Shown here: positions 1-32,000 of the stretch, piece after piece
How positions within the stretch are numbered: the stretch's first letter is position 1
How the letters are laid out: each line of letters starts with the position of its first letter
From: Candidatus Saccharimonadota bacterium
Lineage (GTDB): Archaea > Nanobdellota > Nanobdellia > Pacearchaeales > GW2011-AR1
DNA length: 32,000 nucleotides
Assembly: GCA_041659445.1 (NCBI GenBank)
Contig: JBAZYG010000001.1
Location: 360,001-392,000 of the forward strand
Direction of reading: 5' to 3'
Translations under genes and position numbers: made by a program
The notes under the pieces: model-generated
Told to the model about the DNA's origin: nothing
The model's database searches: none
The model's input: only the letters and a program-made list of their open reading frames with translations

Positions 1-218
1 AAGAAAGATATGATTCTGATAAAGTTGTTTTACCAATTTGTTCTAAGTGCGGTTCTATTGCAATCGACGACAATATTAGAAATAAAAAAATATGCCATCA
101 ATGTGGTTCTGAAGAAGTTGAACCTATTGAAGTATCTTATGCATTCAAACTTTTAGTTGAAGAATTACAAGGATTACATATTAATACTCAATTTAAATTA
201 AAAAACAAATATGAATAA
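1..218 (+). CDS. rpoB: DNA-directed RNA polymerase subunit B, C-terminal end (5' part outside window)
   Basis: Own frame-3 translation gives ...ERYDSDKVVLPICSKCGSIAIDDNIRNKKICHQCGSEEVEPIEVSYAFKLLVEELQGLHINTQFKLKNKYE*, with stop TAA at 216-218. A CxxC...CxxC zinc ribbon followed by SYAFKLL.EEL is typical of the C-terminus of the archaeal/eukaryotic second-largest RNAP subunit. The position upstream of rpoA fits. It is missing from the ORF track because it has no start codon in the window. Confidence 0.85.
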   Translation, partial: ERYDSDKVVLPICSKCGSIAIDDNIRNKKICHQCGSEEVEPIEVSYAFKLLVEELQGLHINTQFKLKNKYE

Positions 219-501
219 AATGAATACAGAACAAGAAACAAAATTAATAGATATGTCTAAAAAGAAATTAGAAGGTATTTTATTAAAGGATTTTATTAAA
301 ATCAGAAATTCACTAGAAGATTTAGATCTTAATTATGGAAACCCTATATTAAATAAAAATCAATTAATAAGAAGCAATCAAAGATATAATAAAAATATAC
401 TTAATTTCAGAGAAGAATATGGTTTAACCTTTACAGAAATACAAGAAAAATATGAAAAATTATTACCAAAAATAAATGAATACCTAGGAGAACAAAACTA
501 A
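211..501 (+). CDS. hypothetical small protein (96 aa; 93 aa if started at ATG 220)
   Basis: ORF track. ATG 220 forms a TAA-A-ATG junction with the rpoB stop (216-218), and ATG 211 overlaps rpoB. There is no recognisable motif. Coding is supported only by the tight coupling on both sides. Confidence 0.5.
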   Translation: MNKMNTEQETKLIDMSKKKLEGILLKDFIKIRNSLEDLDLNYGNPILNKNQLIRSNQRYNKNILNFREEYGLTFTEIQEKYEKLLPKINEYLGEQN

Positions 502-502
502 A

Positions 503-757
503 ATGGTATACAAAGAATTAATAAAATTTGATAATAAAAAAGATTATGAAAAAGCTAGAGAATATTTAAGAGCTTTAATTAAAAATACTGAAGGGTCATG
601 CGTTTTTGATGATGAAAGAGATCATTACGAAAGTGTTAATAAAGAAATGAAAATAAATTTAGACAACAAAAAATTTGCAATTTCTGCAGAATGCAAATAT
701 TTAGATGATCAAAGTTTTTTAGAAAAAAAATTAAATGAATTCAAAAAAACAAAATGA
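503..757 (+). CDS. hypothetical small protein (84 aa)
   Basis: ORF track. The start lies 1 nt after the upstream TAA (499-501), and the stop TGA overlaps the next ATG (ATGA at 754-757). No recognisable domain. Confidence 0.5.
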   Translation: MVYKELIKFDNKKDYEKAREYLRALIKNTEGSCVFDDERDHYESVNKEMKINLDNKKFAISAECKYLDDQSFLEKKLNEFKKTK

Positions 758-996
758 CAAATCAAAGTTATCAAACAATAGAAGCAAATGAAAAAGGTTA
801 TGATGAAATGACTTCTTTTTTAGGGCAAAGCGGGTTTAACTTAGATAGAACTTCTAAAAATAAAAATTATTGGAGAAAGGGTGATTATGTTGTTAAACTT
901 ATATCCTCTAAAAATAAAATTGAACTGATTAATGTTGATGATTTCACAAGAAAAAGTTTAGAATATATAGCACAACAGGAGAAAATAAGAAACTAA
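754..996 (+). CDS. hypothetical small protein (80 aa)
   Basis: ORF track. It has an ATGA overlap upstream and a TAA-A-ATG junction with rpoA downstream (994-1000). No recognisable domain. Confidence 0.5.
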   Translation: MTNQSYQTIEANEKGYDEMTSFLGQSGFNLDRTSKNKNYWRKGDYVVKLISSKNKIELINVDDFTRKSLEYIAQQEKIRN

Positions 997-997
997 A

Positions 998-3900
998 ATG
1001 ACAGAAAAACCAATAAGAAAAAAAATAGGAGTAATAAGATTTTCACTCTTGAGTCCAGAAGATATCAAAAATATTTCTGTTGCAAAAGTTGTTACACCTG
1101 AACTTTATGATATTGATGGTTATCCTGTCGACGGTGGATTAATGGATTTGAGATTAGGAGCAATTGACCCAGGAGTAAGATGTAGAACTTGTGGTGGAAG
1201 AATCAAAGAATGTTTAGGACATCCAGGAAGTATTGATTTAGCTAAACCAGTTATTCATTTAAATTATGTTCCTTTAATTGAAATGTGTTTAAGATCTTTT
1301 TGTAAAGACTGTGGAAAATTAATGATTAATGAAAAAGATTTATCAAAATATTCTCCAAGTATGAGAGTAAAGAAAGCAAAAGATGCTAAAAAATGTCCTT
1401 ATTGTCAAGCTGCACAAGAAAAATTCAGATTAGATAAACCAACTAATTTTTACAAAGGAAAATCAAGAATTTTTCCAACAGAAATAAGAGAAATTTTGGT
1501 TAAAATTCCCGACGAGGAATTGAAAAAAGCAGGAGTTAATGCAAGAACATGTCGACCTGAATGGGCAATTTTAACTTCATTATTAGTTCCGCCTGTTACT
1601 GTAAGACCTTCAATTATTTTAGAAACAGGTGAAAGAAGTGAAGATGATTTAACACACAAACTTTCAGATATTATTCGAGCAAATCAAAGACTTTGGGAAA
1701 ATTTGAATGCAGGTGCACCTGAAGTTATTATCGAGGATTTATGGGATTTATTACAATATCATATTACAACTTTTTTTGATAACACAATTACAAGAGTTCC
1801 TCCAGCAAGACATCGTTCTGGACAACCATTAAAAACAATTACAGAAAGAATCAAGGGTAAAGAAGGAAGAATTAGAAAAAATATTGCAGGTAAAAGAGTA
1901 AATTATTCTGGTAGAACAGTTATTAGTCCAGATCCAAATTTAAAAATAAACGAAGTGGGAATTCCTTATGAAATCGCAAGAATTGTAACTGTTTTAGAAA
2001 ATGTGAATGATTTGAATATTAAAAAATTAAAAGACCTTATTAAAAAAGGAAGCGAATATCCTGGGGCAAATTATGTTATAAGACCTGATGGAAAAAAGAA
2101 AAAAATTACAGATGAATTAAAAGATGAAATAATAAATGAAATTGAACCAGGTTATAAAGTAGAAAGACATTTACAAGACGGGGATGTGGTTTTGTTTAAC
2201 AGACACCCTAGCCTTCACAGAGGAAGCTTAATGGCACACTTTGTAAGAGTATTGCCTGGAAGAACATTCAGAATGCATCCTGCTTCATGTACACCCTACA
2301 ACGCAGATTTTGATGGTGATGAGATGAATATTCACTCTCCACAAAATGAAGAAGCACGAGCAGAAGCAAAAATACTTTTAGATGTTAAAAACAATTTAAT
2401 TTCTCCTAAAAATAATACAAACTTGGTTGGTTGTATTGTTGATTCTATTACTGGAAATTATTTAATTGGATTAAAAGAATTTTCAAGAGAAGAAGCAAAT
2501 CAATTACTTTATAATTCTGGAATAGATAGTCCAATTACGAAAAAAAGCATTTCTGGATTAGAATTATTTTCAAAAATCTTACCAAAAGTTAATTTCTCTA
2601 ATGATTCTATTAAAATTAAAGACGGTGAAATAAAAGAAGGAGTTATTGATAAAACTACTTTTGGAGATGAAGACGGAGAATTGATAAAAGTTTTAGACAG
2701 AGAAGTTGGAAGAGATGAAACTTTTGAAACAATTAGAAAAGCATTTAATTTAGGTAAAAATTATTTATCTGGAAGAGGAATTACTGCTTCTGTCGAGGAT
2801 TTTGATTTAGATGAAGAATTAATTAAAGCGGGTGAAAAAATAATTAAAGAAGCTGAAGAAAAAGTTGAAGAAATTATTAAATCATATGAAGATGAAACAT
2901 TAGAATTAATTCCTGGAAAATCAAGAGAAGAATCTCGGGAAATTGCAATTTTAAGAGTATTGAACGAGGTTAGAACAAAAATCGGTCCAATGGTTAAAAA
3001 AGAATTCCCAAGTGAAAATCCAATAAGTTATATGATGAAATCTGGTGGTGGTGGAAATGTTTTGAATATTACTCAGATGGCTTCTTGCGTCGGTCAACAG
3101 GCAATGGGAAATAAAAGAATTGATTTTGGATATACTGGAAGAACACTTCCTTTTTTCAAGAAAGGAGATTTGTCCCCAAGAGCAAGAGGATTTATTAGAA
3201 GTCCATTTATTAAAGGATTAAGACCAGATGAATTTTTCTTTCAGGCAATAACAGGAAGAGATTCACTTATGGATACTGCATTAAGAACTCCTAAATCAGG
3301 TTATTTATATAGAAGATTGGCAAGTGCATTACAAGATATTAGAGTTGAATACGACGAGACAGTAAGAGATTCTGGAAATAATATAATTCAATTTAAATAT
3401 GGTGACGACGGAATTGATGTTTCAAAATTACACAAAAATGAAAAAGTTTGTCCTGGAGAAGCAATTGGATTAATTGCTGCACAAAGTTTCGGTGAAGCTT
3501 CAACACAGATGGTTTTAAGAACATTCCATATGGCAGGTGTTGCTGAAATGCAGGTAACAACAGGTTTACCGAGATTAATTGAAATTTTTGATGCTCGAAA
3601 AAAACCTTCATCACCAAAAATGGAAATTTATCTTAAAAAAGAATACAATAATGAAAAAGATGCTAAAACTTTTGCAGAAAAAATAAAAGAAGTAACATTA
3701 AAAGAAATTTCTTCTGAAATAAATTTAGATTTCTCAAATAAAAAAATTAAAATTTCAGTTGACAAAGAAGCATTAAGAAAAACTCACATGACAATAACTA
3801 AAGTTGTTGAAAAGTTAAATGAATCTGGATTTAAGGTTAAAGAAAGTGCAGATTCTATTTTAATAAATGCATCTGAAATTGGATTTAAAGAAATTTATCA

Positions 3901-4483
3901 ATTAAAAGAAAAACTTAAGAGAACAATTATTTCTGGAATTAAAGATGTTCAACAAATTTTAATTTCAAAGAAAGGAAACGATTTTTTAATAATCACATTA
4001 GGAACAAACTTAAAAGATGTTACAAAATTAAAAGAAGTAAATGCAGAAAAAACAATTTCAAATGATTTGCATGAAGTTGCTGGAATTTTTGGAGTTGAAG
4101 TTGCAAGACAATTAATTATCAACGAAATAAAAGAAGTTATTGATAATCAAGGTTTAGATATTAATGAAAGACACTTAAAACTCGTCGCTGATTCAATGAC
4201 AAATGTTGGAGAAGTTAAAGGGGTTACAAGAATGGGAATTATTGCACAAAAATCTTCTATTTTAGCGAGGGCAACTTTTGAAACACCAATAAAACAATTT
4301 GTAAATGCTATTGTTAAAGGAAGCGAGGACAAATTATCAAGTGTTATTGAAAATATAATCTTGAATCAACCAGTCCCTGTAGGAACAGGTTTGCCTGGAC
4401 TTTTAGTGAATGTGATTGGTCCTTTAAGTAAAAAAGAAAGTGAAAAAAAAGGAGTAAAATTAGATTCTGCAAATAAGTCATAA
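998..4483 (+). CDS. rpoA: DNA-directed RNA polymerase largest subunit, A' and A'' portions fused in one 1161-aa ORF
   Basis: Contains the zinc motif CRTCGGRIKECLGHPG, the catalytic YNADFDGDEMNIH, and the bridge-helix region FFFQAITGRDSLMDTALRTPKSGYLYRRL. The trigger loop GEASTQMVLRTFHMAGV and an A''-type C-terminus (...NQPVPVGTGLPGL) follow in the same frame with no stop. Confidence 0.95.
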   Translation: MTEKPIRKKIGVIRFSLLSPEDIKNISVAKVVTPELYDIDGYPVDGGLMDLRLGAIDPGVRCRTCGGRIKECLGHPGSIDLAKPVIHLNYVPLIEMCLRSFCKDCGKLMINEKDLSKYSPSMRVKKAKDAKKCPYCQAAQEKFRLDKPTNFYKGKSRIFPTEIREILVKIPDEELKKAGVNARTCRPEWAILTSLLVPPVTVRPSIILETGERSEDDLTHKLSDIIRANQRLWENLNAGAPEVIIEDLWDLLQYHITTFFDNTITRVPPARHRSGQPLKTITERIKGKEGRIRKNIAGKRVNYSGRTVISPDPNLKINEVGIPYEIARIVTVLENVNDLNIKKLKDLIKKGSEYPGANYVIRPDGKKKKITDELKDEIINEIEPGYKVERHLQDGDVVLFNRHPSLHRGSLMAHFVRVLPGRTFRMHPASCTPYNADFDGDEMNIHSPQNEEARAEAKILLDVKNNLISPKNNTNLVGCIVDSITGNYLIGLKEFSREEANQLLYNSGIDSPITKKSISGLELFSKILPKVNFSNDSIKIKDGEIKEGVIDKTTFGDEDGELIKVLDREVGRDETFETIRKAFNLGKNYLSGRGITASVEDFDLDEELIKAGEKIIKEAEEKVEEIIKSYEDETLELIPGKSREESREIAILRVLNEVRTKIGPMVKKEFPSENPISYMMKSGGGGNVLNITQMASCVGQQAMGNKRIDFGYTGRTLPFFKKGDLSPRARGFIRSPFIKGLRPDEFFFQAITGRDSLMDTALRTPKSGYLYRRLASALQDIRVEYDETVRDSGNNIIQFKYGDDGIDVSKLHKNEKVCPGEAIGLIAAQSFGEASTQMVLRTFHMAGVAEMQVTTGLPRLIEIFDARKKPSSPKMEIYLKKEYNNEKDAKTFAEKIKEVTLKEISSEINLDFSNKKIKISVDKEALRKTHMTITKVVEKLNESGFKVKESADSILINASEIGFKEIYQLKEKLKRTIISGIKDVQQILISKKGNDFLIITLGTNLKDVTKLKEVNAEKTISNDLHEVAGIFGVEVARQLIINEIKEVIDNQGLDINERHLKLVADSMTNVGEVKGVTRMGIIAQKSSILARATFETPIKQFVNAIVKGSEDKLSSVIENIILNQPVPVGTGLPGLLVNVIGPLSKKESEKKGVKLDSANKS

Positions 4484-4536
4484 ATTTAATTTCTAGGAAG
4501 ATTTAAAAATGAAAAAAATATTCAATTTCTATACAG

Positions 4537-4953
4537 ATGGTAAATACAATTGATATGCAAGGAATGAGGTACTTGAATTTATTTGAAAAAATTACAAGAG
4601 TTCAAACAAGATATTTTTTTAGATATAATGAAACAATAATGTTTTGTGTTCCTAAATCTTTATTAGGACAAGCATTAGGAAGAAATAATGAAAATCTTAA
4701 AAAAATGAGTGATATCTTAAAAAAAAGAATACGAGTTATTCCAAAACCAAGAGGAATTCAAGATATAAAATTTTTTATCCAGTCTATAATTAACCCTGTA
4801 ACTTTTAAAGATTTGGAAGTTAAAGAAGATGAAATAGTTTTAAATGCAGGTAATGCAAACAAAGCTGCATTAATTGGAAGAAATAAAAGAAGATTTTTGG
4901 AAATGCAAAAAATAATCAAAGATTATTTTGGAAAAGAATTTAAAATTATTTAA
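4537..4953 (+). CDS. nusA: NusA-like KH-domain transcription termination/antitermination factor (archaeal short NusA)
   Basis: 138 aa. N-terminal ...MRYLNLFEKITRVQTRYFF..., then ...LLGQALGRNNENLKKMS... and ...AALIGRNKRRFLEMQKI..., which resemble two KH GxxG-like loops. The position between rpoA and rps12 matches the archaeal cluster. The start could be ATG 4552. Confidence 0.7.
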   Translation: MVNTIDMQGMRYLNLFEKITRVQTRYFFRYNETIMFCVPKSLLGQALGRNNENLKKMSDILKKRIRVIPKPRGIQDIKFFIQSIINPVTFKDLEVKEDEIVLNAGNANKAALIGRNKRRFLEMQKIIKDYFGKEFKII

Positions 4954-4984
4954 TTAATTAAGAAGATATTAATTTAAAACATAA

Positions 4985-5022
4985 CCAAAGTTTTATAAAT
5001 CAAATTTATTAACAATAACTAT
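4985..5022 (+). promoter_or_regulatory. rps12 promoter module (BRE/TATA ccaaagTTTTATAAAT plus conserved downstream ttaacaataactat)
   Basis: The TATA TTTATAAA at 4992-4999 lies 34 nt upstream of ATG 5026. The block is 33/38 identical to 10322-10359 upstream of EF-2. Confidence 0.6.
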
Positions 5023-5025
5023 AAA

Positions 5026-5448
5026 ATGGGATTAAAAACTGCATTAAAAAAGAAAAAAGACAGAAGAAAATTTCAATGGAAAGATAGAGGATTCAAAGTT
5101 AGAACTCTTAATTTATATGCTAAATCAGATCCTTTAGAAGGAGCTAACCAAGCAAAAGGAATTGTAATTTCTAAATTTCAAAAAGAAGCAAAACAGCCAA
5201 ACTCAGCGATGAGAAAATGTTGCAAGGTTCAATTAACAAAAAATGGTAGAACTGTCGGAGTTTTTATTCCTGGAAATTTAGCACAAAAATTCATCGACGA
5301 GCATGATGAAGTTATGATTGAAAGAATTGGTGGAAAAATGGGAAGATCAAAAGGAGACATTCCTGGAATTAGATACAAAATAATTAAAGTAAATGATCAA
5401 CCTTTGCATAGATTATGGAAAGGCAAAATAGAAAAAGGTAGAAGATAA
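5026..5448 (+). CDS. rps12: 30S ribosomal protein S12 (uS12)
   Basis: [28 protein letters not shown]...[35 protein letters not shown] is the uS12 signature. Confidence 0.95.
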
Positions 5449-5449
5449 A

Positions 5450-5689
5450 ATGGCATTAAAAACTTTAAAAGTTGAATTAGAAGATTACACTGAAAAAATT
5501 GCACCTTATTTATTAAAAATAAAAATTAAAGAACCAGAAATAAGTAATAACTCTATTTGCCATTATACTAAATATGGGGCTATATTAACAGAGCCAAACC
5601 ATGAAGAATTATTCATTCAAATTGTTCTTGATGACAAAAGTCCTGCATTGGGAGAATTAGAAAAATTAATAAAAGGAGAGGAAAATTAA
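5450..5689 (+). CDS. hypothetical small protein (79 aa), paralogue of 5691..5966
   Basis: TAA-A-ATG junction with the rps12 stop (5446-5452). It shares an N-terminal pattern (..K.L....E.Y.EKI.PY) and an identical C-terminus ELEKLIKGEEN with the next ORF. Confidence 0.6.
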   Translation: MALKTLKVELEDYTEKIAPYLLKIKIKEPEISNNSICHYTKYGAILTEPNHEELFIQIVLDDKSPALGELEKLIKGEEN

Positions 5690-5696
5690 AATGACA
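5653..5696 (+). repeat. 44-bp exact direct repeat, copy 1 (agaattagaaaaattaataaaaggagaggaaaattaaaatgaca)
   Basis: Character-by-character identity with 5930-5973. It spans the last 11 codons, the stop, 1 nt, and ATGACA of the next gene. Confidence 0.95.
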
Positions 5697-5966
5697 TTTA
5701 AAGTTTTAGAAATAGCCTATGAAAAATATGTTGAGAAAATTCTTCCTTATATAACAGAAAATTATAATAGAGTTAATAATAAACCTGTAAGAGCATATCT
5801 CCCAGGTGCAACAATGCATAGTCTTAAAAAAGGCGTTATTCAAACAAATTTAGATCTTGAAGATATGAAATCTCCTAAAATGAAAATATATATCAACCCT
5901 TTAATAAGAGATAACAAAAAAATAATTGAAGAATTAGAAAAATTAATAAAAGGAGAGGAAAATTAA
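5691..5966 (+). CDS. hypothetical small protein (91 aa), paralogue of 5450..5689
   Basis: TAA-A-ATG junctions on both sides and a shared C-terminal ELEKLIKGEEN. Confidence 0.6.
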   Translation: MTFKVLEIAYEKYVEKILPYITENYNRVNNKPVRAYLPGATMHSLKKGVIQTNLDLEDMKSPKMKIYINPLIRDNKKIIEELEKLIKGEEN

Positions 5967-5973
5967 AATGACA
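5930..5973 (+). repeat. 44-bp exact direct repeat, copy 2
   Basis: Identical to 5653-5696, at an offset of 277 bp. Confidence 0.95.
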
Positions 5974-6309
5974 AAACAAGATTTCGGAAAAGAACGTACA
6001 ATGTCAGCACAGGATCTTAAAAAAAAGATTAAGGAGTTGGAAGAATTTGTTGAAGTAAATGCTCCTCTTTTTGAATTTAGAGTAAACTCTTTTCAAATTA
6101 AAGATGCAAAAGATTATATGACTAATAATTTCGGAAATTTATATGACCTAGCTCAATTATGTTGGTCCTATGATACAGGGTCTAGAATAATTCTTAAAGA
6201 CAATGGAGAAGAGAGAGGATATTTGGGTTATAAATTAAGCATTCATACACAAGGAGAAGTTAATCACACCATTATAGATGGATTAGTGAGAATCTTAACA
6301 AAAAATTAA
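5968..6309 (+). CDS. hypothetical small protein (113 aa)
   Basis: ORF track. TAA-A-ATG junctions with the upstream ORF and with rps7 (6307-6313). No recognisable domain. Confidence 0.55.
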   Translation: MTKQDFGKERTMSAQDLKKKIKELEEFVEVNAPLFEFRVNSFQIKDAKDYMTNNFGNLYDLAQLCWSYDTGSRIILKDNGEERGYLGYKLSIHTQGEVNHTIIDGLVRILTKN

Positions 6310-6310
6310 A

Positions 6311-6913
6311 ATGACGAACTTAAATTTTAAAATATTTGACATGTGGGATATTTCTGAAATTGTTGTTGAAGATTTAGGATTGAAAAATGTAATAAATTTA
6401 CAACCAAAATTAATCTTGAAAAATCAAGGAACAAATGTTGTAAAATTCGGGCAAGCAAAAATTAATGTTGTTGAGAGATTAATAAACAAAATATCCACTG
6501 GCGGACACCGAGGTAAAAAACATAAAATTGAAATTGGACATGCTACTGGAAAATATTCAAAAAATGCAAAAATTGTTATTGAAACTTTAAAAATTATTGA
6601 AAATAGAACTAAAAAAAATCCAGTTCAAGTTTTAGTTAAGGCTATTGAAAATGCTGCGCCAAGAGATGAAGTTACTGTAATTGAGTATGGTGGTGCAAGA
6701 TATCCTCAAGCAGTTGATGTTTCACCATTAAGAAGAATAAATCTTGCATTGAAACATATTGTGCATGGTTCTTCTGATAAGGCATTTGGAAAAAAGAAAA
6801 AACTTTCACAAACTCTTGCTGAAGAAATAATCTTAGCCTCTGAAAATAACGGTGAAAGTTTTTCTGTAAAAAAGAAAAACGAATCTGAAAAACAAGCTGA
6901 CAGTGCACGATAA
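6311..6913 (+). CDS. rps7: 30S ribosomal protein S7 (uS7)
   Basis: ...LVKAIENAAPRDEVTVIEYGGARYPQAVDVSPLRRINLALKHIVHGS... is a typical archaeal uS7 core. The order after rps12 fits. Confidence 0.95.
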   Translation: MTNLNFKIFDMWDISEIVVEDLGLKNVINLQPKLILKNQGTNVVKFGQAKINVVERLINKISTGGHRGKKHKIEIGHATGKYSKNAKIVIETLKIIENRTKKNPVQVLVKAIENAAPRDEVTVIEYGGARYPQAVDVSPLRRINLALKHIVHGSSDKAFGKKKKLSQTLAEEIILASENNGESFSVKKKNESEKQADSAR

Positions 6914-6962
6914 ATATATTCTCTAGAATAGATTTCTTTTTAAACTAAAATTTAATCTTAAA
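6904..6962 (+). repeat. 59-bp perfect direct repeat, copy 1 (last 7 coding nt of rps7 + TAA + whole downstream spacer)
   Basis: tgcacgataaatatattctctagaatagatttctttttaaactaaaatttaatcttaaa is identical to 7774-7832. It contains TTTTTAAA (6937-6944) 29 nt upstream of ATG 6966. Confidence 0.95.
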
Positions 6963-6965
6963 CTT

Positions 6966-7475
6966 ATGGAAATTAGAGAGAATCCAGAATACCTTAAATT
7001 ACAAGAAGAATTTTTTAGAGCAAAAAAAGAATTTAGAAATAGTGAAGCATTTAAAAAATTGGAAATTTCTTATTTTGGGCAACTTAATTCTCAAATTAAA
7101 AAAATTGAAGAAGAAACAAAAAAGAGATTTTTAAATATTCCAGAAATAGGAAACGAAATAACACAAAGCTTAGAAAAATTCAAATTTTTTTATGACCCTT
7201 GTAATATGAGATTTATTGTAAAAGTTAAAGAAATGAAAATTTTGGGAAAGAATTATAATTTAGAATTAATTGCATCAAAATTTCCTATTGAAGAGCAAGA
7301 TTATGATTCTTTAAAAAATGATAAACAATATGCACATGATGTTAAAATGATGGAAAACTATTTATTTGAATTAGAATTGCATCCTTCATCACGTCATTGG
7401 AAGAATGAAAAAATTGAAATGTTTTTGAAAGAAAATCATATTTTTGGTTTTATAGCAGGATATTATAAAGATTAA
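6966..7475 (+). CDS. hypothetical protein (169 aa), inside the repeat-bracketed insert
   Basis: ORF track. The ATG lies 29 nt downstream of a TATA-like TTTTTAAA carried by the repeat. No recognisable domain. Confidence 0.5.
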   Translation: MEIRENPEYLKLQEEFFRAKKEFRNSEAFKKLEISYFGQLNSQIKKIEEETKKRFLNIPEIGNEITQSLEKFKFFYDPCNMRFIVKVKEMKILGKNYNLELIASKFPIEEQDYDSLKNDKQYAHDVKMMENYLFELELHPSSRHWKNEKIEMFLKENHIFGFIAGYYKD

Positions 7476-7783
7476 ATAATAATCAAACTGAACATTATTT
7501 TGCAGAAGAAGCAATATATCTTGGAAGATCAGGTGAAAATCAAACACATAAACTATTTTTTAGAAACCCAATTTTTAAAAAAGATATAAATGGCAATTAT
7601 TGTATTTTAAAAAATGAAAATACGCTTTCAACAATAGTTGAATTTGAGAAATACAATCTTGATAATAGAAATTTTTTAATTTTGAATAACCCAAATGTTT
7701 TAGGATTATCTAACTTAGAAAAAGAACATTTGTTTAAAAAATATCCTGAAAAAGTTGAAGTTCAAACCAATCCTGCACGATAA
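7469..7783 (+). pseudogene. ATG-less 104-codon open frame; possible 3' half of a frameshifted gene continuing 6966..7475
   Basis: Own translation: RLNNNQTEHYFAEEAIYLGRSGENQTHKLFFRNPIFKKDINGNYCILKNENTLSTIVEFEKYNLDNRNFLILNNPNVLGLSNLEKEHLFKKYPEKVEVQTNPAR*. There is no ATG/GTG, and the only TTG is at 7682. The frame opens 7 nt before the stop of 6966..7475, and its last codons and stop lie inside repeat copy 2. Confidence 0.35.
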
Positions 7784-7832
7784 ATATATTCTCTAGAATA
7801 GATTTCTTTTTAAACTAAAATTTAATCTTAAA
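7774..7832 (+). repeat. 59-bp perfect direct repeat, copy 2
   Basis: Identical to 6904-6962, at an offset of 870 bp. TTTTTAAA lies 30 nt upstream of ATG 7837. Confidence 0.95.
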
Positions 7833-7836
7833 TCCA

Positions 7837-8625
7837 ATGGGAAATAATTTTTTTGAATCAAATGAATTAAGAATTTTTTCAAATGCTCGTAAAACTGAAG
7901 GTTTAAAAGACTTGCTCTTTTCTGGAAGAGAATTAATTAGTCCAAGGCAATTAATTTCTATTCAATTAAATTTTAAAAATGAAAATGATTTGATAAAATT
8001 AAGAGAAGAGCAATACGAAACAAAAACAATTAGTTTAAACAAAAGCTGGATAGATTATAAAAGAAACCCGACACATTACTCTTTTGATAAAAAACCAGAA
8101 ATAATTATAATATCCTCCAACCAGATTAAAACTTTGGAAATGTTATGTAACTTCTTTAAGAGTTCTCTATCACAAGATTTTTTAGAAAGATATAATTTAT
8201 TTGAAAAAGAAGCTCTTAAAATTCCAGAAGAAGTTATAAACGAATCTTTAGAAGAATTGGAATATAAGTTAGATAAAAGAATAATTATAAAAAATAAAAT
8301 TTGGAAACAAAAATTCATTGAGTTTATATTAGAGGGAGATTCAAAATTGATTCAAGATTACATAAAATACACAGAAGATATAACTAAAAAGCCATTTTAT
8401 GACAGCCTAAAAATAGAATTCCAAGACAATGCTTTTGAAGCACACCTTTTGAGAATCAATTCTGCATACATTAGCAGATACTGCTTTGATATAAATAAAA
8501 AAAATGCAATAGTTGATCCGTGTTTTGAGTTTGATGATACGAGTAATGGAATTAATTATTTTGGAACAAGATTTATTGGAGTTAGTCAAGAATTCTCTAA
8601 AGAACAAGCTAAAATTTTCGAATGA
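7837..8625 (+). CDS. hypothetical protein (262 aa)
   Basis: ORF track. Long ORF with a leaderless-type promoter geometry supplied by repeat copy 2. No recognisable domain. Confidence 0.55.
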   Translation: MGNNFFESNELRIFSNARKTEGLKDLLFSGRELISPRQLISIQLNFKNENDLIKLREEQYETKTISLNKSWIDYKRNPTHYSFDKKPEIIIISSNQIKTLEMLCNFFKSSLSQDFLERYNLFEKEALKIPEEVINESLEELEYKLDKRIIIKNKIWKQKFIEFILEGDSKLIQDYIKYTEDITKKPFYDSLKIEFQDNAFEAHLLRINSAYISRYCFDINKKNAIVDPCFEFDDTSNGINYFGTRFIGVSQEFSKEQAKIFE

Positions 8626-8671
8626 TTTTCACCACAATAATCCTTATAAATATCTTTAATGATTATTTTTC

Positions 8672-9046
8672 ATGAAAAAAATAGAAATAGAATATGATGA
8701 ATTGTTTAAATTAAAAGAAATTACTGAAGAAGCTAAAAGAGAAATTGAAATTCCTTACCAAGAAAAAAAAGAAGGATTAATAAAAAAAATTTCAAATGAT
8801 TTTGAAAAAAACTTGAAAGAAATAGATATGAACGGTTTTTCAATAAAAGATTATGATGTTTTGATTGATGAATTAAACAAAAACGCACAAGTAATAATTA
8901 AATCAATGAAAAATTCAAAAGGAAAATTAATATTTGACAATGAAATATTAAGAGATATTGGAATTATTTGGTCTCCATTAAAAGAATATTCCGGACATAT
9001 TAGGGAATTTTACGAAAAATATAATATTACATATATCGGATTTTAA
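8672..9046 (+). CDS. hypothetical protein (124 aa)
   Basis: ORF track. TTATAAAT (8644-8651) lies 28 nt upstream of the ATG. Confidence 0.5.
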   Translation: MKKIEIEYDELFKLKEITEEAKREIEIPYQEKKEGLIKKISNDFEKNLKEIDMNGFSIKDYDVLIDELNKNAQVIIKSMKNSKGKLIFDNEILRDIGIIWSPLKEYSGHIREFYEKYNITYIGF

Positions 9047-9111
9047 ATTAATTCTAAAGATTTATAAATAAAATATCTTATGTAATATGCTATAAAATAA
9101 AAGAGGTAAAA

Positions 9112-9897
9112 ATGAACAAACAAAGAAATTATTTAAATGAAGGTGCAGAAGAATTTATAGATTCTTTAAAACCAGGAACAACTCCAAGATTTGAAGATGA
9201 AGAGGAATTTTTTGATATTCTTAAAAAAGATTCTGCAGATTACTTAGATGGAAAAATTAACAGGTTGGAAGATCCAGAATACAAAGAAAAAGATCCTTCT
9301 GAAGAATTTTTATATAATTATTACAAAACAACTAAGAAAAAAGTAATTGAAGTTGCTATCCTTTCTATAGATGTTGTAGATTCAACAAAACTCAGTCATG
9401 TTTTAACTCAAGAAAATTATGCTAAAGTGATTTCAGTAATTTTAAGAGAAATATCTCATATTATTTATAATTATAATGGATATGCTTTAAAATATGTTGG
9501 AGATGAGATTATGGCTTATTTTCCAGGTCCAGATATTAATGGAATGCATGATAATGCACTTTTTTGTGCATATGGAATAAAAAAATACATCTTAAAAATT
9601 TTAAACCCATTATTAAATGAAAGAAGTTTTCCAGAAATAAAATTTAGAATTAGTTTGAATTCTGGAAAAGCAATATTAACTGTCGTCGGACATCCAAATT
9701 CTATGCAACATTTTGATTTAATTGGAGAACCTATAAATACTACAAAAAAAATTCAATTAAAATCAGAAATTAATGCAATTCTTCTTGGAGAATCAACAAA
9801 ATCTTTTACTCATCAATTTTGGAATAGCAAAATAGACCCTATTCTTGTTGAAAATGAAAATAACATTAAAGTTTATAGATTAAATATTTTGGTTTGA
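9112..9897 (+). CDS. class III nucleotidyl (adenylate/guanylate-type) cyclase domain protein
   Basis: The C-terminal ~175 aa carry the class III motif order. These are VAILSIDVVDSTKL (first metal Asp), LKYVGDEIMAYF (Lys + second metal Asp), FRISLNSGKAILTVVG, and FDLIGEPINTTKKIQ (GDxxN-like with Asn). The ~85-aa N-terminal extension is acidic. An SD-like AGAGGT lies 5 nt upstream of the ATG. Confidence 0.7.
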   Translation: MNKQRNYLNEGAEEFIDSLKPGTTPRFEDEEEFFDILKKDSADYLDGKINRLEDPEYKEKDPSEEFLYNYYKTTKKKVIEVAILSIDVVDSTKLSHVLTQENYAKVISVILREISHIIYNYNGYALKYVGDEIMAYFPGPDINGMHDNALFCAYGIKKYILKILNPLLNERSFPEIKFRISLNSGKAILTVVGHPNSMQHFDLIGEPINTTKKIQLKSEINAILLGESTKSFTHQFWNSKIDPILVENENNIKVYRLNILV

Positions 9898-9957
9898 AAC
9901 TAAAAATATATACTTAAGTATAGATTTATTTTTAAATATCTTTTATTAAATTAATTA

Positions 9958-10293
9958 ATGGATGTTAAGAAATTAAAGCAAAAAACAATTTTAGTTCAGT
10001 ATATTAATATAAATGAAGTTCCAGAAAACGGTTTAAAAAGAATGACTTATTTTACGAGCTTGAAAGAAGAACCAGATATTTTTTATTTTGGATTATCTAT
10101 TAGAAAGGGCTCAGAATACTCCAAGGATAATCTAGAGCGTTGGACAAAAGAAGGTAAACTTATTAAATTGACAGAACCGGCAATACTTTCTTTTGAAAAT
10201 GATATTTGGTTAAACCCAAAAGGAAAAATACTTATTTCAAATAGTTATGCTCCTTGGGAAGGAAGTAAAAAAATAATTGGCTCAATTAAATGA
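9958..10293 (+). CDS. hypothetical protein (111 aa)
   Basis: ORF track. TTTTAAAT lies about 29 nt upstream of the ATG. No recognisable domain. Confidence 0.45.
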   Translation: MDVKKLKQKTILVQYININEVPENGLKRMTYFTSLKEEPDIFYFGLSIRKGSEYSKDNLERWTKEGKLIKLTEPAILSFENDIWLNPKGKILISNSYAPWEGSKKIIGSIK

Positions 10294-10321
10294 ATTGTCT
10301 TTCAAGAATTTTTAGTATATA

Positions 10322-10359
10322 CCAAAACTTTATAAATCAATTTTCTTAACAATAATTAT
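10322..10359 (+). promoter_or_regulatory. EF-2 promoter module, paralogous to the rps12 promoter
   Basis: ccaaaactttataaatcaattttcttaacaataattat is 33/38 identical to 4985-5022, with the TATA TTTATAAA at 10329-10336. It implies a leader of about 100 nt for EF-2. Confidence 0.55.
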
Positions 10360-10399
10360 TCTAAATTCATTTTAGATATAAAAACAAACAAAATAAAAA

Positions 10400-10483
10400 A
10401 TGGCAGAAAAAGAACGAATAAATTCATTCAAGGTTCTTCCATTAAATACAAAAATACAATGGCAGAAAAAGAATCAAGCTTAG
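10400..10483 (+). promoter_or_regulatory. upstream ORF (27 codons, MAEKERINSFKVLPLNTKIQWQKKNQA*) overlapping the EF-2 start out of frame
   Basis: Its first 15 nt, ATGGCAGAAAAAGAA, are identical to the EF-2 start. The 16-nt exact repeat is 10399-10414 = 10458-10473. The stop TAG at 10481-10483 lies 25 nt inside EF-2. Confidence 0.5.
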
Positions 10484-12657
10484 ACAAAATTAAGAGATTA
10501 ATTTCAAGTCAAGAAAATATAAGAAACGTCGCTACAAGTGCACATATTCACCACGGAAAAACAGCTTTCACAGATAATTTATTAGCTGCTGCTGGAATGA
10601 TGTCTGTAAAAAATGCTGGAGATTTAGAAGGCGGAATGGCAACTTGGCAACATGCTGATGAACAAGAAAGATTAATGACTGTCGACGCTGCAAATGTTTC
10701 TATGGCTCACACATATCAAGGAAAAGAATATTTAATTAATTTAATTGATACACCAGGTCACGTTGATTTTGGTGGAAATGTTACAAGAGCTATGAGAGCA
10801 ATTGATGGAACTTTTGTTTTGGTTTGTGCTGTCGAGGGAATTATGCCTCAAACAGAAAATGTTTTGAAACAAGCATTAAGAGAAAGAGTAAAACCTGTTT
10901 TATTTATTAACAAAGTTGACAGATTAATCAATGAATTGAAAGTAACTCCAGAACAAATGCAAGAAAGATTTTTAAAAATAATTGAAAAATTTAATTTATT
11001 AATTGATCAAATTGCAGAAAAAGAATTTGCTTCAAAATACAAAGTAAATGTTTCTGACGGAAGTGTTGCTTTTGGTTCTGCAAGAGAAAACTGGGCATTA
11101 TCAATTCCATTCATGAAGAAAAAAGGAATTTCATTCAAAGATATTTACAGATTATACGACGGTTCACTTACTAAAGAAGAAATTGATAAATGGGTTTGGG
11201 AAAATGCTCCACTTTATGAGGTTGTTTTAGATATGGCTGTTAAACATCTTCCAAATCCACTTGATGCACAAAAATATCGAATTCCTAAAATTTGGAAAGG
11301 AGATTTAACAGAAGATTTTGGAAAAGGATTACTTAATTGCGATAAAAATGCTGAAGTTGCATTTGTTGTTACAAGAATTGTGATTGAACCTAAATCTGGT
11401 AAAGAAGTTTCAGCAGGAAGACTTTATTCTGGAACAATCCGAAGCGGTATGGAAATTTATGCTAACAACGAGAAGAAAGCTGGAAAAATTCAACAAGTTT
11501 TAGTTTACAACGGAATTAAACCTGAACAATTAGAAAGTGTTCCAGCAGGAAATGTTTTGGCTGTTAGTGGCTTGAATTTAGAAGTTGGAGAAACAATTAC
11601 AGAAAAAGAACAAACTGCTTTTGAAGAAATAAAACACATTTTTCAACCAGTTATTACAAAATCTGTCGAGCCTGTTAAAACAATGGACTTACCAAAATTA
11701 ATTGAAATCTTAAAAAAAGTTTCAAAAGAAGACCCGTCAATAAAAGTTGAAATTAATGAACAAACTGGTGAGAGCTTGATTTCTGGAATGGGAGAATTGC
11801 ATTTAGAAATTATTGAAAATAGAATTAGAACTGAAAAAGGTTTGGAAGTTAAAACATCTGCACCAATTGTAGTTTATAGAGAAACCGTCGGTAAAAACTC
11901 TGGCAAAGGAATTGAAGGAAGAAGTCCAAATAAACATAATAGTTTTTTCATAAGTGTTGAACCATTAGAAGATGAAATTTATAATGCAATCGACGCTGGT
12001 GATGTTCCTGAAGGAAGAGTAAAGAAAAAATCCCAAGCACTTACAGATGCATTTTCAAAATTAGGTTGGAGCGGAGATCAAATAAGGGATATAAGAGATG
12101 TTTACAAAGGAAATTTATTTTTAGATGATACACGAGGAGAAGTCCATATTGGTGAAGTTATTGAAATGGTTTTGGACGCGTTTGAAATGGTTATAGATCA
12201 AGGACCTTTAGCAAGAGAACCATGTACAAAAATGAAAGTTTCTTTAACAGATATTAAACTTCATGAAGATGCAATTCATCGAGGACCTGCACAAGTTTAT
12301 CCTGCAGTTAGAGAAGCAATTAAAGGTGCAATGGCTGAAGCAAACCCAACAATTTTAGAACCACTTCAAAAACATGTTATAGAAATTCCAGATAGTTTTT
12401 TAGGAGCAATAACAAAATTAGTTGGTAGTAAAAGAGGGCAAATTATAAATATTAGTCAAGAAGGTTTAAATGCAGAAGTTGAAGCAAAACTTCCTGTTGC
12501 TGAAATGCTTGGATGGTCAAGTGATTTAAGATCTGCTTCAGAGGGACGTGGAACAAGTTCATTAAAAGATCAATCTTTTGAAAAAATTCCTTTTTCATTA
12601 CAAGCAGATGTTATTAGAAAAATAAGGGACAGAAAAGGTTTATCTGAGAACCAGTAA
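10459..12657 (+). CDS. fusA: translation elongation factor 2 (aEF-2)
   Basis: 732 aa with GTPase motifs AHIHHGKT, DTPGHVDF and NKVDR. The diphthamide-region motif is LHEDAIHRGPAQV, and the domain IV/V sequence is typical of aEF-2. Confidence 0.97.
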   Translation: MAEKESSLDKIKRLISSQENIRNVATSAHIHHGKTAFTDNLLAAAGMMSVKNAGDLEGGMATWQHADEQERLMTVDAANVSMAHTYQGKEYLINLIDTPGHVDFGGNVTRAMRAIDGTFVLVCAVEGIMPQTENVLKQALRERVKPVLFINKVDRLINELKVTPEQMQERFLKIIEKFNLLIDQIAEKEFASKYKVNVSDGSVAFGSARENWALSIPFMKKKGISFKDIYRLYDGSLTKEEIDKWVWENAPLYEVVLDMAVKHLPNPLDAQKYRIPKIWKGDLTEDFGKGLLNCDKNAEVAFVVTRIVIEPKSGKEVSAGRLYSGTIRSGMEIYANNEKKAGKIQQVLVYNGIKPEQLESVPAGNVLAVSGLNLEVGETITEKEQTAFEEIKHIFQPVITKSVEPVKTMDLPKLIEILKKVSKEDPSIKVEINEQTGESLISGMGELHLEIIENRIRTEKGLEVKTSAPIVVYRETVGKNSGKGIEGRSPNKHNSFFISVEPLEDEIYNAIDAGDVPEGRVKKKSQALTDAFSKLGWSGDQIRDIRDVYKGNLFLDDTRGEVHIGEVIEMVLDAFEMVIDQGPLAREPCTKMKVSLTDIKLHEDAIHRGPAQVYPAVREAIKGAMAEANPTILEPLQKHVIEIPDSFLGAITKLVGSKRGQIINISQEGLNAEVEAKLPVAEMLGWSSDLRSASEGRGTSSLKDQSFEKIPFSLQADVIRKIRDRKGLSENQ

Positions 12658-12808
12658 AAAGATAAACCTCGAAAAATTTTAAGAAATTTTTCTATCCAAA
12701 TCCACACAGTGATTTGAATGAAGCTTTATCTGAAAATCAATAAATGTATTAATTCTTAAGAAGTTACAAAACAGAAAGATATTTAAAGGTTATAACTAAA
12801 ATAAAATC

Positions 12809-13147
12809 ATGGAAGAAATATCATTAAAATCATTCAGAGAACTTTATGAAAAATTCAAAAATAAAGAAATGTCTGAAGGAGAATTTTTAGCAAGATACGA
12901 AAAAACTCTTGAAGTGAAAGAACAAGATGCTGAAAGAATAAACAAAAAATTAAGAGAATATAAAAATCAAATAATTTATTTTAAAGATAACACTTCTCGT
13001 TTAAGAAGGATGTTGGAAACAATAGAAAATAATTTTTTAAGTGTTTTTGAAGAACAAAGAACTTTTCAAATGCCTGTACCTAAAACAGATTTTGAACAAC
13101 AAGTTGAAGATTATCACCGAGCAAATGAAAAATCAGAGAATAAGTAA
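12809..13147 (+). CDS. hypothetical coiled-coil protein (112 aa)
   Basis: ORF track. ATTTAAAG lies about 27 nt upstream of the ATG. The sequence is charged and helical. Confidence 0.45.
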   Translation: MEEISLKSFRELYEKFKNKEMSEGEFLARYEKTLEVKEQDAERINKKLREYKNQIIYFKDNTSRLRRMLETIENNFLSVFEEQRTFQMPVPKTDFEQQVEDYHRANEKSENK

Positions 13148-13189
13148 TTCTTTACAAATCTTTATAAATTAACAATAGAATAATTTTTT

Positions 13190-13669
13190 ATGCAAACTAC
13201 TATAGAAAACCTTAATAAAAAAGATGTAAATGAATTTTTAAAAATTACAGAGAGATATTTATTAGATTTATCTGAATATTCAAATGAAAATGTTTCTAAC
13301 GAAATTGCTAATTTAGAAAAAAATCTTATTAAATGGAGCAAAATTCAAGACCCCCCAAATTTAGAAAAAAACCTAATTGTAATTAAAAAAAATAAAAAAA
13401 TAAAAGGTTTTTTATTTAGAGAAAGTCCGAGATATGATGTTGATTGGATTACACATTTAGGAGTTTCACAAAAAAGAAAAGGACTTGGTAGTCTATTATT
13501 AGAATATGAAATTTCAAACGCAAAAAAACAAGGATTTAGAAAAATTTGTTTGGGCGTTAATAAAAAAAATGTAAATGCAATAAAATTTTATGAAAAATTT
13601 GGCTTTAAATCAATTGGGAATTATCCAAATGAATGTAAAGATGCTTATGCAATGGAAAAAATACTTTAA
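13190..13669 (+). CDS. GNAT-family N-acetyltransferase
   Basis: GNAT motif A ...HLGVSQKRKGLGSLLLEYEISNAKKQGFRKICLGVNKKNVNAIKFYEKFGFK. TTTATAAA (13161-13168) lies 29 nt upstream of the ATG. Confidence 0.8.
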   Translation: MQTTIENLNKKDVNEFLKITERYLLDLSEYSNENVSNEIANLEKNLIKWSKIQDPPNLEKNLIVIKKNKKIKGFLFRESPRYDVDWITHLGVSQKRKGLGSLLLEYEISNAKKQGFRKICLGVNKKNVNAIKFYEKFGFKSIGNYPNECKDAYAMEKIL

Positions 13670-13729
13670 ATTAAAAAGTATATTCTTTAGTACAGTTATA
13701 TTTTTAAAATACAAATTCAATTAATTAAA

Positions 13730-13948
13730 ATGGTTGAAGTGGAAAAATTAAGTGTTGGAGCTCAAATAAAAATAAAACCTGATTCTTGGGGATATTGCTC
13801 TGAAATTCAAGGTAGCATAAATTACCCTTTAATTCCAAAAGCAAATGTTTTAGAAATTTATATTAAAGATAAAAAAGTTCTTGTTCAAGTAGAGGGACAA
13901 AATGAGAAAGTTAAATATTCTATAGATAATATTCTTGAAATTTGTTAA
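13730..13948 (+). CDS. hypothetical small protein (72 aa)
   Basis: ORF track. A TATA-like TTTAAAAT lies about 27 nt upstream. Confidence 0.4.
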   Translation: MVEVEKLSVGAQIKIKPDSWGYCSEIQGSINYPLIPKANVLEIYIKDKKVLVQVEGQNEKVKYSIDNILEIC

Positions 13949-14004
13949 AAATAATAATTAGTTTTGAACATAAATCTTTAAAAATAATTAATCCATGAAA
14001 AAAT

Positions 14005-14427
14005 ATGGAATTTGAAAAATGGAAACTTGAAATTGCATTTATTCATATTTCTTATTTAATTGAGAACAAAACTCCAATAATAGTTGGAAATTCTAAAGAA
14101 TATCTTAAAACAACAAAAGAATATTTTGAAAGTGCAAATAAAAGTTTAGAATCAATGATAAATTTTGATGAATCAAAAGGATATTTTATAACTCCTTTTT
14201 TAAAAAGTATGGTTATTTCATCCTTAAACAAAAACCCAAATGAATCTTCAAATCAAGAAATTATAAAAGTAAAATCAAAAGTGGAAAAAATTTTACAAAA
14301 TTTAGATAAATTAGAAGATAACCCCTTGGGTTTTTGCAATACAAAAGATTCTAAAAAAATGCTAGAATATTTTAAGAAATTCAATTCATTTTTAACAAAA
14401 CCAATTAAAGTTTCAGAGTATGATTAA
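14005..14427 (+). CDS. hypothetical protein (140 aa)
   Basis: ORF track. TTTAAAAA (13977-13984) lies 28 nt upstream of the ATG. Confidence 0.45.
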   Translation: MEFEKWKLEIAFIHISYLIENKTPIIVGNSKEYLKTTKEYFESANKSLESMINFDESKGYFITPFLKSMVISSLNKNPNESSNQEIIKVKSKVEKILQNLDKLEDNPLGFCNTKDSKKMLEYFKKFNSFLTKPIKVSEYD

Positions 14428-14514
14428 TTTTACAATTTCTTGATTTTTTTAATTCTTTGCCCATAAAAAAACCATAAATAAAATGTTTTTAAAGTTTTAT
14501 CTTCTAAGATTTAA

Positions 14515-15060
14515 ATGTTAAACTTAGATATTTTAATAAATTCAAAAATTCCTGAAATATGGAACCCAAGTTTGAACAAATTTATGCTTTTTATTACACA
14601 CATGGGCGGGGGTTTGTTTATTGTTACTCTTAGTTTTCTCATTATAATTTATTTGTTTTATAAGAAAAAATATTCAAAATTAATTTTATTATTTATTGGT
14701 ATCGCTGGTGGAATAATTTTACGAACCTTAATTAAAATTTCTGTTAAAAGAATAAGACCTGAAAATAGTTTAGTTTCTGAAACAGGATATAGTTTTCCAA
14801 GTGGACATGCACTTTTATCTATAATATTTTTCTTACTATTAATTTATATATTTAAAGACGAAATAAAAATAAAAAGTTTGAAAATAATTTTCATTACAAT
14901 AAATATTATTCTTATTCTATTTGTTAGTTTCAGTAGGATTTATTTGAATGTCCACTGGTTTAGTGATGTTTTTGGAGGAATTTTAATTGGGATTGCTTGG
15001 ACAATAATTTCTATATTAATCACGACTAAATTTATAAATCCAAAAATTCTAAAAACTTGA
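14515..15060 (+). CDS. PAP2-family membrane phosphatase (phosphatidic acid / undecaprenyl-diphosphate phosphatase type)
   Basis: All three PAP2 motifs are present: KRIRPEN (KxxxxxxRP), SFPSGHA (PSGH) and SRIYLNVHWFSDVFGG (SRxxxxxHxxxD). Several hydrophobic helices. Confidence 0.85.
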   Translation: MLNLDILINSKIPEIWNPSLNKFMLFITHMGGGLFIVTLSFLIIIYLFYKKKYSKLILLFIGIAGGIILRTLIKISVKRIRPENSLVSETGYSFPSGHALLSIIFFLLLIYIFKDEIKIKSLKIIFITINIILILFVSFSRIYLNVHWFSDVFGGILIGIAWTIISILITTKFINPKILKT

Positions 15061-15434
15061 TGAGTTGGAAAAAAACTTCAAAATGGATGAGATGGGTAAT
15101 TTATCCTTTACCAGTTATTGGAGGATTATTTGCTATCTATGATTTAACAAAACAATATCATGAATCAAAAGAAGAAAGAAAAAAAGGTTTAATTGCAGCA
15201 GATTTCATATTTACAATACCTTTAATAATTAAAGTTGCAGGAACAACAGCATATTTAATTAATGGTGTAGTAACTCACGTATGGAACCCCGCAGAATACA
15301 ATATTGTTCAAATTGCAAAAGATAAAATAAAAAATATAATTAATACAGAAAACCCAATAGATTCAACTAAAATAAATAAATTAGAAAAAACAATAAATTT
15401 TGAAGATTGCGATTCAACAAATTTAGAAAAATAA
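15060..15434 (+). CDS. hypothetical membrane protein (124 aa from ATG 15060)
   Basis: The ATG overlaps the PAP2 stop (TGATG at 15058-15062). Two hydrophobic segments are present: WVIYPLPVIGGLFAIYDL and FIFTIPLIIKVAGTTAYLINGVV. The track's 15057 start is a TTG one codon upstream. Confidence 0.5.
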   Translation: MSWKKTSKWMRWVIYPLPVIGGLFAIYDLTKQYHESKEERKKGLIAADFIFTIPLIIKVAGTTAYLINGVVTHVWNPAEYNIVQIAKDKIKNIINTENPIDSTKINKLEKTINFEDCDSTNLEK

Positions 15435-15442
15435 ACTAATAT

Positions 15443-15874
15443 TTATTTACAAGATTTTAAAAGATTTGGATTGTTTATTTGTGCATCTGCAAATTCATAA
15501 AAACTATTTTTAAGATTATTTGAAGTATTTTTTAATAGTTGAGCAAAATCTTTTGCAGTATCTTTTGCAATTTGTTTATAATCTGTATTCGCAAATTTTT
15601 CATAATTCATTGCTGCAACACAACCGATTTTTGACCCTGGACCAATAACAGCGTATGCATTCATTTTTGATGCTCCAGAAACACCTAATGCATCAAACAT
15701 TCCATCAATATAACCAAGAGTTTCTAACCCTGCAAATAAAGTAAATCCAACCATTACAGGAACACCATACTCATTTAAATTTTTTCTACTAAAAACTTGA
15801 TTTGAAGTATCAGCAACCCATTTAATTGGTTTTAAACCGCTTACTTTTTTTATTAATTTTGATTCTTTTACCAT
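15443..15874 (-). CDS. hypothetical protein (143 aa)
   Basis: ORF track. The near-palindromic TATA TTTATAAA (15896-15903) lies 29 nt upstream on the minus strand. No recognisable domain. Confidence 0.5.
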   Translation of the reverse strand: MVKESKLIKKVSGLKPIKWVADTSNQVFSRKNLNEYGVPVMVGFTLFAGLETLGYIDGMFDALGVSGASKMNAYAVIGPGSKIGCVAAMNYEKFANTDYKQIAKDTAKDFAQLLKNTSNNLKNSFYEFADAQINNPNLLKSCK

Positions 15875-15977
15875 AAAAAAATAATAAATTTAATCTTTAT
15901 AAATCTTTTGATTTTGTAGTTTCTTATAAGTAGTTACAAATGGAAAAGTTTATATAGTTTAATAAACAACAAATATT

Positions 15978-16379
15978 ATGAAAAAAATACTATATGTAGA
16001 AGACATGAAGCAATGTTATGAAAATACTAGCAAAGCTCTTGGTAATGATTTTGAAATTGATTGGAAAACAAATTATTCTGAAGCACTTAAAGCTATAAAT
16101 GGAAATCTTGAACAATATTCTGTAGGGATTTTTGATGTCAATCTTGATTATAATCCTAGATTACCTTTAAATCAACAAACAACAGAAGGCTTAGACTTAA
16201 TTAAATTAGCAAAAGAAAAAAGCAAAGAAAAAGGAATGGATTTTCCAATTATCTGTGCAAGTAGCAACAATAGTTATAGAAAATCAGCTATGCAAAATGG
16301 TGCAGATTTATTTTTATTAAAAAAAGAATTTTGGAATAAAGGAAAATCAAAATTAGAAAATATAATTAAAAAGATTTAA
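15978..16379 (+). CDS. stand-alone receiver (REC/CheY-like) domain protein
   Basis: The REC pattern is present: KILYVEDM (acidic pocket), GIFDVNLD (candidate phospho-Asp), PIICASSN (Ser/Thr position) and DLFLLKK (conserved Lys). No output domain. Confidence 0.6.
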   Translation: MKKILYVEDMKQCYENTSKALGNDFEIDWKTNYSEALKAINGNLEQYSVGIFDVNLDYNPRLPLNQQTTEGLDLIKLAKEKSKEKGMDFPIICASSNNSYRKSAMQNGADLFLLKKEFWNKGKSKLENIIKKI

Positions 16380-16403
16380 ATTAATCAAATTCTTTAGATA
16401 AAA

Positions 16404-16874
16404 ATGATTCAATTAATGAAATATACTTATATGATGGACCCTGAAAAAATTAAAAAAGAATTAGATAAACTTTGGAATAAATATCAAGAAATTATTGAGG
16501 ATAAAAATTCAAATTGGGAAGAATTAAATGAAGCAAGAGCAATCCTCTTTTTAACTGGAGATACTTATTGTGAAGAAATTGCAGTTGAGGCAATAGAAAG
16601 ACGATTACATTTGTTAAGTGAAAAAATAACTTTACTTGAATTTTTTGATTTAATAGACAAAGAATCAAAAAAACTTAATGAATTAAGAAAAGATAAAATT
16701 TTTTCAAACCTTGAAAAATTCTACAGAATAATAAAAGAATTTAAGAACAGATATAAAGAAGGAAAATTTTATCTTGACGAAGAAAAATTCATAAAAAAAT
16801 ATAATTCAACTAATCCAGATAAAGAACTTCAGATAGGTTATAGAGGAAAATTTGGAGAGAAAAAATCATTATAG
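16404..16874 (+). CDS. hypothetical protein (156 aa)
   Basis: ORF track. ATTTAAAT lies about 30 nt upstream of the ATG. Confidence 0.45.
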   Translation: MIQLMKYTYMMDPEKIKKELDKLWNKYQEIIEDKNSNWEELNEARAILFLTGDTYCEEIAVEAIERRLHLLSEKITLLEFFDLIDKESKKLNELRKDKIFSNLEKFYRIIKEFKNRYKEGKFYLDEEKFIKKYNSTNPDKELQIGYRGKFGEKKSL

Positions 16875-16987
16875 ATATTTTCTTTTTATTTACAATTTTA
16901 TATATCAACTACCAAATTTTAAAATCCGACGATAAAATTTGAAGCAAATAAATATAACTAAAAAATAAAAAGCAATTAAACGAAATA

Positions 16988-16995
16988 TTTATAAA
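16988..16995 (+). promoter_or_regulatory. TATA box TTTATAAA of the EF-1alpha transcription unit
   Basis: It lies 30 nt upstream of ATG 17018 (the mini-ORF), not of the EF-1alpha ATG 17073. This is the same spacing seen at more than 12 other first genes in this window. Confidence 0.6.
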
Positions 16996-17017
16996 CCTTA
17001 TTTTTTATTAACTAACT

Positions 17018-17056
17018 ATGGCTAAGCTCAACAAAGGTTGGCTAGAACCCATTTAA
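17018..17056 (+). promoter_or_regulatory. upstream mini-ORF (12 codons, MAKLNKGWLEPI*) ahead of EF-1alpha
   Basis: ATGGCTAAG... repeats the EF-1alpha start ATGGCTAAA (MAK). Its stop lies 16 nt before ATG 17073. Confidence 0.5.
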
Positions 17057-17072
17057 AAAACAAAAAATCAAA

Positions 17073-18356
17073 ATGGCTAAAGATAAACCAAACATGAATG
17101 TTGTTTTTGTAGGGCATGTTGATGCTGGAAAATCAACAGTAGTTGGACAATTAATGTTCCAATCTGGTGCTGTTTCTGAACAAGAAATGACAAAATTACG
17201 AGCTGAAGCTGAAAAACATGGTAAAGCTGGTTTTGAATTCGCATATGTTATGGATAAAATTAAAGAAGAAAGAGAAAGAGGAGTTACAATTGATTTAGCT
17301 TATAAAAAAATTCTTACACAAAAATATCAAATCACAATCATCGACGCACCTGGACACAGAGACTTTGTTAAAAACATGATTACTGGTGCTTCACAAGCAG
17401 ATGCTGCATTTTTAGTTATTGCTGCTCCTGCAGGTGTTCAACCACAAACAACAGAACACTTATGGTTATTAAGAACAATGGGTGTTAAAAATATTGCAAT
17501 CGCAGTTAATAAAATGGATGCTGTTGAATACAGCGAAGACAAATACAAAAAAGTTAAAGAAGATGTTGGAAAATTATTAAAAGGTGTTGGAATAAACCCT
17601 GACAATACTTCATTTATTGCATGCTCTGGATTAAAAGGAGAAAATGTTTTCAAGAAATCTGATAAAATGCCTTGGTATAAAGGACCAACAATCATTGAAC
17701 AAATGGATTTGTTCCCTGCTCCTGAATTACCAACTACTCTTCCTATGAGAATGCCAATACAAGATGTTTATGAAATTACTGGTATTGGAACAGTTCCTGT
17801 TGGAAAAGTTGAAACAGGTATTTTAAAAGTTGGACAAAAAATAAAAATCCTTCCGGGAAGAACTGGCGACGGTATTTCTGGAGAAATTAAATCTATTGAA
17901 GCTCATCACGAATCTTTACCTGAAGCTCTTGCTGGTGAAAATGTTGGTGTGAATATTAGAGGTGTTGGAAAGAAAGACGTTGCAAGAGGAGATGTTATTT
18001 GTGAAGCAAGTGCACCTTGCCCAGTTGTTGAAGAATTCATTGCTACAATTACAGTAATTAATCACCCAACTGTTTTAGCTAAAGGATATACTCCTGTATT
18101 CCACATACACACTGCTCAAGTTCCTTGCCAATTCATAGAATTAATTTCACAAATTAATCCTGCAACTGGTGAAGTTATTAAAGAACACCCTGATTTTTTA
18201 AAGAACGGAGATACTGCTAAAGTTAGAATAAAACCACAAGGAAATTTATGTATTGAAACTCAAAAAGAAAATCCATACATGAGTAAATTCGCAGTTAGAG
18301 ACGCTGGTGCAACTGTTGCAGCTGGTATGTGCAACGAAATTACAAAGAAAAAATAA
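17073..18356 (+). CDS. tuf: translation elongation factor 1-alpha (aEF-1alpha)
   Basis: GHVDAGKST, DAPGHRDF, NKMD, and full-length similarity to the aEF-1alpha/EF-Tu family. Confidence 0.97.
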   Translation: MAKDKPNMNVVFVGHVDAGKSTVVGQLMFQSGAVSEQEMTKLRAEAEKHGKAGFEFAYVMDKIKEERERGVTIDLAYKKILTQKYQITIIDAPGHRDFVKNMITGASQADAAFLVIAAPAGVQPQTTEHLWLLRTMGVKNIAIAVNKMDAVEYSEDKYKKVKEDVGKLLKGVGINPDNTSFIACSGLKGENVFKKSDKMPWYKGPTIIEQMDLFPAPELPTTLPMRMPIQDVYEITGIGTVPVGKVETGILKVGQKIKILPGRTGDGISGEIKSIEAHHESLPEALAGENVGVNIRGVGKKDVARGDVICEASAPCPVVEEFIATITVINHPTVLAKGYTPVFHIHTAQVPCQFIELISQINPATGEVIKEHPDFLKNGDTAKVRIKPQGNLCIETQKENPYMSKFAVRDAGATVAAGMCNEITKKK

Positions 18357-18416
18357 GTCTGAAGAAATGAAGAGGATGATTGGCTTCAGAGAAGAGTTCT
18401 GAAAAATTTAAAAAAA

Positions 18417-18437
18417 ATGACAAACAAAAAAAATTAA
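18417..18437 (+). promoter_or_regulatory. 6-codon mini-ORF MTNKKN* duplicating the 5' end of gene 18659..18880
   Basis: ATGACAAACAAAAAA is identical to 18659-18673. Its TAA (18435-18437) forms a TAA-A-ATG junction with ORF 18439. Confidence 0.45.
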
Positions 18438-18438
18438 A

Positions 18439-18657
18439 ATGGTTGAATATGAATTAATCGCTTTAGGGGGAATTGCATTAGTGGGATTTGGAACAAAGGC
18501 TTATTTAGATATAAAAGAAAAAAAAAGAATAAATAGATTTAATAATTGGGTTAATAATTATTTCATTCCAGAAACAAATAAAATTCGAGAATTAATTAAT
18601 GAATTTAGCGTAGTTTCAAAAGATTTAACAAATAAACTAAAGGATAACAAAATTTAA
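18439..18657 (+). CDS. hypothetical small membrane protein (72 aa)
   Basis: ORF track. N-terminal hydrophobic helix LIALGGIALVGFG. Bracketed by a direct repeat of about 26 nt. Confidence 0.5.
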   Translation: MVEYELIALGGIALVGFGTKAYLDIKEKKRINRFNNWVNNYFIPETNKIRELINEFSVVSKDLTNKLKDNKI

Positions 18658-18658
18658 A

Positions 18659-18880
18659 ATGACAAACAAAAAAGATTTTAATAAATTAAAAAAAATATTA
18701 AGCGAAACACATCCTTTTATGGGTGGGCCATTAAAAATAACAAATTTAGATAGTCGTATAGAAATTTTAAAGTTAGGGGGTATACTCTTGGAACCAAAGA
18801 AAAAAGATTGTTTAATATATATAAAATATTTTCCTGAAGAAGATAGATATGGTTTTTCAGTTTACGAAGAAGAAAAATAA
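18659..18880 (+). CDS. hypothetical small protein (73 aa)
   Basis: ORF track. TAA-A-ATG junction upstream. Confidence 0.5.
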   Translation: MTNKKDFNKLKKILSETHPFMGGPLKITNLDSRIEILKLGGILLEPKKKDCLIYIKYFPEEDRYGFSVYEEEK

Positions 18881-18894
18881 AATACAAATTTAAA

Positions 18895-19119
18895 ATGAAC
18901 AAAATTCAAAAAACAATTATGTATGGGAGTTTAATAACAGCATTTGGATTAGGAAGTTATGGTTTTTATAGAACGATTGATAAAAAAAACTCAGCTCAGA
19001 ATGTACAAGTTGGAGTAAATATAACTTTACTAGGAATGCTTTGTGCAAAAATTTATCAACTAGTTAAAATCGATGAAGAAAGTTCAAAAAAAAGTAAACT
19101 TGAAAAGGAGTTGAAATAA
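18895..19119 (+). CDS. hypothetical small membrane protein (74 aa)
   Basis: ORF track. Two hydrophobic segments: IMYGSLITAFGLGSYGF and VGVNITLLGMLCAKIY. TAAAATG lies at the start. Confidence 0.5.
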   Translation: MNKIQKTIMYGSLITAFGLGSYGFYRTIDKKNSAQNVQVGVNITLLGMLCAKIYQLVKIDEESSKKSKLEKELK

Positions 19120-19120
19120 A

Positions 19121-19465
19121 ATGACAGAAAATAAATATTCATGCTCGGATTGCAATAAAGAATTTCAAAATGGAGAAAGTGTTGCAGTCACTTCCAATAA
19201 AAAATATTATCATTGCTCTGCGAGAGATTTAAAGATTATGCCTGTTAGTTGCTTGTTTAATTACATTAGTTCAGAAATACATCCTACGATTATTATTGAT
19301 AAAAAAATTTATTTTGAAGGAAATTTTTATTCTTTTAAAAAAATCAGAAGAATTTTTAAAAATGATAGGTTGACAATTGAACTTAACAATGAGACAACAG
19401 GTGACATTATAAAAGGAGATTTAAGTAAATTAAAAAAGGGGTTGATTGCAAGAATTTTCAGATAA
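19121..19465 (+). CDS. hypothetical protein (114 aa), N-terminal CxxC
   Basis: ORF track. TAA-A-ATG junction, with an SD-like AAGGAG 14 nt upstream. CSDCNKEF...YYHCS may be a partial zinc-binding motif. Confidence 0.5.
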   Translation: MTENKYSCSDCNKEFQNGESVAVTSNKKYYHCSARDLKIMPVSCLFNYISSEIHPTIIIDKKIYFEGNFYSFKKIRRIFKNDRLTIELNNETTGDIIKGDLSKLKKGLIARIFR

Positions 19466-19529
19466 TTACCACAAGATTTATATATTAACTTTTTTTGATA
19501 ATAACTCGAACAAAAATTATAAAATTAAA

Positions 19530-19790
19530 ATGAAAAAAATAAAATACGGAAACAATCTTCCAGGAAGAATAAATTATCAAGTCGGAGAAATAGCTGAAAT
19601 AAAAAATTCACTTGATAGAGTTGAAATAAAAAAAGTTGTAAGACCAAATTTATTTGGATATTTTATATTGGGTTTAAGAAAATATAAAGTAGAATTAATA
19701 AAAAATGTTGGCTCAGAATATTTCAAAGACGAAAGAGCTAAGTTAATAGTTCCTGAAACAAGATTAGAAAAAATCACTCAATCAAATTAA
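19530..19790 (+). CDS. hypothetical small protein (86 aa from ATG 19530)
   Basis: The track ORF 19446..19790 starts at a TTG that overlaps the previous gene. ATG 19530 has the TAAAATG context, and a TATA-like ATTTATATATT (about 19477-19487) lies upstream. Confidence 0.45.
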   Translation: MKKIKYGNNLPGRINYQVGEIAEIKNSLDRVEIKKVVRPNLFGYFILGLRKYKVELIKNVGSEYFKDERAKLIVPETRLEKITQSN

Positions 19791-19867
19791 GTTTCTTAAA
19801 AGATTAAAATTATAAAATGATAATTTATTACCATAATCTTTTTAAATGAATAAAGGATTAAAAAAAG

Positions 19868-20338
19868 ATGAATAACTTAACAAAATTAACTGCAGAAGAA
19901 ATTCTGGACAAAGCAGGAATTTCTCCAAACCCTGAATTTTATAGTGCAAGGGGAGCAACAACCTCTGATTTAAATTATGCTATTCTTGAAAAATTGTATT
20001 CTTTAATAGAATCTAATTTAGGAAAAGAGGCATCAAAAAATTTTGTGAACATGGTTAAAGATATTCCAAAAATGTCTGCTACTGATTTCATACAAAATTT
20101 CTATCTACTTAAATCTCATTCTTGGAAATGGAATAAAAAATTATTAATCTCAAGCAAAGGAATTTCTGTTGGTGGAAAAACTGATGGAGAAAGAAAAATT
20201 GTTGGAACATTTACAATGGGGGGATTGATAACAAAAGATAATTTAATAGATGAAACTGCTTCTATAAAAAATTCTTTTTTACATAGACACGGAGTAAAAA
20301 TAAAAAATGAGGTTAGTGATATTTGGGGGATATTGTGA
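19868..20338 (+). CDS. hypothetical protein (156 aa)
   Basis: ORF track. TTTTTAAA (19840-19847) lies 28 nt upstream of the ATG. Confidence 0.5.
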   Translation: MNNLTKLTAEEILDKAGISPNPEFYSARGATTSDLNYAILEKLYSLIESNLGKEASKNFVNMVKDIPKMSATDFIQNFYLLKSHSWKWNKKLLISSKGISVGGKTDGERKIVGTFTMGGLITKDNLIDETASIKNSFLHRHGVKIKNEVSDIWGIL

Positions 20339-20354
20339 ATATTGTTAAAAGTTG

Positions 20355-20660
20355 ATGGACGACAAAACAAAAAATATAATTATTGATGTTGTATCTTATC
20401 AAATAAAATACAGAAGAAAAGCATTGGAAAAAATATCTTTATCTTATGGGGCTTCTACTTTTTACCATTTAGAAAATGCTAAAAAAAATCTCGAATCAGA
20501 AATGGCTTACATTGAAAGAGAAAAACAATTTTTAAAAGATTTGAACGACACCCTTAAAAAACAAGATATTTCTTGTGAATGTGAGATTGATGAATATGTT
20601 TTTTATGAAAATGAACTATCTGAAGAATCTTCTATATTAGATTATGTTTTAAGGAGTTAA
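20355..20660 (+). CDS. hypothetical protein (101 aa from ATG 20355)
   Basis: ORF track; the track's start at 20352 is a TTG one codon upstream. Confidence 0.45.
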   Translation: MDDKTKNIIIDVVSYQIKYRRKALEKISLSYGASTFYHLENAKKNLESEMAYIEREKQFLKDLNDTLKKQDISCECEIDEYVFYENELSEESSILDYVLRS

Positions 20661-20700
20661 TCATCACAATCCTTAAATATCCACATTTTTTCTTATAGGT

Positions 20701-21252
20701 ATGTTAACAAAAGACATGAGAAAAACCGAGATTGAAAGTTTCTTAAATGGAAAAGGTGAATTTATACAAATTGATTATTTAAATCGATATTTGAAATTAA
20801 TGCCTCCTATTGAAATGCGAAAATTCGCTTATTTAAAATTAGCTGAAATTTATGGACAAAAAAGAATGTTTTTCGACGCTGCTAAAGCTTACAAAGAAGT
20901 TGGAAATAATTGCTTGAACACAAAAGAAAAAGTTGGTTATTGCATTAAAGAAGCAGAAAGTTACCTAAAAGCAGGTGAATTCTTTGAAGCAGATAAATCT
21001 ATAAAAAAGGCAATTTTACAAGCAGAAGTAAGAGAAAAAACAGAAATTGCTTCTAAATTTAAGCAATTTTGTAAAGAATATGCTGAAAATTTGGTTAAAG
21101 ATTTCAAAAGCAGTCAAGCAACAAAACTTTATGAGAAAATGCTGACAATGAATCTTACAGAAACGGAAAAGAAAGAAATCAAAGAAAGATTAATGAATTT
21201 ATATGAAAAACTTGGTAAATTCAACGAAGCAAAACATTTACGAGGAAATTAA
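20701..21252 (+). CDS. hypothetical helical-repeat (TPR-like) protein (183 aa)
   Basis: Repeated A/Y/K-rich helix pairs (LKLAEIYGQKRMFFDAAKAYKEVG..., YCIKEAESYLKAGEFFEADKSIKKAI) resemble TPR units. TTAAATAT lies 28 nt upstream. Confidence 0.4.
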   Translation: MLTKDMRKTEIESFLNGKGEFIQIDYLNRYLKLMPPIEMRKFAYLKLAEIYGQKRMFFDAAKAYKEVGNNCLNTKEKVGYCIKEAESYLKAGEFFEADKSIKKAILQAEVREKTEIASKFKQFCKEYAENLVKDFKSSQATKLYEKMLTMNLTETEKKEIKERLMNLYEKLGKFNEAKHLRGN

Positions 21253-21260
21253 TTAGAAAA

Positions 21261-21566
21261 ATGGATGAAAATAAACATCCTGAAAATTTTGACGAATACT
21301 CTCCAAAAGAATTTGCAGAAAAATTTTTTAAAACAAATTATTTTTATCAATTAGAGGTATATAAATGTCTTGAAAAATTATATCTAAAAGAAACACAAGA
21401 TGATTTAAAAAGACCTTCAAGAAAAAAACTTGGAGAAGGAAGAATCCAATTATCCTCAGGCTTAGAAAAATTATCTCTTGCAATAAAAGATCCTGTATTA
21501 AAAGCAATGAATTTAATTTGTAATTCCTGCAAAAAATATATGAAAAACCCATATGAAAAGGATTAA
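21261..21566 (+). CDS. hypothetical protein (101 aa)
   Basis: ORF track only. Confidence 0.4.
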   Translation: MDENKHPENFDEYSPKEFAEKFFKTNYFYQLEVYKCLEKLYLKETQDDLKRPSRKKLGEGRIQLSSGLEKLSLAIKDPVLKAMNLICNSCKKYMKNPYEKD

Positions 21567-21771
21567 TAAAAAAATTAAAAAGTAATCAGAAAACCCAAAT
21601 AACATTCTTTCAAAAGAACCAAAAATTTGGAGAAAATTAAATCTCTTTTTGGTTTTTAATAATTTCATTTTGTTTAGTTTTATTGAATTTTTTGATTTTT
21701 AGTGAATTGATGTGATTATTTAATCATAGTAACAAATAAAAAGATTTAGCATAGGTAATAAAAGGTTTGAA

Positions 21772-22758
21772 ATGCCAGAAAAGACTTTTGACATAAAATT
21801 TCTTAGAAAAGATTCTATTAATTCTACAAATAAAAAAGAGATTATTGAAACTTCAAAGTATATAAAAGACTTCTCACAAATAAAAAATATAGTCGCCTCA
21901 GAAGATGATAAAAAGATAGACGATTTTTTTCAAAACAAGAAATGGGCTTCTGAATTTTTTAATACAATAAATTTGACACTCTGTTTTAATCCACTATCTG
22001 ATAAAAATAACAAAGAAACATTTGATTCATTCTTAGAATATTTGTATAGCCATTCAAATAGTATAGTAACAATTCCAAGTATAACTAACAAAATTATTTC
22101 CATAGATGATTACATAAAATTTATAGACTATTGTTATGATTTCCTTAAACAAAGAAATTCCAAATCACTATTTGTTCCAATATCAATGAGAATGTCTATG
22201 GATAGTATAAATAAATTAATAGAACATTATAGAAAAAAAGAATATTATTATATTTGGTTTGATTTTGAGGGAAAAGCAATAAATAAAAATACTTCTGCAA
22301 GAATAAATAGAATAAGAAGACTTCTTGAACCAAAAGATTTTTTTAAAGAGTCAATATTTTATTTTACAAACATAAAAAGAGAAATCTTATCTAATATTAA
22401 AAGTCAAAATACATCTTCTTCAGATATACTCTCAAGTATTGGCGGTGCAAACATCATTGGAATTAATCGTGAGCCACAAAAATTCAATCCAAATGCAAAA
22501 ACAGAACATATGGACCAACAAGAAATATGGAAACACAAGGCAAGATTCTTTGATTCTGATTCTTATTATTATAAGAAATTTGACGAAGGAAAATTAGAAC
22601 CAAAAAATATTAACATAACTAATAATTCTAATAGGATTATGGATGAATTGAAAAAACAAACGGAAGTGTTTTTAGAAAAATTAAAAATAAAAGATTATAT
22701 TATAAAAAAACCTATGATTTCAGAAAATCCATTTATATCAAAACTTCTCCTAAATTAA
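21772..22758 (+). CDS. hypothetical protein (328 aa), no recognisable family
   Basis: Long ORF preceded by a 205-bp non-coding gap. Its stop lies 1 nt from the stop of the convergent AbrB-like gene. Confidence 0.6.
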   Translation: MPEKTFDIKFLRKDSINSTNKKEIIETSKYIKDFSQIKNIVASEDDKKIDDFFQNKKWASEFFNTINLTLCFNPLSDKNNKETFDSFLEYLYSHSNSIVTIPSITNKIISIDDYIKFIDYCYDFLKQRNSKSLFVPISMRMSMDSINKLIEHYRKKEYYYIWFDFEGKAINKNTSARINRIRRLLEPKDFFKESIFYFTNIKREILSNIKSQNTSSSDILSSIGGANIIGINREPQKFNPNAKTEHMDQQEIWKHKARFFDSDSYYYKKFDEGKLEPKNINITNNSNRIMDELKKQTEVFLEKLKIKDYIIKKPMISENPFISKLLLN

Positions 22759-22759
22759 T

Positions 22760-22924
22760 TTAATTTTTCTCTTTAACTAAACAAATTTTATTTTTTTCTG
22801 CTTCAGCCTTAATTTGTTTTCCTTCTAACCTTGATTTTTCAACAGCTTCTTTAGGAAGTGTAACAATATACTTATAATAATCTTTTTCTTTCACCTTTTT
22901 TGAAAGAACTTTTATAATCTTCAT
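22760..22924 (-). CDS. AbrB/SpoVT-like (swapped-hairpin) small DNA-binding protein, 54 aa; below the ORF-track size cut-off
   Basis: Own minus-strand translation: MKIIKVLSKKVKEKDYYKYIVTLPKEAVEKSRLEGKQIKAEAEKNKICLVKEKN*. The core YYxxVTLPKEAVEKSRLxxGxxIxxE...ICLVK matches the AbrB/MazE/VapB-type pattern (x-V-T-I/L-P-K-E..., ...G..V.v....g.i.l.p). The TATA TTTATAAA has its far edge 29 nt upstream. Confidence 0.55.
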   Translation of the reverse strand: MKIIKVLSKKVKEKDYYKYIVTLPKEAVEKSRLEGKQIKAEAEKNKICLVKEKN

Positions 22925-22933
22925 AAATTAATG

Positions 22934-22967
22934 AGGTACCGATTATTTATAAATGTATGTGGTACCT
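22934..22967. promoter_or_regulatory. inverted repeat AGGTACC-N20-GGTACCT enclosing the palindromic TATA TTTATAAA (22946-22953)
   Basis: Two GGTACC palindromes (22935-22940 and 22961-22966) flank the TATA that serves the minus-strand AbrB-like gene. A second TATA, ATATAAAT (22974-22981), lies 30 nt upstream of ATG 23005. Confidence 0.5.
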
Positions 22968-23004
22968 GAAGAAGATATAAATAATGTTCTGATTATGATT
23001 TAAT

Positions 23005-24201
23005 ATGGAAATACATCCTCATCCAAAGATATTATTAAAATTACATAGAAGAAGAGCTGATATAGAATTAAGTCCAGAAGAATATCAAAGAGGAAAGGTT
23101 TGGTCAAAAGATAAACAACAACTTCTTATGGATACAATTCTTAAAAAAATGCACATTCCTCCAATTTATTTTCGAGTTTTAGAAAATGGATATTATGAAT
23201 GTGTTGATGGGCAACAAAGATGCACGGCAGTATTTGATTTTTTTGATGATAAGTTTCCCCTCTCAAAAAAATATTCTCCTGAATTTGCGGGGAAATTTTT
23301 TAAAGAATTACCAACAGAAATACAAGATAGATTTTATGATTACGAAATAATGGTTTTTGAAATAGTTAATGCTTCAGATGACGAAACAAAAGAGATGTTT
23401 AAAAGATTACAAAAAGGAATGCCCTTAACTGCTGGAGAAAAACTTAAAGCAGAAACAGGAAATATTAGAAGTTTTATTTTAGAACTAACAAAAACAAAGT
23501 TTTTCTCTGATGCAATTAATGTAAGAGACTATAGAGGTGCTTATTATCAAATGTGTTCTCAAATTTTGGCTCTTGAGATGTTAGGAATGAAAGATGTTAA
23601 ATTCAAGATTTTAGAAGATATGCACACAGAAAATAAAAATTTAGATTTAAATGGAAAAGCACCGACACAAGTAAAAAAAGTAATAAACTTTTTATCTCGT
23701 GCTTTTGAAACTAAAACTCCCGAATTACATACGAGGGCGGGAATAGTTTCATTGTATCTTTTAATTTCTACTTTGATGAAAGAATATTCATTAAAAGATA
23801 AGGAAGATTTAATTAAAAATTTTGTTATTTATTTTCAGGACAAATTAAGAGAAACAGAAGAAAAAGAAAATAATCCAGAATTATTAAAATTTTTGAATGC
23901 AATAAGTCATTCATCTGATGGTGCAAATTCAATAAAAACCAGACACGAAATTTTAATGAATTATTTTTTATTATTTGCTAAAGATTTAGAACCATTAGAT
24001 ACAAATAGAGGTTTTACAGAAATTGAGAGGATAGCAATTTATAGAAAAAACGAGGGTATTTGTCAGGAATGCAAACAAAAAGTAGAATATAATAATTTTC
24101 ACGCAGACCACATAATTCCTCATTCAAGAGGTGGAAAAACAACTCTTGAAAATGGGCAAGTTTTATGTAATAAATGTAATTTATCTAAAGGTGCTAATTA
24201 A
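23005..24201 (+). CDS. DUF262 (ParB-like/GmrSD N-terminal) - HNH endonuclease fusion; putative type IV-like restriction/defence nuclease
   Basis: The N-terminal DUF262 signatures are YQRGKVWSKDKQQLLMDTI and VDGQQRCTAVFDFF. The C-terminal HNH motif is CQECKQKVEYNNFHADHIIPHSRGGKTTLENGQVLCNKCNLSKG. Confidence 0.85.
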   Translation: MEIHPHPKILLKLHRRRADIELSPEEYQRGKVWSKDKQQLLMDTILKKMHIPPIYFRVLENGYYECVDGQQRCTAVFDFFDDKFPLSKKYSPEFAGKFFKELPTEIQDRFYDYEIMVFEIVNASDDETKEMFKRLQKGMPLTAGEKLKAETGNIRSFILELTKTKFFSDAINVRDYRGAYYQMCSQILALEMLGMKDVKFKILEDMHTENKNLDLNGKAPTQVKKVINFLSRAFETKTPELHTRAGIVSLYLLISTLMKEYSLKDKEDLIKNFVIYFQDKLRETEEKENNPELLKFLNAISHSSDGANSIKTRHEILMNYFLLFAKDLEPLDTNRGFTEIERIAIYRKNEGICQECKQKVEYNNFHADHIIPHSRGGKTTLENGQVLCNKCNLSKGAN

Positions 24202-24416
24202 CTTTTTTAACATACATTACTTATTTAACAAAGCCAAAATAGGGAAAACCTTTAAAAAGCTGTTTTCATTATATTTGATATTAGAAAGATATCACTATCA
24301 CATTATAACATCATCATCACGCTCATTTTTTTAGCGAGTGATTACTTGTAAGAAATATAGGTATTTTTCTAAAGGGACTCTCAGTCCTTAACAAATTAAA
24401 CACGGAGAAACAAAAC

Positions 24417-24479
24417 ATGGCTAAACTGAAATTAAAAATTTCGTTTAATCCATTTAGAAAATCAAAATGGCAAAAGTAA
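24417..24479 (+). promoter_or_regulatory. upstream ORF (20 codons, MAKLKLKISFNPFRKSKWQK*) overlapping the dnaG start out of frame
   Basis: It starts ATGGCTAAACT, compared with the EF-1alpha mini-ORF ATGGCTAAGCT and the dnaG start ATGGCAAAA (MAK). Its stop TAA at 24477-24479 lies 13 nt inside dnaG. An SD-like GGAG lies 9 nt upstream. Confidence 0.45.
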
Positions 24480-25621
24480 GTCCAGTTTCAATAAAATATA
24501 TGATACATGCGACTTTAGTTGCAGAAGGTGCTTTAGAAAAACCTGATGTAATCGGAGCTTTATTTGGACAAACAGAAGGATTGCTTGGAGCTGATTTAGA
24601 AATGAGAGACCTTCAAAAAGAAGGAAAAATCGGCAGAATTGAAGTAGAGTTAGAGAGAAAAGAAAAGCAAACTATTGGAAAAATAAAAATCCCAACTGCA
24701 TTAGACCAATCTGAAACAACATTGATAGCTGCTGCTATTGAAACTATTGAAAGAGTTGGACCAAGCGATGCTCAAATTGAAATTGATCGAATTGAAGATG
24801 TAAGAGGTAGTAAAAGAGACTACATTATTGATAGAGCAAAAAAATTAATGTCTCAAATTGAAGGCTCTGCAAATTCAAGGGAAATTTCAAATGAAATCAA
24901 AGATTCTGCTAAAATTGCAGACATCAAAGAATATGGGCTAAGCAAACTTGCTTCAGGTGATCTTTCAGGTGAAGACATAATTGTAGTTGAAGGAAGAGCA
25001 GACGTTGTAAATCTCTTAAAAGCAGGGATAAAAAACGTTGTTGGTATGAACGGAACAAAACTTCCTGAAGAAGTAAGAGAACTAAGCAAGGAAAAAGAAA
25101 TAACTCTTTTTGTCGACGGAGATAGAGGAGGCAAATTGATTATTCAAAATGCAATGGAAAACGCAAGAATTTCATATATTGTAATCGCACCAGATGGAAA
25201 AGAAGTTGAAGAACTAACTGGTAAAGAAATTTTAATGGCTTTAAGAAAAAAAATTCCTGCAAATGAATTTTTCTCAGATAACAAAAGAAACTTCAGAGAT
25301 AATAAAAGAGAAAATTCTAGGCAGGAATTTAATTTTATTTTAGATTCTGATTCAAAACAAAAATTAAAAGAAATTTCAAAAGACAATGAAGGCTCTAAAA
25401 AAGTAATAATGCTAAATTCTGAATTAAAAGAAATCAAATCAACAGGTTTGAAAATGCTTGAAAACACCTTGAGAAGAATGCATGAAAAACCAGCAATAAT
25501 AATTCTTGATGGAAGTGCTACAAAAAATATAATTTATTCTTGTGAAGAAGAAGGAATTCAATTGATTGTTGCCAAAAACTTTTCAACAACAGATACGAAA
25601 ATAAAATTGTTAAGTTTTTAA
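24467..25621 (+). CDS. dnaG: archaeal DnaG-type primase / TOPRIM protein
   Basis: The N-terminus KYMIHATLVAEGALEKPDVIGALFGQTEGLLG is characteristic of archaeal DnaG. TOPRIM motifs: IIVVEGRADVVNL ... LFVDGDRGG. Confidence 0.9.
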   Translation: MAKVSPVSIKYMIHATLVAEGALEKPDVIGALFGQTEGLLGADLEMRDLQKEGKIGRIEVELERKEKQTIGKIKIPTALDQSETTLIAAAIETIERVGPSDAQIEIDRIEDVRGSKRDYIIDRAKKLMSQIEGSANSREISNEIKDSAKIADIKEYGLSKLASGDLSGEDIIVVEGRADVVNLLKAGIKNVVGMNGTKLPEEVRELSKEKEITLFVDGDRGGKLIIQNAMENARISYIVIAPDGKEVEELTGKEILMALRKKIPANEFFSDNKRNFRDNKRENSRQEFNFILDSDSKQKLKEISKDNEGSKKVIMLNSELKEIKSTGLKMLENTLRRMHEKPAIIILDGSATKNIIYSCEEEGIQLIVAKNFSTTDTKIKLLSF

Positions 25622-25663
25622 AACTTACATTAAATTTAAATAACAATTTTTCTTGTTTTTATT

Positions 25664-26587
25664 ATGATTGAGTATTTTAAGAAAATAAAAGACGAAGAAA
25701 GAATTAAAAAAATTGAAAGTTTTGAAGAAGGATGCTGGGTTAATGTTACAAACCCTTCTGACGAAGAAATTGAATTTTTAGTTAAAGAATTTAGTTTAAG
25801 TAAATCAAATTTAATTGATGGATTAGATATTCATGAAAACCCTAGATTTGAAATAGATAACAAAAAAACATATATTTATTTGACAACTCCTACTGAAAAT
25901 ATATCTCAAGAATATGATTCTTCATTTTTAATTATTTATGGAAAAAATCATTTCATTACTTTTTCAAAAACTTCTTTAGAAATATTTGAAAGAATTTTAA
26001 ACGAAAAATCAAGATTCATGAGCTTCTTGATTTCAAAAAACCTTGTTAAGGTTTTGAATTTAGTTTCAAAACTATTTGAAGAATCTATACAAAAAATAAG
26101 AAAAGAAATAAGAAAAAATAGAAACAAATTAAGTCAACTTAAAACAAAAGACATTGAAGACTTGATAAATTATGAAGATAAATTAAATGAATATATTTCT
26201 GTTTTTGAAGCAAACATAAGCACATATAAAAGAATTTTACGAGATAAGTCATTGCATTTCTTGAAAAAAGATGAACAAAATCTAGAAGATGCAATTATTG
26301 ATTTAAATCAAACCCTTAATTTATGTAAACAAACTCTTAAATCTATTTCAAACGCAAGAACATATTATTCTACAAAATTATCAAATGATTTGAACAAAAC
26401 TGTTACTGCTTTGACAATTGTGACTATTTTTATTTCAATACCGACGCTGATTGCAAGTATTTATGGTATGAATATATCTCTACCTTTTCAAGATGGAAAA
26501 TATACTTTTGTTGGACTAATGTTATTAATTCTTGCAATTGTTGGAACTTTGTTTTTGGTTTTGAAAAAAGCTAGATTAATAAAATAA
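25664..26587 (+). CDS. corA: CorA-family magnesium/cobalt transporter
   Basis: YGMN signature (ASIYGMNISLPF) between two C-terminal TM helices. The size and cytoplasmic N-domain are typical. Confidence 0.85.
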   Translation: MIEYFKKIKDEERIKKIESFEEGCWVNVTNPSDEEIEFLVKEFSLSKSNLIDGLDIHENPRFEIDNKKTYIYLTTPTENISQEYDSSFLIIYGKNHFITFSKTSLEIFERILNEKSRFMSFLISKNLVKVLNLVSKLFEESIQKIRKEIRKNRNKLSQLKTKDIEDLINYEDKLNEYISVFEANISTYKRILRDKSLHFLKKDEQNLEDAIIDLNQTLNLCKQTLKSISNARTYYSTKLSNDLNKTVTALTIVTIFISIPTLIASIYGMNISLPFQDGKYTFVGLMLLILAIVGTLFLVLKKARLIK

Positions 26588-26676
26588 AAATTAGGGTTTG
26601 CTTATTAACTATAAAGTAGTAAACTAACGAAAAGTTTATAAAAGAATATGCTATTCTGATATCCAAGATAAATAAA

Positions 26677-27261
26677 ATGGCAAACAAAAAAACTTTAGAA
26701 AAGAAAATTTGGAGAGTGATTCCTGTAGAAGCACATAAACTTCCTTATATAAATAGGATGAGGATTCTTGCAAATAATGTTAGTTTTAAAGATGGAAATT
26801 CAAGATACAGAATGCCTCTTCCTGAGACTGACTTTGAAAAAGAAATATATGAACAATTTCAAGAACTCGTAGGTTCTCATGATATTGCAAGAATAGAATA
26901 TGTTGTTCCTTTAATTAAAGAGTTTGTTATAGATAATAAACAAAATGAAGCAGCCATATTATTTAGATATCAAATGGACTTTGCTATCGGAAAAGGTTTT
27001 CAAATGAAAGAAATGGTTTTCTATGGAAAGAAAGGAGAAAAACTAAAAGAAATTTATGAAGATCATGCTTGGACTGAACCAAGTTCTCTTGATTATCCTC
27101 TCTCACAAATGGCAAAAATCCATATGGATCCAATGTTGTATTTGTTAAGAGGAAATATATTAAGACCCATGTTTCCTGACTATCATGGACTAGAAATGGA
27201 TGACAAAACAATTTCAATCACACCAGAATATGGCGATAAAATAACTCTTGACAAAAGATAA
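26677..27261 (+). CDS. hypothetical protein (194 aa)
   Basis: ORF track. TAAAATG start context, with the TATA TTTATAAA 41 nt upstream. No family recognised. Confidence 0.55.
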   Translation: MANKKTLEKKIWRVIPVEAHKLPYINRMRILANNVSFKDGNSRYRMPLPETDFEKEIYEQFQELVGSHDIARIEYVVPLIKEFVIDNKQNEAAILFRYQMDFAIGKGFQMKEMVFYGKKGEKLKEIYEDHAWTEPSSLDYPLSQMAKIHMDPMLYLLRGNILRPMFPDYHGLEMDDKTISITPEYGDKITLDKR

Positions 27262-27341
27262 ATTGAGTCTGAAAGTAAAAGTGTAAACCTAAATTCTTTC
27301 AACCCAAAACTTCTATAAAACTTTTTTTCCTTATCTTAATC

Positions 27342-28133
27342 ATGACAATCTACAAAATAAAATTTGGGCCAGCAGGATTGGGTTCTGTAAAAGATGCAGA
27401 AAAAACTTTGTTATTTTTAAAAGAAAATGGGCTTGAAGCATGTGAAATTGCATTTACTTATGGTGTTTATATAAATAAAGAAGAGGCTGAAAAAATTAGC
27501 AAGATTGCAAAAGATTTAGGAATTTCATTATCAATTCATGCGCCTTATTGGATTAATTTAAATTCAGAAGAACCTGAAAAAATTGAAAAAAGCAAACAAA
27601 GAATTGTTAAATGTTTGGAAATTGGAACTTATTTGAATGCAAAATGTGTTGTTTTTCACGCAGGTTTTTATGGAAAAAAATCCAAAAAAGAAACTTATGA
27701 AAATATAAAAAATGAAATTTTGAAATTGCAAGAAATTAAAAAGAAAAATAAATACACGCCTGAACTTGCTCCTGAAACAATGGGAAAAATAAATGTTTTT
27801 GGAAGCATTGAAGAAATAGCATTGCTTGTTAAGGACACAAAATGCTTTGCATGTATTGATTTTGCACATATTCTGGCACGTTCCAATGGAGATTATAAAT
27901 TTAAAGAAACATTAAGATTATTTGAAAATTTAAAAGAATTACATATTCATTTTTCTGGAATAGATTACGGAATTAAAGGAGAAAAAAATCATAAAAAAAC
28001 TTCAGATGAAGAATTACATAAATTAATTTCAAATCTTCCAAAAAACAAAAATACCGTCGTGATAAATGAATCTCCAGACATGATTAATGATTCTATAAAT
28101 GCTTTAAAAATTTTTAAAAAATTAAATCAATGA
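27342..28133 (+). CDS. endonuclease IV-like / AP endonuclease family 2 TIM-barrel protein
   Basis: LSIHAPYWINLNS..., CVVFHAGFYG, APETMGK, IDFAHILARSNG and HIHFSGIDYG..GEKNHK follow the metal-ligand pattern of the Nfo/xylose-isomerase-like fold. Confidence 0.75.
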   Translation: MTIYKIKFGPAGLGSVKDAEKTLLFLKENGLEACEIAFTYGVYINKEEAEKISKIAKDLGISLSIHAPYWINLNSEEPEKIEKSKQRIVKCLEIGTYLNAKCVVFHAGFYGKKSKKETYENIKNEILKLQEIKKKNKYTPELAPETMGKINVFGSIEEIALLVKDTKCFACIDFAHILARSNGDYKFKETLRLFENLKELHIHFSGIDYGIKGEKNHKKTSDEELHKLISNLPKNKNTVVINESPDMINDSINALKIFKKLNQ

Positions 28134-28249
28134 AAATGTCCCTCTTTGTAAGGACACTTAGTTAAACTATGTTCACTTTAAAATGACAAACTTTATAAAG
28201 CATTCTTCCAATACTAAGATTACAGAAAACAAAGTTTTCTGACAAATAA

Positions 28250-29476
28250 ATGAAAAACAAAAAGCAAATGAAAACTAGAAATGTAATGTTTTCTTTAGCT
28301 ACTCTTGCTATTGCCTTATTTTTAGTAGCAACTGTTAGTGCTGGTGAAATCACAAACGATTACACTGTTGAAATTGAAAACATCAATGCTTATAACAACG
28401 TAGTTAGTGTTGTTGCTGGTGAAACAATAAAAATTGAAGTTTACTTCAATTCACTAGTTGATGATTCTGACGTAACTGTTGAAGCAGAAATCGAAGGCGA
28501 AAAAGTTAAAGTTGATACAATGACAAGTTCTTTCGATGTTGAAGCAGGTTTTGCATACAGAAAAGTTTTGACTTTAAAAGTTCCTTATGAACTTAAAGAC
28601 CAACTTTCTGATATGGTTTACCTTAACATTGAAATAGATGGTAAAGACCACAAAACAGAACTTGAACAAGTTAAACTTTTAGTTCAAAGACCTTCATACA
28701 ACGCAGTAGTGAAATCTCTTTCAGTTCCTAGTTCAATTGAAGCTGGTGACAAACTTTCAGTTGAATTCGTTCTTAAGAACATGGGATACAATGATTTAGA
28801 TGATGTTTATGTGAAAGCTAGCATTACAGAATTAGGATTAAGTCAAGGACCTGTTTGGGTTGGAGACTTAGTTACTATGGAAGAATGTAACGACGATGAT
28901 TGTGATAAAGACACTGTTGCTGGAAAATTATATTTAGATGTTCCATTCAGTGCCAAAGAAGGTGTTTATGACCTTGAATTCACAGTTTACAACGACGACA
29001 CAGAAACTACTGAAGTTAAGCAAATAGTAATCAAGAATGACTTTTCAAACGAAGTTATTGCTACAAACACTGAAAAAACTGTTGCTGTAGGAGAAAAAGC
29101 TGATTTTACTTTATTATTAGTTAACCCTAGTGATAATGTTAAGGTCTACACAATTTTAATTGAATCTGACGGAATAACAACTGAACTTGAAGAAAGTGTA
29201 GTTGCTGTCGGTGCTGGTTCAAGTAAGACTGTACAATTTTCTGCTTTAGCAAAAAGTGAAGGCTCAAATGACTTCACAGTAAGTGTTCTTTCAAACGGAA
29301 AGGTTGTTCAAGTTGTTGACTACAATTTAACTGCAGAAGGTAAGAAAGTTAACTCTACAGTTATTTTATCAATAATCTTGGCAATAATCTTTGTAGTATT
29401 ATTAGTTGTTCTTATTGTTCTATTAGCTAAGAAACCAGAAAAAAACACAGAAGACTTTGGTGAAAGTTATTACTAA
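28250..29476 (+). CDS. secreted, C-terminally membrane-anchored acidic cell-surface (S-layer-like) protein
   Basis: N-terminal signal peptide MKNKKQMKTRNVMFSLATLAIALFLVATVSAGE. The body is a repetitive, beta-rich, acidic sequence. C-terminal TM helix VILSIILAIIFVVLLVVLIVLLA, followed by KKPEK. Confidence 0.75.
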   Translation: MKNKKQMKTRNVMFSLATLAIALFLVATVSAGEITNDYTVEIENINAYNNVVSVVAGETIKIEVYFNSLVDDSDVTVEAEIEGEKVKVDTMTSSFDVEAGFAYRKVLTLKVPYELKDQLSDMVYLNIEIDGKDHKTELEQVKLLVQRPSYNAVVKSLSVPSSIEAGDKLSVEFVLKNMGYNDLDDVYVKASITELGLSQGPVWVGDLVTMEECNDDDCDKDTVAGKLYLDVPFSAKEGVYDLEFTVYNDDTETTEVKQIVIKNDFSNEVIATNTEKTVAVGEKADFTLLLVNPSDNVKVYTILIESDGITTELEESVVAVGAGSSKTVQFSALAKSEGSNDFTVSVLSNGKVVQVVDYNLTAEGKKVNSTVILSIILAIIFVVLLVVLIVLLAKKPEKNTEDFGESYY

Positions 29477-29527
29477 TTTTTCTTTTTTATTTTTTTATTT
29501 TTTTTATACTTTCACCCTTTCTTTTTT
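29477..29527 (+). terminator. multi-oligo-T archaeal terminator region
   Basis: tttttcttttttatttttttattttttttatactttcaccctttctttttt lies directly after the surface-protein stop. Runs of T5-T8 are the known archaeal intrinsic termination signal. Confidence 0.65.
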
Positions 29528-29597
29528 AAGATTTAATTCAACAAAATATATCATCAAGGATAATTATATTTAAAAACAAAAACAAACAAGAAATAAA

Positions 29598-29930
29598 ATG
29601 GAAATAATTAAGCAAGTGGAAATTTGTGATTGGAAGGGATTAAACTATGAAATTGCACTTAGAGCTCAAGGCGGTGGAAGAAGTTTTGTTTTTGCAAACA
29701 TACTTGATGGTTTCTTTTTATTAAATAAAAGATTTCATATGGGCCAAGTAGAAGCATTTGGAATAGCAAAAGACATTGAAGAAGCAGATAAAAGATTATA
29801 TAACAAAGCAAAAGAAATTGCACAAATCCATAGGAAAGAATATGAAACTGCAAAAAATGAAGAAAATTATATTATTGAAATTGTTGATTTAACAAAAAGA
29901 GGAAAATTAGAAAAAGAATTAGAAGAATAA
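29598..29930 (+). CDS. hypothetical protein (110 aa), paralogue of 29938..30300
   Basis: Shared C-terminal pattern ...(D/E)(A/I)DK(R/K)(L/A)YN/ENAK...IVDLTKRGKLEKE versus ...LIDLTERGKQSKLE. ATTTAAAA lies 29 nt upstream. Confidence 0.5.
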   Translation: MEIIKQVEICDWKGLNYEIALRAQGGGRSFVFANILDGFFLLNKRFHMGQVEAFGIAKDIEEADKRLYNKAKEIAQIHRKEYETAKNEENYIIEIVDLTKRGKLEKELEE

Positions 29931-29937
29931 AAATAAA

Positions 29938-30300
29938 ATGCCAAAAACAAAACCTTTAATTTACAAATGCAAATTATTCAAAGACCCTGAAAAAGAACTT
30001 CCTGTTTACATTTTGAATATTGATTTTACAGAATTTTCTGATTATAATAAAGTTTCTATATTTTATGATACAAGACCTATTATAAGAAATTCGAATGAAA
30101 CTTTTGTAGATGTTGGAGATAATTTAGATGACATAGATAAAAAAGCATATGAAAATGCAAAAGGAGAAATGTTTGAAAAATTAAAAGAAAAATTTATGAA
30201 ATCTAAGTATAATAAACCAAAAGGAAAAGTAAAACTTGTTTTAATTGATCTCACTGAAAGAGGAAAACAAAGTAAATTAGAAATTGGAGTTAAAGATTAA
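29938..30300 (+). CDS. hypothetical protein (120 aa), paralogue of 29598..29930
   Basis: See the previous entry. TAAAATG start context. Confidence 0.5.
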   Translation: MPKTKPLIYKCKLFKDPEKELPVYILNIDFTEFSDYNKVSIFYDTRPIIRNSNETFVDVGDNLDDIDKKAYENAKGEMFEKLKEKFMKSKYNKPKGKVKLVLIDLTERGKQSKLEIGVKD

Positions 30301-30301
30301 A

Positions 30302-30778
30302 ATGAAAAAATTATCAGATAGAACAAAAAAAATAATAGGAAATGTTTCATTGGCTGTGCCTTTTGGATATTTAGGATATGCTTCTATATATAACGACCAT
30401 TTATCAAAAAAAGAAAACAAAGATTCTGGAAAAGTTTATTCATCAAAAATAATAGGAAATTTGATATATACTACGATTTTAAGTGTCTGGGTTCTTTGGG
30501 GAGTTATGACTAATGATTGGACACCAAAACAAATTATAAATGGACATAAACAAAGAATTGAGAAAGAAAAAGAAAATTCAAGACAAAAGTTAATAAAAGA
30601 AATTAAAAAGAAATCCTTAATAGAAGAAATAGACAAAGATAAAAACGGATTAAGTTATGACGAACAATTTCAAATTTATAAATTAATGGGAATATCCGAT
30701 AGTTCAAAAATTTATCAACCTACATTAGATGACTGGGAAAGAGCTTATGACAAATATATTTCAAATCAAATCGAATAA
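30302..30778 (+). CDS. hypothetical membrane protein (158 aa from ATG 30302)
   Basis: TAA-A-ATG junction at 30298-30304; the track's TTG start at 30284 overlaps the upstream gene. Two hydrophobic segments: IIGNVSLAVPFGYLGYASI and LIYTTILSVWVLWGVM. Confidence 0.5.
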   Translation: MKKLSDRTKKIIGNVSLAVPFGYLGYASIYNDHLSKKENKDSGKVYSSKIIGNLIYTTILSVWVLWGVMTNDWTPKQIINGHKQRIEKEKENSRQKLIKEIKKKSLIEEIDKDKNGLSYDEQFQIYKLMGISDSSKIYQPTLDDWERAYDKYISNQIE

Positions 30779-30783
30779 TTAAA

Positions 30784-31041
30784 ATGCCTAAAAATTTAGA
30801 AGCAATAAAAGATTTTGGAAAAATAGGATTAAAAACATTAAGAAATGGATTGGTTGTTTTTGGAGCAACTTATTTTATTAAAGAAGGATTTGACTATAAC
30901 TCAAATTTGGATTCTTTAAAAGAAAGCATTAATTATGCACAAGACACAGGGATAGTAACTTCTATTTTAACAGTAAGTTATTATTTTGTAAAAGGCACTA
31001 TAAAAGCAATTGATAATTTTTCATCAATATCAGAACATTAA
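30784..31041 (+). CDS. hypothetical small membrane protein (85 aa)
   Basis: ORF track. TAAAATG context and two hydrophobic segments. Its stop overlaps the smc stop on the opposite strand (TTAA at 31038-31041). Confidence 0.45.
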   Translation: MPKNLEAIKDFGKIGLKTLRNGLVVFGATYFIKEGFDYNSNLDSLKESINYAQDTGIVTSILTVSYYFVKGTIKAIDNFSSISEH

Positions 31042-32000
31042 TCCAATTTCAAACTGATAATTTTACTGACTCCGTCGTGCATTGAAACTCCGAAGATGTT
31101 TGTTGCATTTGAAATAATTTCATCGTTGTGACTTATAACAATGTATTGTCCTTTTTGCATGTATTTCTTAAGTAAATTTCCAAGTCTTTCTGAATTTCTT
31201 TTATCAAGAGCAGCATCAATTTCATCCAAAATGTAAAAACAATATGGTTTTAATTCTTGAATTGCAAAAATTAAAGACAGAGCAACTAAAGTTTGTTCTC
31301 CTCCTGAAAGAGATTTGACATCGAAATATTTTCCGTGTCCTGTCTTGACTGTGATATTTACACCTCCTTCAAAAGGATCTTTTTTGTTTTCCAAATCCAA
31401 CCAAACTTCACCTTTTGTACTTAATTCTGCAAAATTCCTAGAGAAAATTGAATTTAATTCTTCTAAAGTTTTAAGAAATGTTTTTTTCTTCTTGACATCA
31501 ATTTCATGAATTATCTTAAGAATTTTTTCTTTTTCATTAACAATAATTTCTGATTTTTCATTTATTTTATCATATTCTTCTTTTACAGAATCATAAACTT
31601 CCAAAGACCTTAAATTTACAGAACCAATTCTCATCAAAGTATCTTGAATATTTTTTAATTTTGATGAAAGATTCTCTTTATTTCCATGAACAATTTCAAC
31701 TTCTTTAAATTCAGAAAGTTCTTCTTGGATGTTCTCTAATTCTGCTGTGACTTTTGCTCTTTCAATTTTGAAATTATTGCAATCCTGTTCTAATCCATAA
31801 ATTTCATTTTTTTTATTAGAAATTTCTGACTCAATTTCTCGAATCTTATTTTGAGATTCATCTCTTTGAGAAATTAATTTTTGGAATTTTTTTGTTAATT
31901 CTTCTTCTGAATCTCTTTTTTGCTTAAGAGTTTTTTCTTTTTCTGAAATTGATTTTTGAATTGATGATAATTCTTCATTTACTTCTTTTTCATCACGAAC
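31038..32000 (-). CDS. smc: SMC chromosome-segregation ATPase, C-terminal head plus part of the coiled coil (5' part outside window)
   Basis: ABC signature and Walker B: LSGGEQTLVALSLIFAIQELKPYCFYILDEIDAALD, with D-loop/H-loop ...YIVISHN. The minus-strand frame stays open upstream of the track's Met (31637) to the window edge and reads as charged coiled coil. Confidence 0.9.
   Translation of the reverse strand, partial: VRDEKEVNEELSSIQKSISEKEKTLKQKRDSEEELTKKFQKLISQRDESQNKIREIESEISNKKNEIYGLEQDCNNFKIERAKVTAELENIQEELSEFKEVEIVHGNKENLSSKLKNIQDTLMRIGSVNLRSLEVYDSVKEEYDKINEKSEIIVNEKEKILKIIHEIDVKKKKTFLKTLEELNSIFSRNFAELSTKGEVWLDLENKKDPFEGGVNITVKTGHGKYFDVKSLSGGEQTLVALSLIFAIQELKPYCFYILDEIDAALDKRNSERLGNLLKKYMQKGQYIVISHNDEIISNATNIFGVSMHDGVSKIISLKLD

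Follow-up and report, generated by a model that had tools for sequence, protein, structure and literature searches.

Three small genes between rpoB and rpoA in a Pacearchaeota-type archaeon: probable accessory genes at a permissive operon junction

The adjacency of rpoB and rpoA (rpoBC in bacteria) is among the most conserved gene pairs in prokaryotes. The window, by which we mean the whole 32,000-nucleotide stretch of DNA analysed here, opens with the end of rpoB, and the 779 bp separating its stop from the start of rpoA are exactly filled by three small, co-oriented open reading frames, ORF1 to ORF3 (Table 1). Positions 3-215 are 100% identical (tblastn) to the RpoB C-terminus of a related locus, L001, whose full rpoB gene encodes 1082 aa and bears the Pfam domains RNA_pol_Rpb2_1 to _7. 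The minus strand below positions 211-996 holds no ORF of 40 aa or more.

Table 1. Features at the start of the window (positions within the window)
Feature	Position	Strand	Remarks
3' end of rpoB	1-218	+	last 72 codons plus TAA stop at 216-218; tblastn 100% to RpoB C-terminus of L001
ORF1, 93 aa	220-501	+	96 aa if read from the alternative ATG at 211, then overlapping rpoB by 8 nt
ORF2, 84 aa	503-757	+	open reading frame; member of a small family; predicted beta-alpha-beta4-alpha fold
ORF3, 80 aa	754-996	+	open reading frame; predicted beta-alpha-beta4-alpha fold; family found at several operon junctions
rpoA, single 1161-aa ORF, A' and A'' fused	998-4483	+	Pfam RNA_pol_Rpb1_1 to _5 on the identical gene of L001
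TAAAATG stop-start junction, rpoB to ORF1	216-222	+	direct reading of the sequence
TAAAATG stop-start junction, ORF1 to ORF2	499-505	+	inside the 11-nt AAACTAAAATG (495-505), repeated at 990-1000
ATGA start/stop overlap, ORF2 and ORF3	754-757	+	direct reading of the sequence
TAAAATG stop-start junction, ORF3 to rpoA	994-1000	+	direct reading of the sequence

These coordinates bear out the earlier note on this DNA, which had described three small ORFs between the two polymerase genes joined by three TAAAATG junctions and one ATGA overlap. Its further remark that no internal promoter or terminator is visible holds for signals of bacterial type. Matches to a sigma-70-type promoter, a bacterial consensus that may not fit an archaeal host, are not in excess in the inserted region (8 seen against 7.6 expected), no hairpin terminators were found there, and runs of five or more T occur at 3.8 per kb, which was judged no denser than the 2.6-2.7 per kb within rpoA or EF2.

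On coding statistics and homology, ORF1, ORF2 and ORF3 are judged to be genuine genes, each of its own small, fast-evolving family. The five remaining frames of the insert carry 15-35 stops each, and at the composition of the region (49% A, stop probability 0.108 per codon) the chance of an open frame is about 1e-4 at 80 codons and about 2.5e-5 at 93 codons. The ORFs show the periodicity GC1>GC2>GC3, with a GC3 of 0.12-0.18 that equals that of rpoA, S12 and EF2. An exhaustive HMMER search against 1.8 billion proteins returned 23 matches at E<=1e-3, which separate without overlap into three families, each conserved in length and at its ends; overall the homologues are 30-59% identical (E 1e-4 to 1e-23) and come from metagenomes and Pacearchaeota-type MAGs only. 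The label of orphans must thus be dropped, homologues existing for every one of the three. No sequence domain was matched in Pfam, NCBIfam, PHROGs, PADLOC or PDB sequences, and the earlier statement that no domain is recognisable stands to that extent; for ORF2 and ORF3 it gives way, their fold being recognisable by structure prediction.

The ORF1 family comprises ten representative clusters (P0006, P0009, P0013-P0016 and P0020-P0023; 30-49% identity, E 7e-14 to 3e-4) and shares the C-terminal motif F(K/R)ExYGxEFxxxQxxYxxLLPxINxYL. Its start is probably at 220 rather than 211, because homologues begin MNEEQKQKL or MDEAQTQKL in register with MNTEQETKL; the 93-aa form is also among the called proteins (P0001). 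On visual inspection and coiled-coil-type near-hits in the PDB, ORF1 is apparently a small all-helical protein. One homologue (L088) lies between the genes for SBDS and Rrp4 in an exosome operon, with 1-nt spacers. Homologues of ORF3 (P0007, P0008, P0010, P0011, P0012, P0017 and P0018; 39-53% identity) lie between rps12 and rps7 in L092-L094 and upstream of secE in L087. Taken together, relatives of ORF1 and ORF3 stand in information-processing operons in five of six contexts, most of the context contigs being short (0.5-3.8 kb).

ORF2, called hypothetical protein WC812_02510 of Candidatus Pacearchaeota archaeon at NCBI, has as homologues P0003, P0004, P0005, P0019, P0025, P0026 and P0027 and the reading frame L021:5729-5980. 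Gene order suggests that this family, alone among the three, is consistently tied to the position downstream of rpoB: the order rpoB-(x)-ORF2 homologue-(x)-rpoA recurs in all six readable contexts (the window, L021, L085, L089, which equals L095, L091 and L096), corresponding to about five independent ones because L089 and L096 are closely related. ORF2 is 27-59% identical across the family; the flanking RpoB and RpoA are 77-85% identical. A scan of metagenome contigs with the single-family alignment A3 recovered only the L089 contig already known. In a rough neighbour-joining tree the ORF2-bearing genomes fall within one clade, interleaved with genomes that carry no ORF2, and the fidelity to the site could also reflect vertical inheritance of a neutral insert inside one sub-clade.

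Among related species genomes in which both genes are readable, rpoB and rpoA are separated by 40 bp or less in 45 of 78 (45 of 79 junctions with the window included), in agreement with the earlier claim that the pair is usually contiguous. Gaps of more than 150 bp are found in 28 of the 78, and hold one to four same-strand ORFs that are mostly unrelated to one another. Their contents include an NTP_transf_2 gene with HepT, that is, an MNT+HepT toxin-antitoxin pair, in L014, NTP_transf_2 genes in L017 and L027, a tRNA_bind gene in L033, and membrane and Cys-rich mini-proteins. Other junctions of the region are expanded as well (S12-S7 in 18/50, nusA-S12 in 22/56, S7-EF2 in 21/29), rpoH-rpoB in only 3/71. 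The full triplet ORF1-ORF2-ORF3 is present in none of the 80 related loci, and an ORF2 homologue in L021 only. With relatives of ORF1 and ORF3 in other operons, the idea of a conserved polymerase-cluster module fails on absence and non-conservation in close relatives, the outcome set beforehand as decisive against it; ORF2 alone survives. In the literature, no description of ORFs at the rpoB-rpoA junction in DPANN was found.

Of the one-nucleotide junctions, nine of nine in the window and 70 of 101 in relatives read TAAAATG. The motif is a means of coupling genes throughout the lineage and does not mark out these inserts. This bears on the likeness that had been drawn between ORF1-3 and a triplet of small ORFs between rps12 and rps7 of the same window: the junction is indeed common to both, but it is found across the genome and the lineage, and no sequence kinship between the two triplets was found. 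ORFs a and b of the rps12-rps7 triplet are paralogous to each other (E 2.5e-6). Small ORFs end in Asn before TAAAATG more often (19% against 6%), though this is not a defining boundary motif. Directly after rps7, at 6904-7832, an 811-bp gene-bearing segment lies between the copies of a perfect 59-nt direct repeat, a sign of recent insertion activity in the operon. No Rfam family was matched across the window.

AlphaFold2 models of ORF3 (pLDDT 86.9) and ORF2 (pLDDT 79.6, built from five sequences only) have the same element order. By DSSP on these models, ORF3 runs E7-10 H13-25 (E28-29) E39-42 E45-50 E55-60 H63-79 and ORF2 runs E3-8 H12-27 E31-35 E39-44 E49-54 E59-64 H67-82. A lobe of the TATA-binding protein (TBP) follows the scheme S1-H1-S2-S3-S4-S5-H2 (PMC7221094), and both models follow that order within a lobe of about 80 residues, an agreement that concerns element order and not the order of strands in the sheet. 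ORF2 and ORF3 are predicted to be free-standing single domains with a TBP-lobe-like beta-alpha-beta4-alpha topology. BLASTP between the two gave nothing, and hhalign aligned them in the same structural register at E 0.061, which is no more than suggestive of paralogy.

In Foldseek searches, the top match of ORF3 is RNase HIII 3vn5 (probability 0.99, TMq 0.65, E 0.11, 72 columns, 10% sequence identity), followed by three further RNase HIII entries (4py5, 2d0a, 3asm). The matched part is probably the N-domain, since entries of RNase HIII are found and none of RNase HII. For ORF2 the matches include RepDE (TMq 0.57), a phosphomutase C-domain (TMq 0.63) and six chains of RnlA (6y2p, 4i8o, 6y2r, 6y2s; TMq 0.41-0.44, E 0.08-0.2). 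No match of ORF2 or ORF3 reached E<=1e-3, the best values being 0.036 and 0.11. TBP itself is absent among the top fold matches, where unrelated folds that share this topology are interspersed; the arrangement is a common one, and the hit lists also contain secretin N-domains and Pcc1 and KA1 domains. Profile searches at E<=10 found no similarity of ORF2 or ORF3 to Pfam TBP (PF00352 and its clan) or to PDB sequences of TBP, RNase HIII or RnlA. A hallmark of the TBP lobe is a conserved protruding aromatic residue at position 1 of loop L5 (PMC7221094). In alignments read against DSSP, with the register taken from the predicted models, this aromatic is missing, the residue after S4 being Ser51 in ORF3 and Asn55 in ORF2, and a conserved aromatic sits in S3 instead (Tyr39 in ORF3, Tyr/His42 in ORF2). 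Single TBP lobes that act as substrate-binding domains have been described in the RNase HIII N-domain and in RnlA TBP1/2 (PMC7221094, PMC8266594, PMC3597702), and because these are the nearest structures, the most likely activity of the predicted ORF2 and ORF3 domains would be to bind a double-stranded nucleic acid or a partner protein, perhaps in dimeric form.

The reading we prefer, with a probability of roughly 0.62, is that ORF1-3 are accessory genes in a permissive operon junction, ORF1 and ORF3 being passengers and ORF2 a candidate polymerase-linked factor. They would represent three unrelated, fast-evolving families restricted to Pacearchaeota-type archaea, and would lie between rpoB and rpoA because junctions between conserved information-processing genes appear to tolerate and repeatedly acquire accessory genes in this clade. 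To judge from the geometry, the ORFs are most likely co-transcribed with the rpoH-rpoB-rpoA operon, since no promoter or terminator of their own is detectable in the bacterial-type scan, and would be translated by termination-reinitiation at the TAAAATG and ATGA junctions, the normal coupling idiom of the lineage. An insert that keeps the stop-start coupling would leave the downstream essential gene undisturbed and would itself gain strong constitutive expression. ORF1 and ORF3 are read as opportunistic passengers because their relatives ride in other housekeeping operons; those contexts could instead reflect a shared role with RNA and protein machines rather than passive hitchhiking. ORF2 is singled out because its rpoB-adjacent site is kept despite divergence to 27-59% identity, and a link to the polymerase is on this ground plausible, though less likely than not.

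A stronger claim for the same proteins is that homodimers, or a heterodimer of the ATGA-coupled ORF2 and ORF3 (754-757), would rebuild a TBP-like saddle on duplex nucleic acid, the ORF2 family between rpoB and rpoA in Pacearchaeota then being a new lineage-specific transcription factor or polymerase accessory. This is judged unlikely. If it were true, the proteins would be present-day representatives of the 'monopartite TBP domain' stage through which TBP has been proposed to originate.

It is decidedly unlikely that ORF1-3 all serve the polymerase as dedicated accessory subunits or regulators peculiar to this lineage, produced in step with RpoB and RpoA. Their tightly coupled place amid the genes of the two largest subunits, where no internal signals were detected, would suit this view, as would the constant position of the ORF2 family and the occurrence elsewhere in Archaea of lineage-specific small subunits such as Rpo13 of Sulfolobales. 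However, the triplet is missing from all 80 related loci, relatives of ORF1 and ORF3 occur in exosome, S12-S7 and secE contexts, and the same junction in relatives holds toxin-antitoxin and other unrelated genes. Nor was any likeness to known subunits found. For the archaeal subunits Rpo3-Rpo13, no RNA_pol Pfam family was matched at E<=1 to 10 and no polymerase chain by PDB profile searches at E<=10; among the top 50 Foldseek matches, ORF2 has no polymerase entry and ORF3 only vaccinia 6rfl_K and 8rqk_K (TMq 0.27-0.28). A lead towards kinship of ORF2 with RpoA itself, from weak matches of the ORF2 profile to RpoA at about 870-950 in L075, L049 and L036 (E 0.001-0.1), was rejected: the aligned elements do not correspond in structural register, the profile does not hit RpoA of the window itself, and hhalign against 47 RpoA jaw segments gave probabilities of 2.6% for ORF2 and 0.6% for ORF3.

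Mobile cassettes bounded by TAAAATG, moving between stop-start junctions by microhomology recombination, are a distinctly improbable explanation. Members of one family do occur at more than one junction, their boundaries being nearly always the exact 1-nt TAAAATG, and there are paralogues at rpoB-rpoA and rpoA-nusA in L023, a resemblance between L014 and L046, and another between the S12-S7 insert of L012 and the window at 18439. ORF2 and ORF3 together are also flanked by the 11-nt repeat AAACTAAAATG, and the 59-nt repeat surrounds a recent insert after rps7. Yet TAAAATG also joins conserved core genes, so that selection for compact coupling suffices without mobility, and given the idiom the chance of the 11-nt match is about 4%. 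No recombinase is associated, GC3 is fully host-like, and a protein identity of 40-50% is too low for the DNA limits of any transfer still to be traced.

A selfish or addictive module of toxin-antitoxin type, settled in an essential operon from which it could be deleted only at a cost, is very improbable. A bona fide MNT+HepT pair does sit at the rpoB-rpoA junction of L014, with MNT-like genes in L017 and L027, the TBP-like domains of the RnlA toxin appear in the fold list of ORF2, and turnover between close relatives is rapid. Against this, toxin, antitoxin and defence profiles (PADLOC, Pfam, NCBIfam) are unmatched, the three families occur singly and not as fixed pairs, and nuclease or HEPN domains are lacking, so that neither the recognisable domain nor the fixed pairing of a type II toxin-antitoxin or defence system is seen. 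Relatives were likewise not found in IMG/VR viral contigs, phage records or plasmid records, on which ground a viral or mobile origin was also rejected; fold matches of the ORFs in BFVD were uninformative. Finally, a non-functional origin as chance open frames, decayed spacer or rpoB/rpoA fragments, for which the low GC (0.21-0.27 against 0.30 in rpoA) and the lack of matches in curated families might speak, is effectively refuted by open-frame chances of about 1e-4 each, length-conserved homologues with E down to 1e-23, confident models of ORF2 and ORF3, and the lack of any similarity to RpoA or RpoB.

In about a third of species in one DPANN clade, then, something is wedged between rpoB and rpoA, and the inserts vary by species yet nearly always keep exact stop-start coupling. 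Genome-reduced symbionts can in this way still take up additional small genes and have them expressed with no need for new regulatory DNA. The locus also brings out three protein families not characterised before; that of ORF2 is tied by position to RNA polymerase, and the predicted single-lobe TBP-like fold of ORF2 and ORF3 bears on the debate as to whether TBP arose from a monomeric domain. Should ORF2 bind the polymerase or promoter DNA, the archaeal transcription machinery would gain a new component; otherwise the locus would be a clean natural example of operon hitchhiking.

Among known systems, Rpo13, a small RNA polymerase subunit specific to Sulfolobales, is a precedent for a small, lineage-restricted polymerase-associated protein. 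It differs in its helix-turn-helix fold and in its gene not lying between rpoB and rpoA, and PDB profile searches with ORF1-3, whose scope includes archaeal polymerase entries, gave no match. Phage morons and operon-lodged toxin-antitoxin pairs resemble the locus in their variable presence between conserved genes at a fixed site, here seen in close relatives, and in their mixed content, the MNT+HepT pair of L014 included. Classical morons come with a promoter and a terminator of their own and often differ in composition, whereas ORF1-3 have no own signals detectable in the bacterial-type scan, exact stop-start coupling and host-like GC3. TBP1 and TBP2 of RnlA (RNase LS), single TBP-like lobes serving substrate binding (PMC8266594), are among the top structural matches of ORF2, but with modest TM-scores and no sequence similarity; ORF2 lacks both the HEPN nuclease domain of RnlA and an antitoxin partner such as RnlA has. 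The monopartite TBP-domain proteins of Thermococcales (82-97 aa) and halobacterial TbpA (Brindefalk et al. 2013, PMC3597702) are, like ORF2 and ORF3, free-standing archaeal proteins of similar length with one TBP-type domain; they belong to other taxa, with no link to a polymerase operon reported, and are found by Pfam TBP-family profiles, unlike ORF2 and ORF3 at E<=10. The RNase HIII N-terminal domain is described as binding RNA/DNA duplexes (PMC4132731, PMC7221094). In that bacterial family it is joined to a catalytic domain, whereas ORF3 is a separate protein and archaeal; the two share the single-lobe beta-alpha-beta4-alpha order over about 80 residues, and this domain is the best structural match of ORF3.

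The interval between rpoB and rpoA is filled by three small ORFs, and the ORF map and the sequence bear out both their presence and the junctions read in the earlier note (see table). The complete RpoB, of 1082 aa, is encoded on a metagenome contig with identical DNA (L001), and the window DNA is also present, identical, in two other public assemblies. For ORF1 the shorter form is preferred because the N-termini of its homologues indicate a start at 220. The region is rich in A (49%) and low in G+C (21-27%), and stop codons are therefore frequent (15-35 per frame in the five other frames); the chance of an open frame of 80-93 codons here is about 1e-4 to 2.5e-5. ORF1-3 show codon-position GC periodicity, with GC3 values (0.12-0.18) equal to those of rpoA, S12, S7 and EF2, while the minus strand beneath them carries no long ORF and the region matches no Rfam family. 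The claim that no internal promoter or terminator is visible also held, with no excess of promoter-like sites in a scan for bacterial-type (sigma-70) signals, no hairpin terminator found, and oligo-T runs no commoner than within rpoA or EF2. The reading preferred here is that ORF1-3 are genuine accessory genes for small proteins, probably expressed from the polymerase operon by read-through transcription and stop-start coupling, and that they probably owe their presence to housekeeping-operon junctions acting in this clade as permissive, often-used landing sites. A split A'/A'' pair is usual for RpoA in Archaea; in the window RpoA is one fused ORF, and the set of loci examined holds 50 ORFs above 1100 aa with NADFDGDEMN, the window's own among them.

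Positions of features in the window
Feature	Position (nt)	Strand	Remarks
rpoB, C-terminal residues	3-215		window begins within the gene
rpoB stop (TAA)	216-218
ORF1	220-501, or 211-501 with alternative start	+	93 or 96 aa
ORF2	503-757	+	84 aa
ORF3	754-996	+	80 aa
rpoA	998-4483	+	single ORF, 1161 aa
TAAAATG junctions	216-222, 499-505, 994-1000	+	read from sequence
ATGA overlap, ORF2/ORF3	754-757	+	read from sequence
rps12-rps7 insertion, ORFs one and two	5450-5689, 5691-5966		mutual paralogues (BLASTP E 2.5e-6)
rps12-rps7 insertion, ORF three	5968-6309		unrelated to the first two
59-nt direct repeat	6904-6962, 7774-7832		perfect
S7-to-EF2 interval	6914-10458		3.5 kb, five ORFs
First ORF of 811-bp segment	6966-7475
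ATG-less frame	7478-7783		ends in NPAR and a stop
ORF after repeat copy 2	from 7837
Adenylate/guanylate cyclase-domain protein	9112-9897		within S7-to-EF2 interval
EF2-to-EF1alpha interval	12658-17072		4.4 kb; GNAT, PAP2, receiver-domain genes
Seven unannotated small ORFs	18439-20660		72-156 aa; after EF-1alpha
First of these seven	18439-18657		homologue in S12|S7 gap of L012
GmrSD_N + HNH endonuclease gene	23005-24201		type IV restriction-like defence

A synteny scan with the RpoA N-terminus as query, using one genome per GTDB species, gave 80 loci from MAGs labelled Pacearchaeota, Woesearchaeota or Nanoarchaeota (RpoA identity 68-86%). The rpoB stop and rpoA start were located in each, and 78 readable loci together with the window provided 79 junctions. 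The two genes are normally contiguous in these relatives, as had been assumed, with a gap of 40 bp or less in 45/79; five gaps measure 40-150 bp, and the other 29, the window included, measure 171-1262 bp and are filled almost exactly by one to four same-strand ORFs of 40-140 aa. The ORFs inserted in different relatives are mostly without mutual similarity. The triplet itself is not conserved at this site, since a single locus of the 80 (L021) has any relative of a window ORF, namely of ORF2 (27% identity). Gaps above 150 bp are also found at S12|S7 (18/50 genomes), nusA|S12 (22/56) and S7|EF2 (21/29), and at rpoH|rpoB in only 3/71; a few insert families recur at different junctions between genomes, and recurrence within one genome is seen in L023. 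The str-cluster of the window retains the classical order and is heavily interrupted, including between S7 and EF2 and between EF2 and EF1alpha, and rpl30e is absent from the stretch that separates rpoA from the nusA-like gene. Several of the seven small ORFs after EF-1alpha are TAAAATG-coupled, and none has a Pfam match.

The preferred reading sets ORF2 apart from the other two, and the alternative that all three ORFs encode polymerase subunits is unlikely. Relatives of ORF2 lie directly 3' of rpoB in all six readable contexts, a count that leaves out P0025 (a protein-only cluster with compatible geometry) and L090 (a short contig). The order is rpoB-ORF2 homologue-rpoA in L089/L095, L096 and L021, rpoB-71 aa-ORF2 homologue-63 aa-rpoA in L091, and rpoB-ORF2 homologue-61 aa-54 aa-99+ aa in L085; the neighbours in the last two arrays have no similarity to ORF1 or ORF3. 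One relative of ORF1 separates SBDS from Rrp4, with 1-nt spacers, in an exosome operon of the order psmA-SBDS-Rrp4-Rrp41 (L088), and another lies among unknown genes (L083); relatives of ORF3 are found between rps12 and rps7 (L092-L094) and, in one case, immediately upstream of secE (L087). The three families are thus separate by context, so that in the window three independent genes have come together as a triplet specific to this lineage; a three-gene polymerase module fails for two of them, and the junction motif they share is generic. The ORF2 family is stably associated with the 3' end of rpoB, and it alone is a credible candidate for a role related to the polymerase, a role that is itself doubtful. 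A rough NJ tree built from RpoB/RpoA fragments places the genomes that carry ORF2 at scattered points of a single sub-clade, interspersed with genomes whose junction is contiguous; an old insertion that was lost many times would give this pattern, and so would repeated gains at one site.

The accessory-gene account was also set against a toxin-antitoxin-like selfish module, an unlikely rival. The four ORFs at 2756-3983 of L014, in an rpoB-rpoA gap of 1262 bp, include an NTP_transf_2 (MNT) and HepT (HEPN RNase) toxin-antitoxin pair, and the gaps of L017 and L027 each hold an MNT-like nucleotidyltransferase; ORF1-3 themselves have no match in Pfam, NCBIfam, PHROGs, PADLOC or PDB sequences. Other inserts at rpoB|rpoA encode a tRNA-binding-domain (tRNA_bind) protein (L033) and membrane or Cys-rich mini-proteins. 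Mini-proteins of 61-63 aa with CxxxxC...CxxxxxC patterns, again rich in Cys, adjoin ORF2 homologues in L085 (568-753) and L091 (1274-1465), and ORFs of like kind, some of them related (E<1e-3), lie in the rpoB-rpoA gap of L043, L056, L062, L075 and L078.

A further unlikely alternative, that TAAAATG bounds mobile cassettes, draws on the recurrence of this junction and on an 11-nt AAACTAAAATG repeat flanking ORF2 and ORF3. TAAAATG is, however, a general coupling idiom of the lineage, making up 9/9 of the 1-nt junctions in the 32-kb window, some of which join genes that are unrelated and distant from the rpo cluster; in relatives (loci L003-L082) tightly spaced genes are most often 1 nt apart (101 cases), with TAAAATG in 70/101 and TAAGATG next at 18. 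The likeness to the rps12-rps7 triplet, earlier taken as the same architecture, is therefore no sign of a special shared one, and no sequence similarity was found between the two triplets. The paralogous pair in the rps12-rps7 insertion has a common C-terminus, ELEKLIKGEEN, and in small ORFs upstream of TAAAATG junctions a C-terminal Asn is three times commoner than in ORFs generally. Just after rps7 a 59-nt repeat flanks an 811-bp gene-bearing segment, copy 1 comprising the last 10 nt of rps7 and the spacer before ORF 6966, and copy 2 the last 10 nt of the ATG-less frame and an identical spacer, which leads to ORF 7837. The segment holds an ORF that continues in another frame, the two probably forming a single gene of about 270 aa with a frameshift, and looks like the footprint of a recent insertion or duplication, suggesting that the polymerase operon took up DNA recently. 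The 11-nt repeat could at best be a faint trace of a similar event.

ORF1-3 had been called orphans, and their sequences place them instead in small families. The concatenated ORFs, searched exhaustively with HMMER against a set of 1.84 billion representative proteins (E<=1e-3), gave 23 matches in three non-overlapping groups, one per ORF: ten other clusters for ORF1 (30-49% identity, best E 7e-14), four for ORF2, or seven after a second search, plus L021 (27-59%, 2e-23), and seven for ORF3 (39-53%, 3e-13). Lengths and termini are conserved within the groups, which therefore mark ORF1-3 as real genes under selection, and the reading of them as non-genes is effectively excluded. One ORF1-family metagenome protein (P0014, 183 aa) is a tandem duplication carrying the motif YGVEFxELQKQYExxxPEIN twice. 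Database entries for these proteins exist under the name 'hypothetical' (for ORF2 the NCBI entry is WC812_02510, on a 486-kb contig of a MAG labelled 'Candidatus Pacearchaeota archaeon'), and that accessory genes can lodge in conserved gene orders is not a new idea. What is new is how often and with what variety of genes the rpoB-rpoA pair is interrupted within a single archaeal clade, an ORF2 family locked to its site, and a predicted single-lobe TBP-like fold in two adjacent, translationally coupled genes; a limited literature search found no prior description of these elements.

The earlier statement that no domain is recognisable stands for the curated libraries and gives way at the level of predicted structure, where ORF2 and ORF3 resemble single TBP lobes. 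ORF1 looks all-helical, with only coiled-coil-type near-matches in a PDB profile search. AF2 models were built from alignments of eight sequences for ORF3 (pLDDT 86.9, pTM 0.75) and five for ORF2 (79.6, 0.64), and the two proteins could be remotely paralogous, aligning in the same register (hhalign E 0.061). The best Foldseek match of ORF3 in the PDB is Aquifex RNase HIII (3vn5; prob 0.99, TMq 0.65, E 0.11), followed by three further RNase HIII entries and secretin N-domains; RNase HII is absent from the list, and the matched part is therefore inferred to be the TBP-like N-domain. ORF2 best matches RepDE (TMq 0.57, E 0.036), then six RnlA chains, a phosphomutase C-terminal domain (TMq 0.63), Pcc1 and KA1 domains. 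No match for either reaches E 1e-3, their profiles show no similarity to TBP, RNase HIII or RnlA, and the protruding aromatic at position 1 of loop L5, a TBP-lobe signature, is not seen; the two are therefore said to look like TBP lobes, the models pointing only weakly to membership of the superfamily. Published work describes the RNase HIII N-domain and RnlA TBP1/TBP2 as single-lobe TBP relatives that bind duplexes or substrates (PMC3597702, PMC7221094, PMC8266594), and in Thermococcales TBP proteins that consist of one domain alone, 82-97 aa long, are known (PMC3597702). The predicted order common to ORF2 and ORF3, a strand, a helix, four strands and a helix, is the same as the S1-H1-S2-S3-S4-S5-H2 scheme of the TBP lobe (PMC7221094).

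Follow-up and report, generated by a model that had tools for sequence, protein, structure and literature searches.

The locus described here lies in the rpo-str operon of a Pacearchaeota archaeon, within a stretch of 32 kb, hereafter the window, and all of its features are located on the + strand. The gene rps7 (6311..6913) codes for a protein of 200 aa with the Pfam domain Ribosomal_S7 (E 1.1e-35), and the same ORF is named 30S ribosomal protein S7 in a Candidatus Pacearchaeota MAG record. Its 3' end is part of a 59-nt direct repeat, TGCACGATAAATATATTCTCTAGAATAGATTTCTTTTTAAACTAAAATTTAATCTTAAA, whose two copies (6904..6962 and 7774..7832) are 100% identical, start 870 nt apart and leave 811 nt between them. 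The repeat is made up of the last 7 coding nt of rps7, its TAA stop codon (6911-6913) and 49 nt of the 52-nt spacer that follows, and ends 3 nt short of the ATG at 6966 and 4 nt short of the ATG at 7837. The first of these start codons opens the gene carried by the insert, named X below, and the second opens o262 (7837..8625), for which the second copy provides the promoter spacer. The final 2 1/3 codons of X and its stop also lie in that copy, whereas rps7, the target gene, is intact.

A repeat pair of this length is not expected by chance, as none arose in 100 dinucleotide shuffles (expected number 0), and a search of the window allowing up to three mismatches returned only these two copies. 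A previous sequence-only reading of this DNA had drawn attention to a perfect 59-bp repeat at the rps7 3' end, and its geometry is confirmed by the coordinates, the identity of the copies and the shuffles. The 59-mer does not fold better than shuffled sequences (z = +0.9 to +1.3), and neither known RNA families nor tRNAs were found near the insertion site. Both copies harbour a TATA-like octamer, TTTTTAAA (6937-6944 and 7807-7814), situated 29 nt and 30 nt before the ATGs at 6966 and 7837, respectively. A distance of 27-30 nt between such an octamer and the ATG is the norm for at least ten genes in the window, and the proposal that each copy supplies a promoter to a different gene is borne out by predicted TATA boxes at this normal distance. 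The agreement of both X and o262 with the norm suggests that the spacer followed by X was already a working promoter-gene unit. The octamer belongs to a longer promoter-class motif, ATATATTCTCTAGAATAGATTTCTTTTTAAA (6914..6944), a diverged third copy of which, ATATATACTTAAGTATAGATTTATTTTTAAA (9906..9936), is found upstream of o111; the motif is also present at the equivalent of this third position in the related locus L005.

The succession of repeat, insert and repeat is present in two long assemblies, namely, the 486-kb MAG contig and a MEGAHIT contig built with k=141 (L001). In addition, three Logan contigs assembled with k=31 from the read sets SRR6484324 and SRR18595301 break exactly 30 nt (k-1) inside the repeat, L002 ending at 6933, and L017 and L018 starting at 7803, as a genuine repeat should behave in a de Bruijn graph. 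At its other extremity, L002 starts in the second copy of another repeat of 44 nt, described below, and contains the last 30 nt of it. Across the locus, the contigs L001, L002 and L016-L019 do not differ from the window (100% identity); they represent the same clone and give no information on divergence. Two strain haplotypes collapsed, or chimerically joined, across a shared 59-mer could in principle mimic this structure, and L001 does show strain mosaics or chimeras at the locus, its identity jumping from about 80% to 100% at 5193/5194, while the 169-aa ORF that forms the 5' part of X is whole in no Logan contig. However, a final k of 141 exceeds the length of the repeat, so that reads must span the latter together with both flanks, the 486-kb contig agrees with the MEGAHIT one, the junction between the 3' end of X and the repeat must be in the reads for any assembly path, and the k-1 breakpoints occur in two read sets. 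The artefact that the first reading had named as its own possible undoing is thus excluded by the independent MEGAHIT contig and the Logan breakpoints, and we grant it hardly any credence.

With regard to the unique insert (6963..7773, 811 bp), the ORF initially called as 169 aa (6966..7475) is the 5' part of X. A second frame without start codon (7469..7783) provides the 3' part, with 104 sense codons, and ends in ...PAR* at the TAA 7781-7783 within repeat copy 2. The reading frame must shift by -1 in the interval 7469..7472, which can be read directly from the sequence and is bounded by a frame-2 stop at 7466-7468 and a frame-0 stop at 7473-7475; a 1-nt deletion at 7469-7472 is a possible cause that would explain the frameshift. 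None of 20,000 composition shuffles kept the 3' frame free of stops, and the GC contents by codon position of the 5' part (0.36/0.20/0.14) and the 3' part (0.37/0.24/0.10) are both native-like. Since the 3' frame opens exactly where the 169-aa frame closes and ends in copy 2, the insert is, as judged from its coding signals, a single predicted orphan gene that spans about 272 codons and contains a frameshift. It had been described as a 169-aa gene followed by about 300 nt of spacer, which proves to be wrong, the start-less 104-codon frame continuing X into copy 2. X has no stop codon of its own; it runs in frame into the second copy and terminates at the copied rps7 stop. In view of its frameshift, the gene looks like a decaying passenger.

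The origin of X was sought at several levels. The sole database match of the 169-aa ORF is itself, and no homologue of X was found among 5.8 billion proteins, nor any relative in IMG/VR, phage records, plasmid records, PHROGs or PADLOC. No Pfam domain scored above its curated cut-off, the weak match to DUF4852 reaching 19.5 bits for a cut-off of 22.8, and the predicted structure of the 169-aa ORF (pLDDT 48) is of insufficient quality for a fold search. Across the window and 14 related loci, the insert occurs only once, and blastn and tblastx comparisons with the same sequences yielded only low-complexity noise, with no similarity at the DNA level or in six-frame translation. Finally, no terminal inverted repeats were detected, the best match between the ends of the insert (10/20) being equalled by 1652 of 2000 shuffles.

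The gene on the other side of the insert, o262, belongs to a small family, with five homologues among 1.84 billion representative proteins, and its predicted structure (pLDDT 51) is likewise too poor for a fold search. In the relative L011, rps7 is followed by 62 nt and then directly by an o262 homologue, X being absent. This is the empty site predicted by the sequence-only reading, namely, rps7 followed directly by the 262-aa gene. Two other contigs (L010 and L012) begin inside the o262 homologue and carry no upstream context. Comparison with L011 shows the putative older state of the locus to be rps7, spacer, o262, in which o262 is the ancestral downstream neighbour of rps7. L011 is fairly distant, its rps7 being 72% identical, and o262 is absent from closer relatives, so that an ancestral rps7-o262 adjacency requires losses in those lineages. 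The L011 spacer is the best match to the motif of the 59-mer among all loci (4 mismatches in 31 nt); this likeness could come partly from a common promoter class rather than from orthology. A simple tandem gene duplication had been discounted from the outset, and rightly so: X and o262 are not paralogues, with a best BLASTP E-value of 4.5, no similarity at the DNA level, and a probability of 0.3% when a profile of the o262 family is aligned with X by hhalign.

About 1 kb upstream of this locus, the same operon harbours the second, perfect junction repeat of 44 nt, the two copies of which flank a gene unit of 277 nt. The first copy (5653..5696) comprises the 3' end of o79, a 1-nt spacer and the ATGACA of the next gene, and the second (5930..5973) lies at the 3' end of o91. 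The similarity between o79 and o91 is limited to the 21 N-terminal and 12 C-terminal aa. Such a combination of diverged bodies and an identical 3' junction would fit an alternative history for the 59-nt repeat as well, in which the order rps7, promoter, X, promoter, o262 would be of long standing, or would stem from a tandem duplication in the distant past, and gene conversion would recently have homogenised the two promoters; the diverged recurrence of the promoter-class motif at 9906-9936 and in relatives indicates that partial homology for conversion could have existed. Yet X and o262 are not paralogues, and L011 lacks X. Conversion would moreover require a tract that starts in coding sequences unrelated to each other (left of the copies, AAGCTGACAG against AAACCAATCC) and that replaced the native end of X. 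We therefore hold this scenario to be very unlikely.

The interval between rps7 and the EF-2 gene varies in content among close relatives, with no gene in L014, one in L003 and L009, two in L005, three in L007 and five to six in the window. With 0 to 6 genes, this interval qualifies as a hotspot: the same core genes flank unrelated cargo or none in these five loci and the window, and the slot at the rps7-o262 junction differs in gene content in every relative examined. The cargo includes, across lineages, a Pycsar-like cyclase and an Mrr-like nuclease, and the AT-rich spacer 3' of rps7 can hardly be aligned between most relatives. The rps7 3' end is also duplicated in relatives, with three copies in L007 and two in L014, and in the latter the live and displaced ends encode the same peptide with different codons. 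The left boundary of these copies is at -24 nt in both L007 and L014 versus -10 nt in the window, and in L007 and L014 the duplications form part of another type of element, with a structured hairpin. In a MAFFT alignment of elements of that type, hairpin 1 is out of register between the rps7 and EF-2 contexts. In other respects, EF-2 shows terminal duplications of its own in this operon, the 15-nt start of the gene being repeated 59 nt apart and its 3' end being copied 63 nt downstream.

The reading that we favour, and to which we attach about an even chance, is that the 59-nt repeat was left behind when a single accessory gene, X, recently entered the rps7-o262 junction of the Pacearchaeota rpo-str operon, by an integrase-independent duplicative recombination. 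The event added 870 bp, shown to consist of X and a second copy of the junction, that is, the terminal 10 nt of rps7 plus 49 nt of spacer. As the junction was duplicated, rps7 keeps its end, and X and o262 each possess a full predicted promoter; the survival of the event is easily explained, since the expression signals of the downstream genes were spared. The second copy would have been made from the resident junction, within this genome or one almost identical to it, and not imported by a foreign element. Two features point in this direction: the duplicated sequence is mostly fast-evolving spacer, from which a resident template is probable, and spacers differ strongly between relatives, yet the two copies are identical, which points to copying in place. 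In its likeliest form, the event may have combined pairing across the 59-nt junction with one illegitimate join at 7773|7774. The pairing would correspond to a Campbell-type single crossover or to an unequal exchange, and the partner might have been a circularised fragment, a sister chromosome or a strain variant carrying the rps7 end, the spacer and X. The main alternative form would be the capture of a fragment at a staggered break followed by fill-in. Neither a donor for X nor a strain variant with rps7, spacer and X but lacking o262 was found, and one must still assume an earlier event that put X precisely 3 nt behind the spacer, which partly pushes the problem back in time.

Direct repeats of this kind are familiar from site-specific integration, attL and attR being formed at gene 3' ends by tyrosine-recombinase proviruses and plasmids and in archaeal 'gene capture', with att cores in archaea whose range of lengths includes 59 bp. 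Accordingly, the repeat had been regarded as an att-like footprint, and part of this interpretation stands: the direct repeats overlap and restore the rps7 3' end, and L011 offers an empty site. The locus could then be the relic of a small element or cassette with X, integrated at an attB overlapping the rps7 3' end by a recombinase encoded elsewhere or since lost. The repeated duplication of the rps7 3' end in L007 (three copies) and L014 (two, with synonymous codons) may be cited in its favour, as may the targeting of the 3'-distal region of aEF-2 by casposons (PMC4046053). The part that did not stand concerns the machinery. No integrase, transposase or recombinase was found in the 32-kb window, in which about 36 ORFs were scanned, and the insert encodes only X, which has no viral or plasmid relative. 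No attP-like copy was retrieved from IMG/VR, the 27-nt core of the repeat having no exact match there or in GTDB representative genomes, although a search for exact matches only is a weak test for attP. Moreover, 49 of the 59 nt are fast-diverging spacer, a poor conserved target for an integrase, the left boundaries of the rps7-end copies vary between the window and L007/L014, and the duplications in these relatives are part of the other, hairpin-type element. Because it ends at the copied stop of rps7, X does not constitute a self-contained cassette. We consider integration of this type to be unlikely.

A target-site duplication was also considered. In this scenario, the junction would have been opened by a pair of nicks separated by 59 nt, due either to a transposase-like enzyme or to spontaneous breakage of AT-rich DNA, and an 811-bp fragment would then have been inserted, with fill-in of the overhangs. 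This would account for a perfect direct repeat directly flanking a unique insert, with a single event giving both junctions, and the short duplications of the EF-2 start and 3' end show that further gene termini have been copied in the operon. On the other hand, known transposase and casposase duplications measure 2-15 bp, far below 59 nt, and both terminal inverted repeats and a transposase are absent. The fragment would in addition have to begin, by chance, 3 nt before the ATG of X and in the correct orientation, placing this ATG 29 nt from the TATA box, and we accordingly doubt that the repeat arose in this way. DNA transposons, insertion sequences and MITEs were rejected on account of the missing terminal inverted repeats, the 59-nt length of the duplication and the single-copy insert. 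A diversity-generating retroelement was also rejected, as the repeat copies are 100% identical and the window codes for no reverse transcriptase.

Duplicative insertion at the rps7-o262 junction, the reading preferred above, may also be extended to a general process, whereby Pacearchaeota gain genes at core rpo-str operon junctions by recurrent, integrase-free junction duplication. Each incoming gene would in that case be bracketed by a fresh upstream gene end and a promoter or ribosome-binding site. The 59-nt repeat, the 44-nt o79/o91 repeat, and the copies of rps7 and EF-2 ends in the window and in relatives all fit such a scheme. As a general rule, it is nevertheless a speculative proposal that will probably not hold.

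Comparison with known systems helps to situate the locus. It resembles the attL/attR pairs of integrative elements targeting 3' ends in that the repeats overlap a gene end, the gene is intact, the insert lies in between and a relative displays the empty site; it differs from them by the absence of a detected integrase or attP, a repeat consisting mostly of non-conserved spacer, and an insert reduced to an 811-bp truncated and frameshifted gene. With Campbell-type integration and unequal crossover, it shares the 'repeat, insert, repeat' order, identical repeats derived from resident sequence, independence from a dedicated enzyme and reversibility through recombination between the repeats. It differs in that no donor molecule or variant allele was seen and that 59 bp is a short homology, which may be insufficient in this organism.

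Integron gene cassettes, consisting of an ORF plus attC, also occur in archaeal integrons and CALINs (PMC9668308), and the present arrangement of single orphan genes in one orientation, separated by a repeated element of about 60 nt, recalls them. An integron cassette was nonetheless rejected: only two copies exist in 32 kb, neither an attC hairpin nor IntI was found, no GTTRRRY core site was seen by eye on either strand of the 59-mer, and the repeat carries a promoter and a host gene end, whereas integron cassettes are promoterless. Variable accessory or defence hotspots flanked by core genes, some without an identifiable mode of mobilisation, have been described (PMC10121019), and the rps7/EF-2 interval is comparable as a fixed slot with lineage-specific cargo. 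Unlike those hotspots, it lies inside the core transcription-translation operon of a DPANN archaeon and is filled by single-gene units with their own promoters. Casposon and Tn7-style insertions next to aEF-2 or glmS (PMC4046053) similarly adjoin or overlap the 3' end of an essential translation gene without damage; here, by contrast, Cas1, PolB, a transposase and terminal inverted repeats are all missing, and the repeat measures 59 nt versus 5-15 bp.

Taken by itself, the locus shows a gene gained at a variable site and the clean, rather unremarkable scar left by it. Its value is that of a snapshot, dated by the identity of the copies, in which a highly conserved operon of a reduced DPANN genome has received an orphan gene and remained unbroken. 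Whether it represents one more insertion scar or a simple route of gene capture with built-in expression depends on recurrence of the process. If junction duplication is indeed recurrent, the operon would constitute an expression-ready capture site for orphan and defence-type genes, analogous to an integron in which the repeat carries the promoter. Together with the variable content of the slot, the locus suggests that duplication of gene boundaries, and not classical mobile elements, may drive the turnover of accessory genes in these genomes.

The window is very AT-rich (GC about 23–34% per kb) and carries the archaeal rpo-str gene block, in which a fused RpoA (998–4483), a KH/NusA-like protein (4537–4953) and Rps12 (5026–5448) are followed by three small orphan genes (o79, o91 and o113, ORFs being named after their length in amino acids) and rps7 (6311–6913), which directly precedes the repeat and insert region. 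The order then continues with o262, o124, the nucleotide cyclase gene o261, o111 and EF-2 (10459–12657). The number of genes between rps7 and EF-2 ranges from zero in the related contig L014, through one in L003 and in L009, to five or six in the window. L005 has two genes there, for a cyclase and a 108-aa protein, and L007 has three, of which one encodes an Mrr-type nuclease and two are orphans. The cyclase (62% identity) is the only gene common to the window and L005. The rps12–rps7 slot and other operon junctions are likewise variable. The rps7–EF-2 interval is thus a hotspot.

Defence-type genes are present in this slot. The cyclase o261 (9112–9897) and its L005 orthologue (8682–9467) match Pycsar PycC models (E 8.5e-17 and 3.7e-15, respectively), with no recognisable Pycsar effector beside the cyclase, and the L007 Mrr-type nuclease (9033–9608) matches PADLOC PDC-S02 and ZorD (E 2e-18). 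The window's sole nuclease- or defence-type gene outside the slot encodes a restriction endonuclease of the GmrSD type that carries an HNH domain at its C-terminus (23005–24201; Pfam GmrSD_N E 1e-19, HNH E 4e-13).

Positions 6904–6962 and 7774–7832, flanking an 811-bp insert (6963–7773), were confirmed to be identical over all 59 nt, and the window contains no further copy at up to 3 mismatches, none being expected by chance either. The anatomy proposed in the sequence-only reading is exact: the repeat comprises seven coding nt of rps7, its stop codon TAA and 49 nt of the 52-nt spacer, ends 3 nt before the ATG at 6966 and 4 nt before that at 7837, and places TTTTTAAA 29 and 30 nt upstream of these start codons, respectively. 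No secondary structure beyond chance was detected in the 59-mer (z = +0.9 to +1.3). The same reading had also raised the possibility of an assembly artefact, against which two observations stand. The structure recurs in L001, an independent MEGAHIT contig built with k=141, which exceeds the repeat length; and, among Logan k=31 contigs, L002 ends at 6933 while L017 and L018, which stem from separate runs, start at 7803, both positions being exactly 30 nt inside the repeat, as expected of a real repeat because the de Bruijn graph must branch there. The assemblies carrying the locus all represent one and the same clone, and we consider an artefact extremely improbable.

The earlier description of the insert, an orphan gene for 169 aa with about 300 nt behind it, turned out to be wrong, as the frame 7469–7783 continues the gene. 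This frame lacks a start codon, opens exactly where the 169-aa frame (6966–7475) closes (frame-2 stop at 7466–7468, frame-0 stop at 7473–7475), remains open for 104 sense codons and terminates (...PAR*) at the TAA within the second repeat copy. Because the two frames abut, none of 20,000 composition-matched shuffles gave such a stop-free frame, and both halves display the native coding signature (GC1 > GC2 > GC3, with GC3 of 0.10–0.14), the insert is a single gene, X, of about 272 codons. It is frameshifted at 7469–7472, for which a 1-nt deletion would account, and, having no stop codon of its own, uses the copied rps7 stop instead. No homologue of X was found among 5.8 billion proteins, no relative in IMG/VR, phage or plasmid records, no match to PHROG or PADLOC families, and no DNA-level or six-frame similarity to the window or the related loci compared. 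In other respects, the 169-aa ORF (protein P0001) is whole in no Logan contig, and Logan contigs from the same runs do carry rps7 and o262; none of the 31-mers of 6966–7475 recurs elsewhere in the window. This absence could mean that the insert is polymorphic or that the haplotype bearing it has lower coverage.

X and o262 (7837–8625) are, as previously claimed, unrelated (best BLASTP E 4.5; profile probability 0.3%), and tandem gene duplication was rejected on this ground. The o262 family is small, with 5 homologues among 1.84 billion representatives, one of which provides the empty site that had been predicted: in the JGI contig L011, rps7 (72% identical to that of the window) is followed by 62 nt and then by a 275-aa o262 homologue. 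The L011 spacer carries ATATATTTTATAGAATATATTTGTTTTTAAA and is the best match to the 59-mer motif among all loci (4 mismatches in 31 nt). Since L011 combines an o262 homologue straight after rps7 with a similar spacer, the order rps7, spacer, o262 is the older arrangement, to which X and one junction copy, 870 bp in total, were added. With regard to other family members, the o262 homologue in two contigs matches only from residue 62 on, preceded by GC-richer, non-coding-looking sequence with inverted repeats (regions L010 1–130 and L012 1–185), and P0127 is a 95-aa variant diverging past about residue 65; the homologue seems interrupted at that point in this lineage, and it is there that both contigs begin.

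The 59-mer holds a 31-nt motif. Diverged versions of it precede o111 (9906–9936) and, in related contigs, follow either rps7 or the cyclase gene, in every case with an ATG about 21–24 nt downstream. In the window, 13 of 23 upstream hits to a TATA-like octamer start 27–30 nt before the ATG, involving at least 10 genes, and this is where the octamer normally lies when a gene has a real spacer. Such window-wide spacing lends statistical support to the proposal that each repeat copy acts as a promoter, an activity that we infer; each copy would supply one gene with a canonical promoter at canonical distance.

The interpretation of the repeats as att sites of a mobile element found no support. The geometry matches that of attL and attR sites at a gene's 3′ end, but the two defining features of such an integrative element, an integrase and an attP, were both looked for and not found: the 32 kb encode no integrase, transposase, Cas1 or reverse transcriptase, and IMG/VR, searched for exact matches, contains no attP-like copy of the repeat. 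The insert has no terminal inverted repeats, and no mobile-element relative of X was found. That the repeats are a leftover of site-specific integration is therefore judged unlikely. An integron cassette was rejected, as the 59-mer contains no attC-like hairpin and IntI is missing, both features being described for integrons of Archaea (PMC9668308); so were a transposon or casposon (PMC4046053) and a DGR pair.

The insertion is recent (0 differences over 59 nt), duplicative, limited to a single gene and located at a hotspot. What weighs most is that 49 of the 59 repeat nt are spacer, which is strongly divergent between relatives, yet both copies are identical; gene conversion of an old arrangement is a very unlikely source of this identity. 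The second copy most probably derives from the first, since a foreign element is not expected to bring in this strain's own spacer without a single change. The canonical spacing between the TATA box and the X start codon suggests that the spacer and the X gene behind it formed a working unit before the event, and the lack of a native end suggests a breakpoint within X. In the simplest single-junction model, homologous pairing across the 59-nt junction, as a Campbell-type crossover or unequal exchange, would be combined with one illegitimate join at 7773/7774, the partner being a circularised fragment, a sister chromosome or a strain variant bearing the rps7 end, spacer and X. A staggered break, enzymatic or spontaneous, filled in to leave a 59-nt target duplication, would yield the same product, but requires a fragment beginning by chance 3 nt before its ATG, and appears improbable. 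The integrase-independent, copied-in-place reading is one to which we give an even chance. The closest known behaviour is Campbell-type or unequal-crossover insertion at hotspots flanked by core genes, which in bacteria include cases without identifiable mobilisation (PMC10121019).

A screen of 121 kb (window and relatives) for exact direct repeats of at least 40 nt spaced within 4 kb returned only three, the 59-mer, a 44-nt repeat and a 54-nt repeat in L007. The 44-nt repeat (5653–5696 and 5930–5973) brackets o91, a 277-nt unit, and spans the final 38 nt of o79/o91, a 1-nt spacer and ATGAC(A) of the next gene. Similarity between o79 and o91 is confined to 21 residues at the N-terminus and 12 at the C-terminus, the middles being unrelated. 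The 38-nt gene end includes a ribosome-binding-like GGAGAGG.

The 54-nt repeat starts within the rps7 3′ end. A three-hairpin element of about 63 nt lies 3′ of the stop codon of EF-2 (window 12658–12722) and of rps7 (two copies in L007; L014), followed by a pseudo-copy of the last 6–8 codons of the host gene (whole regions: window 12658–12743, L007 8595–8756, L014 6604–6691). In hairpin 1, the final codons of the host gene itself form the 5′ arm and its stop codon sits in the loop, and the rps7 and EF-2 sequences are completely different there. The L014 pseudo-copy is identical to the third L007 copy (28/28), the live L014 rps7 end using other codons. Folds gave z = -3.6 (window) and -2.8 (L007), and no Rfam family matched. 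The 54-nt repeat of L007 and a related case in L014 belong to this element, which is a different object from the 59-mer and may be a 3′-flank RNA element or a footprint left by some other process. Its presence shows that gene ends are commonly duplicated at these junctions, but does not explain the unstructured 59-mer.

Several further features were noticed. EF-2 begins with 15 nt (ATGGCAGAAAAAGAA; 10459–10473) that are also present 59 nt upstream (10400–10414), out of frame and separated from the gene start by 44 unrelated nt; in related contigs, the promoter of EF-2 is directly followed by its ATG. Two small genes past EF-1alpha have near-identical first 27 nt (AAAATGACAAACAAAAAA..., 89% identical; 18414–18440 and 18656–18682, 242 nt apart), another duplicated boundary in the same gene block. 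In L007, a GC-rich stretch of about 150 nt (8830–8990) that lies between the repeats of the rps7 end and the Mrr-type gene contains segments complementary over long range, ends in a hairpin and T-run, and looks like a structured RNA; Rfam returned nothing at E ≤ 1 except one chance-level miRNA match. L001, from ENA, is about 77–80% identical to the window up to 5193, within rps12, with differences in this gene mainly at third codon positions, and 100% identical from 5194 to its end, 3.66 kb on. A recent exchange of the accessory region between two divergent lineages would explain this, as would a chimera in one of the assemblies.

The locus is the genuine, clean scar of a recent insertion. That it represents a recurrent, integrase-free route of gene capture by junction duplication in DPANN core operons is a tentative idea, to which we attach a low probability.
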